Assembly: GCA_022821085.1 (NCBI GenBank)
Contig: JAJEEG010000006.1
Span: forward strand, 268,405 to 332,404
Length of the DNA: 64,000 nucleotides
DNA from: Candidatus Latescibacterota bacterium
GTDB lineage: Bacteria; JAAXHH01
Direction of reading: 5' to 3'
A program made the position numbers and the translations under genes. Every line of letters starts with the position of its first letter. Within the stretch, counting starts at the first letter, position 1. This document shows positions 1 through 64,000 of the stretch, one piece after another. The notes beneath the pieces were generated by a model, which was not told the DNA's origin, did no database searches, and was given only the letters and a program-made list of their open reading frames with translations.

Positions 1-416
1 GCTTTCTGTGCGCGGGCAGATACACCCTGGTGGATCATACGGCGCTCAAGCGGCTGTTGCCCCTGTGCGAGGAAAGAAACATCAGTATCATCATCGGCGG
101 CCCCTACAACAGCGGCATCCTGGCACAGGGCGTCGTGGACGGCGCAAAGTTCGACTACCGCAAGGCGCCGCCGCATATCGTGGAAAAGGTGCGGCGCATC
201 GAAGCGGCCTGCAGACGCCACGGCACGCCCCTCAAGGCGGCGGCCCTGCAGTTCCCCCTGGCCCATCCGGCGGTGGCGGCCGTTATACCAGGTGCGCGGT
301 CGCCGGAGGAAGTGGACGAGAATGTGCGGATGTTCGAGGTCGAGATTCCCGCGGATTTCTGGTCGGAACTTCGGGAAGAAGGATTGATTCCGGACGCGGC
401 GCCGACCCCGGCGTGA
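1..416 (+). CDS. aldo/keto reductase family oxidoreductase, C-terminal part (gene starts upstream of window)
   Basis: ORF 30..416 translation (IIIGGPYNSGIL...KFDYRKAPPHIVEKVRRIEAACRRHG...AHPAVAAVIPGARSPEEVDENV) matches the C-terminal half of the AKR fold. The frame is open to the window edge. Confidence 0.65.
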   Translation, partial: FLCAGRYTLVDHTALKRLLPLCEERNISIIIGGPYNSGILAQGVVDGAKFDYRKAPPHIVEKVRRIEAACRRHGTPLKAAALQFPLAHPAVAAVIPGARSPEEVDENVRMFEVEIPADFWSELREEGLIPDAAPTPA

Positions 417-530
417 GGTGTGCGAGGGGGGCGGGTAGGTCCAAAAACACAGAAAAACACATTGTCAATATTGATTAAAATATCCATCAACCTATAAATC
501 TGTTTTGGATACATCCCCCCGGGGGCCTGC

Positions 531-585
531 TCGTCATCCGCCCGGCGGCCCGACATCCGCCCGGCGGCCCGACATCCGCCCGGAG
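531..585. repeat. 19-bp direct repeat x~2.5 (catccgcccggcggcccga) in the rhamnose-mutarotase upstream region
   Basis: Two perfect units and one partial unit, about 50 nt upstream of the 637 start. A 10-bp palindrome TCAATATTGA lies nearby at 465-474. Confidence 0.8.
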
Positions 586-636
586 CTCGTTTGAAGCGCC
601 CCGTGCTTCGCACCCCACAAATGAAAGGAGGTCCCA

Positions 637-993
637 ATGAGTGCACCCAAAACCGCACCGGAATCCACGCCTCAACGTTACGGCATGGTCCTCAAGGTCA
701 GGCCGGAACGGATCGAGGAATACAAGGAATATCATGTCGAGATCTGGCCAGGCGTGGCGAAGATGATTACGGAATGCAACATCACCAACTACTCCATCTA
801 TCTGAAGGACGGCTTCCTCTTCTCCTATTTCGAGTATGTCGGTGACGACTTCGAGGCGGACATGGCGAAGATGGCCGCCGACCCGGTCACGCAGGAGTGG
901 TGGGACATCATGATGCCGATGCAGGAGCCGCTGCCGACGCGGAAGGAAGGCGAATGGTGGGCGGAGATGGAAGAAGTGTTTCACCAGGACTGA
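637..993 (+). CDS. L-rhamnose mutarotase (RhaM)-like protein
   Basis: 118 aa with the YKEYH...VEIWPGV pattern typical of RhaM-like mutarotases. Strong Shine-Dalgarno (SD) sequence aaaggagg 8 nt upstream. Confidence 0.75.
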   Translation: MSAPKTAPESTPQRYGMVLKVRPERIEEYKEYHVEIWPGVAKMITECNITNYSIYLKDGFLFSYFEYVGDDFEADMAKMAADPVTQEWWDIMMPMQEPLPTRKEGEWWAEMEEVFHQD

Positions 994-1111
994 CATCGAT
1001 TTTCCAAAGTTGCCAATGGACGTTGCTACGATTATGTTACCGGTATCAACACGACAATCAGATCGTTAAGGCTGATAAGACCCTACCGGATATCAAAGAA
1101 GGAGAACGCCC

Positions 1112-2005
1112 ATGGCCCTCACCGAAGCGCAACTGGCGGAGTTCCACGATCGCGGTCTGGTGGTCGTGGAGGACGTGCTGACCGACGCGGACCTGGATCC
1201 CGTGATCGACGCCATGACCGAGTTCGTCGACCGTAAGGCGCGGGACCTCCACGCCGAGGGCAAGATCACCGACCTGCACGAGGACGAACCCTTCCTGACG
1301 CGCTACGCCCGGATCTTCGCCCAGAGCGCGGAGATCGGAAACGGCATGGACATCTACGACCTGCGGGCCAGGCCGGTCTTCGACTTCCTCCGGAACGACA
1401 ATATGCTTGACGCCGTGGAGTCCCTGGTCGGGCCCGAAATCACGTGCTCGCCCATCCAGCACCTGCGGGCCAAGCCGCCGTCCCGCCTGGACGCCAGTCC
1501 GTCGTACAACGTGCCCTGGCACCAGGATTCGGGGGTGAGCTGGGCGGAGTCGGACCGGACCCTGGCGTTGACGTGCTGGCTGCCCCTGGTGGACGCCACG
1601 GTGGAACGGGGATGCCTGGAGGTGATCCCGAACGTGATCCACACCGGCCATCTCGACCACGTGTCGGACGCCGGGACGCGCATCAAACCGGACCTCATGC
1701 CCGAGACCGAGGCGGAACCGGCCGAGGTGCGCAAGGGCGGGGTCGTCTTCCTGAGCCAGTACACGCCCCACCGGTCCACGCCGAACCTGACCGAATGGGA
1801 TGTGCGCTGGAGCCTGGACCTGCGGTACGTGGCCTACGGCGCGCCGACGGGCCGGCCCTTTTTCCCCGATTTCTGCGTGCGGAGCCGATCGAATCCGGAG
1901 CGCGTACTGACCGATCACCAGGCCTGGGCGGACAGCTGGGTCGCGGCGCTCGAGGAACAGCGCCGCAATCCCAAGCAGGCGCACCGCGTCGCGCAGGCGC
2001 CTTAA
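1112..2005 (+). CDS. phytanoyl-CoA dioxygenase (PhyH) family Fe(II)/2-oxoglutarate dioxygenase
   Basis: 297 aa with the PWHQD...H motif layout of the PhyH family. SD aaggagaa upstream. Confidence 0.75.
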   Translation: MALTEAQLAEFHDRGLVVVEDVLTDADLDPVIDAMTEFVDRKARDLHAEGKITDLHEDEPFLTRYARIFAQSAEIGNGMDIYDLRARPVFDFLRNDNMLDAVESLVGPEITCSPIQHLRAKPPSRLDASPSYNVPWHQDSGVSWAESDRTLALTCWLPLVDATVERGCLEVIPNVIHTGHLDHVSDAGTRIKPDLMPETEAEPAEVRKGGVVFLSQYTPHRSTPNLTEWDVRWSLDLRYVAYGAPTGRPFFPDFCVRSRSNPERVLTDHQAWADSWVAALEEQRRNPKQAHRVAQAP

Positions 2006-2055
2006 GGAGTACCATCATGCTTTGAGGCTCGCCCTTGGGCACCAGGTTTGGTGCC

Positions 2056-2229
2056 ATGGTATTCAGTCTGGTCGTCCCGGGACTGGGGCAGCTGTACCAG
2101 GGCCGCAGGCCGGCGGCGGTCATACATTTCGTCCTCGCGGTCATGCTGTGGATGCTGGGTTACGGTTGGATCGTGCATCTTTATTCCGGCGTCGAGGCGG
2201 CATTCCAAACTCCGGGCGGCAAGTGTTGA
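2056..2229 (+). CDS. small two-TM membrane protein (PGLGQLY motif)
   Basis: Hydrophobic 57-aa ORF beginning at the internal ATG at 2056 (the track's 2035 start is a non-ATG codon). An inverted repeat ggcacc..ggtgcc sits immediately upstream. Confidence 0.35.
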   Translation: MVFSLVVPGLGQLYQGRRPAAVIHFVLAVMLWMLGYGWIVHLYSGVEAAFQTPGGKC

Positions 2230-2343
2230 GGCAAGTGTTGAGGCCAGCGTTGCGACACGTAGTCGTTCGGGTCTTCATTGCAAAGTGAAATTCCGGGTAT
2301 TGTTACGAAACATATTAATACGAAACGATAATAGGAAAGAGGC

Positions 2344-3216
2344 ATGCTCATGAGTTTCGGCAGCGGCGCGTATACCTACGAAGTGCAGGAGAACTGGTTC
2401 AGCCTGCCGGAGGGCTGGTCCTTCGGCTGGATTACGGGCGTGGCGTGCGATTCCCAGGACCGGGTGTACGTTTACTCGCGGAGCGAGCATCCCCTGGTCG
2501 TGTTCGACCGTGACGGCCAATTCATCAAGACGATCGGCGACGGCATACTCAAGGATGCGCACGGTATCTACATCGACGGTGAGGACAACCTCTACCTCAC
2601 CGACTGGCTGGATCACTGCGTCCGCAAGTTCGACCGCGATGGAAACCAGGTGAGGGTGATCGGCATGCCCGGCGTTCCCGGTGCGACGGACGGCGAACCC
2701 TTCCGGAAGCCCACCGATGCCGTCGTCGCGACGAATGGCGACATCTACGTGTCCGACGGTTACGAGAATGCCCGGATCCACCATTACGACGCCGAGGGCC
2801 GCCACATCCACTCCTGGGGAAGCTGGGGCTCGGGTCCGGGCCAGTTCGAACTAAGCCACTGCGTCCGCATCGACCGCTACGACCGGCTCTGGGCGTGCGA
2901 TCGCACCAACGAACGCATCCAGCTCTTCGACCCGGAAGGAAACTACCTCGAGGAACGCACCGTTCCCGGCAAGCCCGACACCACCTTCTTCGACCCGGAA
3001 GAGGATATCGTCTACGTGGCCGAACTCGACCAGCAGGTGGGCATATACACCCTGGACGGCGACCTCGTCAGCAGCTGGGGAGGCGGACGCCGCAGTGACC
3101 GGCCGGGCGAGTTCGCAGGATGTCCCCACGGCATCTGGATGGACTCCCGCGGCGACCTCTACGTCGGCGAAGTCCAGGCCGACGCCCGTCTGCAGAAGTT
3201 CGTACGAAACCGCTGA
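2344..3216 (+). CDS. NHL-repeat beta-propeller protein
   Basis: Repeated D-x-x-G-x-I/L-Y-V-x-D blades (YVYSR, LYLTDW, IYVSDG, LWACDR, VYVAE, LYVGE). SD aggaaagagg upstream. Confidence 0.7.
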   Translation: MLMSFGSGAYTYEVQENWFSLPEGWSFGWITGVACDSQDRVYVYSRSEHPLVVFDRDGQFIKTIGDGILKDAHGIYIDGEDNLYLTDWLDHCVRKFDRDGNQVRVIGMPGVPGATDGEPFRKPTDAVVATNGDIYVSDGYENARIHHYDAEGRHIHSWGSWGSGPGQFELSHCVRIDRYDRLWACDRTNERIQLFDPEGNYLEERTVPGKPDTTFFDPEEDIVYVAELDQQVGIYTLDGDLVSSWGGGRRSDRPGEFAGCPHGIWMDSRGDLYVGEVQADARLQKFVRNR

Positions 3217-3232
3217 TTCGGATATGTGATCC

Positions 3233-4054
3233 ATGCGCATCATCGACCCCCATACCCACGTCTGGGTTAACGATCCCGCCTTCCCCTGGCCGGCGGAGAA
3301 CGACGCCCCGCCCGCCGAGGGCCGGACGGCCGAAATGCTCCTGGACCTGATGGACCGGCACGGCGTGGAAAAGACCGTCCTGGTACAGTACATCGGCTAC
3401 CGTTGGGACAATACATACGTTTCTCACGTCCTGCGCACATATCCGGACCGGTTTGCCGGGGTCTGCCGCGTCAATCCCGAAGATCCCGCCGCACCGGACC
3501 ACCTCGCCCACTGGGTGGAGGAGCACGGTTTCCAGGGCGTGCGGCTGAGTCCCGCCGAAGGACCTGTGGGGGACTGGTTCCGCGGTCCCCTGATGCCGCC
3601 GATTTTCCGGCGTGCCGAAGCACTCGGTGTTCCGCTGCTCATGCTGACGCGGCCGGGCCGCCTGCCCGACCTGGCGAACCTGCTGGTACGGTTTCCCGAT
3701 CTCGACGTCGTCGTGGACCACATGGCCGACGCGCATCCCGATCGGCCGGACGAAATCCAGGCCGTCCTCGACCTGGCCCGGTACCCCCGGGTCTACGTGA
3801 AGATCAGCCATACCTGGTCCATTTCGGATCAGGACTATCCCTGGACGGATACCCACGCCATGGTCGAGCAGGTATACCAGGCCTTCGGGGGCAGCCGCAT
3901 CATGTGGGGCACCGACTGGCCCGTCTGCCTCGCCAACGCCGCGTACGGCCAGACCCTGACGGTCGTCCGCGACGAAATGAAGTTCATCGCGCCGGAGGAC
4001 ATGCCCCGCGTGCTGGGCGGCACGGCCCTGGACCTGTGGACCTTTAATGAATAG
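3233..4054 (+). CDS. amidohydrolase-2 family metal-dependent hydrolase (sugar-lactonase-like)
   Basis: N-terminal MRIIDPHTHVW motif and TIM-barrel length (273 aa) are typical of PF04909 lactonases. Confidence 0.75.
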   Translation: MRIIDPHTHVWVNDPAFPWPAENDAPPAEGRTAEMLLDLMDRHGVEKTVLVQYIGYRWDNTYVSHVLRTYPDRFAGVCRVNPEDPAAPDHLAHWVEEHGFQGVRLSPAEGPVGDWFRGPLMPPIFRRAEALGVPLLMLTRPGRLPDLANLLVRFPDLDVVVDHMADAHPDRPDEIQAVLDLARYPRVYVKISHTWSISDQDYPWTDTHAMVEQVYQAFGGSRIMWGTDWPVCLANAAYGQTLTVVRDEMKFIAPEDMPRVLGGTALDLWTFNE

Positions 4055-4065
4055 AAGGAGCAACC

Positions 4066-4836
4066 ATGAACATCCTGATCACCGGCGCCGCGAGCCGGCT
4101 GGGACAGGCGGTGGCCGAAGCCCTGAAGGACCACAGGCTCCGCCTCGTGGACGAATCGCCCGTGGAGGCGCCAGCCGCGACCGGGGCCGAAACGCGCGGC
4201 GAATCGCCCGGCGATGCCGCCCAGGGCAGCCTGCTGGACCAGGACTTCGCCTGGCGGGCGGTCCGGGGCATGGACGCCGTCGTCCACACGGGCGAGCCGC
4301 CGCGGGACCTGCCGGAGTCCGAGGTGGAGCGCGAGAAGCACCTCCTGGAACTGGCCACGCGGGGCACGCACCAGCTCTTCAAGGCCGGCGTGGAGGCGGG
4401 CGTCAGGCGTTTCGTCTACGGCGGGACGCTCGATCTCTTCCGTCCCTATCCGGACGACGTGTACATCAGCGAGCTCTGGAAGCCGCTGCCCGAGCCCGTT
4501 ATGCCCGCCATGTCCCGCTACCTGGGCGAGCACACCGCCCGCGAATTCGCAAGGGACCACATGGTGACGGTTACGGGACTCAGGCTGGGGACCCTGGTCA
4601 GCGAAGAGGAAGTGGCCGGCCAGGCGCCCGACCTGCTGTGGCTGGACTACCGGGATGCGGCTCAGGCCTTTCGGCTGGCCCTGGAGCGGGACGACTCGGA
4701 CCAGGTCTGGTGGACCGGCCGGTACGCCATGTACCACATCTGCGCCGACCTGGAGAATCCGAAGTACCTCATCAACCAGGCCCGCAACCTTGGCTACGCG
4801 CCGGTCCACAACTTCGCGGCGAACTGGCGGGACTAA
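4066..4836 (+). CDS. NAD-dependent epimerase/dehydratase family, uronate-dehydrogenase-like
   Basis: ITGAASRLG Rossmann motif followed by LRLVD, as in uronate dehydrogenase (Udh). SD aaggagcaacc upstream. Confidence 0.65.
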   Translation: MNILITGAASRLGQAVAEALKDHRLRLVDESPVEAPAATGAETRGESPGDAAQGSLLDQDFAWRAVRGMDAVVHTGEPPRDLPESEVEREKHLLELATRGTHQLFKAGVEAGVRRFVYGGTLDLFRPYPDDVYISELWKPLPEPVMPAMSRYLGEHTAREFARDHMVTVTGLRLGTLVSEEEVAGQAPDLLWLDYRDAAQAFRLALERDDSDQVWWTGRYAMYHICADLENPKYLINQARNLGYAPVHNFAANWRD

Positions 4837-4854
4837 CGGCGTATTCCACTAGAG

Positions 4855-5580
4855 GTGCCATCCATGAAGAAAGTCCTGCTGCTCGGCGCGTCCGGGCTCA
4901 TCGCGCCGCACATCACCCCCGCGCTCGAGAAGGACTACGACCTGCGGCTGGCCGACATCAAGGACCATCCGGACGGGAGGCCCGTCCTCAACGTGGATGT
5001 GCGTGACTACGGCCAGGTCCGCGAGGCCATGGAGGGCGTGGACGCGGTCATGAACTTCACGGTCCTGCGCCACGACGACACGCTGAGCTTCCAGGTCAAT
5101 ACCATCGGGGCCTGGAACGTTATGAAAGCCGCGGCCGACGCCGGGATCAGGAAGGTAATCCACACCGGTCCGGCCCAGACCCTCCTGGCCTACGTGCACG
5201 ACACGGACATCCCCGTCGACGCGCCCGACGCGCCGTCCACCGACTACTACTTCATCACCAAGCACCTGAGCAACGAGATCGTCCGGAGCTTTGCCCGCCG
5301 CCACGAGATCCACACGGTCTGCTACCTGTTCCAGGGCCTGGCGCCCCGGCCGACCGAGCATACCGGAAAGAACTCGACACGAGGTTTTCTCATTATCCAC
5401 GACGATCTCGCCGTGGCCTGCCGCCAGGGCCTCGAACTTCCCTCGGTGCCCGGCTTCTACCAGGCCTTCAACCTGCATAGTCATTATGGACCGGGTCAAT
5501 ACAGCCTGGAGAAGGCCGAGCGCATCCTGAGGTACGCGCCGCAGGAGGCGTGGTGGCAGTGGCAGCGGCGGCCGGGTTAG
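4855..5580 (+). CDS. NAD(P)-binding uronate-dehydrogenase-like protein (paralog of 63101..63823)
   Basis: LLLGASGLIAP...LRLAD and YxxxK (YYFITKH) motifs. About 55% identical to the ORF at 63101. Confidence 0.7.
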   Translation: MPSMKKVLLLGASGLIAPHITPALEKDYDLRLADIKDHPDGRPVLNVDVRDYGQVREAMEGVDAVMNFTVLRHDDTLSFQVNTIGAWNVMKAAADAGIRKVIHTGPAQTLLAYVHDTDIPVDAPDAPSTDYYFITKHLSNEIVRSFARRHEIHTVCYLFQGLAPRPTEHTGKNSTRGFLIIHDDLAVACRQGLELPSVPGFYQAFNLHSHYGPGQYSLEKAERILRYAPQEAWWQWQRRPG

Positions 5581-5588
5581 CGCGTAGG

Positions 5589-5792
5589 TCAGTCTACCCG
5601 GAGAGAAGGTCTGTTGGTGGGTCTTGGATGCTTCCAGCCACGCCAGATCTTGTCCCGATAACCGCTGGTGAGCTTGATATCGATCTCGATGCCCATGGTC
5701 AGGATGTCTTCGTCATGCAATGTTTCCAGAATCGTGTTTTTTATGTGTTCAACGACCTCGGGGGTCAGAACCCGGCCTTTCTTCGTCGACAT
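5589..5792 (-). CDS. hypothetical small protein (67 aa) in AT-rich islet
   Basis: ATG at 5792 is preceded by SD aagggagg at 6 nt spacing. Sits in a low-GC segment. No recognisable family. Confidence 0.45.
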   Translation of the reverse strand: MSTKKGRVLTPEVVEHIKNTILETLHDEDILTMGIEIDIKLTSGYRDKIWRGWKHPRPTNRPSLRVD

Positions 5793-5808
5793 GTATGCCT
5801 CCCTTCGA

Positions 5809-6063
5809 TTAGTCCAGTAGTAGTTTGATTGTAATGGTGATGAGCAACCCAAAATTCGCAATGATACATGTAATCAGGGTTTTTCTCCACCAGCGGGCAT
5901 CGCTTTTCATTTCCTTCAACTGTTCGGCGTTGTATTCAATGAGTTCCCGCATGCCGTCTTCCGATGTCTCAAGACCGGACAGACGGCTTTTGACGCACTG
6001 GTCCTTGAAGTACACTTCCTCCATCAGTTCTTCCGTGTCTCTTTGGGTTTTATGATTGTTCAT
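5809..6063 (-). CDS. hypothetical C-terminally membrane-anchored small protein (84 aa) in AT-rich islet
   Basis: Charged N-terminal region and hydrophobic C-terminal TM (ITCIIANFGLLITITIKLLL). Lies 16 nt upstream of 5792 on the same strand. Confidence 0.45.
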   Translation of the reverse strand: MNNHKTQRDTEELMEEVYFKDQCVKSRLSGLETSEDGMRELIEYNAEQLKEMKSDARWWRKTLITCIIANFGLLITITIKLLLD

Positions 6064-6283
6064 CGTCGGGTTGTGCTCCTATCGGTGTGTGCGTGACATC
6101 GCTATGTTTATCCATTTATACTGGTTAATTGTGTATCATGATCTGTCATATTGAATCAGTTGGAATTCCGTTAAACATTCTCGCGGACTTTTTAAAAAAG
6201 ATGCAGGAAGCATGAAATAAACTCCGATCGGTTTAGTTCAAATTTAGACCGGATTCCTACAGCCAACCAAGGAGAATCACCCC

Positions 6284-7354
6284 ATGTCCAGTAACGCCCG
6301 GACCATTCGCGTATTCGTCGGCACCTACACCCAGACCACCAGCAAGGGCATCTACGTATATGACGTCGATACCGCCACCGGCGTCATGGAATACGTCAGC
6401 CACGTGGGCGGCATCACGAACCCGTCCTTCCTGTGCCTGACGCCGGACGCCCGCTTCCTCTACGCCGTGGGCGAGACGGGCGATCCTCACGGCGGCGTTT
6501 TCGCTTATTCCGTGGACGCGTCCGGCACGCTCACGCCGCTGAACAGCCAGTCGTCCGGGGGCGCCGGGCCCTGCTCCATCGACGTGCACCGGAGCGGCAA
6601 GGCCGTGCTCGCGGCCAATTACGGCGGCGGGTCCGTTTCCTCCTTCCCCGTGAATGACGACGGATCCCTGGGCGAGGCGGCGTCGGTCATCCAGCATACC
6701 GGTTCGAGCGTCGACCAGAGCCGCCAGCAGGAGCCCCACGCCCACATGATCCGCCACGACCTGGACTACAACTTCGTCTTCTCGCCGGACCTGGGCACCG
6801 ACAAGGTGATGATCTACGCCCTCGACCCGGACACGGCCGTGCTGACGCCCCATGGGGAGGCTTCTGTACCGCCCGGGTCCGGTCCCAGGCACATCGAGTT
6901 CCATCCCAACCGCCGGTTCGCTTACGTGATCAACGAGATGGGCAACACGATCACGGCCTTCGCCTACGACGGGTCGGCCGGCACGCTCACCGCGATCGAG
7001 ACCGTGCCGACGCTGCCCGACGGCTACGACGAGGTCAGCCACACGGCGGACATCCACATCACCGACGACGGACGGTACCTCTACGGATCCAACCGGGGCC
7101 ACGACAGCCTGGCCATGTACGCGGTGGACGGGGATTCGGGCCGCCTGTCGCTGCTCGGCATTGTGCCCACGGGCGGCGAGAACCCGCGGAACTTCGGGAT
7201 CGACCCGACCAACAGCTTCGTGCTCGTCGGCAACCAGAGCTCGGACACGGTCACCTACCACCGGCTCGACCCGGACACGGGCCTGCTCCATCTCTCGGGC
7301 GTCGTGGCCGAAATCCCCATGGCGGTGTGCCTGAAGATGATCGTGTTGGACTGA
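6284..7354 (+). CDS. lactonase, 7-bladed beta-propeller (6-phosphogluconolactonase-like, PF10282)
   Basis: VFVGTYT...GIYVY N-terminus and repeated propeller blades. SD aaggagaa upstream. Confidence 0.8.
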   Translation: MSSNARTIRVFVGTYTQTTSKGIYVYDVDTATGVMEYVSHVGGITNPSFLCLTPDARFLYAVGETGDPHGGVFAYSVDASGTLTPLNSQSSGGAGPCSIDVHRSGKAVLAANYGGGSVSSFPVNDDGSLGEAASVIQHTGSSVDQSRQQEPHAHMIRHDLDYNFVFSPDLGTDKVMIYALDPDTAVLTPHGEASVPPGSGPRHIEFHPNRRFAYVINEMGNTITAFAYDGSAGTLTAIETVPTLPDGYDEVSHTADIHITDDGRYLYGSNRGHDSLAMYAVDGDSGRLSLLGIVPTGGENPRNFGIDPTNSFVLVGNQSSDTVTYHRLDPDTGLLHLSGVVAEIPMAVCLKMIVLD

Positions 7355-7363
7355 TTTCGGCCC

Positions 7364-9766
7364 ATGAGCGCGCAAGATCGAAGACCCGAATCCGGACCGC
7401 CGGACCGCACTCAACCGGAACTCGCCCGGCAGGATCCCGCCCGGCAGGACGCTGCCCGGCAGGACCGCGAATGGCGGGCGTTCGTCGAACGGTCGCGGCG
7501 CGAGCCCAAACCCTTCGAGGACCACCTGGAGGCCTTCCGGCGTATATTCGACGGACGCCGCCCGGAGGACGGGCCGCCCGCGGTCTGGGCGCCGGACGAG
7601 GAGACCGTGCGCCGGTCGAACCTATGGGCCAGCATGGCGGCGGTGGGTATGGACCGCTACGAAGATTTCCACACCTGGTCCGTCCGCGATCCTTCCGCCT
7701 TCTGGACCCACACCCTCGAGCGGCTCGGCATCGTATTCACGCGACCGCCGGACGCCATCCTCGACCTGGCCGGGGGTGTCCGCGACCCCCGGTGGCTGCC
7801 GGGCGCCCTGCTCAACATCGTCGACAGCTGCTTTACCGCCGATCCCGGCCGACCAGCAGTCGTCACGCCCGGTTCGGGCGACCCGGAGGGCCTGGACGAC
7901 CCTCACGATCCTGACGATCCTGACGACCCTCGCGATCCTGACGGCCCGGCCGGCCAGGCGCTCCGCACGACGACCTACGGGGAACTGGAAAGCCTCGTCA
8001 ACCGCGTCGCCAACGGCCTGAGCGAGCGGGGCCTTGCGCCGGACCGGGCCATCGCGCTCTACATGCCCCTGAACCGGGCATGCGTGATCGCCTATCTGGC
8101 CATCATCCGCGCGGGTTCGCGGGTCGTCTCCATCGCCGACAGCTTCCCGGCGTCAGAAGTGCGCCGCCGCATGGCCATCGCCGCCGCGAACTGCGTCGTC
8201 ACCATGGACCGGTACGTCCACGCGGGCAAGAGCATACCGCTCTACGACACGGTCGTCGAATCCGGCGCGTCCACGATCATCGTCGTGCCGTCCGGTGGCG
8301 ACGCGATCGCGCCAGGTGCTTCCCCGGCGGCATCAGACGCGCCTCAGCACCACTGCGGCATCCGCGCATCCGACATCCCCTGGTCCGACCTCCTGTCCTC
8401 CGACGATACCTTCGAATCCGTAATCGGCGACCCCTATCGCACGACCAATATCCTGTTCTCTTCGGGGACCACCGGCGAGCCGAAGGCCGTCCCCTGGACC
8501 CACCTGACCCCCATCAAGAGCGCCATGGACGGATACTTCCACCAGGACATCCACGGCGACGACGTGACGACCTGGCCGACGAATATCGGCTGGATGATGG
8601 GGCCGTGGCTCATCTACGCCACCCTGGTCAACGGCGCGTGCATGGCCTTGTATCCCGGCGCGTCGAATACCGCCGAATACCTGCGCTTCATCCGGCGCGC
8701 CGGGGTGACGGTGCAGGGCGTCATCCCCTCGCTGGTGCGGACCTGGCGGCGCGCCGGCGTGGCCGATGAGCGGCGCACCGGCGTTTCCGATGGGCAGCAA
8801 GGCGGCGTGGCCGATGGAATCGACTGGCCGTCCATCCGCGTGTTCAGCTCCACGGGCGAGCCCGCCAGCCGGACCGACTACCTGTGGCTCATGAGCCGGG
8901 CCGGATACCGCGCGCCCGTGATCGAGTACCTGGGCGGCACCGAAATCGGGGGCGGCCACCTGGCCTGCACGGTCCTTCAGCCCTGCTCGCCCGCGGCATT
9001 CACCACGGCGAATCTGGGTGTGGATTTCGTTATACTGGAAAAGACCGGCAAGGAGGCCGGGGAGACCGGCTGGGAGGCCGGGGAGACCGGAGAGGCCGGG
9101 GAGGCGGGGAAGGCGGGCAAGGAGGCCGGGGAGGGCGAAACCGGCGAGCTCTTCCTCATGCCGCCCGCCCTGGGCATGTCGCAGCGGCTGCTCAACGGAG
9201 ACCACGACGAAGTCTACTACAATGGCTGTCCGGCAGGTCCCCGGGGCGAGGTCCTGCGCCGGCACGGCGACCACACCAAGCGGCTTTATCACGGCTACTA
9301 CCGGGCCCAGGGACGCGCCGACGACGGGATGAACCTGGGCGGCATCCTGGTCAGCCCCCTGGAACTGGAACGGATCATCGACGGGCATCCCGCCGTCTAT
9401 GAGAGTGCGGCCGTGGCGGTGCAGCCCGAGGGGGAAGGGGCGGAAAGACTGGTGGTCTTCGTCGTCGCCGAAGCGGGCGCCGCCGCTGACGCCGATCTCG
9501 CAGCCGATGCGCTAGATTCGGAACTCGACACCGGCCCGGGTGGCGCCGCCGGGCCCTGGTCGGCCGGTCCACCCGTTGACGCTGAGCCCGACGCCCGAAC
9601 GCTCACGCCCGATCTCGACCCCGAAGCACTAAAATCACAACTCCAGGCCATGGTCTCTGCCGGACTCAACCCGCTGTTCAAAATATACCGGGTCGTTATC
9701 GTGGAGGAACTTCCTCACACCGCGTCGGGAAAGCTGATCCGCCGTGTCCTCAGAGACATGACGTAA
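7364..9766 (+). CDS. acetoacetyl-CoA synthetase-like AMP-forming ligase with N-terminal extension and low-complexity insertions
   Basis: AACS-type N-terminus (VWAPDEE...RYEDFHTWSVRDPSAFW). Acyl-adenylate motif FSSGTTGEPK and C-terminal catalytic Lys (SGKLIRR). Insertions: an acidic DP repeat and a GEAG/KEAG repeat. Confidence 0.85.
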   Translation: MSAQDRRPESGPPDRTQPELARQDPARQDAARQDREWRAFVERSRREPKPFEDHLEAFRRIFDGRRPEDGPPAVWAPDEETVRRSNLWASMAAVGMDRYEDFHTWSVRDPSAFWTHTLERLGIVFTRPPDAILDLAGGVRDPRWLPGALLNIVDSCFTADPGRPAVVTPGSGDPEGLDDPHDPDDPDDPRDPDGPAGQALRTTTYGELESLVNRVANGLSERGLAPDRAIALYMPLNRACVIAYLAIIRAGSRVVSIADSFPASEVRRRMAIAAANCVVTMDRYVHAGKSIPLYDTVVESGASTIIVVPSGGDAIAPGASPAASDAPQHHCGIRASDIPWSDLLSSDDTFESVIGDPYRTTNILFSSGTTGEPKAVPWTHLTPIKSAMDGYFHQDIHGDDVTTWPTNIGWMMGPWLIYATLVNGACMALYPGASNTAEYLRFIRRAGVTVQGVIPSLVRTWRRAGVADERRTGVSDGQQGGVADGIDWPSIRVFSSTGEPASRTDYLWLMSRAGYRAPVIEYLGGTEIGGGHLACTVLQPCSPAAFTTANLGVDFVILEKTGKEAGETGWEAGETGEAGEAGKAGKEAGEGETGELFLMPPALGMSQRLLNGDHDEVYYNGCPAGPRGEVLRRHGDHTKRLYHGYYRAQGRADDGMNLGGILVSPLELERIIDGHPAVYESAAVAVQPEGEGAERLVVFVVAEAGAAADADLAADALDSELDTGPGGAAGPWSAGPPVDAEPDARTLTPDLDPEALKSQLQAMVSAGLNPLFKIYRVVIVEELPHTASGKLIRRVLRDMT

Positions 9767-9810
9767 CCTGGCGTCTGAACGCCTGTGGTCATGCAAAAGC
9801 CCCCGGCCGG

Positions 9811-10713
9811 TTATTGTTTCGATCTGTCCACGTGCCTGAGGTAGGTTTCGCTGGCAAAGAACAGGAAATCGTACGATCGCACCCGGTCGCGCCAATTGGT
9901 AGCGAGGTGGCGATATGTAAACACCCCCCTGGATTTCGATGGCAGCGTATCCTCTCCGTCATGTGTCACAACGGGCACAATCACATAATCCAGTTGCTCG
10001 CCGTTCTCGTCTTTCCAGACAACCGTGACAATGACGTCGCTGATTTCCGTACCCGTGTTATTCAATATGGTCCCGTTGCCAGTCACATATATACCGCCTG
10101 GGTCCGTGGAGAAGATTGCGCTTTCCTCCAGCAAGATTAAAGGTACCGGTGATAATTCGTCCCTGTCGTCTTCAGGGCGCAGGTCCCTGACTCTGACAAA
10201 GGCTGTATTGATGAAGAAACCCCAGTCAACATTGGCAATACGATCGTGAACAAGCGTTACATCATGTCGCCCGTTATAAGTGAGCGTTTCTCCTGGTTCG
10301 ACTTCTTTCTCATCTTCCGGTTCGATTATCGTAAAGAATACCCTACCAATCCTGGCGCCCTGGGTGTCATTTAAGAATATCCCCAACTGAATGAAACTAT
10401 CCTTCAGCGTATGGTCGGTTATGTTCTTAATGACGAGATGCATCACGGCATGTTTCTGCCCGTTCTCCGCGGTCTCATAATCGAGAATAAACTCTGATAA
10501 CTCGAAGACATATTCGAACGACAACAGACCGGGGATACCCGGCGGGCCTTGAGGCCCGGCCTCCCCCTGTGGCCCCGGTGGACCGGCAGGTCCCTGAGGG
10601 CCTTCGGTTCCGACCCCCGGAATTCCCTGCGGACCTTGAGGACCTGCCGGGCCTGCCGGGCCCTCACATGCCGAGAAAACAAAGAGCACTGAAAAGAGAA
10701 CCAGGTATCGCAT
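9811..10713 (-). CDS. lipoprotein with N-terminal collagen-like G-X-Y stalk and unknown C-terminal domain
   Basis: Signal peptide plus lipobox (FSAC). About 40 residues of collagen-like repeat follow immediately ([17 protein letters not shown]...GPPGIPG). Confidence 0.7.
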
Positions 10714-10781
10714 CGTTACCCCCTTTGTTCATGTTCAGAACGGTTGGGAAGGATCGCCGTTGCCGCCGGCCTCCACCCCAC

Positions 10782-13700
10782 TCACGGCACCCCGGTGCTG
10801 ACGACGACCTTCAGGCCCGGTTCGGGCAGCGTGCGACGCGCGGACACCCGGGATGTTCCCGGCGCCGGCCAGTCACGGAGGAAACCCCGGATTTCACCGG
10901 TGACCTCATCCAGCAGCAGTGCGGCGGACGAACCGCCTTCCACACCGCTATCCAGGCCGCCGTCCCGACCGCCGTCCAGGCCGCCTTTCTTGCTCATCGC
11001 TACAATGCCCCCGGGTCCGGACAGTTCGATACGCCCCAGCGCAGCGGGCCAGTCCGCGCTCAGCGGAACCGCGAAGACGAACCCGCCGGCTTCGACGTTG
11101 CCTTCCCCGCACACGATCTCGTCCATGGCGAAGCTCATATCGAATAGCGTGTTTCCATTGGCGGCCGCCCCGGATATCCGGTAGGGGCCGCGCTCCGGAG
11201 GCAGGGTCGGCGGCGCGTCGACCACGAATGAAGGCTCCAGGTAGAGCGCTCCGTCCTCGTCGACGCCTCCCCAGACCAGCAGGCTCTTGCCGGACGGCGA
11301 GAAGGATGAAACGGAGGGACGGTGCGACGCCCCGGACAACCTGTATTCCATCGACTTCCTGAAATTATAGTCGCTGGTCCAGTCGGGCGGACCGCAACCT
11401 GACATGTGATCCGGTGTAAACGGCGGCACAAGTTCGTTATTCCAGATATCATATCCCCAGACGCCGATATTTCCATCCGGGTAAGGGTAATTCTCGTCGA
11501 TGCCCGTCGGCCTTCCACACGGCGCATGCCCCAGGCTGAAGTTGTGTCCCAGTTCGTGGCCGATGTAGTAGGGATGAAGTTCGGCAACGGAATCGAGACC
11601 AGGCCTGAAGGCCCGTCCCCCTCCGCCGTAGACGATGCCCAGGTAGTACCAGTCCGCGCTGTCCATGGTTCGGGTCATCCGGGTCAGAAGGAGCGTGGAA
11701 TGCGTATCTACCGGCTCTTCCGAAACCCATACCGGGCTTCGAGCGTCCACAACCAGCTCGTGTACCGGAAGGTAAGTCATGGTCGGTCTCAGGTACTCGG
11801 AAGCCGATGTAACGCCGTTGATCTCCGCCAGTAGCGCTTCGTCCGGATTATCCGTCCATACCAGGGGAACCAGGGTCAGTTTCATCGGCGGAATCTCGTG
11901 CACGGCAACGGGGATCGCGCCCGATGCGGGAAGGCGGTCGGGCAACGGTACGGGCGCATCGTGAGTTCCATCCGGATCGATCTCTATGACCATCTCCAGT
12001 GTCGGCTGGATGACCGAACTGGGTATCATCGCGTTGGCCGTGGCTTCAAGGTCTCCCGCGTCGATGAGCGGCGGAATGACCTTGCCTTCGGTCCGCAGAT
12101 TCGTGACGTGTACCTGCGCATTGTTCAGGAAGAACCGCGCGGTCATGGGCGGCATGGGCGTTTCTACGGGCGCCGAGATGAATACGCGCAGGAGCGCTTC
12201 TTCTCCCGCCACCAGGGGCACGCTTGATCCCAGGGTCTGGGTCGACTGGGTCAGTACGGCCTTCGAACTCACCACGTTCACCTCCAGACAGGTGTTTACG
12301 CGGGAGTTGGGAATCGTATTGAGCCACTCCCACAGTACAGAATCTACGGGCTCGCACAACCTGGTGAGATCGAGCCGCAGTTCTTCCAGCATCAATCCGG
12401 TCAGGGCCGCCGGGATTCCTCCGGTGAGTCTGGCGTTATAGGACAGGTCGAGCTTTTTGAGGCTGACCAGACCACCGAACGACTCAGGCACGGCGCCCGT
12501 AAGCTCGTTATCCCGCAAGTCCAATTCCACGAGTTGCCCGAGCCGCCCCAGTTCGGGGGGGATTTCGCCCGTTAAACCGTTCCAGGGCATCTGCAGCTTC
12601 TCGAGATGCTCAAGCGCTCCCAGATCGGGCGGAATGGCCTCCGTCAGTCTGTTTACTCCCAGATCCAGTATGACTAGATGGGAGAGTCGTCCCAACTCGG
12701 ATGGGATGCCTCCCGTCAACCGGTTATTCGAAAGACTCAGTACCTTCAGTTGTTCAAGCTGCCCGAGTTCCGGCGGGATTTCGCCCGATAACGAATTGCC
12801 GGTCAAATACAGAGACTCGAGCTTTTGCATTTGCCCGATTTCGGAAGGGATGTCGCCGGTCAACCGATTAAGTGCGAGGCTCAGAAAGGTCAATTGGGAG
12901 ATTTGCCCCAGTTCGGAGGGGATGCCTCCCGTCAACCGGTTGTTGTAGAGATCGAGGTCGTTGAGTTTTTTGAGTCTCCCGAGCTCCGCCGGTATTTCAC
13001 CTGATAACTGGTTGTTTGATATACCCAGTGACGTCAGGGATTCCATCCTCCCCAGCTCCGCCGGTATTGCGCCGGTTAACTGGTTGTTTTCGAGTTTCAG
13101 TCCCTCCAGATTTTCCAGCAGCCCGAGTTCCGCCGGTATTTCTCCGGTCAGCCGGTTAAGGCCGAGATACAGGAGTTTCAGGTTTTTCAGCTCGCCCAGC
13201 GCGGATGGGATATCGCCCGACAACTGGTTGTTATAGAGGTTGATGACCGTGAGGCCGGAGAGTTGCCCCAGTTCGCGAGGTAAACGGCCGGACATTTCAT
13301 TCCCGGGAAGCCACAACGACCATATGCGGCCTTCCTGGTCTGTGTCTATACCATGCCAGGTCCTCAGGGGTTCCCCGCTCAGCCAGTTCGTGTTGTCCGA
13401 CCAGTTGGGCCCGTCCGTTGCGTTGTACAATGCGATCATAGCCTGCAGATCCGGTCCCGCCTCCTCTGCCGAGACGACGAACCTGGCGATGGCCTCCGCG
13501 TCCCCGGACCGGACCGAAATCCGGGCCGATCCTTCGCCGGTGGCGGTCACCAGCCCGTCCGGACTGACCGTCGCCACGGATTCGTCGCTGCTCGACCATT
13601 CCATGTCGGCCTCTTCGATGGGATGTTCGTTCCGATCGAGCACGACGGCGGCCAGCCGAATGGTGTCGCCGACGGCCAGGGCCCAGGCTTCTTCCGGTCC

Positions 13701-14390
13701 CAGGACGATACTGGTTGCGGCCTGCAGGACCGTAACGTCGACGGTCTCCTCGATGCTTCCTGATTGCGCGGTTACCTGCGCGGTCCCGTTGCCGGCCGAG
13801 AATACCCATCCGCTGTCGCTGACCGTTGCCACGGCCTCGTCGCTGCTCGACCACGCCACGACGGCCTCTACGATCGGATGTCCGTTCTGGTCCATCGCGG
13901 TCGCGACGACCCGGACCGAATCGCCTATGGCCGTAAACATTGCCTCGCCCGGTTCGACTATCAGTTCGACCACATCCTGCATGACCGCGACTTCGATACT
14001 CGCTGTCAGGGTCAGGCTGCGCACCGTGATGCGGGCCTTTCCCGGACCTCGCGCCGTCAACAGGCCCCTGTTGGAGTCAATAGCGGCAACGCGCACGTTG
14101 CTGCTGGACCATACGAGTGGAATGCCCGTCAATGGAGCGTTTCGCTGATCGAACACCGTGGCGGTCAACTGCCGGGTCTGACCGATCGAGTGGAAAGAGA
14201 CGGACGAGGGCATGATTTCGATCCGGGTCGCCACCGGCGCCGGTGGCGGAGGCGGGGACGTAGGCGGGGACGTAGGCGGTTGGGGCGGGCGAGCAGGCTG
14301 GGAAGGGCTTTCCTTTCCGCAGGCGGCCAGGACGAACAGGATAAGGCAAACGGCCAACCCGCGAGTACAAGGTGACGGGAAAGAGTACAA
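10782..14390 (-). CDS. large surface lipoprotein: Big_2 Ig-like domains + leucine-rich repeats + C-terminal metzincin-like zinc metalloprotease domain
   Basis: Lipobox LAACGKES and a Pro-rich linker. Four or more Big_2 modules (VATRIEI...). About 12 plant-type LRRs (LxxLxLxxNxLTGxIPxELGxL). HELGHNFSLGH zinc-binding motif encoded near 11525-11560. Confidence 0.8.
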   Translation of the reverse strand: MYSFPSPCTRGLAVCLILFVLAACGKESPSQPARPPQPPTSPPTSPPPPPAPVATRIEIMPSSVSFHSIGQTRQLTATVFDQRNAPLTGIPLVWSSSNVRVAAIDSNRGLLTARGPGKARITVRSLTLTASIEVAVMQDVVELIVEPGEAMFTAIGDSVRVVATAMDQNGHPIVEAVVAWSSSDEAVATVSDSGWVFSAGNGTAQVTAQSGSIEETVDVTVLQAATSIVLGPEEAWALAVGDTIRLAAVVLDRNEHPIEEADMEWSSSDESVATVSPDGLVTATGEGSARISVRSGDAEAIARFVVSAEEAGPDLQAMIALYNATDGPNWSDNTNWLSGEPLRTWHGIDTDQEGRIWSLWLPGNEMSGRLPRELGQLSGLTVINLYNNQLSGDIPSALGELKNLKLLYLGLNRLTGEIPAELGLLENLEGLKLENNQLTGAIPAELGRMESLTSLGISNNQLSGEIPAELGRLKKLNDLDLYNNRLTGGIPSELGQISQLTFLSLALNRLTGDIPSEIGQMQKLESLYLTGNSLSGEIPPELGQLEQLKVLSLSNNRLTGGIPSELGRLSHLVILDLGVNRLTEAIPPDLGALEHLEKLQMPWNGLTGEIPPELGRLGQLVELDLRDNELTGAVPESFGGLVSLKKLDLSYNARLTGGIPAALTGLMLEELRLDLTRLCEPVDSVLWEWLNTIPNSRVNTCLEVNVVSSKAVLTQSTQTLGSSVPLVAGEEALLRVFISAPVETPMPPMTARFFLNNAQVHVTNLRTEGKVIPPLIDAGDLEATANAMIPSSVIQPTLEMVIEIDPDGTHDAPVPLPDRLPASGAIPVAVHEIPPMKLTLVPLVWTDNPDEALLAEINGVTSASEYLRPTMTYLPVHELVVDARSPVWVSEEPVDTHSTLLLTRMTRTMDSADWYYLGIVYGGGGRAFRPGLDSVAELHPYYIGHELGHNFSLGHAPCGRPTGIDENYPYPDGNIGVWGYDIWNNELVPPFTPDHMSGCGPPDWTSDYNFRKSMEYRLSGASHRPSVSSFSPSGKSLLVWGGVDEDGALYLEPSFVVDAPPTLPPERGPYRISGAAANGNTLFDMSFAMDEIVCGEGNVEAGGFVFAVPLSADWPAALGRIELSGPGGIVAMSKKGGLDGGRDGGLDSGVEGGSSAALLLDEVTGEIRGFLRDWPAPGTSRVSARRTLPEPGLKVVVSTGVP

Positions 14391-14715
14391 GTACCTTGTC
14401 CCTTCTACCTACGCTTGCATTCAGGTTCTGATGATAACACGAAACACCGGCCCGTCTCAACCCGGTATCTCCGTCATGCCAGGCGGTCTGCCAGGACCGG
14501 CTGGACAGGCTGGGTGGTTTTGATTATAAATATACCGGTTCTTGTATGTAATTTGTGTGTGAAGTGCGGCTCGTTATATGTAATTTGCGCGATATTGGAT
14601 GTATGACTGTCTTTTTGCATTGAACCACGCAAAGGCGGGTACTTAGTGTAGTGGAATTTCGGCCGACCGGCGGTCCACGATTAGCGCGGAAACACACCGT
14701 GAACAGCAGTAGACA

Positions 14716-17091
14716 GTGGAAAAAAACATGACGAGTATGGAAAAACTCAGGCGGGAGAATGCCGCGTTGCGCGAGAGTATCTCCAAGCTGAACTCGGCCA
14801 GCCTGCGTATCAGCGCGAGCCTGGACCTGGAGACCGTCCTGCAGGAAGTCGTGGAAAGCGCCCGTGCACTGACCCGGGCGAGCCACGGCGTCATCGCAAC
14901 GATAGACGAGGAAGGCCGCCCCGTTGACATTCTCACTTCCGGCCTCACGGACGAAGAGCGACGGCAGATGATGGACTGGCCGGATGGTATCAAGCTCTTC
15001 GAACATTTACGCGACCTGCCGGGCGCACTGAGACTGCCGGACGTGCAGGACTACGTGCGGTCGCTGGGATTCTCCCCGGACGTACTGCCGTTCAGTACCT
15101 TCCAGTGCATGCCCATGCGCTCTGGCGCACAACACGTCGGCAGCTTTTTTCTCGCCGATAAGGAGGGTGGCGAGCACTTCACGGACGAGGACGAGGAATT
15201 CCTCGTGCTGTTCGCGTCGCAGGCGGCCACGGCGATCGTCAATGCCCGCGCGTACCGGGCGGAGCAGAGCGCGCGCGCCGACCTGGAAGCCCTGGTCGAG
15301 ACTTCACCGGTGGGCGTTGCGGTTTTTGACGCGGGGTCCGGGTGGCCGAAGTGGTTCAACCGCGAAGCGAGACGGATCGTGGAAGTCCTGATCAGCCCGG
15401 GAAGTCCGCCGGAGTCTTTGCTGGAACAGATCACATTGAAGCGCGCCGACGGACGCGAGATCGCGCTGGACCAGTTCCCGTTGTCCGAGGCGCTGATCCA
15501 CGCCGAGAACGTACGGGCCGAGGAGATCGTGCTATCGGTACCCGACGGACGTTCCGTCGAGACACTGGTAAACTGCACGCCGATCCATTCCGATGAAGGA
15601 GAGGTCCAGTCCGTCGTCGTCACGATGCAGGACCTGGCGCAGATCAAGGAACTGGACCGGTTGCGGACCGAATTCATCAGCATGGTGAGTCACGAGCTTC
15701 GGGCCCCCCTTACCTCCATCAAGGGCTCTGCGGCCACCCTGATGGAGGAATCACCGGGGCTGGATCCCGCGGAGACGCGCGAGTTCTACCGCATCATCAT
15801 GGATCAGACCGATCAAATGCGCCGGTTGATCGGCGACCTGCTGGACGCGGGCCGCATCGACACGGGCACGCTGTCGGTGACACCCGAAGCATCTGAAATC
15901 GCCGTCCTGGTCGACCAGGCGCGAAGCTCCTTTCAGAGCGGCGGCAGCAAGCACACGCTCAGGATCGATCTTCCACCGGACCTGCCGAGGGTCATGGCCG
16001 ATCGCGCGCGCATCATACAGGTATTGAACAACCTGTTCGTCAATGCCGCGCGTCACGCACCGGAGTCCTCCCCCATCCAGGTCTCCGCCATACATGATTG
16101 CCAACACGTCGAAGTCTCGGTACGCGACGAAGGCATCGGCGTGGCGCCTGAGATGTTGCCGCACCTTTTTCATAAGCACATCGGACTTGACGACCGTGCA
16201 CGCTCTTCCAATACAGCCGGCACGCGGCTGGGTCTTGCCATCTGCAAGGGGCTCGTCGAGGCCCACGGAGGGCGAATCTGGGCGGAAAGCGCGGGTATCG
16301 GCCAGGGCACGCGCATTGCCTTCACCATCCCGGTGATCCAGGAATCCGTGACCGCGGACCGCGCAACGATTCGGAGGGAAGCGCCCGGCGAAGACGAAGT
16401 GTTCGAACCCACGCGCATACTCGTGGTCGACGACGACCCAAGGATGCTGCAGTACATTCGGGACGCCCTCACCGAATCCGGTTTCGACCCGGTCGTAACC
16501 GGCGACCACGTCGAACTGTCGAGCATCATTCGGGCCGAAAAACCCCAACTGGTCCTGCTCGACCTGATATTGCCCGATACAGATGGCATAGAGTTGATGA
16601 GAAGCTTATCAGAACTATCCGATATCCCGGTCATCTTCATCTCTGCCTACGGCCGGGACGAAACCATCGCGAAGGCGCTGGAAGAGGGTGCGGACGACTA
16701 CCTGGTCAAACCCTTCTCGCCGACGGAACTCGTGGCAAGGATACGGACGTCGTTGCGCAGGCGGGCCGATCCCGAACCGTTCCTGCTGGGTGAGCTGGCG
16801 ATCAACTACGACCGTCGCCTGGTGAGCATGGGCGGCGTCCAGGTCGATCTCACCGCCAAGGAGTTCAACCTGCTTCGCGTACTCTCCCTGAACGCGGGCC
16901 GGGTGTCGACCTTCGATGCCCTGATTCGACAGGTTTGGGGTGCGCATGGCTACGCGAACCACAAGCTTGTGCGGAGTCTGATCAAAACGCTTCGGCGCAA
17001 GATTGGAGACGATGCGCGCGCGCCCGACTACATCTTCAACGTACGCGGGGTCGGGTACCGAATGGCCCGGCCCGGCGATGTCAAGGTCTGA
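14716..17091 (+). CDS. fused two-component protein: GAF/PAS sensor histidine kinase + receiver + OmpR-type winged-helix DNA-binding domain
   Basis: HisKA H-box (FISMVSHELRAPL). HATPase region. REC domain (ILVVDDDP...LLDLILPDTDG). Trans_reg_C tail (LTAKEFNLLRVL...GVGYRM). Confidence 0.85.
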   Translation: MEKNMTSMEKLRRENAALRESISKLNSASLRISASLDLETVLQEVVESARALTRASHGVIATIDEEGRPVDILTSGLTDEERRQMMDWPDGIKLFEHLRDLPGALRLPDVQDYVRSLGFSPDVLPFSTFQCMPMRSGAQHVGSFFLADKEGGEHFTDEDEEFLVLFASQAATAIVNARAYRAEQSARADLEALVETSPVGVAVFDAGSGWPKWFNREARRIVEVLISPGSPPESLLEQITLKRADGREIALDQFPLSEALIHAENVRAEEIVLSVPDGRSVETLVNCTPIHSDEGEVQSVVVTMQDLAQIKELDRLRTEFISMVSHELRAPLTSIKGSAATLMEESPGLDPAETREFYRIIMDQTDQMRRLIGDLLDAGRIDTGTLSVTPEASEIAVLVDQARSSFQSGGSKHTLRIDLPPDLPRVMADRARIIQVLNNLFVNAARHAPESSPIQVSAIHDCQHVEVSVRDEGIGVAPEMLPHLFHKHIGLDDRARSSNTAGTRLGLAICKGLVEAHGGRIWAESAGIGQGTRIAFTIPVIQESVTADRATIRREAPGEDEVFEPTRILVVDDDPRMLQYIRDALTESGFDPVVTGDHVELSSIIRAEKPQLVLLDLILPDTDGIELMRSLSELSDIPVIFISAYGRDETIAKALEEGADDYLVKPFSPTELVARIRTSLRRRADPEPFLLGELAINYDRRLVSMGGVQVDLTAKEFNLLRVLSLNAGRVSTFDALIRQVWGAHGYANHKLVRSLIKTLRRKIGDDARAPDYIFNVRGVGYRMARPGDVKV

Positions 17092-17131
17092 CACCAGACG
17101 CCGGCGAACGCTTCGTACCAGGTCGGTTTGC

Positions 17132-17521
17132 TCAGTCCTGCCTCTGCTTCAAAGCCCTGACTTCTCCTTCAACGCGGCCAAGCCTTTTGTTCAAGTCATG
17201 TATATCCGCCCTGACAACCTTGAATTCCTCCTGCATTTCGGTCCTGAGCGACTGCATTTCATCCCTGACGGCCTTGAATTCCTCCTGCATTTCAGCCCTG
17301 ACGGCCTTGAATTCCTCCTGCATTTCAGCCCTGAACGACCGCATTTCAGTCCTGAACGACCTGAATTCCTCCTGCATTTCGGTGCGCAGTTCACCGGTGG
17401 ATTGACCCATAAAGGTGATGACCGCAATGACAAGAATACCGACGGCAACCAGCACCTGGACAAATGCGATCAGTTTCTGGTACATTTCGTTCCCCGCTTT
17501 CGTTTTGCGTTCATGATTCAT
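17132..17521 (-). CDS. small N-terminal-TM protein with 11-residue repeats and C-terminal DLNKRLGRVEG motif (paralog family)
   Basis: 129 aa. TM helix (LIAFVQVLVAVGILVIAVITF). Repeats of the form EMQEEFKAVRA encoded by 33-bp DNA tandem repeats. Confidence 0.65.
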   Translation of the reverse strand: MNHERKTKAGNEMYQKLIAFVQVLVAVGILVIAVITFMGQSTGELRTEMQEEFRSFRTEMRSFRAEMQEEFKAVRAEMQEEFKAVRDEMQSLRTEMQEEFKVVRADIHDLNKRLGRVEGEVRALKQRQD

Positions 17522-17533
17522 TTCTGTTGATCA

Positions 17534-17800
17534 ATACTATTGAAGACATTGGACCGCATCCGGCTCGCCGCACCCGGCTCGTCGCACCCCATTCGACCCT
17601 TCTAAATTGTAACTGTCGGAGCCCATTCTGAAATCCTCGGACTTTTTTGTGTTTTGTTAAGGTTCCGCCAGTTAAGGTTCCGCCAGTTGAAGTTCCGCCC
17701 GGATAAGGCACACAGCAGCCTCTTTCTGCTCGATGGCCTCACCAATTGGGAATTGCCTTATACGCCTCATCCTGTGGTAATTGGCTAATGGCATTGTAAC
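17534..17800. repeat. ~270-bp conserved element, copy A (upstream of minus-strand gene 17132..17521); contains a 15-bp x3 tandem repeat
   Basis: About 80% identity to 19960-20225 (aagacattggac..catccggctcg..gtaactgtcggag..ctgaaatcct.ggacttttttt...gccttatacgc..catcctgtg). Tandem units agttaaggttccgcc at ~17655-17700. Confidence 0.7.
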
Positions 17801-18180
17801 GTCGTTTTGTGATGGGAGAACGCTGACAAGCCCTACGCTAACAGACGCGTCGCGGTCCAGCGCGTCGCGACTCAGCGCTGCGCTGCGAGTCAGTTTAAAA
17901 ACCCTCACTCCCGTCCTTTTGCGTCAACGGCTTGACTGCCCCCTCCACGCGTCCGAGCCTTATTCTCGAACTTTTCACGAAAACACGACAGTCCCCCTTG
18001 CCTTATACCATTACTTATCAGATATTTCACAATACCTCATGACGGAGTAACCACCTCTACGGAAGTTTCTTTCGGTAAAGTAGGAAGCACTTTTACAGCC
18101 AACGGCTTTCCCATCCATATAAAAATCGTCAAATGGGCGTGTAGTATAACCCCAGTGTTTTTCCATCCGAAAGGATTGCC

Positions 18181-19419
18181 ATGACACGCTTGCGTCTCAG
18201 ACTCGTGTGCATTGCGTTACTGCCGGTATCCCTGTTCGTGCTTTCCACCTGCGGCAAGGATAGTTCCACCGCCCCAGGCGCTCCAACACCCCCTGCCCCG
18301 GTACCCGCCAGCATCGAAATCACCCCGGCGTCCGCTACGTTGAACGCCATAGATCAAACCGTTGAGTTGGCTCCAGTAGTACTTGACGAGAATGGTGCTG
18401 AGATCGCCGATGCTTCGGTTACGTGGACGAGTGGCGCCGTGGACGTTGCGACGGTTTCCGATCAAGGCCTGGTCACGGCGGTCAACAACGGGTCCGCGGT
18501 GATCACGGCACAGTCGGACAGTCTTTCGGCATCGGCGAGTATCACCGTCTCGCAGGTGCCGGTCCGTATCGTAATCGAGTTCCCGACCACGGAATCGGGC
18601 CAGGTCATACTGACGGACATGGGCGAGTTAAAACTGGTAGCCACGGTACAGGATAGAAACGGACATCCGGTGGCCGGAGCGGAAGTGACATGGTCGAGCA
18701 GCGATGAATCCGTAGCGACCGTCAACGATCAAGGAGTGGTAAACGAGGTCTCGAGCGGGTTTACTCAGATCACAGCCCGATCGGGAGACCTGTCAGACTC
18801 GATTAATTATGGTGTCTCGTTAAGTGTTGCACTGGGCAGGTTGTATATGGCGACAAATGGTCCGGATTGGACACAAAACACGAACTGGTTGACTGATAAA
18901 CCGTTGGAAGAATGGCACGGTATTACGGTCGGCTTGTTTGGACAGCCTACGATACTGAACCTGAACAACAACAACCTGGGTGGCTCGATTCCGACGGATG
19001 CGGGACAATTGTATTCTCTTGGAGAACTGAATCTGGGATCCAATCGGATTTCGGGCGAGATTCCCGCAACGATAGGAAAGCTGGAATTTCTCGGCAAACT
19101 GAACCTGAGCGACAACCAGTTGTCAGGAGAAATACCCGCCGAGTTGGGACGACTTAAAGAACTGGAGGTTCTGGCACTCGACAGGAACGAGTTGACCGGT
19201 GAGCTTCCGGCCGAACTGGGTAACCTTGCCAACCTCCGGGAATTACACCTGCAGGAAAATGAATCATTGAACGGACCTCTGCCTGATTCGTTTACGAATC
19301 TCGAGCTTCAAACCCTGGACCTGGATGGAACAGCGCTTTGCGTGCCGGCCAACTCGGAGTTCCAGGCCTGGATCGAAGGGATTGATAACGTAACCGCCGC
19401 CACGTGCCCTGATCCGTAG
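18181..19419 (+). CDS. Big_2 + LRR surface lipoprotein (paralog family)
   Basis: Lipobox LSTCGKDS. Two Big_2 domains. LRRs with the conserved C-cap GTALCVP...FQAWI...C. Confidence 0.8.
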   Translation: MTRLRLRLVCIALLPVSLFVLSTCGKDSSTAPGAPTPPAPVPASIEITPASATLNAIDQTVELAPVVLDENGAEIADASVTWTSGAVDVATVSDQGLVTAVNNGSAVITAQSDSLSASASITVSQVPVRIVIEFPTTESGQVILTDMGELKLVATVQDRNGHPVAGAEVTWSSSDESVATVNDQGVVNEVSSGFTQITARSGDLSDSINYGVSLSVALGRLYMATNGPDWTQNTNWLTDKPLEEWHGITVGLFGQPTILNLNNNNLGGSIPTDAGQLYSLGELNLGSNRISGEIPATIGKLEFLGKLNLSDNQLSGEIPAELGRLKELEVLALDRNELTGELPAELGNLANLRELHLQENESLNGPLPDSFTNLELQTLDLDGTALCVPANSEFQAWIEGIDNVTAATCPDP

Positions 19420-19503
19420 TTGGTAAACGGCTTCGCCGGTTCTGAAAACCATTGTAAATCTTCATGAAGCGTGTTTGCTCCGGTCTGATACCCCGGTGCG
19501 CTG

Positions 19504-19543
19504 AAAAAAAACGGGTCAGGGAGACACAGTCCCTGACCCGTTT
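19504..19543 (-). terminator. rho-independent terminator-like hairpin (A-tract / stem / T-rich; strongest on minus strand)
   Basis: aaacgggtcaggg-agacacagt-ccctgacccgttt forms a perfect 13-bp stem. The minus strand reads a U8 tract after the stem. Lies downstream of the minus-strand gene 19731..19946. Confidence 0.55.
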
Positions 19544-19730
19544 GCAATATAGCGGATGATGAATACGCTGTTAAATGTCGCATCCGGTAATCACAGCTTC
19601 ATCCGAAGTGAAAAAGATCACGATCATTCTGGCACGACTACTCTTATGGGCAGGTCGTTAATGGTACGACCTGCCGGCCACAAAGCGGCGTCTCAGGTAT
19701 CGGAAGATCCTTTGAAACAGGTCGCCACGC

Positions 19731-19946
19731 TTACTCCCGCCCCTGCGTCAATGCCCTGACTTCCCCCTCCACGCGTCCAAGCCTTTTGTTCATGTCCTGC
19801 ATTTCGATGCGCAACTCACTGGTGGATTGCCCCATCCAGGTGATGACGGCGATGACGAGCATACCGATGGCAACCAGCGACTGGACAAATACGATCAGTT
19901 TCTGATACATTTTATTCCCTGCTTTCGTTTCGCGTACATGATCCAT
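19731..19946 (-). CDS. short paralog of the N-terminal-TM / RLGRVEG small protein family
   Basis: 71 aa. Same N-terminus (KAGNKMYQKLIVFVQSLVAIGMLVIAVITWMGQST) and DMNKRLGRVEGEVRAL tail. No internal repeats. Confidence 0.55.
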   Translation of the reverse strand: MDHVRETKAGNKMYQKLIVFVQSLVAIGMLVIAVITWMGQSTSELRIEMQDMNKRLGRVEGEVRALTQGRE

Positions 19947-19959
19947 TACTGTTTAAGAC

Positions 19960-20225
19960 ATTGGACTACATCCGGCTCGTCGCATCCGGTTTATCGCATC
20001 CCAATCAGTCGTTCCTAATCGTAACTGTCGGAGTCCAATCTGAAATCCTTGGACTTTTTTTCGTTTAGTTGCAGGTCCCGCCAGTCGAGGCCCCACACGG
20101 ATTACCGCACACAGAGTCCTCTTTTCGGTCGATAGCGTCACTAAATGAGATTTGCCTAATACGCTGCATCCTGTGTTTATTGGCTAAGGTCACTTTATGC
20201 AACCCAGGCACCCCCGGACCACCTG
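19960..20225. repeat. ~270-bp conserved element, copy B (between minus-strand gene 19731..19946 and the thiolase gene)
   Basis: See copy A. This copy has a single unit where copy A has the 15-bp triplication. Confidence 0.7.
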
Positions 20226-20273
20226 GGGCCACCCAGGCACGCCTGGCCACACTGAACCCGAAAGGCACCTTCC

Positions 20274-21395
20274 ATGAGCAACAAGCGCGTCGCCATCGTC
20301 GCGGGCGGACGGACGCCCTTCATCAAGTCGGGCAAGGCCTTCGCCGAAATCGATTCCCTGGCCATGGCCGTCCACACCACGCGCGGCATGCTGGACCGGA
20401 GCGGGATCGACCCGGCGCTCATCGAATCCGTCGTCTTCGGGACGATGACGCCCGATCCCCTGAAGCCCAACCTGGCCCGGGAGCTCGTCTTCGAGGCGGG
20501 GCTACCTATCCGCGCCGAGGCTCATACCGTGGCCTCCTACTGCATCACCGGACTGCGGGCGGTCACGGTCGTCGCCGACGCCATCTCCGGTGGCCGCATC
20601 GACGTGGGCCTGGCCGGCGGGGTCGATTCGCTCACCCGGGCCTCCATGGATCTCTTCCGCGAGCCGTCCACGGGCCTGACCATGGGCGAGCACATGGAGC
20701 TGACCTGCAAGGAATGGGACATCCCGCGCGAGCGGCAGGACGAGGTGGCCCTGGCCAGCCACCGCAACGCCGTGGCCGCGCGCGAGAAGCTTGCCGGGGA
20801 GATCCATCCGCTGCTGGGCGAGGAGGCCGACTCCGGACCGCGGGCCGACACGTCGCTCGAGGCCCTGGCCGCGCTGAAGCCCGTCTTTGACCCGGAGCAC
20901 GGCACGCTCACGGCGGGCAACTCGTCGCCCGTGACGGACGGCGCCGCGGCGGTGCTGCTGATGAGCGAGGAGAAAGCGGCCGAGTGCGGCCTGGAACCGC
21001 TGGCGTACATCGGGGGCATGGCCTACGCCGCCCACGACCCCTCGGAGGGGCTGCTCATGGCGCCGGCCATCTCGGTGCCCCGGCTCCTGGCCAGCCGGAA
21101 CCTGTCCATGGCGGACATGGACCTGGTCGAGATCCACGAGGCCTTCGCGGCCCAGGCCCTGGCCAGCGCGGCGGCGTGGGAGCGGGGCTGGAAAGGCGCG
21201 CCGACGGGCCCGGTGGACTGGGACCGCGTGAACGTCAACGGCAGTTCGATTGCCGTGGGCCATCCCTGGGCGGCCACGGGCACGCGCATCCTCACGACCC
21301 TGGCCCACGAGATGAAACGGCGCGACGCCCGCTACGGCCTGGTCAGCATCTGCGCCGCGGGCGCCATGGCGGGCGCGTTCCTGCTGGAGCGGTAG
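20274..21395 (+). CDS. acetyl-CoA C-acyltransferase (thiolase)
   Basis: 373 aa with the thiolase active-site context (CITGLRAV). [17 protein letters not shown] and [15 protein letters not shown]-terminus. Confidence 0.9.
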
Positions 21396-21465
21396 GGGGC
21401 GGCATCGACAGTATCCACGTCAGTGGGTGGCATTCATGAAGGGTTATTTGCGCGGTAGATTAGAT

Positions 21466-21753
21466 TTACCTGAACAATCTTACCACTATGGCCACGACGC
21501 CTATCAGTGTAGGAATCCCCAGGGTGAGAATGACTGTGAGTATGTAGGCTTTGGTAGGTACATGTTTCAATGTCTCTTCCATCTTCACCACGGAATCTCT
21601 GAGCGCATCTACTTTCTCCGCAGTGTTGTTCGTAGACACTTCCAGCCGGTCGAGCCTGAAATCCCTTGGTCGATTCCCATTACCGCTTCCACTGCTCGAA
21701 CCGCTGCCTTCTCCAGCGGGTTCGCCGGTTAATTCGCGATTGGGCAAAGTCAT
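21466..21753 (-). CDS. hypothetical tail-anchored (C-terminal TM) small protein
   Basis: 95 aa. Gly/Ser-rich N-terminus, helical middle, C-terminal TM (AYILTVILTLGIPTLIGVVAIVV). SD agagagg upstream. Confidence 0.45.
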   Translation of the reverse strand: MTLPNRELTGEPAGEGSGSSSGSGNGNRPRDFRLDRLEVSTNNTAEKVDALRDSVVKMEETLKHVPTKAYILTVILTLGIPTLIGVVAIVVRLFR

Positions 21754-21765
21754 TGGAACACCTCT

Positions 21766-21990
21766 CTACTCGAGCAACGACCCGATCAGCGGGATGACGA
21801 CGCACGCCAGCACGACGCCAAGCATCCATTTCATCAGTTTAATGTCGCTCTGCATCAGTTCGATGTCATTCTGCATGGAGGACAGTTTCCGCTCGAAGTC
21901 CGCGATTTCTTCGGCGGCTTCGCTGGCGGCTGCTTCAGGAGTACCAGCGGCTACGAGTGCGTCATACGTCTTGGAAAGCATGACAGGCAT
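21766..21990 (-). CDS. hypothetical tail-anchored (C-terminal TM) small protein
   Basis: 74 aa. Acidic/Ala-rich helix and C-terminal TM (WMLGVVLACVVIPLIGSLL). SD aaggatgg upstream. Forms a tandem pair with 21466..21753. Confidence 0.45.
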   Translation of the reverse strand: MPVMLSKTYDALVAAGTPEAAASEAAEEIADFERKLSSMQNDIELMQSDIKLMKWMLGVVLACVVIPLIGSLLE

Positions 21991-22191
21991 GATCCATCCT
22001 TTTCTGTCTACGAGTCGTCGTACTATGCGCAGGTACGCTGCACGCGTCCTGCCCGGCCCTTATCTATAATCGTCGGAAGCCGGGACGAGTTTCTCGTATG
22101 GACGATGTCTTTTATTGCTTTGGGAGAGATAAAAGACTAAAGGAGTGCTGGTCAGACCAGAGGAGAGGGGGCCGCCAACTCAGAACCCGCC

Positions 22192-24750
22192 CTACTCATC
22201 CCCGCCGCTCTGTCGCTGCTGCTCGAACTTCACGTCGGGATGGGCCACCAGGTTGATCCGGAAGTAGAACCCCTTGTTGATGCCGTTCGGCACCCACCGG
22301 AAGGTAAACTCCCAGCAGTGCAGCGGACGGTAGAGGTCCACGCTGTGGGAGACGATTTCCTTGCGGCGGTAGTCGTAGTTGATGGAGTGCTGCACGCGCC
22401 ATTTGTCGGTGACGCGGTTGGTCAGCCTGAGCAGGTCCGTGATGTCGTTCAGGGCGAACCGGTTCGTGGCCCGTATCTCGTGACGGCTGGTGGTGAATCC
22501 CTCCTCGGCGTCTGGATTCGAGCGCCGGATCGAGTAGTGGTGGGAGAGCCGGACCGTCCAGGGACCCTTGACCTGGGAGAACCGCTGGTCGAACCGGTCG
22601 TCGCCGTACCCGCCGTACCCGCCGTAGTCGTTGAACCCGCCGCCCGAAAAGCTGCTGCCCCCGAAGCTGCTCCCGCCCAATCCTCCGCCGGAGTAGTCGT
22701 CATACCCGCCGTAGGCGCCGCCGAACTCGCCGTCCCCGAGTTCATTACCGAATTCGTCCCTGCGCGGCCCCACGAGGTTGAGGGACGTGCTGAGCGTCAT
22801 GCGGTCCAGCCAGGGCCGGCGTAATTCGTCGGTTTCCGGATCGTAGAAATCGTGGTTCAGCGACAGATCAACGTTCAGCCGGCGGCTCGGGATGCGCACG
22901 GTGGTCCGCAGGTCCGCGAACTTCCGGTCCTCGGCCTGGAAATCGTAGGACGTCGACGATTTGACGTACACCAGGTTGTACTTCTTCTCGCGGCCCTCGT
23001 GTTCGGTCCTGGCCTGCAGGATGTTGTTCACGGAGAAACGCATCGTCTTCCGGACGCGCGCCCCCCCGGTCCCCCCGGACTGGGAGAAGTTGATGTCGGG
23101 CGTGACCACGTGCCGAATGGCGTTGAGCCGGCCGATCTTGGGCTGGAAGAGCCCGTAGAGCGTCGTGTTGACCGACATGCCCACCGTGTGGTCTTCCTTC
23201 TGTTCCCAGTTACCCTCGGTTTCCGGGTCGGTATCCTGCTCCCAGGTTCGGCCGTACCGGGCCTGCGGGCGGATCTTCAGCCAGCCCCCGATCTTCTGCG
23301 GCGCACTCAGGGTAAAGTCGTTGTCGAAGGTCCGGATGGATGCGTGCGTGTAGTGGTAACGGGTATCCGGACCCGTATGGGTCGTGTCCCGGTCGCCCCG
23401 TATGTTATTCCTGCGGTTCCGCAGCGTGTTGTTGAAACCGAACATGATAGTGTGGAACCAGCGATCCTCGATCTGCGTGCGGGGCTGGCTGAAGTCGGGC
23501 ATACTGCCCCGCCGCGTCTGCCTGCGGGGCGGCTTGAAGATCGCCTTCGTCCCGAAGCGGAACCGAAGCGTGGTGGTGGGCCGGCTCGGCTGGCCGGTCC
23601 GGCCGCTCGTGGACGTGCTCAGGTTGAGGCTGTTCCGCCCGAACTTCTTGTCGATCGCGAAGGATGAACGCGTCGTGGACCGCAGGAGTCCGGGGTCCGT
23701 CCCCCGCGTCGTCGAATGCAGGTACTGCAGCGATTGGGCGAAGTTGCCCTGCCCGCGGATCGTCAGGTCCGGGATCACTTCCTGCCGGTGCCGGGCGGTC
23801 ACGTCCCAGCCGGTCGTCGTCCCGTCGAAGCCTCTCCGCCACGAGCCGCTCGCCGAGCCCGTGAGCCGGCGGTCCTGCCGGTACTGGAACCTTTGCCTTA
23901 GCAGGAACCCGGTCTTGGCCTCGATGTCGGCTGTGGTCTTCATGTCGAAGTACTCGTTCGGCGCCCAGTAGTAGCCCAGGTTGCGCAGGTACCGGCCTTC
24001 CTCCACGCCGCTGCCGTAGTTCGGCACCGTGAGCCCGGACTGCCGGCCTTGCTTCACCGAGAAGACGTAGACGGGGAGATAGACTATGGGTATGCCCATG
24101 ATGTAGCCCGTCACGTTCCGGACGACCGCCTTGTCTTCGGGGACGACTTTCGCCTCGCCCATTTTCAGATAGTAGTGCAGGTGGTTCGGGTTGTCGCAGG
24201 TGGTGTAGGTGCCGTCGTGGATCTCGAAGGTCCGGTCGGCGTTGAGCGTGATGAGTTCGCCGTTGAAGAACCCTTCCTGGTACTGGGTGCGGCCCTTCCA
24301 GATCTGCCCTTCCCCGGTTTTCATGTCGTACTGCATGCGGTCCCCGACCACGACGTTCATCTCGTCCTGCAAACGGGGATAGGTATTGGTCTCGGGATCG
24401 ATGTCCGGCGACGGGGGCAGGAAGTCCGCGGTCAGCAGTTCGGAGTAGGTATGGAATCGCAGTCGCCCGGCCGTCAGCTCGACGTCGCCGTACTTCACAT
24501 AGGCGCTACCGATCATCACCATCATGGTGTCGGGGAATACGTACTCGATGCGTTTCGCATTGTAGTCGATCGGTGGCAGTCCGGTCGTATCGGCCTCGGC
24601 GCCGGCCCCGATCCCCATGCCGCCGGAAGGGAACTGCGCGAAGGCCGCCCCGGGAGCACGGCCGGCCAGCAGCAGACCGGCCGCCAGCAGAAAGATCGAA
24701 AGCCGGCCGGCCGGCAATAAACAGGCCTGCAATAAACACACCGGCAGCAA
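22192..24750 (-). CDS. LptD (OstA)-like outer membrane protein
   Basis: Signal peptide. OstA-like N-terminal beta-jellyroll region (ADTMMVMIGSAYVKYGDVELTAGRLRF). Long beta-barrel-like remainder with a Gly/Tyr-rich insert. Family assignment is tentative. Confidence 0.55.
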   Translation of the reverse strand: MLPVCLLQACLLPAGRLSIFLLAAGLLLAGRAPGAAFAQFPSGGMGIGAGAEADTTGLPPIDYNAKRIEYVFPDTMMVMIGSAYVKYGDVELTAGRLRFHTYSELLTADFLPPSPDIDPETNTYPRLQDEMNVVVGDRMQYDMKTGEGQIWKGRTQYQEGFFNGELITLNADRTFEIHDGTYTTCDNPNHLHYYLKMGEAKVVPEDKAVVRNVTGYIMGIPIVYLPVYVFSVKQGRQSGLTVPNYGSGVEEGRYLRNLGYYWAPNEYFDMKTTADIEAKTGFLLRQRFQYRQDRRLTGSASGSWRRGFDGTTTGWDVTARHRQEVIPDLTIRGQGNFAQSLQYLHSTTRGTDPGLLRSTTRSSFAIDKKFGRNSLNLSTSTSGRTGQPSRPTTTLRFRFGTKAIFKPPRRQTRRGSMPDFSQPRTQIEDRWFHTIMFGFNNTLRNRRNNIRGDRDTTHTGPDTRYHYTHASIRTFDNDFTLSAPQKIGGWLKIRPQARYGRTWEQDTDPETEGNWEQKEDHTVGMSVNTTLYGLFQPKIGRLNAIRHVVTPDINFSQSGGTGGARVRKTMRFSVNNILQARTEHEGREKKYNLVYVKSSTSYDFQAEDRKFADLRTTVRIPSRRLNVDLSLNHDFYDPETDELRRPWLDRMTLSTSLNLVGPRRDEFGNELGDGEFGGAYGGYDDYSGGGLGGSSFGGSSFSGGGFNDYGGYGGYGDDRFDQRFSQVKGPWTVRLSHHYSIRRSNPDAEEGFTTSRHEIRATNRFALNDITDLLRLTNRVTDKWRVQHSINYDYRRKEIVSHSVDLYRPLHCWEFTFRWVPNGINKGFYFRINLVAHPDVKFEQQRQSGGDE

Positions 24751-24997
24751 CCCCGTAACACCCGCCCATTTACTTTTAACTTTACATTTATTATAATGAA
24801 TGTTAATAATGAGCCTCAGTGACCTTTGGCATCGTGTTGTCCTGAACGCTCGGACCGTTTAAGATCGGAGATTCAGGGCGGTTTCTTCAAGTCCCTGCGT
24901 AATCTAAGTTAAACGGGTTAGCAGGCAAAGCGTTTCGTTTCAACGCCCTGAAGGGGCTTAAAGCCCGATGGACAAAAGAATTAATGAAGAAAACCGG

Positions 24998-25026
24998 TTG
25001 ACACGCCGGATGGCCGGCACTATACT
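24998..25026 (+). promoter_or_regulatory. consensus sigma70-type promoter (TTGACA-17 bp-TATACT)
   Basis: A perfect -35 and a 5/6 -10 with a 17-bp spacer. It lies about 320 nt upstream of the OMP gene at 25349. The intervening segment is rich in hairpins. Confidence 0.4.
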
Positions 25027-25348
25027 TGCAATTAGTATGGCCGTTTCGGGCGGAATCCCCGTGGACGCGGGGGCTTCCCCGTGGGCGGCCGGACGCGATT
25101 CCGGCCTGCCATGCTGACACCATCGAATTCGCTATCCGTCTTTAGAAGCATGGCGAATGTACGGTCGCCATCCGGGACGGCCTCGCGAAGCCGGTTCTTT
25201 GAAAACTTATACGGTCAGTTGAGTTTATGGTTGCAAAGGGCACGTAAAGAATTGTGTTGCAACGAAATAAAAAGATTCATTTTTTCCTTGCATTATCGAA
25301 GTGAATCATATTATATGGGTTCAAAACCCGTACTTTTCGTGAGGAGAT

Positions 25349-25837
25349 ATGGCAAGAATCGTATTTCTTTTGATTGCCACGCTTGCATGTGGTGATGCAT
25401 ACGCCCAGTTGGACATGAACCTGGGCGTGTCCGGCAGCAGGCCCTATTCTTGTCTTACGGATCTCACCGATTCAGGGATCGGGTACGGCGTTCGGGTCGA
25501 AATGGCTGCGGATTTGAACGACCGGTTTCAGTTCATTGGCAACTTGTCGTATGATCGGCACAACAGCGACTATTCGTCCCTCCCGGTCATGGCCGGGTTG
25601 AGGATGTCCACCACATCGGATGACGACATGTTCTGTTACGTCCAGGCCACGGCGGGAAGCTCGTACCGGGTCATGGGCGACGAAGAAAGCAGGACGACTT
25701 GGATTGTGAACGGCGGTATCGGTACGGTGTGGAACAGGCTGGGCGCGGTTGTGGAGTACAACATTTCAGACGATGCAGCCGACAAGTGGAGTTGGGTATC
25801 AGTTCGTACATTCTTGAGGTTACCACTCGGTTTTTAG
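25349..25837 (+). CDS. small outer-membrane beta-barrel protein
   Basis: Signal peptide (LLIATLACGDAYAQ). Alternating amphipathic strands. Ends in an aromatic residue (LPLGF). SD gaggagat upstream. Confidence 0.6.
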   Translation: MARIVFLLIATLACGDAYAQLDMNLGVSGSRPYSCLTDLTDSGIGYGVRVEMAADLNDRFQFIGNLSYDRHNSDYSSLPVMAGLRMSTTSDDDMFCYVQATAGSSYRVMGDEESRTTWIVNGGIGTVWNRLGAVVEYNISDDAADKWSWVSVRTFLRLPLGF

Positions 25838-25943
25838 TGTCCATGCCACGAAGAGGGCATATGGGAAAGGAGAGCATATAGATTGCTTACTTATGTACAT
25901 GAGCAGAATGTAAAGTGCAGTTCTCATTCTACGGGAGATACAG

Positions 25944-27398
25944 ATGCATTACTTCATAGTAGTACTGATTGCGTTCGCTCTCAGTATGTATGGATGCGAA
26001 GGTAAGACGGGTCCGGCGGGTCCGACCGGTGCCGCAGGCGCCGCAGGTCCGGCAGGTCCGGCTGGCCCGCAGGGTTCGACTGGTCCGGCAGGTCCGGCAG
26101 GTCCGGCAGGCCCCCAGGGTCCGGCTGGTGCTGATGGTGCCGATGGTGCCGCAGGTCCGGCAGGTCCGGCAGGTCCGGCAGGTCCGGCAGGTCCGGCAGG
26201 TCCGCAAGGTGAGAAGGGCGACACCGGCGAGCAGGGTCCGGCGGGTGCAGGCGCCGATCCGGGTGCTATCCAGGACATCGTTGATGGCGTCATCGGAACT
26301 GGTGTCCTGGCGGACATTCACCACATCCTGCTGTTGAAGGATGGTGAAACAGATCCTAAAAAAGGTATGGCGATAGATGTTGCAGGCGTGGCAGTTGGCG
26401 CCGAGATCGCCAGCGTGAACGTTGGCGTACTTGTAGGGGCATCCACATCTTATGTGGCCAAGGTTGCGACCGTCAGTGGACAGCCGATTCCCGCTACGCT
26501 TACCTGGACATCCGACGACGAGGAAGTAGCCTCGGTGGATGACGGTACGATTACAGGTAATAGAAGGGGATCAGCGACGGTAACCATGGCCGTAGATGGT
26601 CGTGGCATTGAAGTTGATTTCAAGGTAACCGTCCACGACGTTGTCAAGGGTATCATCGCTATTGCTGCCAGTGATACCAGGCTTGCAGTGGGTGATGAGG
26701 TTACAGTTAACGCTACTGCCTATGATGCCGCACAGACCGATGCTGCGGGCGCCGAAGGTAACGAGGTTCCCAATATAACCTTTACCTGGATGAGCTCCAA
26801 CGAAGCCGTGGCAACCGTGGATGAAGATGGCGTGGTGACTGCCAAGGGCGCCGGAAGTGCTGATATTACGGCCCACGTAGGCGACGTTAAGAGTAACAAG
26901 GTCGGAGTCACTGTATTCGACGTTCTGACTGTCGAACGCAGGATACGTGTAACCAACCTTCCCATCTCAGGGACGTATATCGCTGTCGGAGATACGCTTA
27001 TTTCTGACAGCAGCGTAGTTGCAGATGGATCTGAATCTGGTAGCGTCGGCGCTATCAATGTGGTTGTCGAGCAGTTCGATCCGACTTCTGGTGCAAGTGG
27101 AGCTTGGGCAGCTGTTACTGGCACTGATACTATGGTGAAGTACACAAGTCTGGATACAGACGTGATTACTTTTGCCGAAACCACCTCCAATACTGATGCC
27201 ACTCCCTATATGGGTACGGCTAGTATTGCTACCGATGGCAGCGGTAACGCCAATATGCCTGCGTTTACACACGATAATAGCGCAAACGGTAAGGTGGCAG
27301 GTCGAGGCACTGCCAGAATTGAGATTTCCACCCAATATGCTGATTCGCGCTATATTGAGATCATAGTATCAATTCCCTCTACCCACAAGGCCCCCTAA
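25944..27398 (+). CDS. lipoprotein with collagen-like stalk followed by Big_2 Ig-like domains
   Basis: Lipobox YGCEG followed immediately by about 95 residues of G-X-Y repeats ([10 protein letters not shown]...), then Big_2-type domains. Contains a perfect 9-bp tandem repeat. Confidence 0.8.
26151..26204. repeat. perfect 9-bp tandem repeat (gcaggtccg x6) encoding (AGP)n inside the collagen-like gene
   Basis: Six identical head-to-tail units, with three more related units at 26086-26112. Confidence 0.9.
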
Positions 27399-27518
27399 CC
27401 ACAGGATGAGTGGCTATACATTGATGAAGAAAGGTTATTGCCACTCAACAGGTCTTGGAGGGTAGCAGAGCAGAAACGCACGACAAATACAGAATACACA
27501 GTTGAACCGTGTATCTTC

Positions 27519-27580
27519 CCGTCCGTCCTTAGTAGGAGCTTTAGCGACCGAACAGGGCGGACGGTTTTTTTTGTGTTTTT
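27519..27580 (+). terminator. probable rho-independent terminator after the collagen-Big_2 gene
   Basis: ccgtccg...cggacgg stem followed by ttttttttgtgttttt. Confidence 0.45.
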
Positions 27581-27787
27581 CCGCCAGATCCCTCCCTCTT
27601 GACTAAGCCCCTCATGAAAGTTACTTTCTGCGTCGCGGCGTTTCATGGTTCCGGTTGCGTTATGCCGACGTGCCGACATACCCGGTAGACCGGGAATCCT
27701 TGCGCCGTGGTTTGGTATTGCATTGAATGCACCGTTTTGTGGAACGAATTTCATAGCCGATAGCGGCAACATCCGGAGGTCTCCATC

Positions 27788-28711
27788 GTGCTACGCCACC
27801 TCGCCAGGCTGTTACTCTTTCTTGTATTTCTAGGCTGTGAGGGACCGACGGGTCCGGAGGGTCCGGCCGGACCGGCGGGGCAGGCCGGCGCCGCCGGTCC
27901 GCAGGGTATCCAGGGTCCGGCGGGACCGCAGGGCGAACCCGGGGAGACGCTGGACTGGTCGGACGTAATCGAGACCGAGAATCTGGGGGACGCGGTCTAC
28001 GCGATCGGGGTGCAGATCCAGGGGAAGAACTACGTGCTGGGTTCGGGTTTCGTCGCACACTTCACAAATGCCGTCTGGACCAATGCCCGCGTCGTTCAGG
28101 CCGTCCTCATTTCGACCACGTTTATCGACCACCTCAACCCGCGGGCCTTTGCCGTCAAGTCGGGCACGGAGATTGGCGGCGCCGACACGTACTGGCTGGA
28201 GAACTACTGGGTTCATCCCGACTACGACGGCACAGCCGGCTCGCCCGACGCGGCCCTGCTCATCATCGACGCGAACCTGACGGACCTGCCGTTCTTCCTG
28301 CCCAGGGACCAGGCCCAGGGCCTGCGCGCGGGACAGCCCATCGGTACGATCGGGTTTCCGGAGGAAGAAACGGGCGAGTCCGTCACGGTCCCCATCGCCA
28401 CGTTCAATGGCGGCACGATCGGCGCGCTGAGGCCCTTCGAAGACGCGGTCCCCACGCCGGCGAACAGCCGGATCATCCAGCATGACCTGGACAATTCCGG
28501 CCGAACGAGCGGCAGTCTCATTTTTGATCACTCGGGATACATCGTCGGGATGAATTTCGCCGGGATCTTCCGGGTCGCCTACGACGCCCGGACCGGGGAG
28601 CCCACGCGCGTTCCGTCGGGAAACCCCGGCCTCGCCGTCCGCGTGGACGAGCTCTGGCGCCTCTACGACCTGGCAAGGGGGAGTGGGCGCCAGGTCGTGC
28701 TACTTCCCTAG
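27788..28711 (+). CDS. lipoprotein with collagen-like stalk and trypsin-like (S1/Trypsin_2) domain, possibly non-canonical
   Basis: Lipobox LGCEG followed by about 35 residues of G-X-Y repeats. Then GSGFV...TNARVV (Arg where the catalytic His is expected), DAALLIID (Asp box) and GRTSGSLIF (Ser box). Confidence 0.65.
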   Translation: MLRHLARLLLFLVFLGCEGPTGPEGPAGPAGQAGAAGPQGIQGPAGPQGEPGETLDWSDVIETENLGDAVYAIGVQIQGKNYVLGSGFVAHFTNAVWTNARVVQAVLISTTFIDHLNPRAFAVKSGTEIGGADTYWLENYWVHPDYDGTAGSPDAALLIIDANLTDLPFFLPRDQAQGLRAGQPIGTIGFPEEETGESVTVPIATFNGGTIGALRPFEDAVPTPANSRIIQHDLDNSGRTSGSLIFDHSGYIVGMNFAGIFRVAYDARTGEPTRVPSGNPGLAVRVDELWRLYDLARGSGRQVVLLP

Positions 28712-29069
28712 CAGGACTTTCCGCACCTAGCCTTCAGATCCTACCCAGCCTTCAAACCCTTCCCGGATAGATGGAACGGCGAGGCGGAACTTTCGTAACA
28801 CAGGATTCCGGCCTGATCGCTAACGATCCGGAAGCGCTGGCGGTATGTGTTTGTGCCTTCCTCCCCTCCCATGCTCAAATAACCACATTTTAACCCCATA
28901 ACATCACGCTTAAATTATATGTCAAGGTATTGAAACAGATGATACCTGGCTATGGGTGATTTTATGTTGTAAATCCAAATATGATGCATACTTTGATCAT
29001 TCCACTTTGCAGAATGTTAGTCGAAAACTCGAATGTAATGCCGACCACACCGGTCCCGGGGAACGTCCT

Positions 29070-30968
29070 ATGAATATCCGTCCTTTGAAGCGTCTGTACA
29101 TAACGACCTTCTCAAGTTTCAGTACTGTATTTTTGATCACGGCCTGTCTGGTCCTGGTCACCTGCGGCAAGGACAGCACGACGAAGCCTGCGGCGCCTGA
29201 ACCGCCTCCGCCCGCAACACCCGCGCCGCCGCCCCCGGCGCCCGTACCTACCCGGATTACGATCACCCCTTCGTCCGTTTCGCTCAACTCCGTTGGCCAG
29301 ACCATGCCCTTGACGGCCAAGGTCTTCGATCAGAACAACGCGGTGCTCGGCAGTGCAACAGTTTCGTGGTCCAGCAGCGACGAGGGCGTGGCGACGGTCG
29401 GCAGCCGGGGGTTGGTCACCGCCGTCTCGAACGGTACGGCGACCATCACGGCGAGTTCAGGCATCGCTTCTGCGACCGCGGCCGTCACGGTGATGCAGTC
29501 CGCAAGCCGCATCGTCCTTGAGTCGTCCTCGGCAACGCTTGTGTCCCTCGGGGAAACCGTGCAACTCACCGCCACTGTGCAGGATGCGAACGGTCAAGCA
29601 GTAGACGGCGCGGCTGTAACCTGGTCGAGCAGCGACGAGGGCGTGGCGACAGTCGGCGCCCAGGGCTTGGTCACGGCAGTCTCGAACGGCAGCGCCACGA
29701 TCACGGCCAGATCGGGCAGCGTTTCTGCGACCGCGGCCGTCACGGTCATGCAAACCGCCCACGGAATCGTCCTTGAACCGCAGATGGCGACGCTCACCAG
29801 GGCCGGCGAGACCGTGCAGCTGGCCGCGGCCGTACTGGACCTGAACGAACAGCCCGTGGACGGCGCCACCGTCTCATGGGCCAGTAGCGACCCGGGCGTC
29901 GCGGCGGTCGACGATGATGGACTGGTGACGGCGGTTGCGAACGGCAGCGCCGGGATCACCGCGTCTTACGGCGACATATCCGCCACGGCCCGGATCGAAG
30001 TGGAGATCGCCGACCCGGGCGATAGAGACGCGTTGATTGCGCTGTATGTCGCCCTTGACGGACCGAACTGGACGTATAATACCAACTGGCTGTCCGACCT
30101 GCCTCTGGGTGAGTGGTATGGCGTGGGCACCGACGACACTGGAAGAGTCACCTGGCTGAGTCTCGCCTTCAACGAACTCAGCGGCGCCATTCCTTCGGAA
30201 CTGGGCAATCTGGCCAAACTGGAGGAACTCAATCTTAGCCAGAATCGGTTGTCGTGCGTGATTCCACCTGAATTGGGGAACCTGACCAACCTGTACGGGC
30301 TCTACCTTTACTCCATTCCGATCTTGCCGGCGGTCTTTCCGCCGGAGTGGGATCCTGTCCCCGACCCGGCTTGCCGCATCCCTGCCGAGTTGGGGAACCT
30401 GACCAACCTGGAGGAACTGAGGCTTGGCCTCAGAACGCTGTCTGGCCGCATTCCTGCCGAGTTGGGGAACCTGACCAACCTGCAGGTACTGGATCTCCGC
30501 TTCAACGCATTGTCCGGCGGCGTGCCGCCGGAACTGGGGAAGCTGCCCAACCTGTATTCGTTGAATCTCGGTTTCAACGCGTTATCTGGCAGCATCCCTG
30601 CCGAGTTGGGGAATCTGGCCAATCTGATGGAACTGAACCTGACCCTCAACGCGTTGTCGGGCAGCATCCCGCCTGAGTTGGGCAACCTGGCCGGCCTGGA
30701 AGTGCTGGAACTTGGCTTAAATGCGTTGTCCGGCAGTGTCCCGCCTGAGTTGGGAAACCTCTCCGAACTCACATATCTTTCTTTGGTTTACAATGAGGAC
30801 CTGTCGGGTCCGCTGCCCGCCACGTTCACCAACCTCAACTACCTGGAGGGGTTGGATCTGTCTTATACCGGCTTGTGCGTGCCGCCGGAACCTGCGTTCC
30901 GGGCGTGGCTGGAGCGGTTTCAGGCTGCCGATCAAGTGGTGTACTGCGGAGGGATGCAGGGCGGTTAA
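29070..30968 (+). CDS. Big_2 + LRR surface lipoprotein (paralog family)
   Basis: Start placed at the ATG (29070) that gives the signal peptide/lipobox LVTCGKDS. Pro-rich linker. Four Big_2 domains (VPTRITI...). About 9 LRRs. C-cap GLCVPPEPAFRAWLERF...C. Confidence 0.75.
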   Translation: MNIRPLKRLYITTFSSFSTVFLITACLVLVTCGKDSTTKPAAPEPPPPATPAPPPPAPVPTRITITPSSVSLNSVGQTMPLTAKVFDQNNAVLGSATVSWSSSDEGVATVGSRGLVTAVSNGTATITASSGIASATAAVTVMQSASRIVLESSSATLVSLGETVQLTATVQDANGQAVDGAAVTWSSSDEGVATVGAQGLVTAVSNGSATITARSGSVSATAAVTVMQTAHGIVLEPQMATLTRAGETVQLAAAVLDLNEQPVDGATVSWASSDPGVAAVDDDGLVTAVANGSAGITASYGDISATARIEVEIADPGDRDALIALYVALDGPNWTYNTNWLSDLPLGEWYGVGTDDTGRVTWLSLAFNELSGAIPSELGNLAKLEELNLSQNRLSCVIPPELGNLTNLYGLYLYSIPILPAVFPPEWDPVPDPACRIPAELGNLTNLEELRLGLRTLSGRIPAELGNLTNLQVLDLRFNALSGGVPPELGKLPNLYSLNLGFNALSGSIPAELGNLANLMELNLTLNALSGSIPPELGNLAGLEVLELGLNALSGSVPPELGNLSELTYLSLVYNEDLSGPLPATFTNLNYLEGLDLSYTGLCVPPEPAFRAWLERFQAADQVVYCGGMQGG

Positions 30969-31062
30969 TGATTCAACACGTTCGTGCTGAATCGCAATCG
31001 AGTGTCCGTTGCCTCGCGTTATCGTCACTTCGCCGACCATTCTGTACAGCCCGGACTGACGC
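30965..31062 (-). pseudogene. frameshifted remnant duplicating the 3' end of gene 32156..32896
   Basis: About 100 bp at ~85% identity to 32156-32253 (gattcaacacgttcg[t/a]gctgaa[t/c]cgca...ccattctgtacag). It encodes SGLYRMVGEVTI in one frame and LRFSTNVLNH-stop in the adjacent frame. Confidence 0.5.
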
Positions 31063-31395
31063 CCCCGCGTCGGCCTGATCGGCAGGATGAGCTTATGAGG
31101 CGGCAGTTTCATACGCAGTTGAACAGCATCTGCGGAACCGGATCAGGCAACAACGCATGAAACAATGGCCGGGTAATCGGTTGTGTGGGTAAGTCTGTGG
31201 ATAACACTCAGTTCTGTCGCCTGCCCCTGCACGTTTACTGTGTGAATTGAACGCCCCGTGATGCTAAAATCCCGGGGCCTTCTCGTCTTTTGGATGGATG
31301 GGCAGCACAGGATTCGGTAACGACTCGACTGCTTTGATGATTTCGAACTGGTGCACTGCCCGAAAACCAAGTTTAATTTACGAAATATGGAAGAT

Positions 31396-31424
31396 TTGAT
31401 TAGGAAAAACAAATTGTATATACT
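31396..31424 (+). promoter_or_regulatory. sigma70-like promoter candidate (TTGATT-17 bp-TATACT) upstream of the MarR gene
   Basis: Hexamers with 17-bp spacing in an AT-rich intergenic region, about 215 nt upstream of the 31641 start. Confidence 0.3.
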
Positions 31425-31640
31425 ATTTTAAGTATGAGTCAGTTTTCAGGGCTTTCCTATGTCCTCTGAAGCTTAGCAGAATCCGTTTCCATGATCAGGG
31501 AAGATCGAATCGAAGCTCCGATGACCTTGTGTTACTGAATAAGACCGGATACGCGCTCATTCTCATCGTAAGTAGTAGGGTACTATGGCATCCGGCCGAA
31601 CTGCAAGGCGGGGGATCGTAACCAGGGAAAGGTAAAACCG

Positions 31641-32084
31641 ATGAGCAACGACCACAGGGAGGAACTGTGCGACCGGTTGGTAGCCGCGACAGCCGGTCTG
31701 TATCGTCTCGTATATCTGGGCCTTCGGAATGACCGAAGAGATATGCGGGAGACAGAGATGGTTAACCAGTATAAAACCCTGATATTGTTGGCCGACCACG
31801 GACCTGCGAGCGTGAGCCGGATTGCCGATATCAACGAATGCAATGATAGTTCCATAAACAAAGTTCTGGATAGGCTCGAACAAAAAAACATGATCGAGAA
31901 GGAGAGATCTTCGCATGACCGCAGACAAGTCATCTGTGAACTGGCTCCCGAGGGACGGAAGGTGGTGGAGAGGATCGATCATGTCGTCAGGTATCTTGTT
32001 CTGCCGACCACCGAGACCTGGAGCCTGGAGCAACTCGAAGCTTTCGTAGAATCGTTGGAGTCTATGCATCCCGGCCGAGCGTAG
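31641..32084 (+). CDS. MarR family transcriptional regulator
   Basis: 147 aa. Winged-helix region (LADHGPASVSRIADI...VLDRLEQKNMIEKERSSHDRRQVICELAPEG). SD gggaaagg upstream. Confidence 0.8.
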   Translation: MSNDHREELCDRLVAATAGLYRLVYLGLRNDRRDMRETEMVNQYKTLILLADHGPASVSRIADINECNDSSINKVLDRLEQKNMIEKERSSHDRRQVICELAPEGRKVVERIDHVVRYLVLPTTETWSLEQLEAFVESLESMHPGRA

Positions 32085-32155
32085 GCCGCGTCCTGGTCAC
32101 CGAACGAATCACGAGGAAGGTAAACCATGTGTATTCATCGGGAAACCGAACGTCC

Positions 32156-32896
32156 TCAGTGATTCAACACGTTCGAGCTGAACCGCAGTTCCGTAAGTCC
32201 ATCCCGGCCTATCGTAACATCGCCTACCATTCTGTACAGTCCGGACTCGACCGGTGTGTATACGCACAGCTTGTTCTCGCCACGCACCGTGCCGGGTAGG
32301 GTCGTCCAGCCGAATTCATCCTGCCGCTGCCATCTCGAATGGTGAAACCGGTAGCTTGCCGCTTCGTATCCCGTCCCGTACACGGTTTGCGGATCGACGT
32401 CGATGCAGGAGCCGGCCCCCTGCGCGGACAACTCGAAGAACTCCACACGGCCCGCACTGACTACCAGCCTCTGCAATGGATTATAACTTTCGTCGTCGGG
32501 ATGCGCCGGCGCGTTCACCGTTACGGAGATGGTGATCGTCGCGCTGTTCCCGCCTGGGTCCGTCGCCCTGATGGAAACCGTGGCGGTTCCCTCGGCCAAC
32601 GGGTCGATCGTCAGCACCGGACCGGACATAGTGGCCATTACGACCGACGCGTCGCTCGATTCCGCCGAGTAGGTCAGGGGCCGCTCCTCGGGGTCCTTGA
32701 AGGCCGTCGCGAAACTGATCGTAAGGCGCTCCCGCTCCGCGGTCAGCGTCTGCGCTTCGAAGGTCTCGACCACCGTGGGCGCGAAATCATCCGGCGTTCT
32801 CGGCTGGACACTGCTGTCGCCCCCGCATCCCATAGCCAGGGAAACCAGCAGGACAGGTATCATTATTGTTCTCATGGCTTTCTCGCTCCTTGCCAA
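32156..32896 (-). CDS. lipoprotein with Ig-like (Big/cadherin-like) domain
   Basis: Lipobox LAMGCGGD. Beta-sandwich-like segment (TATVSIRATDPGGNSATITISVTV). Its 3' end is duplicated as a remnant at 30965-31062. Confidence 0.6.
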   Translation of the reverse strand: MARSEKAMRTIMIPVLLVSLAMGCGGDSSVQPRTPDDFAPTVVETFEAQTLTAERERLTISFATAFKDPEERPLTYSAESSDASVVMATMSGPVLTIDPLAEGTATVSIRATDPGGNSATITISVTVNAPAHPDDESYNPLQRLVVSAGRVEFFELSAQGAGSCIDVDPQTVYGTGYEAASYRFHHSRWQRQDEFGWTTLPGTVRGENKLCVYTPVESGLYRMVGDVTIGRDGLTELRFSSNVLNH

Positions 32897-33138
32897 CCTG
32901 CTAAGGTAGAATCTTAAGCGGCGACGAACAGTGTATGGCTAATCCCTACTGTTGAGTATTTCTCTGATGACCTGTATAATGATAGATATCTCGTCGGTAG
33001 CAATGCTGGATTTCCGAATGTAATCGTCCGGGGTCATGGGAACAAGTTGGAACCGCCAACCGTCTTGGAAGGTGATCCTCGACCGTCCCGCTTGAATCAG
33101 TCGTAAGGCAGATAACCTTTCTCGCATCGAGGTGTAGC

Positions 33139-33672
33139 ATGACAGAAAAACACCATACGGTCTATTCGCTGCTATCGATCCCCTTCGTGCCACTGCTTGC
33201 GGCTTTGTCGCTGGCAGTGGCGGGTTGTACGGAATCAGCGCAGGACGCACCGACGGCAGACGCTACACCCCCTGCCGCGCCTTCGCACGAGCCGGTCTAT
33301 CTCGTCTCGGAAACCACGGCGAGCATGAACCTGCCCTTCTCCGACGCCGTGCGCGTGGGGCACCTGCTGTTCCTCTCCGGCCAGATCGGAAACATCCCCG
33401 GTACGACGGACCTGGCGCCGGGCGGCATCCAGGGCGAGGCCCGCCAGACCATGGAGAACATCAAGGCGGTCCTGGAAGCCAACGGATCCACCATGGACCG
33501 GGTGTTCAAGGCCACGGTCATGCTGGCGGACATCGCCGAATGGCCCGCCTTCAACGAGGTGTACGTCACGTACTTCCCCGGCGACAAGCCGGCCCGCAGC
33601 GCCTTCGCCGGCAGCGGCCTGGCATTCGGCGCGCGGTGCGAGGTCGAGGTGATCGCCACGGTGGGCGAGTAG
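33139..33672 (+). CDS. RidA/YjgF/TdcF family protein with lipoprotein signal peptide
   Basis: Lipobox LAVAGCTE and a Pro/Ala linker, then the RidA fold signature (...GQIGNIPGT...ARSAFAG...). Confidence 0.75.
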   Translation: MTEKHHTVYSLLSIPFVPLLAALSLAVAGCTESAQDAPTADATPPAAPSHEPVYLVSETTASMNLPFSDAVRVGHLLFLSGQIGNIPGTTDLAPGGIQGEARQTMENIKAVLEANGSTMDRVFKATVMLADIAEWPAFNEVYVTYFPGDKPARSAFAGSGLAFGARCEVEVIATVGE

Positions 33673-33687
33673 GAAAGATCAATAGCC

Positions 33688-34122
33688 ATGGCTAAAGGCA
33701 AGTTCTGGCACGACGGATTGAAGTTCTCCTGCCACGGGTGCGGCCACTGCTGCACCTTCCCGGGTGGATTCATCTACGGCAGCGAGAAGGAGTTCCGGCG
33801 CATCGCCGAATACCTGGACCTGACCTTCGAAACCTTCCTGGAAAGGTACACGGAAGAGATCGACGGCTACGTCTCCCTGGTCTCTCCCAATGACGGTCCC
33901 TGCGTCTTCTACGACCAGGGATGTTCCATCTATCCGGTGCGGCCGTCCCAGTGCAGCAGCTATCCCTTCTGGCAGGACATCCTGAAGTCCAGGCGCCGGT
34001 GGGAACGTGAAGCGGAGACGTGCGGTGGCATGAACCGGGGGAAGCGCTGGACGCGCAAGGAGATCGAGGCGCAGGCGGCAAGCCGGACGGAGCACCTGAT
34101 GGAAGCAAAGAAGCGGGCGTAG
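33688..34122 (+). CDS. YkgJ-family cysteine-cluster protein (UPF0153)
   Basis: CHGCGHCC plus downstream Cys residues (CVFY, GCSIYPVRPSQCSSYPFW). SD upstream. Confidence 0.7.
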   Translation: MAKGKFWHDGLKFSCHGCGHCCTFPGGFIYGSEKEFRRIAEYLDLTFETFLERYTEEIDGYVSLVSPNDGPCVFYDQGCSIYPVRPSQCSSYPFWQDILKSRRRWEREAETCGGMNRGKRWTRKEIEAQAASRTEHLMEAKKRA

Positions 34123-34135
34123 GGAGTGCGGACAC

Positions 34136-35572
34136 ATGGATGAGGATATTCGGGAAGACGAGCGTGTTGATGGGCCGGGGTCGGCAGAGGCGGAAAGCGG
34201 ACCGGGCCGGCTGGACCGGCCGGACCGGCTGAATCGGCTGGACCGCCTGGACCGACGCACGTTCATCAGGGTGAGCGCCCTGGCCGGCATGGCCGGCGCG
34301 GCGGGCGTCGCCGCGTCCGGTTGCACTGGTGCGGGCGAGCAGGATGGATCATCGGAAGGTGGTGGCACGGGCGGTACGAGCGGTGCCGTTGGTACCGGCG
34401 GTTTGGGCGGTGACCCGGAGGCCCTGGCGGCCGACCTGAGGGACAACGTCTACACCCGGCTGCTGGGCGTACGGCCCCATGTCGGTGCCCACGAGCACCT
34501 CTCGAGCATGGGGGGCTCGCGCATGCCGGTCGAGGTAATGGAGGCCATGGCCGAGGCCAACCGCTATTTCGTGGACATGGCGGAACTGCACGACGCGGCG
34601 GGACGGCGCATCGCCGAGATCATGGGGGCGGAGGCCGCCCTGGTCTCGTCTGGCGCCTTCGCGTCGATGCTGGTGGGCGCGGCGGGCGTTTTGACCGGGT
34701 CCGACCAGGAACGGATGCGGCTCCTGCCCAATCCGACCTGGCCGAAGGTGGAGTGCCTGTTCCAGACCGCCCATCGCTTCTTCTACGACAACGTGTTCGG
34801 ATTCGCCGGCATGAAGCTGGTGGAGGTCGGCACCCGCGCGGAATACGAGGCGGCCATCACGGACCGGACGGCGCTGCTCGTGGGCCTGGCCTATATCGAG
34901 CACCAGACGCGGGGCGTCCCGCCCTTCCCCGTGCGCCACCGGCAGGAACACGATCCCGAGACGCTCATGCCCCTGGAGATCATCGAGATCGGCAAGCGCA
35001 GGGGGGTGCCGGTGATGATCGACCTGGCGTCCAACCTGCCGCCGAAGGAGAACCTGACGAAGTACCTGGAAGCCGGCGCCGACCTGGTCGTGGTCAGCGG
35101 CGGCAAGGGGATCCGCGGCCCGAACTCGACGGGGATCCTCGCGGGCCGCGCCGACCTGATCCACGCCGCCCGGATGCAGAACGCGCCGGTGAACGGCATC
35201 GGACGGGGACTGAAGGTCGGCAAGGAGGAGATCGTCGGCCTGGTCGCCGCGCTGGAGCGGTATGTAGCCCTCGACGAAGAAGAGGAGATCGCGGCCTGGA
35301 ACGAGAAGGCCCGCTGGCTGGCGGACCAGTTGCAGGGCATCGACGGCCTGGAAGCCCGCTACGAGCTCAACACCCACGGGTACTGCGACGTGGAACTGCT
35401 CTGGGACGAGGCGGTGATTCCCCTGTCCCGGGAAGACGTGGGCCGGCTGCTGCGCGCGGGCGATCCGAAGATTATCTATGACGGACCGGGTCCGCGAACG
35501 CTGCAGCTCGAGGAAGGCGAAGTCGAACTCGTGGCCCGCAGGCTGCGGGAACTGTTCACCACGGGAAGCTGA
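34136..35572 (+). CDS. SelA-like (fold type I) PLP-dependent enzyme with twin-arginine signal
   Basis: DRRTFIRVSALAGMAGAAGVAASGC is a Tat motif plus possible lipobox. VSGGKGIRGPNSTGILAG resembles the SelA PLP-lysine motif FSGDKLLGGPQAG. Confidence 0.6.
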   Translation: MDEDIREDERVDGPGSAEAESGPGRLDRPDRLNRLDRLDRRTFIRVSALAGMAGAAGVAASGCTGAGEQDGSSEGGGTGGTSGAVGTGGLGGDPEALAADLRDNVYTRLLGVRPHVGAHEHLSSMGGSRMPVEVMEAMAEANRYFVDMAELHDAAGRRIAEIMGAEAALVSSGAFASMLVGAAGVLTGSDQERMRLLPNPTWPKVECLFQTAHRFFYDNVFGFAGMKLVEVGTRAEYEAAITDRTALLVGLAYIEHQTRGVPPFPVRHRQEHDPETLMPLEIIEIGKRRGVPVMIDLASNLPPKENLTKYLEAGADLVVVSGGKGIRGPNSTGILAGRADLIHAARMQNAPVNGIGRGLKVGKEEIVGLVAALERYVALDEEEEIAAWNEKARWLADQLQGIDGLEARYELNTHGYCDVELLWDEAVIPLSREDVGRLLRAGDPKIIYDGPGPRTLQLEEGEVELVARRLRELFTTGS

Positions 35573-35592
35573 AGGATTCCGAAAGGACGGGC

Positions 35593-36804
35593 ATGGCCGA
35601 GGAAAACCCGAACGGACGCGGCACGCCTGGCGGTCCGCCGGCCGGTGACCGGTTGACCTACGAGGATTCCGGCGTGGATTACGACCGGATCGATCCCCTG
35701 AAGGTCCTCGCCCAGCAGGCGGCGCGGGCCACGGGGGCCAACCTCGAGCGCGCGGGTACGGGTGCCCGCGAGGTGGCGGCCAGCCGCGGCGAGTCGGCGT
35801 ACGTGTTGGACATCGGCGACGCGTACCTCGCCTCCATCACCGAATGCCTGGGCACCAAGGCCCTGGTGGCCGACGCGATGCGGAAGGGGCCGGCGGTATC
35901 GGGGGTGTCGGGGCCGCCCGAGGCGTCGGGACGGGAAGCGTCGGGACGGACCTGGTACGACCACATCGCGCAGGACACCATCGCCACGGCCGTCAACGAC
36001 CTCGTCACCGTAGGCGCCAAACCCCTGAGCATCCACGCCTACTGGGCCGCCGGTTCGTCGGACTGGTTCGACGACACCGAACGCATGAACGACCTGGTCG
36101 AGGGTTGGAGGGCGGCCTGCGACGTCCTGGGCGTGGCCTGGGGCGGCGGCGAGACGCCCTGCCTGACCGGCGTGGTGGAGGAAGGCGCCATCGACCTGGC
36201 CGCCTCCTGCGTGGGCATCATCCGGCCGAAGTCGCGCCTCACCCTGGGCGAGGACCTGGCCGCCGGCGACGCGATCGTCCTACTGGAAAGCAGCGGCATC
36301 CACGCCAACGGCCTCACCCTCGCCCGCAAGCTCGCCGAACGGTTGCCGGAGGGGTACGCCACGGTCATGCCCGGCGGCCGGACCTACGGTGAGGCCTTGC
36401 TCGACCCCACCGTGCTCTATCCGCCCGTCACCGAGGCGGCATTCGAGGCCGGCATCGGCCTGCGCTACGTCGCCAACATCACCGGCCACGGCTGGCGAAA
36501 GATCATGCGCCACCCCGGCCGGCTCACCTACCGCATTACCGAACTGCCCCCCGTTCCCGAGGTCCTGCGGTTCATGGTGGATGAGACCCGCCAGACCGCG
36601 GAAGAGGCCTACGGCAGCCTGAACATGGGCGCCGGCTTTGCCCTCTTCGTCCGCCCGGAGGATGGGGACGCGGCCGTGGCCTGCGCCGAGGCGCAAGGCA
36701 TCCGCGCCTGGGTTGCCGGCGTAGTGGAAGATGGCCCCCGCCAGGTGGTCATCGAGCCGCTGGGCGTGACGCTCAGTGGGGAAAGCCTGGCGCTGCGGGA
36801 CTGA
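35593..36804 (+). CDS. AIR-synthase-related (PurM-like) protein
   Basis: YEDSGVDYDRID N-terminal motif and overall PurM-like N-/C-domain layout (403 aa). Confidence 0.7.
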   Translation: MAEENPNGRGTPGGPPAGDRLTYEDSGVDYDRIDPLKVLAQQAARATGANLERAGTGAREVAASRGESAYVLDIGDAYLASITECLGTKALVADAMRKGPAVSGVSGPPEASGREASGRTWYDHIAQDTIATAVNDLVTVGAKPLSIHAYWAAGSSDWFDDTERMNDLVEGWRAACDVLGVAWGGGETPCLTGVVEEGAIDLAASCVGIIRPKSRLTLGEDLAAGDAIVLLESSGIHANGLTLARKLAERLPEGYATVMPGGRTYGEALLDPTVLYPPVTEAAFEAGIGLRYVANITGHGWRKIMRHPGRLTYRITELPPVPEVLRFMVDETRQTAEEAYGSLNMGAGFALFVRPEDGDAAVACAEAQGIRAWVAGVVEDGPRQVVIEPLGVTLSGESLALRD

Positions 36805-36840
36805 GTAGTCGCGTTTCCTTCAGCCTGTCCTGTTGCATCA

Positions 36841-36937
36841 AAAAAAGAAAAACTCCGAGTATTGCCTGGTGATCTCCGACTAAACACTTTAGAGGTCGGT
36901 TGTTCATGCTTTACCGCTATCACCAGGAGATCGGAAA
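36841..36937 (+). promoter_or_regulatory. conserved structured leader (nested inverted repeats overlapping the SD), copy 1
   Basis: Outer stem cctggtgat (36865-36873) pairs with atcaccagg (36919-36927). Inner hairpin ccgac-taaa-cac-ttta-gag-gtcgg. The 3' arm overlaps the AGG of the aggag SD. About 90% identical to 38388-38485. Confidence 0.5.
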
Positions 36938-37177
36938 ATGACCGCAATGTCCCGCGAGAACTGGGCCTTTGGCGCGCAGATCGTATCGGCCATCGGCATT
37001 CTCACAATCGCAGTCGTCACCTTCATCAATCAATCCAACAAGGAATTCCGGGATGAGATTAGGACCGAATTGGCCGGGTTGCGGACCGAACTCACCTCGA
37101 TTCGTTCCGAAATCCACGACATGAATACACGACTCGGTCGCGTCGAAGGCTACCTGCGCGTATCTGTAAACGAATAA
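36938..37177 (+). CDS. small N-terminal-TM protein with HDMNTRLGRVEG motif (paralog family)
   Basis: 79 aa. TM (IVSAIGILTIAVVTF). Helical repeats (EFRDEIRTELAGLRTELTSIRSEI). Confidence 0.65.
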   Translation: MTAMSRENWAFGAQIVSAIGILTIAVVTFINQSNKEFRDEIRTELAGLRTELTSIRSEIHDMNTRLGRVEGYLRVSVNE

Positions 37178-37449
37178 AAACAGTCCATAAATATCACCGT
37201 ATAAGGAAGTTTGGCGTCGAATATCTGGATATGGGAAATTTACGTATGATTATAAATTGACATTCCAAATAATATTCATAATTACTGTATGTGTTGTCCT
37301 TCCTGCGACCTGGGCAGATCCATTCCAGTCGAGCGGTACACCTTTGAAGGACCTGGCCGATCTGGATCTGACCGGCCACGGAAAGCTGTCCCCTTTAATC
37401 TGGTTTCAAAAGTGGCGCCGTATCGATATGACGAAGTGAAGGGAGCGAC

Positions 37450-37815
37450 ATGTCAAGTAACCTGCAAATGATGACCCGTAACCTGCTGCCGTTCCGGCTA
37501 GCGATGATTGTCGCGATGGGACTGCTTGTGGCCTGTGGGGGAGACGATAGTCCCGTGGCGCCGGCGCCTGATCCAGATCCACCGGAGGCGACGCCAACGC
37601 CGCCGCCATCAGGACGGGCCTGCACCGTCGGACTTGAACTGGGTGCCGGTCAGAGTTGCACGTTCGGCGGAGTTAAGTTCGAAGTCAGGGACGACGGATT
37701 CGGGTGTGCGTTCGGCGGCAGCATCTGCGCGGGTTCGGGAGTGTCGCTGAACAACTTCAGCGCCAAAAAGGTTTCAGACAACCCGGTGCGTTGGAGAATC
37801 GAAGCGCTGCCATAG
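37450..37815 (+). CDS. hypothetical small lipoprotein (Cys/Gly-rich)
   Basis: Signal peptide plus lipobox LLVACGGD, a Pro-rich linker and four further Cys residues. Confidence 0.45.
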   Translation: MSSNLQMMTRNLLPFRLAMIVAMGLLVACGGDDSPVAPAPDPDPPEATPTPPPSGRACTVGLELGAGQSCTFGGVKFEVRDDGFGCAFGGSICAGSGVSLNNFSAKKVSDNPVRWRIEALP

Positions 37816-37916
37816 AAACCGTGCGTGCCGAATCCCGTCACGGGCGAGTAGATTTGATCCATCCTGAATCGATGTGGCTGCTGGTCCATTGGCTCATAAT
37901 GGGAGGTTTCCGGGAT

Positions 37917-38261
37917 ATGGCAATTCAGTACTCGAGTCGTTTCCTGCATTTCATACTGGCATTGGGTTTGACGATCGGTCTGGCAGCCTGTGGGAACGGC
38001 GTGGGATCGTCGTCATGGAATTGCGAAGTGTCCTTGCGGTTGGATTCTGTGTCCGGGGCGGGTAGCGGTAGCGGCGGCAGCCGTGACGAAGCGTTGCGGA
38101 CCGCGCTGGAGACCGCCTGCTCGAAACTGAATCTCGATCAGGACGAGCTTACCCGATGTAAGCAAAACATGGACTTCGGCGTAACGCGAACGTTCGGTAA
38201 CATCACCGTCGTGACGCCCGCGGAGAGAAGTATCAGTTGCAGTTCATCTTCATCATTCTGA
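37917..38261 (+). CDS. hypothetical small lipoprotein
   Basis: ATG at 37917 is preceded by gggagg. Lipobox GLAACGNG. Ser/Gly-rich, with four Cys residues. Confidence 0.45.
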   Translation: MAIQYSSRFLHFILALGLTIGLAACGNGVGSSSWNCEVSLRLDSVSGAGSGSGGSRDEALRTALETACSKLNLDQDELTRCKQNMDFGVTRTFGNITVVTPAERSISCSSSSSF

Positions 38262-38387
38262 GGACGCGGTCGCGGCCATGCCGTGAAGTCCTGGATGGAA
38301 ATCCACCCGGCAATCGTTCATCTGGTCGACACCCACCATGGAAAGTCCGACCCCATTTGCTCCGCCGGCCCAGCCTCCTGCTTCTCC

Positions 38388-38485
38388 CTAACTAAAAAAA
38401 CCACGAGTATCGCCTGGTGATCTCCGACTAAACACTTTAGAGGTCGGTTGTTCATGCTTTACCGCTATCACCAGGAGGTCGGAAG
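38388..38485 (+). promoter_or_regulatory. conserved structured leader, copy 2
   Basis: Same nested inverted repeats as 36841-36937, located immediately upstream of the 38486 start. Confidence 0.5.
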
Positions 38486-38737
38486 ATGACCGGAATGTCC
38501 CGCGAAAACTGGACCTTTGGCGCGCAGATCGTGTCGGCCATAGGCATCCTCGTAATCGCAGTCGTCACTTTCATCAATTCATCCAACAAGGAATTCCGGG
38601 ATGAGGTTCGGGCCGAGTTGACCGGATTGCGGACGGAAATGCAATCCGAATTCGCCTCCATACGTTCAGAGATGCACGATATGAACACGCGCCTCGGTCG
38701 CGTCGAAGGATACCTGCGTGTGTCCGTAAACGAATAG
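38486..38737 (+). CDS. small N-terminal-TM protein with HDMNTRLGRVEG motif (paralog family)
   Basis: 83 aa, about 85% identical to 36938..37177. Confidence 0.65.
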   Translation: MTGMSRENWTFGAQIVSAIGILVIAVVTFINSSNKEFRDEVRAELTGLRTEMQSEFASIRSEMHDMNTRLGRVEGYLRVSVNE

Positions 38738-38825
38738 AATGATCGCTGCTGTCGGTACTGCCTGAATGACGGAATGCATGCTGGTATGTGAATGAAGAAC
38801 AGTCAGAAAAGCTGAGGTCTAAATA

Positions 38826-39089
38826 ATGAGCGAACACAGCAAGAGAGATTGGTCATGGTCTCCGGTTATTACCATGGCCGGAATGCATATCATGATGACG
38901 GGTATCATCGTTACGATAATGCTCTTCTTAAATGGTGATCTTAGTAACAGGATGCTATCGGTAGAAGAGAAATTGAGAGACTTGATCGAGGTTGTATCGG
39001 GCATGCAGACCGAAATCGGTGCAATTAAACAGGAAGTGGATGTAATTAAACAGGAAGTGGATGAAATTAAACGGGAAGTGTCCAAATAG
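38826..39089 (+). CDS. small N-terminal-TM protein with heptad/11-mer repeats (divergent member of the family)
   Basis: 87 aa. TM (MTGIIVTIMLFL). C-terminal repeats IKQEVDVIKQEVDEIKREV. Confidence 0.5.
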   Translation: MSEHSKRDWSWSPVITMAGMHIMMTGIIVTIMLFLNGDLSNRMLSVEEKLRDLIEVVSGMQTEIGAIKQEVDVIKQEVDEIKREVSK

Positions 39090-39114
39090 AAATCAGTCAG
39101 GGAGAAATCGTTCC

Positions 39115-39519
39115 ATGGAAATCGCTCAACTGATCGTATCCCCGGCCATCTTGTTGGGAGCGTTCATTTTCTTCTGGAAAGAATCCAAGGCGGGTCGCAT
39201 GGAACTCGAGACCCGGCTGGTACAGCGCATGGATCGCATGGAGGACAGGCTGGAAGCGCGTTTTGTCGAGTCGGAAGCGCGCTTTGTCGCGCTGGAGGAC
39301 AAGATGGATAGACGCTTTATCGCGACTGATGCGCGCATTGTTGCGCTGGAAAACAAGATGGATAAACGCTTTGTCTCGTTGGAGGACAAGATGGATAAGC
39401 GCTTTGTCGCTCTGGAGGACAAGATGAACGAACGCATCGTCTCACTGGAGGACAAGATGGACGTTCGGGTTGGCCGACTGGAAGGGGTGCTGATTACTAC
39501 GCAGCAGAAGGCGTCTTGA
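39115..39519 (+). CDS. small N-terminal-TM protein with 11-residue repeats (ALEDKMDKRFV x6) and VGRLEGV tail
   Basis: ATG at 39115 is preceded by agggag. TM (IVSPAILLGAFIFFW). Repeats encoded by 33-bp DNA periodicity. Confidence 0.6.
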   Translation: MEIAQLIVSPAILLGAFIFFWKESKAGRMELETRLVQRMDRMEDRLEARFVESEARFVALEDKMDRRFIATDARIVALENKMDKRFVSLEDKMDKRFVALEDKMNERIVSLEDKMDVRVGRLEGVLITTQQKAS

Positions 39520-39527
39520 TTAACGTG

Positions 39528-41957
39528 CTACGGTCCGGAACAGAATTGCACACCGGAACTACTTCGTATACCGCTGATCCACGCCCGGAAATCCGCGGTC
39601 GGGGGTACACACAGGCCGGTGTTTTGCAGCGTCAGATCCTGCATGAACTCGAGCCCGGAAAACGAATCCGGCAATGGTCCGGATAGTCCGGGATTATCGG
39701 CGAGCCAGAGTAACCTGAGGCCGGTGAGTTGTCCCAGTTCGTCCGGGATCGTTCCGGTCAGCCGGTTATCGTCGAAGGTCAGCGACAACAGGTTGTTGAG
39801 TTTACCAAATTCCGGTGGGATTGTCCCGGACAGCCGGTTGTCCTTGAACCAGAGCTCCCTCAAGTTCGAAAGCTGTGCCAGTTCCGGCGGGATGTTCCCG
39901 GTCAGTTCGTTCCGGTCGAAATATAGCAATTCGAGCTTGGATAGCTGTCCCAGTTCCGGCGGAATGTTCCCGGTCAATATGTTCCGATTGAAATCCAGGA
40001 AGGTGAGCTCGGAGAGTTGAGCCAATTCCGGTGGTATGGGTCCCGTCAATCGATTTTTGGCAAGCGACAGATGGGTGAGTGCGGTGAGTTGGGCCAATTC
40101 CAACGGGATATCCCCCGTCAGCCTGTTGCTGCTGAGCCCCAGATGAGTAAGGTCAACGAGTTGCCCCAATTCCGGCGGAATGATTCCCGTCAGGTTGTTG
40201 CCTGTAAGCGTCAGGCGTTCAAGGGCGGTCAATTGTCCCAGTTCCGGCGGGATGTTCCCCGTCAACTCGTTTCCGGCAAGAGCAAGGACTGTCAGGTTCA
40301 CCAACTGCCCGATCTCCGGTGGAATATCTCCCGACAACTGGCTGTTGAGTATACTCAGCCAGGTAAGGTTGGTCAGTTGCCCGATTTCCGGCGGAATGTT
40401 CCCCGTCAGATCGGTGCTGTCGAGACTCAGAGTACCCAATTGGGTCAGTTGCCCCAGTTCCGGCGGGATCCCGCCCGTCAACCCGTTGCCGGACTGCCCC
40501 AGCCAGATGAGGTTGGCGAGCAGCCCGAATTCCGGTGGCAGGTTACCCGTCAGATCGTTGTACCTGAGGTCCAGCACGGCAAGCGAGGCGAGATAGCACA
40601 GTTCAGCGGGAAGGGGGCCCTGGAGATTGTTGCGCGGCAGTTGCAGGCGCACCACCTCTCCGGATGGAGTTGCGATGACGCCATGCCAGTCGCTAAGAGG
40701 TGCATCGCTTAACCAGTTGTCGTTGTTGGTCCATTCGTCCCCGTTCGTGCTGCGGTACAGGATCGCCAGGGCCTCGCGGTCCGGAACCGCTTCCTTCACA
40801 GTGACGGTCGCCACGGAAGTGGTCTCGCCTGAACGGGCGGTGATCTCCACGGTGCCGCCCGCAACGGCGGTCACCAGGCCCTGTTCATCGACCGTTGCGA
40901 TCGTTTCGTCACTGCTTGCCCAGGTCACGTCCGCGCCGTCTATCCTGTGCCCCATATGATCGAGTACCGTGGCCGTGAGCTGTGCCGTATCGCCGGCCGC
41001 CGCCAGGATCGTTTCCACCGGATCGACTACGATGCTGGCGGGCGACTGCATGACGGTAACGTCGCTGCTTACCGTTAGATCGCCTGAGGTGGCCGTGATG
41101 GTTGCGGCGCCGTTGGCCACCGCGGTCACGAGACCGTCAGTGCTCACCGTCGCCACGGAAGCGTCGCTGCTTTGCCAGGTCACGCCGGCCCCTTCGATGG
41201 CCCGGTTATTCGGATCGACCACCATTGCGATGAATTGGACGGTTTCGCCAAAGGCCGTGAGGGTGGCCTCAGGCGGATCGATCACGATACCGGTGGGCGT
41301 CTGCATGACCCTGACGGTGACGCCTTGCTCGGTACTGCCCGACCGGGCGGTTATCCTGGTTGTGCCGTTGCCTGTCGAGGTAACCAGTCCGGTAGTGCTC
41401 ACGCGTGCCACTTCCGTATCGCTGCTCCGCCAGGTCACGTTGGCCCCTTCGATCGTCTGCCCGTTGCGGTCCTGTACTGTTGCGGTGAGCTGCACCGTCT
41501 CCCCGATGGCCGTCAAGGTGGCCTCCGTGGGTTCGATGGTGATCCTGCCGGCGGTCTGTACCACTTTTATTTCAACATCTCGCGATACGCCGCCGGACCT
41601 CGCCGTAATGCGGATTATCCCGTACGCGACCGCCGTCGCCAGGCCGCCCGAACTGACCGACACGATCCTGGGGTCCGCACTGGTCCAGGTTACGGAAGCG
41701 CCTGTCATTACAGCGTTATTCTGATCGAAGACCTGGGCCGTCAGTTGGACCGTCTGGCCGATCGCGTTCAGCGTCGCCGAGGCCGGCGTGATGGTAATGC
41801 GGGTCGCAACCGGAGTCGGCGGCGGGGGCGGGGGCTGCGTCGGGGCCGGTGGCGACGGCGCGGGAGCGGTGGCGCTGTCCTTTCCGCAAGCGGCGATCAG
41901 CGCAATCAGCGTGCCGAATGCGAGCGCGGTAAAGGTATTCAACAGGATTCGTGACAC
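39528..41957 (-). CDS. Big_2 + LRR surface lipoprotein (paralog family)
   Basis: Lipobox LIAACGKDS and a Pro-rich linker. Five Big_2 domains (VATRITI...). About 12 LRRs. C-cap GLCVPPTADFRAWISGI...C. Confidence 0.8.
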   Translation of the reverse strand: MSRILLNTFTALAFGTLIALIAACGKDSATAPAPSPPAPTQPPPPPPTPVATRITITPASATLNAIGQTVQLTAQVFDQNNAVMTGASVTWTSADPRIVSVSSGGLATAVAYGIIRITARSGGVSRDVEIKVVQTAGRITIEPTEATLTAIGETVQLTATVQDRNGQTIEGANVTWRSSDTEVARVSTTGLVTSTGNGTTRITARSGSTEQGVTVRVMQTPTGIVIDPPEATLTAFGETVQFIAMVVDPNNRAIEGAGVTWQSSDASVATVSTDGLVTAVANGAATITATSGDLTVSSDVTVMQSPASIVVDPVETILAAAGDTAQLTATVLDHMGHRIDGADVTWASSDETIATVDEQGLVTAVAGGTVEITARSGETTSVATVTVKEAVPDREALAILYRSTNGDEWTNNDNWLSDAPLSDWHGVIATPSGEVVRLQLPRNNLQGPLPAELCYLASLAVLDLRYNDLTGNLPPEFGLLANLIWLGQSGNGLTGGIPPELGQLTQLGTLSLDSTDLTGNIPPEIGQLTNLTWLSILNSQLSGDIPPEIGQLVNLTVLALAGNELTGNIPPELGQLTALERLTLTGNNLTGIIPPELGQLVDLTHLGLSSNRLTGDIPLELAQLTALTHLSLAKNRLTGPIPPELAQLSELTFLDFNRNILTGNIPPELGQLSKLELLYFDRNELTGNIPPELAQLSNLRELWFKDNRLSGTIPPEFGKLNNLLSLTFDDNRLTGTIPDELGQLTGLRLLWLADNPGLSGPLPDSFSGLEFMQDLTLQNTGLCVPPTADFRAWISGIRSSSGVQFCSGP

Positions 41958-42079
41958 AGCCTATTCCTAACTTTTTTCGTGAAATCCCGGGGGATTGGGA
42001 AACATCAGCGTCAGGCGAACGCTAATGATGATGGGGTATTTCGATGATGGCAACCGGTTTTTTGTATGGCCGCCCGGAC

Positions 42080-42508
42080 TCACTCGGCCCGCACCACCAG
42101 CGTCCGCGCGATCAGGTCGTGAAAGGCCTGTCTGCGCTGCGTGAAGACCGCGGCGAGGTATCCCGGCCAGAGGATGGGCAGGCACTTTGGAATGGCCCTC
42201 AGCGCGGCGCGGCCGAAGGTGGGCGTATATCCCTCGGCATCCACGACCCGGATGCCCAGGATCATCTTGCCGATGGTAGCGCCCCTGGTCGAGCTCTCCA
42301 TGACCGCGTAGTAGAACCAGGGCATGAGCAGCTGGAAGGCGCTCAGCAGCGGGACGGTTACCGGGTCAGAGCCGGCCAGGAATTCGGCGGACAGCGCAAT
42401 CACGGCGCCCGCGGCGGTGAGGATCGCCAGGTCGATGGCGAAGGCGCCGATCCGCTGCAGATGGCCGGCGTAGTCTTCGGACAGGGAGTAGCCGGAGATG
42501 AAGGTCAC
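42080..42508 (-). CDS. RDD family membrane protein
   Basis: Signature YAGHLQRIGAFAIDLAIL...R...D. GTG start at 42508 overlaps the stop of the upstream gene (GTGA). The longer 471-aa ORF in this frame overlaps the ManD-like gene and is not supported. Confidence 0.55.
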   Translation of the reverse strand: MTFISGYSLSEDYAGHLQRIGAFAIDLAILTAAGAVIALSAEFLAGSDPVTVPLLSAFQLLMPWFYYAVMESSTRGATIGKMILGIRVVDAEGYTPTFGRAALRAIPKCLPILWPGYLAAVFTQRRQAFHDLIARTLVVRAE

Positions 42509-43704
42509 GGCCGGGCGGGCCCTCCGTCGGGCGTCCGGGCCTGGGTCCAGTTGATGATTTCGTCCTCGTAGGGATAGCGGGCCGCCAGTTCCTCGTCCAC
42601 GTCGACGCCCAGTCCCGGGCGGTCGTTGGGATACATGTATCCGCCGCGCACTTCGGGGGTGCCGGGGAAGATCTCGTAGACCAGGTCGCCGAACCGGCAC
42701 CACTCCTGGATGCCGAAATTCGGCGCCCACAGGTCGAGGTGCAGGTTGGCGGCGTGTCCCACCGGCGAGACGTCGCCCGGACCGTGCCAGGCCGTGCGGA
42801 TGCCGTACATGGCCGCCATGGCCGCGACGTTGCGGGCCGGCGTGATGCCGCCCATCTGGCTGATGTGCATGCGCAGGAAGTCGATGAGCCGTCCCTCGAT
42901 CAGGGGCAGCCATTCCGCGGGGTTGTTGAAGAGTTCCCCCATGGCGATGGGCGTGGTGGAGGTATCCCGGATGCGGCGGAACCAGGCGTTGTCTTCGGGC
43001 GCCAGGACGTCTTCGAGGAAGAACAGATTGTAGGGTTCGAGCTGCTTCGCGAAGACGACGGCATCGGCGGGGTTGAGCCGCTCGTGGGTGTCGTGGAGCA
43101 GCTCCACCTCGTCGCCCACGGACGCGCGCAGGTGCTCGAACATCTGGACCGTGCGGCGCATGTAGCTCCGCGGGTCGAAATAGTCGCCGGATTTCGCGCC
43201 CTCGGGCGGCGTGACCCGCGGCTTCCGGCCCCCGTATCCGCCGATCTGGCAGCGGACGTGCCGGTAGTCCTGTTCCATGTACTTCCGGACAATTTCCGCC
43301 ACTTCCTCGGGCGATGCGCCGTCGGCGTGGACGTAGGTGTCCGCCGCCTCCCGGCACTTGCCGCCGAGGAGCTGGTACACGGGCATGCCGGCCTGCTTGC
43401 CCTTGATGTCCCACAGGGCCATGTCCATGCCGGAGATCGCATTGTTCAGGACCGGCCCGTTGCGCCAGTAGCCGTTCACCATGGCCGTCTGCCACAGGTC
43501 CTCGATATCGTCCGCGTCCTTGCCGATGAGGAAGGGTTTCAGGTGGTGTTCGATGGCCGCGTGGACGGCGTGGAACCGCTGGGTGAAGGTGGCGCAGCCC
43601 AGGCCGTACAGGCCGGGTTCGGAGGTCAGGATCTTGACGACGATCAGCCGCGACCCGGCGGGCTGGGTCAGGATGGTCTTCACGTCGGTGATGGTCACGG
43701 GCAT
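42505..43704 (-). CDS. enolase-superfamily dehydratase (D-mannonate dehydratase / RspA-like)
   Basis: MPVTITDVKTI...LYGLGCATF...GMDMALWDIKGK N-terminal capping-domain motifs. 399 aa. Confidence 0.85.
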   Translation of the reverse strand: MPVTITDVKTILTQPAGSRLIVVKILTSEPGLYGLGCATFTQRFHAVHAAIEHHLKPFLIGKDADDIEDLWQTAMVNGYWRNGPVLNNAISGMDMALWDIKGKQAGMPVYQLLGGKCREAADTYVHADGASPEEVAEIVRKYMEQDYRHVRCQIGGYGGRKPRVTPPEGAKSGDYFDPRSYMRRTVQMFEHLRASVGDEVELLHDTHERLNPADAVVFAKQLEPYNLFFLEDVLAPEDNAWFRRIRDTSTTPIAMGELFNNPAEWLPLIEGRLIDFLRMHISQMGGITPARNVAAMAAMYGIRTAWHGPGDVSPVGHAANLHLDLWAPNFGIQEWCRFGDLVYEIFPGTPEVRGGYMYPNDRPGLGVDVDEELAARYPYEDEIINWTQARTPDGGPARP

Positions 43705-43814
43705 GGGGTTGGCTTTCAGATCAGGATGCGTGGTTCACTTCGGCCGCGCGTCAGCGGCGCGCCGGCGGCGCCCGGGTCGCGCCGGCGGCGCCCGGGTCGC
43801 GCCTGGAACGCGCC

Positions 43815-46481
43815 CTAGAACGCGCCGCCGAAGAAGACGGCGTTCAGGAACAGGCCGTTCGTGCCGTACCAGAAGGCCCGGAAATTGGGGTTGTCCGCGA
43901 AGAGTATGACGGCGCCGCCACCCACTCGGCGGGCGATCAGCGCGGCCGTGCCCGCCAGTTCGCCGTGTCGCTTCGGCGAGACGTAGCCGCTCAGCAGCGG
44001 TGACGACGTGTATCGGGCTACCGTGGCGCCCGGAATCGCGGAGGGCTCGAAGAAGATCTCGTGGTTGCGGAAGAGCGGCGCCTGATCGCCGTAGCCGAAG
44101 GCCAGAGGGTGGGTGGTGTCCAGCTTCGCCGCGAATATGGCGCCGCCGATGCGCTGCGCGCCCCGCGTGGTCGGCACCTGCTCGTAGGTCAGTTCGGTCG
44201 TATCGGGCGGACTGGCCACGGTCTTTTCGTCGATCAGCTCCCTGGCGATCAGCCAACGGGCCGCGCTCTTCCAGGCGATGAGGATGCCGCCCTCGCGCAC
44301 CCACCTGTTGAGCCGGTTCACGTCTTCGGTATCCAGGTCGTAGCTGCCCATGGCCATGACCAGGACCGTATAGCGGTCCAGGTCCAGGTTCGAAAATCCG
44401 TCGGCGTCGACCAGGGAGACGGGAATGCCGAACCGCTCGTTCAGCAGATGCCAGGTTTCCCCGACCTCGTAGGCCCGGGTGCCTGGGCCCGAGAGCAGCG
44501 CGATCTCCGGCTTGACCAGCACCGGGGAGGTCGGACCGCCGAGATCGCCGCCCGAGGGCGTCAGGCCCGTGTCCGCGCCGTGCACGATTACGTGGTCTTC
44601 CGCCACGATCCGGTCGATCACCGCGCGTACCGCCTCGGGCGTCACCGTCGAGGCTGCGTCGCGCTGGGCGACGGGGATGATGATCGTGCCCCGGCCGAAG
44701 GTCCGTTCCGTGCCGCCCGTGGCCAGGGTAAAGGATTTTCTGGCCACCCGAGGCCGGAGACCCGCGTCCAGGATCCGGTAGAGCGCGCGCGGCGCATAGT
44801 AGCGGTTCCATTCCATCAGGTAGGCGTAGGACCCGTGGCCGCCAATGAGTTCGCCGCCGTCGAAAGCGGCCCCGGTGATCTCCGCACCGGCCAGGTCGTC
44901 GGAGTAACGGCGCAGTTCACCGCTCGTGACGCCCATGGCCAGGGGCAGCGTCCAGGCCGAGACGTCGTAGAAGAGGGAGTCCGTGAAGGTGGTGACGCGC
45001 TCCATCGAGGCCTTGATCAGCCGCGTCTGGGGCTGGTCCATGGGGATGACGACCGCCTCGCCGGCGCGGAAGGTCCGGCCATCGGAACCCGCGATGCGCC
45101 CGGCCCGCGAGCCTCGGCTGGTCGGCAAGGACCGCCCGCCCGCCTCCACGGTCCGCGCGAGTTCGTACACGCGGATGCGGTGGCGGAGCAGCATCTCCAC
45201 GAGGGCCTGCGTGCGCGTGCGGGATTCGGACAGGTCGAGGACGTAGGCCTTGACGGGGTTCTGCCGGGCGGCTTCAGGCGCCGAGGCGTAGAAGTCGCGC
45301 TGATTGGACAGCAGTTCGGTCCGAAGGGCCAGGCTGCCGGCCAGCGTCGACATGGAAGTGGCGAACTGGTTGCGGATCGTGAAGGGGAAGGTCAAGACCC
45401 CGTCGTTGGTCGTCCTTTCGAGCGACCGGGCCGAGGCCTGCTCGAAGAGGATGCCGATGGCGCCGTTCACGTCCGGAAAGGTGGACCCCTTGCCGTAGAA
45501 GAAGTCGTCGAAAGTCTCCCGGCTGTAGTACAGCGCACCGTGGCGGTCAAGCCACTCGGCGTGGTGCTCGGCCAGCGCCACCGTCAGTTCGAAGGTCCGC
45601 TGCGGCGTGTTCGGGTTGTTCCGGCTCGGGATCCCGGGCTGGAAGAAGTAGGTCGCGTTGCTGCCCATCTCGTGGAAATCGGTCAGCACCTGGGCGCGCC
45701 AGTGGTGGAACAGCGCTACCCGGCCCTGCGATTCGGGGTGCTGCGCCACGAGCCAGTCCCGGTTCAGGTCGAACCAGTAGTGGTTGGTCCGCCCGCCCGG
45801 CCACGGCTCCACGTGCTCCCGGTCCTGTCCGTCCCGCGTGGCGATGCGGCCCCGGTTGGCGTTGACCCAGTTGACGAAACGGTCCCGCCCGTCCGGGTTG
45901 TAATTGGGATCCATAATGATCACCGCGCGGTCCAGCAGGTCGTCCACGGCCGGTCCGCTGCCCGCGGCCAGGTGATAGAGCACCAGCATGGCCGCCTCGG
46001 AACTGCTGCCCTCGTTGCCGTGCACGCCGTAGCCCATGTGGACGACGACGGGCATGTCATCGATCATGGCGTCCGTCACCTCGCCGGGCGCGTCGGACAG
46101 CCGGTGGTTGGCCAGCCGGATCTCCTCCAGGCGCCCATGGTTGGCCGGCGACGTCACCACGGCGTGGAGCAGGCGGCGCCCCTCGTAGGAAGCGCCGTGG
46201 CGGTTCACCACGACGCGGTCCGAGGCCTCGGCCACCGCCCGGTAGTAGTCGGCCACCAGGTGGGACCGCGTGTGCGTGTCGCCCACCACGTGGCCGATGA
46301 CCGATTCGGGGCGGGGAACGGCCGGGTCGTAGGACTCGACGCCGGGCACGCGGACCTCCATGGCGAAAGGGAGGTCCTGGGCGCGGGCGCTGCCTGGGAA
46401 AAGGATCAGGACGCAGAGCAGGCCGGTGGCGATGGGGAAGGGCGCGGCGAGGAGCGAGGACAGCGAAACGACTCGGGACAT
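43815..46481 (-). CDS. M14-family zinc carboxypeptidase (large, secreted)
   Basis: Signal peptide. HGNE zinc motif within MGYGVHGNEGSSSEAA. Long C-terminal extension. Confidence 0.75.
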   Translation of the reverse strand: MSRVVSLSSLLAAPFPIATGLLCVLILFPGSARAQDLPFAMEVRVPGVESYDPAVPRPESVIGHVVGDTHTRSHLVADYYRAVAEASDRVVVNRHGASYEGRRLLHAVVTSPANHGRLEEIRLANHRLSDAPGEVTDAMIDDMPVVVHMGYGVHGNEGSSSEAAMLVLYHLAAGSGPAVDDLLDRAVIIMDPNYNPDGRDRFVNWVNANRGRIATRDGQDREHVEPWPGGRTNHYWFDLNRDWLVAQHPESQGRVALFHHWRAQVLTDFHEMGSNATYFFQPGIPSRNNPNTPQRTFELTVALAEHHAEWLDRHGALYYSRETFDDFFYGKGSTFPDVNGAIGILFEQASARSLERTTNDGVLTFPFTIRNQFATSMSTLAGSLALRTELLSNQRDFYASAPEAARQNPVKAYVLDLSESRTRTQALVEMLLRHRIRVYELARTVEAGGRSLPTSRGSRAGRIAGSDGRTFRAGEAVVIPMDQPQTRLIKASMERVTTFTDSLFYDVSAWTLPLAMGVTSGELRRYSDDLAGAEITGAAFDGGELIGGHGSYAYLMEWNRYYAPRALYRILDAGLRPRVARKSFTLATGGTERTFGRGTIIIPVAQRDAASTVTPEAVRAVIDRIVAEDHVIVHGADTGLTPSGGDLGGPTSPVLVKPEIALLSGPGTRAYEVGETWHLLNERFGIPVSLVDADGFSNLDLDRYTVLVMAMGSYDLDTEDVNRLNRWVREGGILIAWKSAARWLIARELIDEKTVASPPDTTELTYEQVPTTRGAQRIGGAIFAAKLDTTHPLAFGYGDQAPLFRNHEIFFEPSAIPGATVARYTSSPLLSGYVSPKRHGELAGTAALIARRVGGGAVILFADNPNFRAFWYGTNGLFLNAVFFGGAF

Positions 46482-46747
46482 GGTTGTTCCTGACCTGGTT
46501 ACGGTGTTGGATCAGTCTTTTTTTGGGCAAATGTAACCGGCAAGATACTGATCGGTGAAAAGCGGATCAAGGGTTATCCGGCAGGCGCTGCCCGTTCGTC
46601 CGATGCGTGTCCGGCGCTTCCGTTTATCCGCCTCCAGATTGGCCTTGACGCGGCAGGCTTTCGCGGCACAAATTAACAGTCCGGATCATCATTTCGTTCC
46701 TATATGCACATGAATGATCGGATGGGGATATACCTACGGAGGCGCCC

Positions 46748-47914
46748 GTGCGCATGCTCGTGATCGGCAGCGGCCTGATGGGCCCGGCGGCGGCATACAA
46801 CGCCATGGTGGACGACGCGGTGGAACGGGTCACCGTCTGCGATCTCAGCGAGGAACAACTGGGGACCTGCCGCGCCAGGCTCCAGGGACTGCCGGGGGCG
46901 GACAAGGTCGCCTACCGGAGGCTGGACATGAACGACGCCGCCGAGGCCGTCGCCGTGATGAAGGACCACGGAGCGGGCGTGGCGGCCCTGCCCCGCGCGG
47001 CGAGCATGGCGGCCATCCCCCTGGCCCTCGAGGCGGGGATGCCCTACATGGATCTCACGCGCGTGGCCGACGAGGACCTCGAGACCTGGACGTCCTCCCA
47101 TGCCGGTTCCGGCGGGTTCGTCATCCTGGGATGCGGCCTGGAGCCGGGACTGACCGAGATCATGGCCCGCCACCTGGCCGAACAGCTGGACCGGACCGAC
47201 GAACTGCACATCCAGTGCGGCGGCATTCCGGAGAGGCCGTCGCCGCCCCTGGGGTACAAGATCGTCTTCGGCGGCCGGCGCCTGCCCCTGCGCGAGTCCA
47301 CGGCCCGGGCCGTCGTCGACGGGCGTCTCGTGGACGTGCCGCGTTACTCCGATCCGGAACCCGCGGTCTTCGAAGGCGTGGGGGAATGCGAGGCCTGGCA
47401 CGAGGGTTTCATGCCCTGGCTCCTGGAGGTGGACGCCCTCAAGGGACTGCGCGCCGGGACGCAGAAGACCGTCCGCTGGCCGGGCTATTCCGAAAAGGTC
47501 ACCGTGCTGCGGGAACTCGGCCTGCTCAGCGAGGCGCCCGTGGACGTGGACGGCGTTTCCATTATACCGAAACACGTGGTGGACGCCGTGCTCTACCCCA
47601 GCGTGAAGATGGCGCCGGAGGAACGGGACATCACGGCCTACCGCGTCACGGTGATCGGCGAAAAGGACGGTCGGCCGGCCACGAGATCGGCCGAGATGGT
47701 CGATCGGTACGACGAAAGTACGGGGTTCACTTCCATGGCGCGCACCACGGCATTTACCGCGGCCATCGCCGCGCGCATGGCGGCCCGGGGCGACCTGCCC
47801 CATCCCGGCTCGCTTTTCATTACCCCCGAACAGGCGATCTATGGGGACCGGTACCAAATGCTGATCGAAGAGCTCGGCCGGATGGGCGTCCGCTTCACGA
47901 TTACCGGAGACTGA
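46748..47914 (+). CDS. saccharopine dehydrogenase NADP-binding family oxidoreductase
   Basis: MLVIGSGLMGPAAAYN Rossmann motif and Sacchrp_dh-like length. Confidence 0.75.
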   Translation: MRMLVIGSGLMGPAAAYNAMVDDAVERVTVCDLSEEQLGTCRARLQGLPGADKVAYRRLDMNDAAEAVAVMKDHGAGVAALPRAASMAAIPLALEAGMPYMDLTRVADEDLETWTSSHAGSGGFVILGCGLEPGLTEIMARHLAEQLDRTDELHIQCGGIPERPSPPLGYKIVFGGRRLPLRESTARAVVDGRLVDVPRYSDPEPAVFEGVGECEAWHEGFMPWLLEVDALKGLRAGTQKTVRWPGYSEKVTVLRELGLLSEAPVDVDGVSIIPKHVVDAVLYPSVKMAPEERDITAYRVTVIGEKDGRPATRSAEMVDRYDESTGFTSMARTTAFTAAIAARMAARGDLPHPGSLFITPEQAIYGDRYQMLIEELGRMGVRFTITGD

Positions 47915-47950
47915 GTGGCCGGAGACTGAGTGGCCGGAGACTGAGACGGC
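47905..47950. repeat. 15-bp tandem repeat (ccggagactgagtgg x~3) spanning the stop codon of 46748..47914
   Basis: Two perfect units and one partial unit. Confidence 0.8.
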
Positions 47951-47978
47951 CCTGTCCGTGTCCGCGGCAGGAGGAACA

Positions 47979-48815
47979 GTGGCGAAAAAAACCATAGACA
48001 AGCAACCGGCGGCCACCGTGAAGAAGAATAAGAAGAAGAAACTGAGCCGCAAGGCCTACGAGGCGGAACTGGCCCGCCTGCAGGTCGAACTGTCCAAGCT
48101 CCAGGAATGGGTGGTCGACCAGGGCGAGAAAGTGGTGGTCATCTTCGAAGGGCGCGACGCGGCCGGCAAGGGCGGCACCATCGCCCGCATCACCGCGCGG
48201 CTCAATTCCCGCGTCTGCCGCGTGGCCGCGCTGGCCAAGCCGACAGAACGGGAACAGTCGCAGTGGTACTTCCAGCGGTACGTCGCGCACCTGCCTTCGG
48301 CCGGCGAAATCGTCCTCTTCGACCGGAGCTGGTACAACCGGGCCGGCGTCGACCGGGTAATGGGGTTCTGCTCAGAGGAGGAATACCGCGAGTTCCTTCG
48401 GACCTGCCCCCAGTTCGAGCGCATGCTCGTGCGGTCCGGCATCAGGCTGATCAAGTACTGGTTCTCGGTGAGCGCGAAGGAACAGGAACGGAGGTTCAGG
48501 AACCGGATCAAGGATCCCCTGAAGAGCTGGAAGTTCAGCGAAATGGACCTGCAGTCCTACATGAAATGGGACGAATACTCGCACGCCAAGGACGACATGA
48601 TGAATTACACGGACAGCAACCAGGCGCCCTGGTTCGTCGTGCCGTCGGACAGCAAGCGCCGCGCCCGGCTGAACTGCATCAACCACCTGCTCAGCCACTT
48701 CCCCTATGACAAGGATCCCCCTACGTCCGGCATCGAGTTGCCCGACCGGGACACCGACTCAGGCTACGTCCGTCCCCCCATGGACGACCAGCGATTCATC
48801 CCCGAAATATACTGA
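47979..48815 (+). CDS. ppk2: polyphosphate kinase 2 (PPK2) family
   Basis: Walker-A-like FEGRDAAGKGGTI and PPK2 lid region. GTG at 47979 has aggagg at 5-nt spacing (the track start at 47958 is also GTG). Confidence 0.8.
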   Translation: MAKKTIDKQPAATVKKNKKKKLSRKAYEAELARLQVELSKLQEWVVDQGEKVVVIFEGRDAAGKGGTIARITARLNSRVCRVAALAKPTEREQSQWYFQRYVAHLPSAGEIVLFDRSWYNRAGVDRVMGFCSEEEYREFLRTCPQFERMLVRSGIRLIKYWFSVSAKEQERRFRNRIKDPLKSWKFSEMDLQSYMKWDEYSHAKDDMMNYTDSNQAPWFVVPSDSKRRARLNCINHLLSHFPYDKDPPTSGIELPDRDTDSGYVRPPMDDQRFIPEIY

Positions 48816-48875
48816 AGTACCGGCCGCCGCCACGCGGTAAGCCGGCGATTCAAGGGGACGGCCCCGCCGGCACCC

Positions 48876-50678
48876 CTACCTGATGATCTCGCCCAGTATG
48901 CGCCCGTCGCGGTTCGACGGCAGGGTGATCCGCAGCAGATTGCAGATCGTCGGCGTGATATCGGCCGCGTCGATGGAGTGACGGTAGTGGCCGGGTGCGA
49001 TCCACGGACCGTGGAACATGACCGGTATGTGCGTATCGTAGTCGTGGGGCCATCCGTGGGAAGTGCCCACCGTGGCCGACCCGTACTCGCCCAGCAGGAG
49101 GTAGAAGGGCGTGGCGATGAGCATGATGTCGCCGCTGTTTTCGGTATGGAAGCTGTGATAGACCGTCTTCGTGAGGTTCGATTCCGGCAACAGCTTCCGT
49201 TCGATGCGGTGGCGCGTATAGGCCCGCAATACGGCCGGATGGGTCACGACGGCGGCGGCCGCCGTCTCTTCCACCTCTGCCCGGCTCAGGCCGCGGCTGT
49301 CGATGGCCTCCCAGTTCAGGTACACGCCCGATTCCGCCACGTGCAGGACCCAGTCGTCTTCCCCGTGCAGCCCGTCCAGGGCCTCCTCTATCAGGGCCGT
49401 CAGCGGCTCGGGACCGGCCCGTCCGGCCTCCAGGCCCCTGAGCGCGAGCTGCTCCGGCAATTCCATGGCGCCGTGGTCGGCCGTCAGGGCCAGGAGGGTG
49501 TGGTCGCGCCCGACCCGCTCGTCGAGGAAGGCGAAGAAATCCGCAAGTTGCCGGTCCGTACGCAAGGTGGCGTCCATGGATTCCTGGCTGAAGGGCCCGA
49601 AATCGTGGCCGATGTAGTCATTGGCCGAGAGACAGATGACCAGGACGTCCGGGATGTCGTCCTGACCCAGTTCTTCCTCGATGATCGCCTGCCGGGCGAA
49701 TTCCAGCTGGTAGTCTGTGGACCAGGGCGTGTGCTTGAAGGCGTTCCAGTACCGGGGCCCCGGCTCCTCCAGGCCGCCTTTCGTCACGTGGGGGAAGACG
49801 ATCCCGCTGTTCCGGTTGTCCTCCTCGCCCTCGCGGACGTCTTCGCCTGCCCGTTCAAGGTAGAGTTCCTCCGGCAGCAGGCGTTCCCATGTGCGGCCGA
49901 AGGACTGGTCCGGGATTTTCCGCTCGTTGAAGCGCTTGACCCAGTCGGGCACGTCGTCCATGAAGAAACTGCTCGACGTGATCCGGCCCAGGGACGCCTC
50001 GAACCAGTATGGCGCCCCCAGTTTCCCGGCGGAGATCATGGCGCTGTAGTCCTTGAGCGATATCGTGATGGCCTTGCCCCGGTAGCGTGTGGCCATGCGC
50101 AGTTCGTCCGCCAGGGAAGAGCCAACCAGTTCCCGCGTGGATGCGCGGCCGGTCGCGGTGGGCCACAATCCGAGGATGTGGCTGTCCGGATCCACCAGCG
50201 ACGGCCGAAACACCCCCGTGGACCGGCTGTACCACGCGTTGTTGACCATCCCCGTCTTGTGGGCGTAGGTGCCAGAGGTGACCACGCTGTGGCCCGGTGA
50301 AGTGGAGGCATGCACATGCGTGAAACGGGCGTCCTGCATCCACGCGCCGCGGTCCATGAACCGGCGGAATCCGTCCTCCACGAAGAGGTCGTCGAACCGC
50401 TGCAGGTAGTCGTGGCGGAACTGGTCGATGATGATCAGCACCGCGAGCCGGGGCGGGTCGGTCGGCGCGGGCTCCGACGACATCTGATCGGCCGGGTCGG
50501 CCTGCGCGGGTTCCGACGGCGGTGCAGACGGGGTGGCCCGCGCGGGCGATTCGGACGGTCCGGGCGGTCCGGCTGCTTCCTGGAGAACCGGTTCGCCGGT
50601 GTGCGCCGCTGAAGCAGGCGTAATGATCAAAAGCAACGACAGGATCAAACCCGTCCTGGTGAGTCCGGATATGGACAT
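48876..50678 (-). CDS. alkaline phosphatase superfamily protein (PafA / nucleotide pyrophosphatase-phosphodiesterase-like)
   Basis: Signal peptide and Pro-rich linker. VLIIIDQFRHDYL metal-site motif. HDFGP...TADHG. Confidence 0.7.
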   Translation of the reverse strand: MSISGLTRTGLILSLLLIITPASAAHTGEPVLQEAAGPPGPSESPARATPSAPPSEPAQADPADQMSSEPAPTDPPRLAVLIIIDQFRHDYLQRFDDLFVEDGFRRFMDRGAWMQDARFTHVHASTSPGHSVVTSGTYAHKTGMVNNAWYSRSTGVFRPSLVDPDSHILGLWPTATGRASTRELVGSSLADELRMATRYRGKAITISLKDYSAMISAGKLGAPYWFEASLGRITSSSFFMDDVPDWVKRFNERKIPDQSFGRTWERLLPEELYLERAGEDVREGEEDNRNSGIVFPHVTKGGLEEPGPRYWNAFKHTPWSTDYQLEFARQAIIEEELGQDDIPDVLVICLSANDYIGHDFGPFSQESMDATLRTDRQLADFFAFLDERVGRDHTLLALTADHGAMELPEQLALRGLEAGRAGPEPLTALIEEALDGLHGEDDWVLHVAESGVYLNWEAIDSRGLSRAEVEETAAAAVVTHPAVLRAYTRHRIERKLLPESNLTKTVYHSFHTENSGDIMLIATPFYLLLGEYGSATVGTSHGWPHDYDTHIPVMFHGPWIAPGHYRHSIDAADITPTICNLLRITLPSNRDGRILGEIIR

Positions 50679-50938
50679 GATCGGCCCTTTCAGAGTTCGG
50701 ATGTGTTACAGTAGTTTTTTTGTTACGAGGTTACAGCGGACGCAAATGACTAACACTTTTAACAGGGGTGCTTAGCGCTATTGCCGGTTCCGGGTCCCGT
50801 TCGACGCATTTGCCGTCGCCTTCATGGCCACGCTCAGGGTCGTTCATGACGGCCCGTCAGCAGGCTGATTTTAAGATAGTGAACTATAGAGCGTTGTCAA
50901 CGACGCGCCGTTAGCTGGAAAGGGGGCTGTAGAGACAA

Positions 50939-51268
50939 ATGACGGAATTCATGGTGGTTACCCAGGTGATCTGCGCGGCGGGAGTCTTGTTGCTCGGCAT
51001 AGTGACCTTAACGGGACGGATCACGAAGTCTCTGCGCGAGGAGATGCGCGCGGACCGGGAGACCATCCGCGAAGAGATGAGACAAGACCGTGAGAATGTC
51101 TTTGGTGAGATCAAATCACTTCGTGAGGAGATGCGTGCGGACCGGGAAGTCATCTTCGGTGAGATCAAATCGCTTCGTAGGGAGATGCACGACATGAACG
51201 GCCGGCTGGGCCGAGTAGAAGGTCATATGAGAATCTCTGGATCGAACAGTTCAAAGGAGTTGCAATGA
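50939..51268 (+). CDS. small N-terminal-TM protein with 11-residue repeats and MHDMNGRLGRVEG motif (paralog family)
   Basis: 109 aa. TM (VVTQVICAAGVLLLGIVTL). Repeats LREEMRADRE...FGEIKSLREEMRADRE. Confidence 0.65.
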   Translation: MTEFMVVTQVICAAGVLLLGIVTLTGRITKSLREEMRADRETIREEMRQDRENVFGEIKSLREEMRADREVIFGEIKSLRREMHDMNGRLGRVEGHMRISGSNSSKELQ

Positions 51269-51296
51269 CCAAAATAATGGAAGTTTCACTGCTCAT

Positions 51297-52604
51297 TCAG
51301 GCGGATTCCGTATCCCGTTGCCTGATTCGGTGAAGCAGGGCGACGAGGTGATCACGAAACACGGCGCCCGCATCGGGTTCGAAGGGCAGATGGCGGCAGA
51401 TCCGTGGCGCGAACACCGCGGCGTACCAGCCGAATCCTTCCTGGTCGAAATCCTGCGGCCGCGCCAGGTAGCCGACGGTCTCGTTGGCGTACCCGATAAC
51501 CATGGTGTGCGGGTAAGGAGAGGCCGACTGGATCTGCTTTCCGTAGGTCAGGAACAACTCCAGCGGATGGGCGAGGAACACGGCATCGTTGATGCGCATC
51601 CACGAAACGCGGAATTCCAGCCGCTGCGGATGGGGGCCGTCGAGCAGGCCGAGACGGTGCGCGCGCCAGTCCACCTCGAAGCGCGGTTTGCGCAGGTCTG
51701 CGGGGTCCGCATCACTGCCTGAAGCCTCGAGACGGTCGCGGCAGTCGGCCAGTTCCGCTGCCAGCGCCGCCCGGTCCGGGACTTCCGTGGGCAGCGCGAC
51801 CTCGTAGGTGTCGCCGTCCAGGTCCACATCGGCGGTCGTCTCGATTTCGTCCAGGGCCGGCAAAGCGTGCTCGCGGAGGAGCGAACCGTTCGCTTTCATC
51901 ATATCCATGCCATCGCCGAATCCCCGGCAGTTCAGGTCGCCGCAGCTGCCCTGGAGGAATAGCACACGCAGGCCTTGCCGCTCTGCCTCCATCTTCCCGA
52001 TGGCATCGGCCGGGTAGTCGCCGCAGATTACGGTGTCGGCGCCGAGCGTAACGGGGTGGGCGCCGAAATTGATCGCGGCGGCGCGCATCCGGCCGCGGGT
52101 ATCGTCGATGCGCATCAGCAGCGCTTCCGCGTCGGCTTCCCCGCCCTCGTCGACCCGGTTGACCGAGAGCTCCGGCACGGGCGTTCTCCCGAACCCGATG
52201 CGCCCGGGTTCCAGGTTCGACAAGGCCTGGCCGATGGCGTCGGCGAATAGCGCCGGCAACCCCGCCGTGTAGTCCTCGTCCCATTCTCCCCAGGCCACGG
52301 TCTTCATGGTGGCCGGGCCGGAATGGGTATGGGTGTTGGTGATGACCACGCGGGCCGGTTCGAGTCCGTACCGGTCGCGGACGATGCGGTGGGTCTCGTC
52401 GACCAGGGAGCGGTCCGTCCACACCAGGTCGTTCGACACCCAAACGAAGATCCGGTCGCCGTCCGAAAGGGCCAGGGCCGTGCAATGGAGGTCCTGGTGT
52501 ACCGCGGTGGACCGGCGCTCGAGGTAGGGACCGTATCCGCAGAGTTCGATCCCCACGGGCGGCGTGATGAGGGTTCTGCCGGTGCCGAAATGCAGCTGGG
52601 CCAT
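51297..52604 (-). CDS. neutral/alkaline ceramidase-like hydrolase
   Basis: N-terminal GRTLITPPVGIELCGYG resembles the ceramidase N-terminus. 435 aa. Confidence 0.55.
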   Translation of the reverse strand: MAQLHFGTGRTLITPPVGIELCGYGPYLERRSTAVHQDLHCTALALSDGDRIFVWVSNDLVWTDRSLVDETHRIVRDRYGLEPARVVITNTHTHSGPATMKTVAWGEWDEDYTAGLPALFADAIGQALSNLEPGRIGFGRTPVPELSVNRVDEGGEADAEALLMRIDDTRGRMRAAAINFGAHPVTLGADTVICGDYPADAIGKMEAERQGLRVLFLQGSCGDLNCRGFGDGMDMMKANGSLLREHALPALDEIETTADVDLDGDTYEVALPTEVPDRAALAAELADCRDRLEASGSDADPADLRKPRFEVDWRAHRLGLLDGPHPQRLEFRVSWMRINDAVFLAHPLELFLTYGKQIQSASPYPHTMVIGYANETVGYLARPQDFDQEGFGWYAAVFAPRICRHLPFEPDAGAVFRDHLVALLHRIRQRDTESA

Positions 52605-52622
52605 GGTCGTGATTATGCCGAG

Positions 52623-53645
52623 TTAGTCCGAAAACCGCACGGTTTTCCCCGTCTTCACCGATTCGGCCTCTCCGTGGCAGATCCGCAGGGCGTCGCGGGC
52701 CGCGCCGGCCGATACCAGGACGGGCTCCGTGCCGTTTTCCAGGGCGTCGACGGCATATCCCAACTGGGCCTCGAAGGCCTCGGGAAAGTCGATTTCCGGT
52801 TCGGTTCTGCCGCCGTCGGGCGTGTAGAGCGTGACCGGCCGTTCGGACAGCACGTTGTACCAGAGCGTGCCTTCCTCGAAATAGGCGTCGTATCCGTGCT
52901 CGAAGGCGGCCGAGCTGATGGCCCCGCACTGGGACGAGACGGTGATGTCCCGGCCCTCGTATCCGTACTGCGTGTTCAGGTAGAGCACGTAGCCGTTCGG
53001 ACTCGTCTTGCCGTCGGCGTGCACGCTGTCCGGCATGCCGAAGAGATAGCGCAGGTAGTCGGTGTCGTGTATGTGCAGGTCGATGCCCGCCGCGCCCGTG
53101 CGCTCGTAGTCTCCGAACCAGTTGCCTTCCCCCCAGAGGGGTTTGGAGATGACCCGCTTGAGGTGCAGTCCCAGCAGGCGGCCGTAGCGGCCGTCGTCGA
53201 TGGCGGCCTTGAGGAAGGCGAATTCGGGAAAGAACTTCAGCACGTGGGCGACCATCAGGGTCCGGCCGGCTTCCCCGGCCCGGGCGATCATGCGGTCCGC
53301 CTCGTCCAGTCCGAGGGCGATGGGCTTCTCGACGAGGACGTGCTTTCCGGCGTCCAGCGCGCGCAGGACGACGTCGTGGTGCAGGGCCGTGGGCAGGCAC
53401 ACGTCGACCAGGTCGATTTCCGGGTCGCCCAGCACCTCGTCGATATCGGTACAGGTGCGGATGCTGGTGAGGTCCTGCACGCCGCCGCCGCCCCCGAAGT
53501 TGCCCTGGATATGCCGCCAGTCGCCGCTCAGCTTTCGCTCGTCCCGCGTGCAGATGGCCCCCACCTCCGCGTTAGCCAGATGCTTGATCGCCATGAAGTG
53601 GGTCGTCCCCATGAACCCGATGCCCAGGATGCCGATGCGTATCAA
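52623..53645 (-). CDS. Gfo/Idh/MocA family oxidoreductase
   Basis: MIRIGILGIGFMG Rossmann N-terminus. EKP motif (VLVEKPIAL). Confidence 0.85.
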   Translation of the reverse strand: MIRIGILGIGFMGTTHFMAIKHLANAEVGAICTRDERKLSGDWRHIQGNFGGGGGVQDLTSIRTCTDIDEVLGDPEIDLVDVCLPTALHHDVVLRALDAGKHVLVEKPIALGLDEADRMIARAGEAGRTLMVAHVLKFFPEFAFLKAAIDDGRYGRLLGLHLKRVISKPLWGEGNWFGDYERTGAAGIDLHIHDTDYLRYLFGMPDSVHADGKTSPNGYVLYLNTQYGYEGRDITVSSQCGAISSAAFEHGYDAYFEEGTLWYNVLSERPVTLYTPDGGRTEPEIDFPEAFEAQLGYAVDALENGTEPVLVSAGAARDALRICHGEAESVKTGKTVRFSD

Positions 53646-53745
53646 TGCAGATCCTCCTCTGTTTCGCGCCGGAGCTTCGCAGGTATCCGGCGGTCCGTCC
53701 GGCTTCCGGCGCCCGGACCACTTCGCGCGCTCGATCCGCCGCGCT

Positions 53746-54591
53746 TCAGTCCGCCGCGGACGGCGTGAACAACCGCTGGCCGTACTTCCGGTATCCGCCG
53801 ATGATGGCCTGGGCTTCCGGCGAGGTCACATAGTCGATGAACGCGCGCGCCTGCCCGTACTTGACGTGGGGCCAGCGTTCGGGGTTGACGGCGATGATGC
53901 TGTAGGGGTTGTGCAGCGGGGGATCGTACTCCACCAGGACCCGCAGGTTCACCGTTTCCCGCAGGGCCAGATAGGTGCCCCGGTCAATCAGCACGTAACC
54001 CCGCTTCTCGTCCGCCATCCGCAGCGTGGCCGCCATGCCCTGGCCCACTTCCACGTACCAACTCCCCGCGGGGTCGATCCCGGAAAGGTCCCAGATCGCC
54101 CGTTCCTTCAGGTGGGTACCGGACAGGTCGCCCCGCGAGAAGAACAACGCTTCCTTTCGCGCGATGGTGGCGAAGGCGTCGGCGACCCGCTCCGTTCCGG
54201 CGATCCCCGCCTGGTCGGCAGCCGGTCCGACGACGACGAAATCGTTGTACATGACGCCCCGGCGGTCCACCCCGAAGCCGGCGGCCACGAAGGCTTCTTC
54301 CAGCTCCGGCGCGTGTACGAGGACCGCGTCCACGTCCCCGTTCTCGGCCAGCTTCAGCGCCTTGCCCGTACCCACGGCGATGACGTCCACCCGGATCCCG
54401 TCCGTCCGGTTCTCCTCGAAGGGCGGCAGGAGGATGTCCAGCAGGCCGGAGTCGTAGGTGCTGGTGGTGGTAGCGAGTTTCAGGCGCGGTTGCGCTTCGG
54501 CGGCAGATGAGGCGGCGAGAACCGATGCGGTAGACGCGACAAATGCGATCAGCGCGATGGGAAGCAGGTCGAAAAGCTGGCGGAGGCGCAT
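53746..54591 (-). CDS. tungstate/molybdate-type ABC substrate-binding protein (TupA/PBP-like)
   Basis: Signal peptide. TTSTYDSGLL...VIAVGTGKAL and C-terminal PBP fold. Confidence 0.65.
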   Translation of the reverse strand: MRLRQLFDLLPIALIAFVASTASVLAASSAAEAQPRLKLATTTSTYDSGLLDILLPPFEENRTDGIRVDVIAVGTGKALKLAENGDVDAVLVHAPELEEAFVAAGFGVDRRGVMYNDFVVVGPAADQAGIAGTERVADAFATIARKEALFFSRGDLSGTHLKERAIWDLSGIDPAGSWYVEVGQGMAATLRMADEKRGYVLIDRGTYLALRETVNLRVLVEYDPPLHNPYSIIAVNPERWPHVKYGQARAFIDYVTSPEAQAIIGGYRKYGQRLFTPSAAD

Positions 54592-54647
54592 GCTGTGGAC
54601 CGATCAGTGGGCGGTACTTCGCGGGCGGTGCTGCGCGGGCGGACCCG

Positions 54648-55787
54648 TCAGTTGAGCCGGAGCATGAACATCACGCGAAGCCGCGTTCGCCAGGCGTTGT
54701 TGGCCGCGGGGGACACGAGTGTTTCGGGGGAATCGTACTTTCGGGTATACACGTGGGTATAGACCGTCAACTTCTCGATGAGATGATGGGCGAAAAAGAG
54801 GGCGGCGCCCTTCGTATTGGTCTGCGTGTAGTCGATGTTGCTGAACGGCGCCAGCGTGGCGTCCTGCTGCATGAGGAAAGCCTGGACCCCGGCCTGGGTG
54901 TCGCCGACCTTACCCGTGCCGCCGTACATCAACGAACCCGTGATACCGTGGCGCATGTCGTCGGCCCCGGTGTTGAATACGTAGTCGGCGTTCAGCGCCA
55001 GCGGCCGTCCGTTCACGGTCTGGGTGTACTGGCCGCTTAAGTTGATCATCCGGAATTTAGACAGGTAACCGGTGCGGTCCGCGTTGGGCCGGTTGGAATT
55101 CGCCGCGACGATCGGCGCGGGGGACCTGAGGTTTTGCGCGGCGAAGAGGGAATCCGCGCCTCCCACGGTATAAATGGCGGCTGCCAGCGTCTGCGACCTG
55201 CCCGGCTGGTCGAAACGGACCACGAACTGTCCGCCCAGGAAATAGGTGCGGTCGAGGTCCTTCACCGGCGAGGCCAGTTGGTTGATCATGAACTGGCCGA
55301 AATTCATGCCGAAGGTCGTGGAGCCGTCAGCGCTCTTCGTGGTGATCTGCTGGGCCAGTCCCTCCGGCGAGAGATCGCTGTCCAGGACGACCTGGGTCGG
55401 ACGGAAGAAGGGCAGGGGGAACTTGCCCGCGGTCAGGGTGAGCGTGGGATTGAGCCGGATGCGCGCGTACATCCAGGAGATATGGGGGTTTTCGCGTACG
55501 AACAGGTCGCCGTAACCCATCCAGTCGGCCACGGTGATGGCCTTGGGATTGCCCGTCATGACCTTGCCGGTTACGTCGATGCGGTCCGACACACGCAACG
55601 TGGCATTCAGGAAGGCCCCGTACATGAAACGATTGACCGCGCGGCTGCCGTCCTGGTAGTCGCCCTGCAGCCGCGACCTGATCATGCCGTTCCAGGTGAA
55701 ACGGCCATCTTCCTGGCCTGCCGCGGGAGCGGTGTTGAAGAGCACGGCAATCGTGCTGGCACACAACAGGATGTATCTGGTCCGCAT
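54648..55787 (-). CDS. putative porin-like outer-membrane protein
   Basis: ATG at 55787 gives the signal peptide MRTRYILLCASTIAVLFNTAPAAGQ. Beta-rich sequence with a C-terminal aromatic residue (FMLRLN is weak). The longer N-terminal extension from the 56003 start is not supported. Confidence 0.45.
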   Translation of the reverse strand: MRTRYILLCASTIAVLFNTAPAAGQEDGRFTWNGMIRSRLQGDYQDGSRAVNRFMYGAFLNATLRVSDRIDVTGKVMTGNPKAITVADWMGYGDLFVRENPHISWMYARIRLNPTLTLTAGKFPLPFFRPTQVVLDSDLSPEGLAQQITTKSADGSTTFGMNFGQFMINQLASPVKDLDRTYFLGGQFVVRFDQPGRSQTLAAAIYTVGGADSLFAAQNLRSPAPIVAANSNRPNADRTGYLSKFRMINLSGQYTQTVNGRPLALNADYVFNTGADDMRHGITGSLMYGGTGKVGDTQAGVQAFLMQQDATLAPFSNIDYTQTNTKGAALFFAHHLIEKLTVYTHVYTRKYDSPETLVSPAANNAWRTRLRVMFMLRLN

Positions 55788-56190
55788 GGGCCGATTTCCC
55801 CGGTGTACTGGTCTCATCCGGTTCCCCGCGTTGCGGGCCGGCTTATTCAACATACACTGGAAACGATCCAATTTGACGATGTCGGTTCCTGACCAAGCCA
55901 TTTTAAGATCGTCGTATAATCGTGTCAAGGTTAATCTAAGGTACTCGGCCTGCGCCGGACTGGACGGATTCCCTCGTTTTCGATCCGGTCCGGCAGTAAT
56001 CAAAAAGTCGGGGATAGTTCGGCCCGCGGCATAATGTTAGAAGAAAGCCGGCCGGTTGAATGTATCCAAATTGTATACACGAATCCGCCCGGTGCCTTGC
56101 CTGGTTTCGAGTCCCGTTTCGGTGACTTTAAGGGTTGTCAGGACACCCCCGGGCGCGTATATTCGACATCGTAATCGAACCGGCTCATCC

Positions 56191-56226
56191 ACGTACATGC
56201 TATACGTACATGCTATACGTACATGC
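56191..56226. repeat. 13-bp tandem repeat (acgtacatgctat x2.6)
   Basis: Direct repeats in the intergenic region upstream of the Tat-signal aminotransferase. Confidence 0.8.
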
Positions 56227-56289
56227 GGGTGGGTCGGATTCGACCGCCGCCGCTACGCGGCCGCGTTCACACACACAGGGAGAACTTTC

Positions 56290-57543
56290 ATGTTGAACCG
56301 TATAAAGGAGACGGTCGATTCCGGCCTCTCCCGCCGCCGTTTTCTCACGGGAGCACTGGCCGCAGGCGCCGCGTTGACGCTGGCCGATCGTCTGGCCCTT
56401 GCCCAGACCATGGCTACGGGCGGCCTTACCGCCAAGGACATCCACGGGATCGGCGTCGAACCGGGTCTCGTCCGCATGGCGTTGAACGAGAATCCCATCG
56501 GACCGTCCCCGCGGGCGTTGGAAGCCATCGCCGAGAACATGTTCAAGATCAACCGGTATTCCTTCGGCGGCGGCGACATCTTCGGCGCGCTGGCCGAGTT
56601 CGACGGTCTGGAGCTGCCGCCCCCTCCCAGGTTCGGCGGTACGGGTCGTATGGGCGGTGGAGGCCGTTTCTTCAGGCAGACTCCGTTCTACATTACGGCG
56701 GGATCCGGCGCGCTCCTTTCCCAGATCGCGCTGACCTATCTGAGCAAGGGCGGCACCGAGGTCATCGAGGCCGATATGGGCTACGGCGACATTTCGGGTG
56801 ATGCCGAGAACTACCTGGAAGCCGGCCTCGACGTGAACATCATCCGCACGCCCATGAAGGACTACAAACACGACCTGGACGCCATGCTCGCGGCGATTAC
56901 CCCGAAGACGTCCGTGGTGGTCATCACCAATCCGAACAACCCGACCGGCACGCTGCTCTCCTTCGAAGAGACGGAGAAGTTCGTGGCCGCCGTGCCCGAG
57001 AACGTAATCGTGGTCATCGACGAGGCCTACATTCATTTCGTCCGGGATCCCCAGTACCAAACCGCGGCGTCGCTGACCAGGAAGTACGAAAACGTGATCG
57101 TCACCCGAACCTTTTCCAAGGTCTTCGGCATGCCGGGCATGCGCCTTGGATACGGGATCTGCAGCCAGGCCATCCAGGAGAAGCTGCGGTTCTACAGAAC
57201 AGGCAGCGCCAACGCCCTGGCCTACGCCGCGGGCGAGGCGTCCCTGAAGGATCGGAACCATTACGACCGTTCCCGGGCGGTCGTTCAACACTTCCGGGAC
57301 CGGCTGGAAGACGAATTCACGAAGATGGGGCTGGAGTACATCCCGTCCGAAAGCAATTTCATGATGGTCGACCTGGGCAAGCCGTCGATGAACATCATGC
57401 GGGAAATGTTCCAGAAGGGCGTCATGGTGACGAACCGGCGCAGGCAGCAGATGCCCACGTGGATCCGCGTATCCTCCGGCGACGAGCGGGAAACGGAAGT
57501 CTTCCTCAACGTGCTGAAAGAAGCTTTGGGCAAGACCAGCTAG
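56290..57543 (+). CDS. class I/II (HisC-like) PLP aminotransferase with twin-arginine signal peptide
   Basis: ATG at 56290 is preceded by agggag. SRRRFLTGALAAGAALTLA Tat motif. NENPIGP, NPNNPTG and FSKVFGMPGMRLGYG (PLP Lys) motifs. Confidence 0.75.
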   Translation: MLNRIKETVDSGLSRRRFLTGALAAGAALTLADRLALAQTMATGGLTAKDIHGIGVEPGLVRMALNENPIGPSPRALEAIAENMFKINRYSFGGGDIFGALAEFDGLELPPPPRFGGTGRMGGGGRFFRQTPFYITAGSGALLSQIALTYLSKGGTEVIEADMGYGDISGDAENYLEAGLDVNIIRTPMKDYKHDLDAMLAAITPKTSVVVITNPNNPTGTLLSFEETEKFVAAVPENVIVVIDEAYIHFVRDPQYQTAASLTRKYENVIVTRTFSKVFGMPGMRLGYGICSQAIQEKLRFYRTGSANALAYAAGEASLKDRNHYDRSRAVVQHFRDRLEDEFTKMGLEYIPSESNFMMVDLGKPSMNIMREMFQKGVMVTNRRRQQMPTWIRVSSGDERETEVFLNVLKEALGKTS

Positions 57544-57559
57544 CAGCACGGGGCCGCCA

Positions 57560-58930
57560 ATGTCGCACATCCGCCTGCCCCTGATCGTTACCTGGGGCCT
57601 GGTCGTCCTGTGGTTCCTGCTGGACGTCTCGGGCCTGGTGTCGGGCGGTCCATTCAACATAAACTGGACGATACCGGCCGCCGCCGCGTGGATTTCGGTC
57701 ATCAGTCTCCGCGCGGGCAGGGGATACGGCGGGTTTCTGTCTGCCGTCATGCTCTATACGGCGGGCGTCCGCCTGTTGATCGTCCTGCTGTCGGTTCTGG
57801 GCAAGACGGCGGAGCTCGAAGGCGAGTATTTCACCTGGGGCCGCAACGTCCTGTTCGGCCTCGTCATTCCCCACGTCGTTGTCTGGCCCATCGTCACCTT
57901 CATCGCGGGCACGGTACTCTGGCCCGCGGCTGCCCTGGTTCTGCGCAGGGGGCGGGTTTCCTATCGAGGCGCCGCCATGGGCGTTGTGGTCATTCTACTG
58001 CTGGTATTCATCGGTCTTCCCTACCTGATATCGATCACTTATACCGGCGGCGTGGGCCCGCGGCGCAAGGCGCAGAATACGCCGGCGGACTATGGACTGG
58101 CCTACGAAGAGGTGACCTTGACCACGTCGGACGGCCTGAACCTGGCCGCCTGGTACATACCGAACGCGTCTGGCCGGGGCACGGTCATCTACTGCCATGG
58201 CCACACCAACCACCGGGGCCAGATGCTGGAACAGGCCGCCTTCCTGCATGAAAACGGGTATAGCGGGCTCCTGTTCGACTTCCGCCGCCACGGGGACAGT
58301 GAAGGCGACCTGACGACATTCGGTTACTACGAATGGCGCGACGCACAGGCGGCCTTGAGACACGTGGTCGACGAACGTGGTGAGGAAGGCCCGGTCATAC
58401 TCTGGGGCGTTTCCATGGGGGCCGCCACCGCGCTGCTCACGGCGACGGAGGAGCCCGAATACGACGCCGTGATCGCCGAAAGCAGCTACTACGCCGCGTC
58501 GGAAACGCTCCGCAGCGACCTGAGCCGGATATTCGGCCTGCCGAAAAACCCCTTCGGTTTCCTGACCGGTACCATTACGGAACTCCGCGTGGGCATCAAG
58601 ATCGATTCCCTGGACCTCGGCCGGGCGGTTGCCGGCCTGGGGGAGACGGCCGTACTCCTCGTGGGCGGAAGCGCGGACCGGCGCATGCCGCTGTCGAACA
58701 ACGAGCGGCTGTTCGAGCGGATTCCCGGCGCACGCAAGGAGATCTACGTGGCCGAAGGCGCGACCCACGGCGACATCTGGGAAATGGACCGGGAGGCGTA
58801 CGCGGAGAAGGTCCTGGCCTTCCTTGAGAAGTCGGGGTCTAGCGATGACCTGGAATCGCCGGCCAGAGACGGGGCATCCGATGACCCGGAAACATCGGCC
58901 GGAGACGGGGCATCCGATGAATCCCGCTAG
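57560..58930 (+). CDS. membrane-anchored alpha/beta hydrolase
   Basis: Four or five N-terminal TM helices, then a hydrolase domain (HGHTNHRG, GVSMGA nucleophile elbow). Confidence 0.7.
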   Translation: MSHIRLPLIVTWGLVVLWFLLDVSGLVSGGPFNINWTIPAAAAWISVISLRAGRGYGGFLSAVMLYTAGVRLLIVLLSVLGKTAELEGEYFTWGRNVLFGLVIPHVVVWPIVTFIAGTVLWPAAALVLRRGRVSYRGAAMGVVVILLLVFIGLPYLISITYTGGVGPRRKAQNTPADYGLAYEEVTLTTSDGLNLAAWYIPNASGRGTVIYCHGHTNHRGQMLEQAAFLHENGYSGLLFDFRRHGDSEGDLTTFGYYEWRDAQAALRHVVDERGEEGPVILWGVSMGAATALLTATEEPEYDAVIAESSYYAASETLRSDLSRIFGLPKNPFGFLTGTITELRVGIKIDSLDLGRAVAGLGETAVLLVGGSADRRMPLSNNERLFERIPGARKEIYVAEGATHGDIWEMDREAYAEKVLAFLEKSGSSDDLESPARDGASDDPETSAGDGASDESR

Positions 58931-58951
58931 AGAGAAAAAAGGGGAACTGGC

Positions 58952-59620
58952 GTGAAAGATCCCGTGTTTCAATCCCTGTCGACCTACCGGGAGTATTCGC
59001 CCGAAGAGATGAAACGGCGGGCCGAAGCGTTCTACCGGGAGCTTCGCCGGCGGAGGACGGTCCGCGATTTCTCCGACCGGCCCGTGCCGAAATCCATCAT
59101 CGATCACTGCCTGCTGGCGGCCGGTACGGCGCCCAGCGGCGCGAACATGCAGCCGTGGCATTTCGCCGCGGTGTCCGACCCGGAGATCAAAGCGAAGATC
59201 CGCGTCGCCGCCGAGCAGGAGGAACAGCAGTTCTACCGCGAGAAAGCGCCGCAGGAGTGGCTCGACGCCCTGGCCCCGCTGGGCACCGATGAACATAAGC
59301 CCTTCCTGGAAACGGCGCCGTGGCTGGTCGCCATCTTCGTCCAGCGTCACGGCGTGCTGCCCGACGGACGGAGCGTCAAGCACTACTACGCCCTGGAATC
59401 GGTGGGCATCGCCACGGGCATGCTGATCGCGGCGGTGCACCAGGCCGGCCTGGCGTCGCTCACCCACACGCCGAGCCCCATGAATTTCCTGAACCGCCTG
59501 CTGGGCCGGCCGGCCAACGAACGGCCCTTCCTGCTCCTGGTCGTCGGGTACCCGGCGGAAGACGCGGAAGTGCCGGTGATCACGAAGAAACCGCTTGAGG
59601 ACATCGCCACGTTTATTTGA
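58952..59620 (+). CDS. nitroreductase family flavoprotein (iodotyrosine-deiodinase-like)
   Basis: RRRTVRDF motif and nitroreductase fold length (222 aa). GTG start. Confidence 0.75.
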
Positions 59621-59723
59621 AGCGCGACGCGGACACGGGCATCCCGGCGAGACCGGGCGCGACCTGGCGCGACCGGGCGCGTCCAGGCGAGACCAGACAC
59701 GTCCAACAGATTGGGGAGGATCA

Positions 59724-60599
59724 ATGCGCGGATCGATCGTACCGGTGGTTACACCCTTCAAGAACGGGTCGCTGGACCTGGACGGACTGGCCGGCCTGGT
59801 CGATTGGCAGATCCGTTGCGGGTCCCATGGCGTGTCGGTGCAGGGGACGACCGGCGAACCGGGTTCGCTGTCTCTCGAAGAACGTAAGGAAGTGATCCGC
59901 GCCGCGGCCGCGGCGGTGGACGGAAGGGTGCCCTTCGTGCCGGGCAGCGCGTCCACCCACCACGAGGAGTCGGTCGAGCTCTCCCGCTTCGCCCAGGCGA
60001 ACGGCGCCGACGCCCTGCTCTTCATCGCGCCGTACTACAGCCGGCCGGGCCAGGAAGGGATTTTCCGACATTTCGACGCGCTGGCGAAATGCGTGGACCT
60101 GCCGGTCATCCTGTACAACATTCCCGGGCGCACGGCCGTCAACATCGAGATCGATACCGTGGCGCGGCTGAAGGAGGCCAATGACAATCTCATCGGCGTC
60201 AAGGAGTCGAACAAGGATTTCGAGCACATCAACCGGCTCCTGCACCGTATGGGCCGGGACTTCCTCGTGTACTCGGGGATCGAACTGCTCTGCTATCCCA
60301 TTCTGGCCATCGGCGGGGCGGGATTCGTGAGCGCCACGGGCAACCTGATGCCGTCGGAAGTGGCGCGGCTGTACGACCTGGTCCAGGAGGGCAAGTGGCT
60401 GGAGGCGCGCGAACTCCATTATCACATGATGACGCTTAACGACGCCGTGTTCATGGAAATCAATCCCGTGCCGGTCAAGACGGCCCTGGGCATGATGGGT
60501 AAAATCAGTCCCGAGGTCAGGCTGCCCCTGGCCCCGTTGTCGGAACCGAACCGCGAGAAGCTGCGCGGGATCCTGGCGGACTACGGGCTGATCGGATAG
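59724..60599 (+). CDS. DapA/DHDPS-family enzyme (dihydrodipicolinate synthase / 2-keto-3-deoxy acid dehydratase or aldolase family)
   Basis: ATG at 59724 is preceded by ggggagga. IVPVVTPF, GTTGE and Schiff-base Lys in LIGVKES. Confidence 0.8.
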   Translation: MRGSIVPVVTPFKNGSLDLDGLAGLVDWQIRCGSHGVSVQGTTGEPGSLSLEERKEVIRAAAAAVDGRVPFVPGSASTHHEESVELSRFAQANGADALLFIAPYYSRPGQEGIFRHFDALAKCVDLPVILYNIPGRTAVNIEIDTVARLKEANDNLIGVKESNKDFEHINRLLHRMGRDFLVYSGIELLCYPILAIGGAGFVSATGNLMPSEVARLYDLVQEGKWLEARELHYHMMTLNDAVFMEINPVPVKTALGMMGKISPEVRLPLAPLSEPNREKLRGILADYGLIG

Positions 60600-60666
60600 C
60601 CGGCCATGGCCTCCTGCCGGTCATGGCCGCAGCTACATCCTTGCGCGGTGCGCTTCCGGTACGCAT

Positions 60667-61716
60667 ATGCCGAACACCCCTTACCGACTGCATTACAACG
60701 AGAATCCGCTCGGTCCGTCCCCGCTGGTGATGGACCGGATCCGGGCTCACCTGGCCGGACTCAGCCTGTATCCGCCCAGGGACGATGACGCGCTGCGAAA
60801 CCGCCTCGCGGCGTTCTACGGCAGGAGCGTGACGCCCGACCACCTGTTCACGACCTACAGCGGCTCCGAAGCCCTGGACCTCATTGCCCGGGTCTTCCTG
60901 GCGCCCGGCGACGAGGTCATCGTGTGCGGGCCGACGTTTCATGTATACGAACGGACCGCCGCGTGGCAGGGCGCGAAGGTTGTCGACGTTCCCCTGGACG
61001 GCGAGGATTTCAGCGTCCGGACCGACGCGGTCCTGGAGGCGGTGACGGCGCGGACGCGCCTGGTCTACCTGGGCAATCCCAACAATCCGACGGGTTCTAT
61101 CGTTAACCGGGAGGACATGGACCGGCTTCACGAGGGCCTGCCCTCCAGCGTTACCCTGGTTTCCGACGAAGTGTACCACCAGTTCGTGACCCATCCGGAC
61201 TATCCGGATTCGCCCGCCGATGCCGTAGCCGGGCGCAACGTGATCGTCCTCCACTCATTCTCGAAGGTCTACGGGCTGGCCGGCCTACGCGTCGGCGTGG
61301 TCATATCCCGTCCCGACATCGTCGAACGCCTGGCGGGACTTCGCAGGACCTTTCACCTGGGTTCGCTCGAGATGGAGGCGGCCGCCGCGGCCATCGATGA
61401 CCAGGACCACGTTGCGCAATCCGTGGCACTGGCGGAGCAGGGGAAGAAAACGCTCTACGCGGCCTTCGACCGGCTGGGCGTCGCCTGCTGGCTGAGCGAG
61501 GGCAACTTCGTGCTTTTCCGGACGCCGGTTCCCGCCGACGAACTGACGGCGCGGATGGCGGACCGTGGCATACTCGTGGGATCGGGCAATCGTTTCGGCC
61601 TGACACACAGCATCCGGGTCAGCGTCGGGCTTCCGGAGGCGAACGAAGCCTTCATATCGGCGCTGGAATGCATCCTGATCGACAACAGGCAGCCCGTGAC
61701 GTCCGACGGGCGCTGA
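60667..61716 (+). CDS. histidinol-phosphate-aminotransferase-like class II aminotransferase (cytoplasmic paralog)
   Basis: YNENPLGPSP, GNPNNPTG and SFSKVYGLAGLRVG motifs. 349 aa. Confidence 0.8.
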   Translation: MPNTPYRLHYNENPLGPSPLVMDRIRAHLAGLSLYPPRDDDALRNRLAAFYGRSVTPDHLFTTYSGSEALDLIARVFLAPGDEVIVCGPTFHVYERTAAWQGAKVVDVPLDGEDFSVRTDAVLEAVTARTRLVYLGNPNNPTGSIVNREDMDRLHEGLPSSVTLVSDEVYHQFVTHPDYPDSPADAVAGRNVIVLHSFSKVYGLAGLRVGVVISRPDIVERLAGLRRTFHLGSLEMEAAAAAIDDQDHVAQSVALAEQGKKTLYAAFDRLGVACWLSEGNFVLFRTPVPADELTARMADRGILVGSGNRFGLTHSIRVSVGLPEANEAFISALECILIDNRQPVTSDGR

Positions 61717-61787
61717 CTTTCGGTCGGCGATCGCCGGCGTCAGATATCGTTGCATGATAAACAGAGATTCCGTACCGAGGGAAACGC

Positions 61788-63083
61788 ATGTCGCAAACCG
61801 CATTGATCGAACGGGCCGAACGGGTTTTCGTGGGCGGAGGAAACGGGGAATTCCGCCTTCCGCCTGAAGCCAACCTGGTCGTGACCCGCGGCGAAGGCGT
61901 GACGATCCACGACACCGCGGGAAAAACGTACATCGACTTTCTCCTGGGGTCCGGCCCGATGATCCTCGGTCACGCCCATCCCGCAGTAGTGGAGGCGGTG
62001 ACCCGCCAGATCGCGCGCGGGACGACCTTCATGGCCCTCAACGAACCGGCGATCGAGCTGGCCGAACGGGTGGTCGACGCCTCGCCCTGCGGGGAGAAGG
62101 TCCGCCTGGTAATCACCGGTTCCGAATCGATCCAGTTCGCCCTGCGGGCCGCCCGGGCCTTCACGGGCCGCGACCGCTGCCTGCGCTTCGAGGGGGGCTG
62201 GCACGGGGTGAGCGATTCGGCGCTGCACGGGGCGCGGACGCTGCATCCCGGCGCCTATCCCGGCACGTTGCCGGACGGCGGCGGCATTCCCCGGAGTTGG
62301 TCGGCGGACATGCTCGCCGTGCCCTTCAACGACGTGGAACGGGCCACCGAGATCGTGGAACGCCACCACGGGGAGCTCGCCGCGATCGTCATCGAGCCCC
62401 TCCAGCGGTGCATCCTGCCCCGGCCGGGCTTCTTCGAGGCGATGCGGACATTGTGCGACCGGTTCGGCATCGTCCTCATCTTCGACGAGATCGTCACGGG
62501 TTTCCGCATGGCCTGGGGCGGTGCGCAGGAACGGTATGGCGTGACCGCCGATCTGGCGGCCTACGGAAAGACGATCAGCGGCGGCTATCCCCTGGCCGCC
62601 ATGTGCGGACGGGCCGACGTGATGGACGTCATGAATGGCTGGCGCCCGGCGGACGATCCGAAGCGGGTCATCGCCTCCGGCACCTTCAACGGCTATCCCG
62701 TGGGCGCCGTCGCCGGGCTGGCCACCCTCGGCGTGCTGGAACGGCCCGGGACCTACGAGCGGCTCTTCGCCATGGGCGACCGCATCACCCGGGAGATTAC
62801 GGCCATGGGCGAGCGGCATTCGATCCCCCTGCTGGTCGGCGGCGAAGGCCCCGTGCTCCAGGTGCTGTTCACCGACGAAAGGGAAATCGTCGACTACGGT
62901 TCCATGTTCCGCGCCGACAAGCAGAAGGCCTTCGTCTTCGGCGTCGAGATGATCAAGCGGGGGCTCTTCGTAAGCCCCTACGAGAAGATTTACCTGTCCC
63001 TCGTGCACACGGACGGCCACATCGACCGGCTTCTAGAGTCGGCGGAAGAGGTGCTGCGGGACGTGATCGCGAAAATGGATTGA
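61788..63083 (+). CDS. class III aminotransferase (glutamate-1-semialdehyde 2,1-aminomutase-like)
   Basis: GSGPMILGHAHP, DEIVTGFR and YGKTISGG (PLP Lys) motifs. Confidence 0.85.
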   Translation: MSQTALIERAERVFVGGGNGEFRLPPEANLVVTRGEGVTIHDTAGKTYIDFLLGSGPMILGHAHPAVVEAVTRQIARGTTFMALNEPAIELAERVVDASPCGEKVRLVITGSESIQFALRAARAFTGRDRCLRFEGGWHGVSDSALHGARTLHPGAYPGTLPDGGGIPRSWSADMLAVPFNDVERATEIVERHHGELAAIVIEPLQRCILPRPGFFEAMRTLCDRFGIVLIFDEIVTGFRMAWGGAQERYGVTADLAAYGKTISGGYPLAAMCGRADVMDVMNGWRPADDPKRVIASGTFNGYPVGAVAGLATLGVLERPGTYERLFAMGDRITREITAMGERHSIPLLVGGEGPVLQVLFTDEREIVDYGSMFRADKQKAFVFGVEMIKRGLFVSPYEKIYLSLVHTDGHIDRLLESAEEVLRDVIAKMD

Positions 63084-63100
63084 ACAGAAGGAGCAAAACC

Positions 63101-63823
63101 ATGAAAAACGTCCTCCTCCTGGGCGCCTCCGGCAATATCGCGCCGTTCATCATCCCCGGCCTGGAGCAGCACTACAACCTGCGCCTGGCCGATATCCGTC
63201 CCCATCCCGGCGGAAAGCCCACCATGCACGTGGACATGGGCGACTACGGGCAGGTGCTGGAAGCCGCCCGCGGCATGGACGCGATCATGAACTGGACCGT
63301 GGTCCGGCAGGACCCGGTGGCGAGTTTCGCCGTATCGACCCGGGGCGCCTGGCACGTGATGAAGGCGGCGGCGGAGCTCGGTATCGAGAAGGTCCTGCAC
63401 ACGGGTCCGGAGATCATCATCTCCGGTTACCTCCACGACCACGACATCGGCGACGTGCCCCAGGCGCCGGGCACCGGCTATTACATGCTGACCAAGCACC
63501 TGGCCATGGAGATCTGCAAAATCTACGCCCGCAAGTACCGTATACACACCGTGTGCTATCAGTTCAACGGACTGGGCCCGATGCCCGAAGAGCAGGTCAG
63601 GAACGCCGACCATCCGCCCTTCACCATCGTCTACGACGACCTGGTGGAGGCCTGCCGGCTGGCCCTGGAAATCGAGGAGGTGCCGGGATACTTCCAGGCC
63701 TTCAACATGGGCAGCTACCTGCAGCAGGGCAAGTACACCATCGACAAGGCCCGGCGCATCCTCGGCTACGAACCCCGGACCAACCCCCAGCGGTTCTACA
63801 GGCGGCCGGTTGCGACTACATGA
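63101..63823 (+). CDS. NAD(P)-binding uronate-dehydrogenase-like protein (paralog of 4855..5580)
   Basis: LLLGASGNIAP...LRLAD and YYMLTKH. SD aaggagcaaaacc. The longer track ORF from 62297 is not supported upstream of this ATG. Confidence 0.7.
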   Translation: MKNVLLLGASGNIAPFIIPGLEQHYNLRLADIRPHPGGKPTMHVDMGDYGQVLEAARGMDAIMNWTVVRQDPVASFAVSTRGAWHVMKAAAELGIEKVLHTGPEIIISGYLHDHDIGDVPQAPGTGYYMLTKHLAMEICKIYARKYRIHTVCYQFNGLGPMPEEQVRNADHPPFTIVYDDLVEACRLALEIEEVPGYFQAFNMGSYLQQGKYTIDKARRILGYEPRTNPQRFYRRPVATT

Positions 63824-64000
63824 AGATCACGCGGTTCGAGGTCATTCCCCTGAAGCAGCGCGGCCTGCTGCTCAAGGTGCATACCGATTCGGAACTCGTG
63901 GGCTACGGGTCGCCCATGAACTACGAGCACGGCCGGACGGTCACCCGGGCTATCCATGACATGGAAGACTACCTCCGCGGCCGCGATCCTCGGCAAATCG
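63822..64000 (+). CDS. enolase-superfamily (mandelate racemase / sugar-acid dehydratase) protein, N-terminal fragment (continues past window)
   Basis: MKITRFEVIPLK...LLKVHTDSELVGYG capping-domain start. Its ATGA overlaps the stop of 63101..63823. Confidence 0.55.

What the first reader, a model, noticed from the sequence alone, without database searches (positions are those of the whole stretch)
30965..32253. Frameshifted ~100-bp remnant of a lipoprotein gene end abutting the LRR gene stop
Minus-strand sequence 30965-31062 is about 85% identical to the 3' end of 32156..32896 (32156-32253). It encodes SGLYRMVGEVTI in one frame and LRFSTNVLNH-stop in the neighbouring frame. The intact gene has SGLYRMVGDVTI...LRFSSNVLNH-stop. 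The remnant's TAA overlaps the TAA of the convergent LRR gene (ttaa at 30965-30968). This is a footprint of a past duplication, deletion or recombination event, and it marks the region between the LRR gene and the MarR gene as a rearrangement site.
Basis: seen in the sequence. Interest (0 to 1): 0.5.

Follow-up and report, generated by a model that had tools for sequence, protein, structure and literature searches.

The report
Orphaned gene tail at recombination scar
The ~95-base stretch is the frameshifted leftover tail of a surface-lipoprotein gene that a different version of the same gene, arriving with a MarR regulator gene, displaced; it is a real but ordinary scar of genome rearrangement.

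Summary
Window 30965-31057 (minus strand) is the last ~31 codons of a lipoprotein gene, broken by one inserted base at 31011. Its stop codon overlaps the stop of the convergent LRR gene (TTAA, 30965-30968).

It is not a decayed copy of the neighbouring intact gene (32156-32875), to which it is only 76% identical over 98 nt. It is the tail of a different allele. In a related genome (L010), one 96%-identical alignment runs through the LRR gene and on into an intact lipoprotein gene. That gene ends ...SGLYRMVGEVTITRGTDTRLRFSTNVLNH*, has the same TTAA overlap, lies next to RidA, and has no MarR nearby.

A second scar sits directly beside the remnant: the last 11 codons and the downstream region of a ~1330-aa autotransporter-like gene (31062-31304, plus strand). 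MarR and the intact "A-type" lipoprotein allele follow, 94% identical to a third genome (L002).

Most likely the A-type allele, MarR and the autotransporter tail replaced most of the resident B-type allele. One crossover would be homologous, on the RidA side, and the other an illegitimate join at 31058-31061. A deletion within one genome is the main rival. Similar orphan tails occur in three other relatives.

This is an ordinary pseudogene scar at a rearrangement-prone locus, of low interest.

The parts
30965..31057 (-). Orphaned 3' end (last ~31 codons plus stop) of a B-type allele of the Ig/cadherin-like surface lipoprotein gene. It has no 5' part and no start codon.
   Evidence: 93% identical to the intact L010 gene end over 98 nt. 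From TCCGG to the stop it differs by 2 substitutions and 1 indel. It lies inside a single 96.2% HSP, window 29124-31055 vs L010 12570-10640. It is 94% identical to the L006 allele end.
31011..31011 (.). Single inserted base (G on the plus strand, C on the minus strand) that causes the frameshift, turning ...TRG-TDTRLRF... into ...TRGNGHSIA...
   Evidence: It is the only gap in the alignments to L010 and L006. It is also present in the independent assembly L001.
31058..31061 (.). Illegitimate junction between the lipoprotein-tail remnant and the autotransporter-tail remnant. A short microhomology (CCGGA[C]) is possible but cannot be resolved.
   Evidence: Three-way comparison of the window with L010 on one side and L009, L020, L012 and L014 on the other.
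31062..31098 (+). 3' tip (PRVGLIGRMSL*) of a ~1330-aa Calx-beta/autotransporter-like outer-membrane gene. The rest of that gene is absent from the window.
   Evidence: 89-91% identical to the 3' ends of the L009 (16708..20700) and L020 genes, which end ...HRIGLIGRMSF*. L012 and L014 also match. tblastn finds no full copy in the window.
31099..31304 (+). Downstream non-coding region of that autotransporter-like gene. It includes a terminator-like hairpin with a T-run at about 31258-31295.
   Evidence: 31148-31283 is 74-75% identical to L009 16561-16691 and L020 16295-16425, colinear with the tip. 31184-31304 is 78% identical to L019 8758-8881. A terminator-like site is reported at 31273-31285.
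31332..31640 (+). MarR upstream region, AT-rich, with divergent promoter-like hexamers. This is where the A-type haplotype shared with L002/L003 begins.
   Evidence: 94% identity to L002 starts exactly at 31332. Promoter-like sites lie at 31396-31424 (+) and 31442-31413 (-).
31641..32084 (+). MarR-family transcription regulator gene (147 aa). It sits between the intact lipoprotein gene and the remnant.
   Evidence: Pfam MarR, E = 1.8e-13. The protein is 92.5% identical to that of L002/L003, 85% to L019 and 60% to L015. It is absent at this position in L010, L006 and L005.
32156..32875 (-). Intact A-type lipoprotein gene (239 aa, lipobox LAMGC, two beta-sandwich domains). Its last 98 nt (32156-32253) are the counterpart of the remnant.
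   Evidence: Pfam Big_9. 73 homologues, those that carry a source name mostly labelled Gemmatimonadota MAGs. AF2 model pLDDT 80, with cadherin/S-layer-like fold matches. The gene is mosaic: 32400-32580 is no closer to L002 (67-87%) than to L006 (79-90%).
29070..30968 (+). Convergent Big_2 + LRR lipoprotein gene whose stop overlaps the remnant's stop. It is the orthologue of the L010 gene that converges on the intact B-type lipoprotein gene.
   Evidence: Pfam Big_2 and LRR. The protein is 91% identical to L010 12678..10729. DNA identity is 96% and continues into the remnant.

Best explanation
The stretch is a dead gene tail. It holds the last ~31 codons of the version ("B-type", as in genomes L010 and L006) of a surface lipoprotein gene that once sat here. 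That gene converged on the LRR gene with overlapping stop codons, and RidA lay on its 5' side.

Most of the B-type gene was then replaced by a block of DNA from a diverged relative. The block carried three things:
- another version of the same gene ("A-type", as in L002);
- the MarR gene that accompanies the A-type allele;
- the last 37 bases and downstream region of an autotransporter-like gene.

One end of the exchange was ordinary homologous recombination, in or beyond the conserved RidA side. The other end was an illegitimate join at 31058-31061, 93 nt before the resident gene's stop. This is the pattern called homology-facilitated illegitimate recombination. The orphaned tail, no longer translated, has since picked up a one-base insertion and two substitutions.

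Shown: the identity and origin of the remnant, the second remnant, the haplotype mosaic, and the breakpoints.
Inferred: the direction and mechanism of the exchange.

My confidence that this is the tail of a B-type allele is about 0.95. My confidence in one-sided homologous replacement is about 0.55-0.6.
For: 1; one HSP at 96.2% with one gap joins window 29124-31055 to L010 12570-10640. It covers the LRR gene plus the remnant. In L010 the lipoprotein gene is intact (10001-10729), ends EVTITRGTDTRLRFSTNVLNH*, has the same TTAA stop overlap, is adjacent to RidA, and has no MarR.
2; the remnant is 93% identical to the L010 end but 76% to the adjacent intact end.
3; window 31332-33200 (MarR plus lipoprotein gene plus 5' intergenic) is 92-100% identical to L002 but 74-92% to L010 and L006. 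Window 27400-31055 resembles L010 (88-98%, apart from 83-84% over 28800-29200). In L002 only the trypsin-gene part (27757-28680) aligns (78-88%), and the LRR gene and remnant are absent.
4; window 32160-33673 aligns with L010 10725-9203 (83%). The A and B genes therefore share a homologous 5' flank up to RidA, which makes them alleles of one locus rather than paralogues at two loci.
5; an autotransporter tail and its downstream region abut the remnant, so the junction joins two unrelated gene ends.
6; there is mosaicism within the lipoprotein gene and along the whole region, so recombination among these lineages is frequent.
7; independent orphan tails of the same gene family occur in L019, L004 and L015.
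8. PMC3240628 and PMC5361080 describe the mechanism (a homologous anchor at one end, an illegitimate join at the other) and its typical product, a displaced 3' end.
Against: - No fetched genome shows the proposed donor arrangement (autotransporter -> MarR -> <-lipoprotein). L002 has MarR but a different 360 nt upstream of it. L014 has the autotransporter but a histidine kinase in place of MarR.
- The right-hand crossover cannot be placed. Between 33270 and 34000 all haplotypes are at least 94% alike.
- The L010-like stretch at 34400-35500 is also shared with L005 and L006. L002 may therefore simply be the outlier there.
- Nothing is known about competence or any other DNA-uptake route in this uncultured lineage.
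- Microhomology at the junction is ambiguous.
Confidence: 0.58

Rival explanations
1. Deletion within one genome. An ancestor carried two copies of the lipoprotein gene in one region: a B-type copy convergent with the LRR gene, and an A-type copy next to RidA. Other genes lay between them, including the autotransporter-like gene and MarR. A single deletion, running from inside the B-type copy to 37 nt before the autotransporter stop, then left two facing gene tails.
For: One deletion explains both remnants and their orientation. A related 3.26-Mb genome does carry two copies ~17 kb apart, one next to RidA (P0028, L005) and one convergent with an LRR gene (P0020, L004). Old orphan tails elsewhere (L004, L015) show that redundant copies erode in this family.
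Against: In L010 and L006 the B-type gene sits directly next to RidA, with a 5' flank homologous to that of the window's A-type gene. A and B therefore behave as alleles of one locus. In the two-copy genome both copies end in the A-type form (DVTIG...LRFSSNVLNH). The large genes that lie between them are on the opposite strand from the window's autotransporter-tail remnant, and the autotransporter query found no match in that genome. This model needs extra events to explain L010, L006 and L002.
Confidence: 0.27
2. Local tandem duplication of the 3' end of the adjacent intact gene. One version is a target-site-like duplication made when a MarR cassette inserted. The other is integration of an element that carries its own replacement gene end. 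Either would be followed by decay of the downstream copy.
For: Direct repeats of ~95 nt flank a 1.1-kb segment that contains one gene. L019 shows a similar layout, with a small gene between an intact end and a 57-codon orphan of the same allele type.
Against: The two repeats are of different allele types. The remnant is 93-97% identical to L010 and L006 but 76% to its neighbour, and the middle is unalignable. The segment between the repeats begins with a fragment of an unrelated gene. No integrase or transposase is among the genes identified between 25.9 and 36.8 kb. In L002 MarR is present without any remnant.
Confidence: 0.07
3. The conserved tail is kept because it works as a non-coding element. 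It might be a hairpin terminator for the convergent LRR gene, or a recombination site. On this view it is not a neutral scar.
For: The last 25 nt can form a 10-bp hairpin (-13.7 kcal/mol) directly after the LRR stop. Tips of this gene family persist as orphans in several genomes.
Against: No U-run follows the hairpin on either strand. The hairpin is weak or absent in other alleles and orphans (-4 to -6 kcal/mol). Third-codon-position conservation at the 3' end (0.73-0.75) is no higher than in the rest of the gene (0.58-0.88). There is no Rfam match.
Confidence: 0.05

Closest known systems
Gene remnants (partial pseudogenes) at indel or recombination breakpoints in bacterial genomes
   Same: It is a truncated, frameshifted fragment. 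It is colinear with an intact orthologue in a relative, lacks a start codon, and lies at a synteny breakpoint.
   Different: Nothing essential differs. The particular points are that the neighbouring intact gene is a different allele of the same locus, and that a second gene tail abuts the first.
Homology-facilitated illegitimate recombination (a homologous anchor at one end and an illegitimate join at the other; described for Acinetobacter, Streptococcus and Pseudomonas, and in E. coli conjugation, PMC3240628)
   Same: A foreign segment (MarR plus the autotransporter tail) was added next to a homologous tract. Resident DNA was replaced. One junction has no homology, or at most a few bases of it.
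   Different: This is inferred from comparative sequence only. The donor haplotype was not found, the homologous crossover could not be placed, and the uptake route is unknown.
Displacement of 3' ends in Rhs, CDI and T6SS effector loci (orphan C-terminal modules; PMC5361080)
   Same: The layout is 'intact gene, then newly arrived gene, then displaced 3' fragment of the older version'. It recurs in several relatives (window, L019).
   Different: The lipoprotein has a two-domain Ig/cadherin-like fold and no toxin domain. The variable part is only a 7-15-residue turn. The gene that arrived is a MarR regulator on the opposite strand, not an immunity gene.
attL/attR repeats of integrative elements that restore the 3' end of their target gene
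   Same: Direct repeats of a gene's 3' end flank inserted DNA, and the gene stays intact.
   Different: There is no integrase. The repeats are 76% identical and of different allele types. The insert is 1.1 kb and starts with an unrelated gene fragment.

Membership tests
Gene remnant (partial pseudogene) of the Ig-like lipoprotein family | Nucleotide colinearity with an intact orthologue, continuing into the conserved neighbouring gene | tested here: met
   A single 96.2% HSP joins window 29124-31055 to L010 12570-10640. The TTAA stop overlap is the same.
Gene remnant (partial pseudogene) of the Ig-like lipoprotein family | Coding capacity destroyed (truncation and/or frameshift) | tested here: met
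   Only the last ~31 of ~242 codons remain. A one-base insertion at 31011 shifts the frame.
Gene remnant (partial pseudogene) of the Ig-like lipoprotein family | Not an assembly artefact | tested here: met
   An independent Logan contig (L001) is 100% identical over 10.6 kb, including the junction.
Product of homology-facilitated illegitimate recombination | Illegitimate junction with no homology or only microhomology | tested here: met
   The tail of the lipoprotein gene is fused to the tail of an unrelated autotransporter-like gene at 31058-31061. At most a CCGGA(C) is shared.
Product of homology-facilitated illegitimate recombination | Homologous crossover at the other end, seen as a switch of closest relative | tested here: inconclusive
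   The L002-like tract ends somewhere between 33200 and 34000, where all haplotypes are at least 94% alike. The later L010-like stretch is shared by most relatives.
Product of homology-facilitated illegitimate recombination | An identifiable donor haplotype carrying the added DNA in the same order | tested here: not met
   MarR plus the A-type gene was found in L002 and L003. The autotransporter tail was found in L009, L020, L012 and L014. The two were never found together. The metagenome scan with MarR returned nothing.
Integrative element with att duplication of a gene's 3' end | Site-specific recombinase gene in or next to the insert | tested here: not met
   The genes identified between 25.9 and 36.8 kb encode collagen/Big_2, trypsin-like, LRR, MarR, lipoprotein, RidA, CxxCxxCC, SelA-like and AIR-synthase-like proteins.
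Integrative element with att duplication of a gene's 3' end | Near-identical core in both repeats | tested here: not met
   The repeats are 76% identical overall and of different allele types.
Polymorphic-toxin C-terminal displacement (Rhs, CDI, T6SS orphans) | Variable C-terminal toxin domain with a cognate immunity gene immediately downstream on the same strand | tested here: not met
   The C-terminal domain is a conserved beta-sandwich and only a short turn varies. The downstream gene is MarR on the opposite strand.
Intrinsic terminator or structured RNA element | Conserved stem-loop (with a U-run for a terminator) or a match to a curated RNA family | tested here: not met
   There is no Rfam hit and no terminator call at the remnant. 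The hairpin is not conserved across alleles.

The most novel reading that the evidence does not exclude
Orphan 3' tails of this lipoprotein family were found in the window and in 3 of the 20 other fetched loci (L019, L004, L015; the last two probably share one old event). This might reflect a regular displacement process, in which incoming alleles arrive with an accessory gene and push the resident 3' end downstream. That would resemble Rhs, CDI and T6SS effector loci, but would involve a non-toxin Ig/cadherin-like surface protein. The organisms appear to be sponge-associated Gemmatimonadota-type bacteria. That description is my inference from record and sample names and from the LRR and collagen-like gene content.
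Probability: 0.12. Interest if true: 0.45.

Novelty: new member of a known kind. Interest (0 to 1): 0.15.

Why it matters
On its own it matters little. It is a neutral scar with no predicted function.

Its value is as a marker. It fixes, to within a few bases, a junction where two co-circulating haplotypes of a surface-protein locus were joined. One haplotype has the LRR gene converging on the lipoprotein gene. The other has MarR next to the lipoprotein gene.

It also shows that this cluster of LRR, collagen-like, Big_2 and lipoprotein genes is reshuffled often in these uncultured bacteria. For annotation, the 131-codon ORF at 30717..31112 should not be called a gene, and 30965-31057 and 31062-31098 should be marked as pseudogene fragments.

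Tried and rejected
1. **Recent duplication of the adjacent gene's end.** Rejected: the remnant matches the L010/L006 allele type, not its neighbour.
2. **Functional hairpin, terminator or recombination site in the shared last 25 nt.** Rejected: no U-run, no conservation across alleles, no excess synonymous conservation, and no Rfam family.
3. **A real small gene or programmed frameshift.** The only ORF through the remnant (30717..31112, 131 aa) runs antisense through the LRR gene and has no homologue support.
4. **Assembly chimera.** Rejected by the identical independent contig L001.
5. **Tandem paralogue in L008.** The 240-aa gene next to P0022 gave no hit with the window's lipoprotein at E <= 1e-4.
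6. **Search for the donor arrangement.**
   - The look-ups of P0004 and P0009 showed further different arrangements, not the donor.
   - The metagenome scan with MarR found no relative.
   - The genome-contig scan gave 10 loci, none with autotransporter-MarR-lipoprotein in that order.
7. **Using the SelA-side identity switch to define a 'backbone'.** This is uninformative, because L002 is the outlier there rather than the window.
Full report
**1. Observation**

The minus strand of 30965-31062 reads SGLYRMVGEVTI(TRGNGHS...) in one frame and (TR)LRFSTNVLNH* in the adjacent frame. The end of the intact gene (32156-32253) reads SGLYRMVGDVTIGRDGLTELRFSSNVLNH*.

The repeat finder gives two direct-repeat blocks: 38 nt at 89% and 28 nt at 93%. 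Their spacings are 1190 and 1191, so the remnant has one extra base between the blocks. A 23-nt motif from the shared end occurs only at these two places in the 64-kb window, against 0.00 expected in shuffles. TTAA at 30965-30968 holds both stop codons.

An independent Logan contig (L001) is 100% identical over 10.6 kb, including the junction and the extra base. The structure is therefore not an assembly artefact.

**2. The genes involved**

- **Intact gene.** It probably starts at the ATG at 32875 and encodes a 239-aa lipoprotein (lipobox LAMGC) with a Big_9 Ig-like domain. An AlphaFold model built on 42 homologues has pLDDT 80. It shows two beta-sandwich domains whose best structural matches are cadherin EC pairs and S-layer Ig-like domains.
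- **Why the similarity falls into two blocks.** The remnant corresponds to the last beta-hairpin of the model: strand 213-223, turn 224-226, then strands 227-233 and 236-238. The two similar blocks are the strands, and the unalignable middle is the variable turn.
- **Family.** It has 73 database members. The named ones are mostly labelled Gemmatimonadota MAGs, with one Zixibacteria label. One fetched genome record, L010, is labelled Latescibacterota.
- **Neighbours**: a MarR-family regulator (31641-32084, +), a Big_2 + LRR protein (29070-30968, +), a collagen-repeat/trypsin-like protein, a collagen/Big_2 protein, RidA, a CxxCxxCC protein, a SelA-like protein, and an AIR-synthase-like protein (domains).

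**3. Where the remnant comes from**

Family members fall into C-terminal types. The adjacent intact gene is "A-type" (DVTIGRDGLTELRFSSNVLNH, as in P0002 and P0004). The remnant matches a "B-type" (EVTITRGTDT[E/R]LRFSTNVLNH, as in P0007).

- In contig L006 (P0007) the remnant matches the intact gene end at 94%.
- The decisive comparison is with L010, from a genome record. One HSP at 96.2% with a single gap runs from window 29124 to 31055. It passes through the LRR gene and straight into the remnant, and corresponds to L010 12570-10640.
- In L010 the lipoprotein gene is intact (10001-10729) and ends ...SGLYRMVGEVTITRGTDTRLRFSTNVLNH*. It converges on the orthologous LRR gene (91% aa identity) with the same TTAA overlap. 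It lies directly beside RidA and has no MarR.
- From TCCGG to the stop, the remnant differs from L010 by two substitutions and one inserted base (G at 31011 on the plus strand). That base causes the frameshift.
- Homology to L010 stops at about 31055-31057.

**4. What lies between the remnant and the intact gene**

- **31062-31098 (+)** encodes PRVGLIGRMSL*. This is the tip of a ~1330-aa Calx-beta/autotransporter-like gene that ends ...HRIGLIGRMSF* in L009, L020, L012 and L014.
- **31148-31283** is 74-75% identical to the region just downstream of that gene in L009 and L020.
- The window holds no full copy of that gene. Two unrelated gene tails are therefore fused tail to tail at 31058-31061. 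A short microhomology (CCGGA[C]) is possible, but the alleles are too diverged to resolve it.
- **From 31332 to about 33250**, the MarR upstream region, MarR, the whole lipoprotein gene and its 5' intergenic region are 92-100% identical to L002 and L003. The exception is a mosaic patch at 32400-32580, where the window is no closer to L002 than to L006. In L002 neither the LRR gene nor the remnant is present; a collagen/Big_2 gene follows instead.
- MarR also sits between the lipoprotein gene and the trypsin-like gene in the more distant L015 (60% aa identity). In L019 it lies elsewhere in the locus (85% aa identity).

**5. Mechanism**

Shown: the window combines a B-type left side (LRR gene plus B-type tail) with an A-type right side (MarR plus A-type gene). 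The two are joined through a fragment of a third gene.

The A and B genes share a homologous 5' flank up to RidA: window 32160-33673 aligns with L010 10725-9203 at 83%. They therefore behave as alleles of one locus.

My preferred reading (about 0.55-0.6) is allelic replacement from a diverged relative. One crossover would be homologous on the RidA side. The other would be an illegitimate join 93 nt before the resident stop. This is the pattern of homology-facilitated illegitimate recombination (PMC3240628). The same mechanism has been proposed for displaced 3' ends at T6SS and Rhs loci (PMC5361080).

Weak points:
- The exact donor arrangement was not found.
- The homologous crossover cannot be placed, because all haplotypes are at least 94% alike between 33270 and 34000.
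- The apparent L010-like stretch at 34400-35500 is shared by most relatives, so L002 is the outlier there.

The main rival (about 0.27) is a single deletion in an ancestor that carried two copies. One related genome does have two copies ~17 kb apart, one of them convergent with an LRR gene.

Local duplication of the neighbouring gene's end, or att-type integration, is contradicted by the allele-type mismatch, by the absence of a recombinase, and by the foreign gene fragment at the junction. A functional hairpin is not supported.

**6. Context**

The locus is rearrangement-prone.

- Arrangements between the trypsin-like gene and RidA differ in nearly every relative examined.
- Sequence identity along the region is mosaic.
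- Compared with L010's three tandem LRR genes, the window's LRR gene looks like a fusion of the first and the last.
- Further orphan tails of this lipoprotein family exist. L019 has a 57-codon tail after a small inserted gene. L004 and L015 share an old ~15-28-codon tail with an in-frame stop.

**7. Verdict**

This is a newly documented example of a well-known kind of feature: a pseudogene fragment at a recombination or deletion junction. It has no predicted function. Interest is low.

Noticed in passing
window 31062-31304 (+): A second scar sits beside the first. It is the last 11 codons (PRVGLIGRMSL*) and the downstream region of a ~1330-aa Calx-beta/autotransporter-like gene. That gene is complete in L009, L020, L012 and L014 but otherwise absent from the window.
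   Followed up: yes
window 29070-30968 vs L010 10729-17346: The window has one Big_2 + LRR gene where L010 has three in tandem. Its 5' part (to ~29750) matches the L010 distal gene region (16555-18864, 86%). Its 3' part (from 29124) matches the proximal gene (10640-12570, 96%). This suggests a ~4-kb deletion or fusion between paralogues, or an expansion in L010.
   Followed up: partly
L019 3600-3779; L004 5880-5930; L015 7729-7812: Other orphan 3' tails of the same lipoprotein family. L019 has a 57-codon in-frame tail ~650 nt downstream of the intact gene, with a small secreted repeat-protein gene inserted between them. L004 and L015 share flanks around an old tail that has an in-frame stop. 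In L004 it lies just after the end of a giant CARDB-domain gene.
   Followed up: partly
window 32400-32580 (lipoprotein residues ~98-158): There is a mosaic patch inside the intact gene. Identity to L002 drops to 67-87% here, about the level seen with L006 (79-90%). The rest of the gene is 93-100% identical to L002. This suggests gene conversion between alleles.
   Followed up: partly
window 31184-31304 vs L019 8758-8881: A ~120-nt non-coding segment carries a terminator-like hairpin and a T-run. It lies upstream of MarR in the window, downstream of MarR in L019, and downstream of the autotransporter-like gene in L009 and L020. It thus has three different neighbours. It also contains a perfect DnaA-box-like TGTGGATAA near 31199. 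It has no Rfam match.
   Followed up: partly
window 31360-31470: A strongly AT-rich stretch upstream of MarR carries divergent promoter-like hexamers and the near-palindrome TTGTATATACTAT. It may be the MarR operator/promoter. It is conserved at 93-97% in L002.
   Followed up: no
window 25944-28711: Two secreted proteins have N-terminal collagen-like GPxG repeats. One is fused to Big_2 domains and the other to a trypsin-like peptidase. Together with the LRR genes, these are the 'eukaryotic-like' repeat proteins typical of host-associated bacteria. The sponge-symbiont origin is my inference from sample and record names only.
   Followed up: no
window 34200-35600 (SelA-like gene): L002 is only 66-82% identical to the window here, whereas L005, L006 and L010 are 76-98% identical (90% or more from 34400). 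On either side of this stretch L002 is mostly 85-100% identical. This looks like another recombination tract, probably in the L002 lineage.
   Followed up: no

What the first reader, a model, noticed from the sequence alone, without database searches (positions are those of the whole stretch)
33139..36804. Exported PLP-enzyme cluster: lipoprotein RidA, YkgJ Cys-cluster protein, Tat-signal SelA-like enzyme, PurM-like protein
Four co-directional genes sit in a tight cluster. A RidA homolog carries a lipoprotein signal, whereas RidA is usually cytoplasmic. A SelA-like fold-type-I PLP enzyme carries a twin-arginine motif (DRRTFIRVSALAGMAGAAGVAASGC), so it would be exported folded. Next to them lie a YkgJ-type Cys-rich protein and a PurM-superfamily protein. 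A second Tat-signal PLP aminotransferase lies at 56290..57543. Together these point to amino-group chemistry carried out in the periplasm, with RidA as the imine/enamine scavenger. That compartment is unusual for such reactions. Pairing a SelA-like enzyme with a PurM/SelD-superfamily protein is also suggestive, although the N-terminus here is PurM-like and not SelD-like.
Basis: partly seen in the sequence, partly recalled or inferred. Interest (0 to 1): 0.55.

Follow-up and report, generated by a model that had tools for sequence, protein, structure and literature searches.

The report
Exported PLP enzyme with exported RidA
A sponge/coral-type Gemmatimonadota bacterium has a tight four-gene operon in which a vitamin-B6 (PLP) enzyme and a RidA imine-hydrolysing protein both carry conserved export and lipid-anchor signals, so amino-acid deamination probably takes place outside the cytoplasm; the suggested selenium (SelA/SelD) link is not supported.

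Summary
Four co-directional ORFs lie exactly at 33139-36804, separated by gaps of 15, 13 and 20 nt.

- **RidA:** it has a lipobox (VAG|C30), which is kept in 16/16 related loci.
- **SelA-like protein:** it has RRTFIR, an uncharged h-region and a lipobox (ASG|C63). The Tat motif is present in 93 of 95 homologues that have an N-terminal extension, down to about 52% identity, so a misassigned start codon is excluded.
- **What the enzyme is:** it is neither SelA nor a DgaE orthologue. Its closest solved relatives are Cap15 (an O2/PLP monooxygenase-decarboxylase, 32% identity) and the DgaE lyase (27%). The PLP lysine and the carboxylate-binding arginine are invariant. DgaE's proton-donor histidines are not conserved, and a phosphate-site arginine is replaced by an invariant aspartate.
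- **Gene linkage:** the four-gene block is confined to related lineages that also share wider synteny. 59 of 61 distant SelA-like loci have no RidA, YkgJ or PurM-like gene nearby, and 79 of 80 exported-RidA metagenome loci have no SelA-like gene. However, RidA sits next to SelA-like genes in three different arrangements. Elsewhere, the same exported RidA type overlaps a Tat-signal aminotransferase.
- **PurM-like protein:** it is a divergent cytoplasmic member of the PurM family, not SelD.

Best reading: a periplasmic, membrane-tethered PLP deaminating enzyme working with RidA. This would be a new variant of Tat-exported PLP enzymes, of which PvdN and PtaA are the known examples.

The parts
32952..32980 (+). 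Candidate sigma-70-like promoter (TTGAGT-17-TATAAT) about 160 nt upstream of the RidA start. This is only a candidate.
   Evidence: 10/12 match, but about one such site is expected by chance in this region.
33139..33672 (+). RidA-subfamily protein (177 aa) with an N-terminal lipoprotein signal. Residues 1-29 form the signal, with lipobox V27-A28-G29-C30. Residues 31-52 are a Pro/Ala-rich linker, and residues ~53-177 are the Rid domain.
   Evidence: PF01042 at 95 bits; TIGR00004 at 101.6 bits against a cutoff of 106.25; it aligns with UK114/RidA deaminases; R153 corresponds to Arg105, the C-terminal E168/E170 motif is retained, and F67 sits at the Tyr17 position; the lipobox Cys is conserved in 16/16 clade loci.
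33139..33228 (+). RidA signal peptide up to and including the lipobox Cys30 codon (33226-33228).
   Evidence: Read directly from the sequence; conservation shown.
33688..34122 (+). YkgJ-type CxxCxxCC Cys-cluster protein (144 aa). It has no signal peptide and is predicted cytoplasmic. Its function is unknown.
   Evidence: PF03692 at 46.6 bits (cutoff 23); no hydrophobic N-terminus; 83-96% identical in 18 clade loci; it follows RidA in L088, L089, L091 and L092.
34136..35572 (+). SelA-related (DgaE/Cap15-clade) fold-type-I PLP enzyme of 478 aa with a Tat-type lipoprotein signal.
   Evidence: details in the report.
34136..34324 (+). Tat/lipoprotein signal of the PLP enzyme. Residues 1-38 are an acidic n-region, R40-R41 are encoded at 34253-34258 (motif DRRTFIR), residues 45-62 are an uncharged h-region, and the lipobox is A60-S61-G62-C63.
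   Evidence: RRxF[LIVMF] is present in 90/95 homologues and a looser Tat motif in 93/95; a lipobox-like Cys lies 8-40 aa after RR in 60. AF2 predicts a helix at residues 40-53 with disorder on both sides.
34207..34254 (+). A 9-bp tandem repeat (5.3 copies) that encodes the LDR/PDR repeats immediately before the twin arginines.
   Evidence: The length of the n-region varies between 24 and 58 aa among close homologues.
34325..34414 (+). Gly/Ser-rich disordered tether (residues 64-93) between the lipid anchor and the catalytic domain.
   Evidence: pLDDT <50 for residues 51-89. The region is low-complexity and varies in length among homologues.
34415..35569 (+). Catalytic domain (residues 94-478). 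The PLP lysine K324 (SGGK, nt 35105-35107), the carboxylate arginine R338, H213 and the family-invariant D418 all lie here.
   Evidence: pLDDT >90. Foldseek matches Cap15 8t7j (TM 0.86-0.88, 32% identity) and DGL 7lc0 (TM 0.83, 27% identity); column counts across 46 homologues.
35593..36804 (+). Divergent PurM-family (AIR-synthase-related) protein of 403 aa. It has no signal peptide and is predicted cytoplasmic.
   Evidence: AIRS + AIRS_C domains; TIGR00878 at 163.7 bits against a cutoff of 236.35; no SelD hit; the 18 best PDB matches are bona fide PurMs, at only 82-111 bits; the weakest hit, 3mdo at 37 bits, is a putative PurM. From the sequence: the DX4GAXP motif is present (NDLVTVGAKP), but TECLGTK and ITGHGW replace the canonical TDGVGTK and ITGGG.
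56290..57543 (+). A second, unlinked Tat-signal PLP enzyme: a HisC/PtaA-like class I/II aminotransferase with SRRRFLTG and an ALA|Q cleavage site.
   Evidence: PRK09105 at 231 bits (cutoff 444), hisC at 209 bits (cutoff 277), PtaA model at 183 bits (cutoff 500).

Best explanation
The locus is a co-transcribed operon of a sponge/coral-type Gemmatimonadota lineage. It encodes two extracytoplasmic, lipid-tethered proteins alongside two cytoplasmic ones.

The proposed mechanism runs as follows:
1. The 478-aa enzyme binds PLP and folds in the cytoplasm.
2. It is exported folded by the Tat pathway.
3. It is acylated at Cys63 and hangs on a roughly 30-residue Gly/Ser tether in the periplasm.
4. There it acts on an unphosphorylated alpha-amino acid, most likely a beta-hydroxy-alpha-amino acid or amino-sugar acid. 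The reaction is a PLP-only deaminating elimination and needs no soluble cosubstrate.
5. The enzyme lacks the proton-donor histidine that lets DgaE release an imine, so it is expected to release an enamine/imine.
6. The co-encoded RidA is exported by the Sec/lipoprotein route and acylated at Cys30. It hydrolyses that enamine/imine to the 2-oxo acid and ammonia, which are then taken up.

YkgJ and the PurM-like protein remain in the cytoplasm. Their connection to this chemistry has not been shown.

What is shown and what is inferred:
- Shown: gene anatomy, family and fold assignments, conservation of both signals, conservation of active-site residues, and the distribution of gene neighbourhoods.
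- Inferred: that export actually occurs, the reaction type, the substrate class, and that RidA acts on this enzyme's product.
For: **Anatomy.** Four ORFs are separated by gaps of 13-20 nt.

**Export.**
- The Tat motif is present in 93/95 homologues that have an N-terminal extension, across Gemmatimonadota, Acidobacteriota and Zixibacteria. The motif is followed by an uncharged h-region and a lipobox.
- The conserved MDEDIRE N-terminus shows the start codon is correct.
- In the AF2 model, residues 94-478 are folded and residues 1-89 are disordered apart from the h-region helix.
- The RidA lipobox is conserved in 16/16 clade loci.
- About 60 of 85 nearest RidA representatives have signal-like N-termini, and 32 have a lipobox.

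**Enzyme class.**
- The best solved relatives are Cap15 (8t7j) and DGL (7lc0).
- PLP lysine K324 and carboxylate arginine R338 are present in 46/46 homologues, and H213 in 43/46.
- DGL His162/163 are not conserved. DGL R301 (= Cap15 R322) is Asp in 45/46 homologues. The loop carrying R332 is absent. DGL residue roles come from PMC9529869.
- That paper shows that the H163A DGL mutant releases the enamine.

**RidA competence.** The equivalent of Arg105 is present. Its role is described in PMC4433059.

**Pairing.**
- RidA and the SelA-like gene are in the same operon in 16 clade loci.
- The order is RidA-YkgJ-PhyH-SelA-like in L088/L089/L092.
- RidA is followed directly by a SelA-like gene from a different subclade (51% identity to the window protein, 61% to Acidobacteriota-type proteins) in L087/L090.
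- A lipoprotein RidA is convergently adjacent in the Longimicrobiales locus L038.
- The same exported RidA type overlaps a Tat-signal HisC-like aminotransferase in two other lineages.

**Precedents.**
- PvdN and PtaA are Tat-exported PLP enzymes (PMC6206403).
- OngC/OngD is a deaminase plus an essential RidA (PMC9537276).
Against: - No experiment exists, and no dedicated signal-peptide predictor was available.
- Starting from the SelA-like gene, 59 of 61 loci outside the close clade have no RidA within 10 kb. That is roughly the background expectation for a multi-copy family.
- Starting from RidA, 79 of 80 exported-RidA metagenome loci have no SelA-like gene (57 of them have at least 1.5 kb of flank). 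Their commonest neighbour is a GMC flavoprotein (13 loci). This RidA therefore has partners other than the SelA-like enzyme.
- The L088 lineage shares wider synteny with the window (ACS-like gene, thiolase), so part of the conserved gene order may simply be inherited.
- The closest characterised relative, Cap15, is an O2-dependent monooxygenase-decarboxylase. Its reaction releases no free enamine.
- The invariant Asp418 hints at a cationic substrate group that this model does not explain.
- F67 replaces RidA Tyr17.
Confidence: 0.45

Rival explanations
1. The compartment is the same but the chemistry differs. Under this reading the enzyme is an O2- and PLP-dependent oxidase or oxygenase, like Cap15 and like periplasmic PvdN. 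It would carry out oxidative decarboxylation to a carboxamide, or oxidative deamination, using only O2, which is available in the periplasm. RidA would matter only if an imine is released.
For: - Cap15 is the best match by both sequence and structure: 138 bits against 94 for DGL, and 32% identity with TM 0.86-0.88.
- PvdN, the established Tat-exported PLP enzyme, belongs to the same reaction class (PMC7497351).
- A Tat-signal class-V (SufS/PvdN-like) enzyme is the commonest neighbour of distant family members, in 11/61 loci.
- DGL's catalytic His pair is missing.
Against: - Cap15 activity depends on phosphate (PMC6384614). The arginine shared by Cap15 and DGL at that site is an invariant Asp in this family.
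- A carboxamide-forming reaction gives RidA no substrate.
- The best NCBIfam model is the DgaE lyase family.
- No determinants of O2 reactivity are known that could be checked in the sequence.
Confidence: 0.25
2. The operon is a mosaic. Both RidA and the PLP enzyme are exported, but they work independently, and the adjacency of all four genes is lineage-inherited synteny with no shared function. The PurM-like protein would then be simply this lineage's AIR synthetase.
For: - The four-gene block occurs only in L001-L019 and the related L088/L018 lineage.
- That lineage also keeps the ACS-like and thiolase genes in the same order.
- 59/61 distant SelA-like loci lack all three partner genes, and 79/80 RidA loci lack a SelA-like gene.
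- PurM-like homologues at 64-67% identity in other phyla sit in unrelated contexts.
- IMG and some NCBI records name the PurM-like protein purM.
Against: - The flanks on both sides change while the block persists.
- RidA is found next to two different SelA-like subclades, and in three different orientations or spacings.
- Both proteins independently acquired lipid-anchor signals with flexible tethers.
- The exported RidA is paired with another Tat-exported PLP enzyme in other bacteria.
Confidence: 0.25
3. All four genes, plus PhyH and PALP in relatives, form a single pathway. Cytoplasmic steps would be carried out by the YkgJ metal-cluster protein and by an ATP-dependent PurM-like paralogue. 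These would make or consume the compound that the PLP enzyme and RidA handle in the periplasm.
For: - The gene pairs survive rearrangements. SelA-like and PurM-like stay together in L018 without RidA or YkgJ. RidA and YkgJ stay together in L091 and L089.
- The PurM-like protein scores only 82-111 bits against every solved PurM, falls below the TIGR00878 cutoff, and has altered motifs. This suggests a paralogue.
- PGAP names several members 'AIR synthase-related protein'.
- PhyH and PALP genes recur beside it.
Against: - The proteins sit in different compartments.
- No chemistry is known that links these families.
- L087/L090 keep RidA and SelA-like without the other two genes.
- Distant PurM-like genes lack a SelA-like neighbour.
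- Wider synteny offers a simpler explanation.
Confidence: 0.12
4. The cluster is a selenium-related SelA/SelD-like system, as the first reader tentatively suggested.
For: Only the Pfam SelA hit (40 bits over 161 of 367 model positions) and the fact that PurM and SelD share a superfamily.
Against: - TIGR00474 selA scores 43.6 bits against a cutoff of 267.9.
- There is no N-terminal tRNA-binding domain. Structural similarity to SelA reaches only TM 0.5-0.6 at 19-20% identity.
- The enzyme is exported and so is separated from tRNA.
- The PurM-like protein hits the purM, sll0787, hypE, thiL and purL models but not selD.
- All its PDB relatives are PurMs.
Confidence: 0.02
5. The signal peptides are artefacts of wrong start codons, and the proteins are cytoplasmic.
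For: The 38-residue acidic stretch before the RR motif is unusually long for a Tat n-region.
Against: - ATG 34136 is the only standard start codon upstream of the catalytic domain in this frame, and it has a GGAG motif 9 nt upstream.
- The MDEDIRE start and the RR motif are conserved across dozens of independent assemblies.
- 93/95 homologues carry the motif.
- The RidA lipobox is conserved in 16/16 loci.
Confidence: 0.04

Closest known systems
PvdN and PtaA (periplasmic PLP enzymes of pyoverdine tailoring in Pseudomonas)
   Same: Both are fold-type-I PLP enzymes that bind PLP in the cytoplasm and are exported folded by the Tat pathway (PMC6206403). The window's second enzyme (56290-57543) belongs to PtaA's own HisC-like family.
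   Different: The operon enzyme belongs to another subfamily, the SelA-related DgaE/Cap15 clade. It carries a lipobox, so it would be a tethered lipoprotein. It sits in no siderophore context, is paired with an exported RidA, and occurs in Gemmatimonadota and Acidobacteriota.
Cap15 (PDB 8t7j), the O2- and PLP-dependent monooxygenase-decarboxylase of capuramycin biosynthesis
   Same: It is the closest solved relative (32% identity, TM 0.86-0.88). The PLP lysine, the carboxylate arginine and His213 are shared. Its substrate is a beta-hydroxy-alpha-amino acid.
   Different: Cap15 is cytoplasmic, phosphate-dependent and encoded in an antibiotic gene cluster. The arginine it shares with DGL (R322) is an invariant Asp in this family. 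The family also has a 14-residue insertion.
[quoted passage not shown]
   Same: It is the best-scoring curated family (TIGR01437) and has the same fold (TM 0.83). It catalyses a beta-elimination on a beta-hydroxy-alpha-amino acid that yields an enamine/imine product.
   Different: The window protein scores far below the cutoffs (152 against 385 bits; equivalog 132 against 600). His162/163 are not conserved. Two of the three arginines of the phosphate-binding cluster are replaced or deleted. It is exported, and it sits in no PTS or aldolase context.
RidA with a PLP-dependent deaminase (IlvA/RidA paradigm; OngC/OngD in oxidised-chitin catabolism)
   Same: A RidA-subfamily protein with the catalytic arginine is encoded beside a PLP enzyme that is expected to release an enamine/imine.
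   Different: All described pairs are cytoplasmic. Here RidA carries a lipoprotein signal and belongs to a large exported subfamily with the motif LPFSEAVRVG, in which Phe replaces Tyr17. The Rid family survey PMC4433059 does not mention such a subfamily.
SelA (selenocysteine synthase)
   Same: It shares a distant fold-type-I core and the SGxK lysine motif.
   Different: The window protein has no tRNA-binding N-terminal domain, shares only 19-20% identity, scores below the cutoff and is exported.
PurM (AIR synthetase)
   Same: It has the two AIRS domains and the DX4GAXP ATP motif, and all its PDB relatives are PurMs.
   Different: It scores below the curated cutoff, has an insert of about 25 residues, and has changed motifs (TECLGTK, ITGHGW). 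It is roughly equidistant from bacterial, archaeal and human PurMs. It may be a paralogue.

Membership tests
Tat (twin-arginine) signal peptide | An S/T-R-R-x-F-L-K-like motif followed by a weakly hydrophobic, uncharged h-region and a cleavage site. | tested here: met
   DRRTFIR at residues 39-45, h-region VSALAGMAGAAGVAASG, then lipobox Cys63. A looser Tat motif is conserved in 93/95 homologues and RRxF[LIVMF] in 90/95.
Tat (twin-arginine) signal peptide | Actual Tat-dependent export of the folded, cofactor-loaded protein. | not testable with these tools
   This needs reporter fusions, a tatC mutant and an RR-to-KK variant.
Bacterial lipoprotein (SPase II) signal | A [LVI][ASTVI][GAS]C lipobox at the end of the h-region. 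| tested here: met
   In RidA the lipobox is V-A-G-C30, conserved in 16/16 loci. In the PLP enzyme it is A-S-G-C63, with a non-canonical Ala at position -3. A lipobox-like Cys is present in 60/95 homologues and throughout the close clade. Acylation cannot be tested here.
SelA, L-seryl-tRNA(Sec) selenium transferase (TIGR00474) | A full-length match above the curated cutoff and an N-terminal tRNA-binding domain. | tested here: not met
   The score is 43.6 bits against a cutoff of 267.9, covering model positions 181-346 only. Foldseek similarity to SelA is TM 0.5-0.6 at 19-20% identity.
[quoted passage not shown] | A score above cutoff, the strictly conserved His162-His163 pair, and the Arg301/332/346 phosphate-binding cluster. 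| tested here: not met
   The score is 132 bits against a cutoff of 600. The His pair is variable. R301 is Asp in 45/46 homologues. The R332 loop is absent. The R346 column is ambiguous.
DgaE family / SelA-related PLP enzymes (TIGR01437 subfamily; includes Cap15) | The fold, the SGxK PLP lysine and the carboxylate arginine. | tested here: inconclusive
   The HMM score is 151.7 bits, below the cutoff of 385.3. However, it is the best-scoring family, the match is full-length, the fold matches 8t7j and 7lc0 at TM 0.83-0.88, and K324 and R338 are invariant. The protein is a member of the wider clade but of neither characterised group.
RidA subfamily (TIGR00004) | A score above cutoff, and the equivalents of Arg105, Glu120 and Tyr17. 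| tested here: inconclusive
   The score is 101.6 bits against a cutoff of 106.25. R153 (PARS motif) and the C-terminal ExE motif are present. Tyr17 is replaced by F67. Deaminase activity was not tested.
YkgJ / CxxCxxCC (PF03692) | A Pfam score above the gathering threshold, and the Cys cluster. | tested here: met
   The score is 46.6 bits against a threshold of 23. The motif CHGCGHCC is present.
PurM, AIR synthetase (TIGR00878) | A score above the curated cutoff over the full model. | tested here: not met
   The score is 163.7 bits against a cutoff of 236.35, covering model positions 73-331 only. The PDB PurMs score 82-111 bits. Whether the genome has another purM could not be tested.
SelD, selenophosphate synthetase | A match to the SelD model, and the N-terminal Cys/Sec-Lys motif. 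| tested here: not met
   No selD hit at E<=0.01, although purM, hypE, thiL and purL are all listed. The N-terminus reads LTYEDSGVDYDRIDPLK, which is PurM-like.
PtaA, periplasmic transaminase (NF051461), tested for the gene at 56290-57543 | A score above cutoff. | tested here: not met
   The score is 182.6 bits against a cutoff of 500. The protein has the same HisC-like family membership and a Tat signal, but it is not an orthologue.

The most novel reading that the evidence does not exclude
Gemmatimonadota and Acidobacteriota may possess a previously undescribed extracytoplasmic amino-acid deamination or oxidation system. Its components would be a large family of Tat-exported, often lipid-anchored SelA-related PLP enzymes that use only PLP (and possibly O2), and a widespread exported RidA subfamily that serves as a dedicated periplasmic enamine/imine deaminase. 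That RidA would serve several periplasmic enzymes: SelA-like enzymes, PtaA-like aminotransferases and GMC flavoproteins. If so, reactive-imine control would exist outside the cytoplasm, and nitrogen could be scavenged from amino compounds without importing them first.
Probability: 0.25. Interest if true: 0.7.

Novelty: new variant of a known kind. Interest (0 to 1): 0.5.

Why it matters
Tat-exported PLP enzymes are so far known mainly from pyoverdine tailoring (PvdN, PtaA). RidA biology has been framed entirely as protection of cytoplasmic or organellar PLP enzymes.

If this reading is right, there is a third and much larger Tat-exported PLP family, with more than 2,000 clusters at 90% identity. 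Its nearest characterised relatives perform unusual chemistry: O2-dependent PLP oxygenation and sugar-acid deamination. There is also an exported RidA subfamily found across very diverse bacteria.

That makes a concrete question testable: what do PLP enzymes and RidA do in the periplasm of abundant soil, marine and sponge-associated phyla? The answer may point to a cofactor-autonomous route for obtaining ammonia and keto acids from external amino compounds.

The finding does not establish a new pathway. The four-gene cluster as a whole is not shown to be a functional unit.

Tried and rejected
- **Selenium reading:** rejected on the family models and on fold.
- **Start-codon artefact:** rejected on conservation.
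- **DgaE orthology:** rejected on score and on active-site columns. A first attempt at residue mapping with mafft --keeplength shifted the numbering and was discarded; it was redone.
- **Conserved partners of the SelA-like gene across 80 genomes:** none is universal.
- **Conserved partners of the exported RidA across 80 metagenome loci:** a SelA-like gene was found in only one.
- **Context of distant PurM-like homologues:** three look-ups found no SelA-like gene.
- **Close RidA homologue search:** it returned only the near clade and gave no distant contexts.
- **Literature searches:** searches for DgaE, SelA-like, 8T7J, exported Rid proteins and YkgJ found no description of this family or of an exported RidA. 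The Cap15 PNAS paper is not held.
- **AlphaFold-database fold search:** unavailable.
- **Promoter and terminator scan:** uninformative.

Full report
**1. What is in the sequence.** The ORF table reproduces the finding exactly. The four ORFs are 33139-33672 (177 aa), 33688-34122 (144 aa), 34136-35572 (478 aa) and 35593-36804 (403 aa), all on the + strand with gaps of 15, 13 and 20 nt. All four have the high third-position GC of real genes in this 60-69% GC region. GAGG, GGAG and AGGA motifs lie 5-9 nt upstream of the RidA, PLP-enzyme and PurM-like starts, and an AGGAAAG lies about 11 nt upstream of the YkgJ start. The next gene upstream is a lipoprotein gene on the opposite strand. Downstream of the block there are about 650 nt without a convincing gene. 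The four genes therefore look like one transcription unit. A promoter-like site at 32952-32980 is no better than chance.

The family scans gave the following results.

| ORF | Best Pfam match | Best NCBIfam match |
|---|---|---|
| 33139-33672 | PF01042 | TIGR00004 RidA subfamily, 101.6 bits (cutoff 106.25) |
| 33688-34122 | PF03692 CxxCxxCC/YkgJ, above threshold | none |
| 34136-35572 | PF03841 SelA, partial | TIGR01437 DgaE family, 151.7 bits (cutoff 385) |
| 35593-36804 | AIRS + AIRS_C | TIGR00878 purM, 163.7 bits (cutoff 236) |

No SelD model matched the fourth protein.

**2. Organism.** Homologues with names and the record titles of related loci are Gemmatimonadota MAGs, largely from sponge and coral metagenomes. 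A few are labelled Latescibacterota. The window also holds Big_2-LRR lipoproteins and collagen-like lipoproteins, which suit such symbionts.

**3. Neither holds.

- ATG 34136 is the only standard start codon upstream in this frame.
- The N-terminus MDEDIRE... is itself conserved in dozens of independent assemblies.
- Among 95 homologues with at least 25 residues ahead of the conserved core, 93 carry a Tat motif and 90 carry the strict RRxF[LIVMF]. These homologues range down to about 52% identity and span Gemmatimonadales, Longimicrobiales, Vicinamibacteria, Bryobacterales and Zixibacteria. 60 have a lipobox-like Cys 8-40 residues after the RR.
- An AlphaFold model built on 46 homologues (mean pLDDT 84) folds residues 94-478 with high confidence. 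Residues 1-36 and 51-89 are disordered, and the only structured element before the domain is a helix at residues 40-53, which is the h-region. This is the anatomy of a signal, a Gly/Ser tether and a catalytic domain.
- In RidA, the lipobox V-A-G-C30 is followed by a Pro/Ala-rich linker. The lipobox Cys is present in all 16 related loci that carry the gene, although the linker varies greatly in length.
- Of about 45 genes in the window, only two have a twin-arginine motif followed by a hydrophobic stretch. They are the operon enzyme and the aminotransferase at 56290-57543, and both are PLP enzymes.

No dedicated predictor (SignalP, TatP) was available, and export itself is inferred.

**4. What the PLP enzyme is.** It is not SelA. 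TIGR00474 scores 43.6 bits against a cutoff of 267.9 and matches only the core, there is no tRNA-binding N-domain, and Foldseek similarity to SelA structures is TM 0.5-0.6 at 19-20% identity.

The closest solved relatives are:
- **8t7j** (138 bits; 32% identity; TM 0.86-0.88 normalised on the target). The PDB describes it as the oxygen- and PLP-dependent Cap15 holoenzyme.

Cap15 converts the beta-hydroxy-alpha-amino acid glycyluridine into a carboxamide using O2, and it needs phosphate (PMC6384614, PMC7497351). DGL eliminates water and ammonia from another beta-hydroxy-alpha-amino acid. In DGL, His163 protonates C3, so that the imine rather than the enamine is released; the H163A mutant releases the enamine. 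Arg226 is modelled at the carboxylate, and Arg301/332/346 at the phosphate (PMC9529869).

I added both sequences to the 46-member family alignment and counted the key columns.

| Position | State in the family |
|---|---|
| SGxK lysine (K324) | 46/46 |
| Carboxylate arginine (R338) | 46/46 |
| His shared with DGL and Cap15 (H213) | 43/46 |
| DGL His162/163 | variable; they fall inside a 14-residue family-specific insertion |
| DGL Arg301 = Cap15 Arg322 | Asp in 45/46, Glu in 1 |
| Arg332 loop | absent |
| Arg346 column | ambiguous |

The family is therefore an alpha-amino-acid PLP enzyme of the DgaE/Cap15 clade and an orthologue of neither characterised member. It has lost most of the phosphate site, which fits a compartment without phosphorylated sugars. 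It has also lost the residue that prevents enamine release in DGL.

One caveat concerns numbering. The paper calls the catalytic lysine Lys-217, whereas in the numbering of the PDB chain the SGAK lysine is 213. I rely on the motif, not on the number.

**5. What the RidA is.** It aligns end to end with UK114/RidA imine deaminases (E about 1e-24). It keeps the arginine that is essential for activity (R153 in PARS; its role is given in PMC4433059) and the C-terminal acidic motif. It has Phe where RidA has Tyr17.

A full-library search shows this is typical of a large subfamily. Of the 85 best single-domain cluster representatives, about 60 have a hydrophobic signal-like N-terminus and 32 have a lipobox. 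All share the motif LPFSEAVRVG. The main comparative paper on the Rid family contains no occurrence of 'signal peptide', 'periplasm' or 'lipoprotein', and my literature searches found no description of exported RidA.

**6. Is the cluster a functional unit?**

*Starting from the PLP enzyme.* In 80 species-level genomes, RidA, YkgJ and the PurM-like gene lie beside it only in L001-L019, where the PLP enzyme is at least 62% identical to the window's. An HMM for the exported RidA finds it in 16 of those loci. In the other 61 loci it finds RidA only in L038 (adjacent and convergent, with a lipobox-like N-terminus) and in L049 (5 kb away). The commonest neighbour in the distant loci is a divergently transcribed class-V PLP enzyme of the SufS/PvdN type with a Tat signal (11/61). 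After that come S9 peptidases, amidohydrolases and TonB-type receptors.

*Starting from RidA.* A 52% GC lineage (L087, L090) has RidA followed 160 nt later by a Tat-signal SelA-like gene, with no YkgJ or PurM-like gene. That RidA is 72-80% identical to the window clade's. The PLP enzyme, however, is only 51% identical to the window's and is closest (61%) to the Acidobacteriota-type subgroup. A 53% GC lineage (L088, L089, L092) has the order RidA-YkgJ-PhyH-SelA-like-PurM-like-PALP. Its relative L018 keeps only SelA-like and PurM-like, next to an ABC transporter. L091 keeps RidA and YkgJ.

*Cautions.* L088 also shares the ACS-like gene and the thiolase with the window, in the same order. Part of the gene order is therefore ancestral backbone, with symbiont-specific genes inserted. 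A metagenome scan for the exported RidA type returned 80 loci (49-73% identity, GC 37-74%). Only one of them, an L088-type contig, has a SelA-like or YkgJ gene. 57 of the 80 have at least 1.5 kb of flank.

*Recurrent RidA neighbours in those loci.* A GMC flavoprotein oxidoreductase lies just upstream on the same strand in 13 loci. An S9 peptidase recurs in 7. In two lineages (5 loci), a HisC-like aminotransferase with a TRRQWL/TRRQML Tat signal starts 15 nt before the RidA stop.

*My reading.* The exported RidA is a general periplasmic protein that different lineages couple to different exported enzymes. Two of those partner types are Tat-exported PLP enzymes. The RidA-SelA-like link is real but lineage-restricted. 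The YkgJ and PurM-like links may be inherited synteny.

**7. The PurM-like protein and YkgJ.** Neither has a signal peptide.

The PurM-like protein has the ATP-binding DX4GAXP motif, and its 18 best PDB hits are bona fide PurMs; the nineteenth and weakest, 3mdo at 37 bits, is a putative PurM. However, these PurMs score only 82-111 bits whether they are bacterial, archaeal or human. The protein falls below the purM cutoff, carries an insert of about 25 residues, and has TECLGTK and ITGHGW where PurMs have TDGVGTK and ITGGG. Homologues of 369 aa at 64-69% identity occur in other phyla (for example Binatia) in unrelated contexts, with PhyH and PALP genes recurring nearby. Sources name them either purM or 'AIR synthase-related protein'. 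I could not determine whether these genomes have another purM. It may be the housekeeping enzyme or a paralogue, and I regard the two as about equally likely. Nothing ties it to SelD.

YkgJ-type proteins have no assigned function in the papers I could search.

**8. Mechanism.** The most coherent model has six steps.
1. The enzyme acquires PLP in the cytoplasm.
2. It is exported folded by the Tat pathway, as shown for PvdN and PtaA (PMC6206403).
3. It is lipidated and tethered by a flexible linker.
4. It carries out a cosubstrate-free deaminating elimination on an unphosphorylated alpha-amino acid.
5. Lacking the His163 equivalent, it releases an enamine/imine.
6. The lipid-tethered RidA hydrolyses that product.

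A deaminase with an essential RidA partner is known in the cytoplasm: OngC/OngD act on D-glucosaminate (PMC9537276). The main chemical rival is an O2-dependent Cap15/PvdN-type reaction, which would also suit the periplasm but would give RidA less to do. Substrate identity is open. The invariant Asp418 that replaces a phosphate-binding arginine suggests either a neutral or a cationic distal group.

**9. Comparison and novelty.**

Known:
- Tat-exported PLP enzymes (PvdN in the class-V family; PtaA in the HisC-like family).
- Lyase/RidA pairs.
- DgaE and Cap15 chemistry.

New here:
- A large uncharacterised clade of Tat-signal SelA-related enzymes. More than 2,000 clusters have E<=1e-10.
- Lipoprotein anchoring of this enzyme.
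- A widespread exported RidA subfamily.
- The co-encoding of the enzyme with that RidA.

I class this as a new variant of a known kind. The four-gene 'cluster' as a single pathway, and the selenium hint, are not supported.

**10. Verdict.**
- Observation: confirmed.
- Interpretation: partly supported.
- Interest: 0.5. A specialist in PLP enzymes or in RidA would find the exported families noteworthy and directly testable. However, there is precedent for the compartment, the functional coupling rests on limited comparative evidence, and the substrate is unknown.

Noticed in passing
window 34207-34254: A 9-bp tandem repeat (5.3 copies, CCGGCTGGA) encodes the LDR/PDR repeats of the unusually long acidic n-region just before the twin arginines. 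The n-region length varies between 24 and 58 aa among close homologues, which suggests changes in repeat number.
   Followed up: partly
window 56290-57543: A HisC/PtaA-like class I/II aminotransferase has a clear Tat signal (SRRRFLTG ... ALA|Q). It scores below the cutoffs for hisC, PRK09105 and PtaA. A cytoplasmic HisC-like paralogue lies at 60667-61716, and a class-III aminotransferase at 61788-63083.
   Followed up: partly
L149, L150, L154, L160 (RidA ~61%) and L159: In two other lineages, the exported-type RidA is translationally coupled to a Tat-signal HisC-like aminotransferase (TRRQWL / TRRQML), with the two genes overlapping by 15 nt. This is an independent pairing of an exported RidA with a Tat-exported PLP enzyme.
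   Followed up: partly
L116, L117, L123-L125, L136, L138, L141, L155, L158, L162, L166, L171: The commonest neighbour of the exported RidA subfamily in metagenomes is a GMC-family FAD oxidoreductase. It lies about 126 nt upstream on the same strand, in 13 of 80 loci.
   Followed up: partly
L021, L030, L033, L040, L045, L048, L051, L065, L067, L069, L078: A Tat-signal class-V (SufS/PvdN-like) PLP enzyme is divergently transcribed about 300 nt from the Tat-signal SelA-like gene in 11 of 61 distant loci. These loci therefore carry two exported PLP enzymes side by side.
   Followed up: partly
L011, L012, L065, L067, L069, L074: The Tat-signal SelA-like gene is duplicated in tandem, in two Gemmatimonadota-clade loci and four Bryobacterales loci.
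   Followed up: no
window 9811-10713(-), 10782-14390(-), 27788-28711, 28956-30968, 39528-41957(-): There are several predicted lipoproteins with Big_2 + leucine-rich repeats or with collagen-like GPxG repeats. They lie in stretches of lower GC (0.53-0.57) than the surrounding 0.62-0.69. This is the 'eukaryote-like protein' pattern typical of sponge and coral symbionts. These genes separate blocks that are adjacent in the relative L088.
   Followed up: partly
window 17132-17521(-), 38486-38737, 38826-39089, 39061-39519, 50939-51268: At least five small paralogous proteins are scattered through the window. Each has one N-terminal transmembrane helix followed by coiled-coil repeats (for example RFVALEDKMDKRF). 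Homologues recur downstream of the operon in related loci. Their function is unknown.
   Followed up: no
proteins P0242, P0244-P0247 and others: Many relatives of the RidA are proteins of about 400 aa that contain three Rid domains in tandem.
   Followed up: no
window 35593-36804; L088 8653-9762; context of P0215 and P0235: The divergent PurM-like family (TECLGTK / ITGHGW motifs, 64-69% identical across phyla) repeatedly has PhyH-family dioxygenase genes and PALP (fold-type-II PLP) genes next to it. It may be an uncharacterised PurM paralogue.
   Followed up: partly
window 42505-43704(-) and 43815-46481(-): A ManD/D-galactonate-dehydratase-family enolase (407 bits to the ManD model, below the cutoff of 550) and a secreted M14 carboxypeptidase-like protein lie downstream. 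The dehydratase is syntenic in 12 of 19 clade loci.
   Followed up: no
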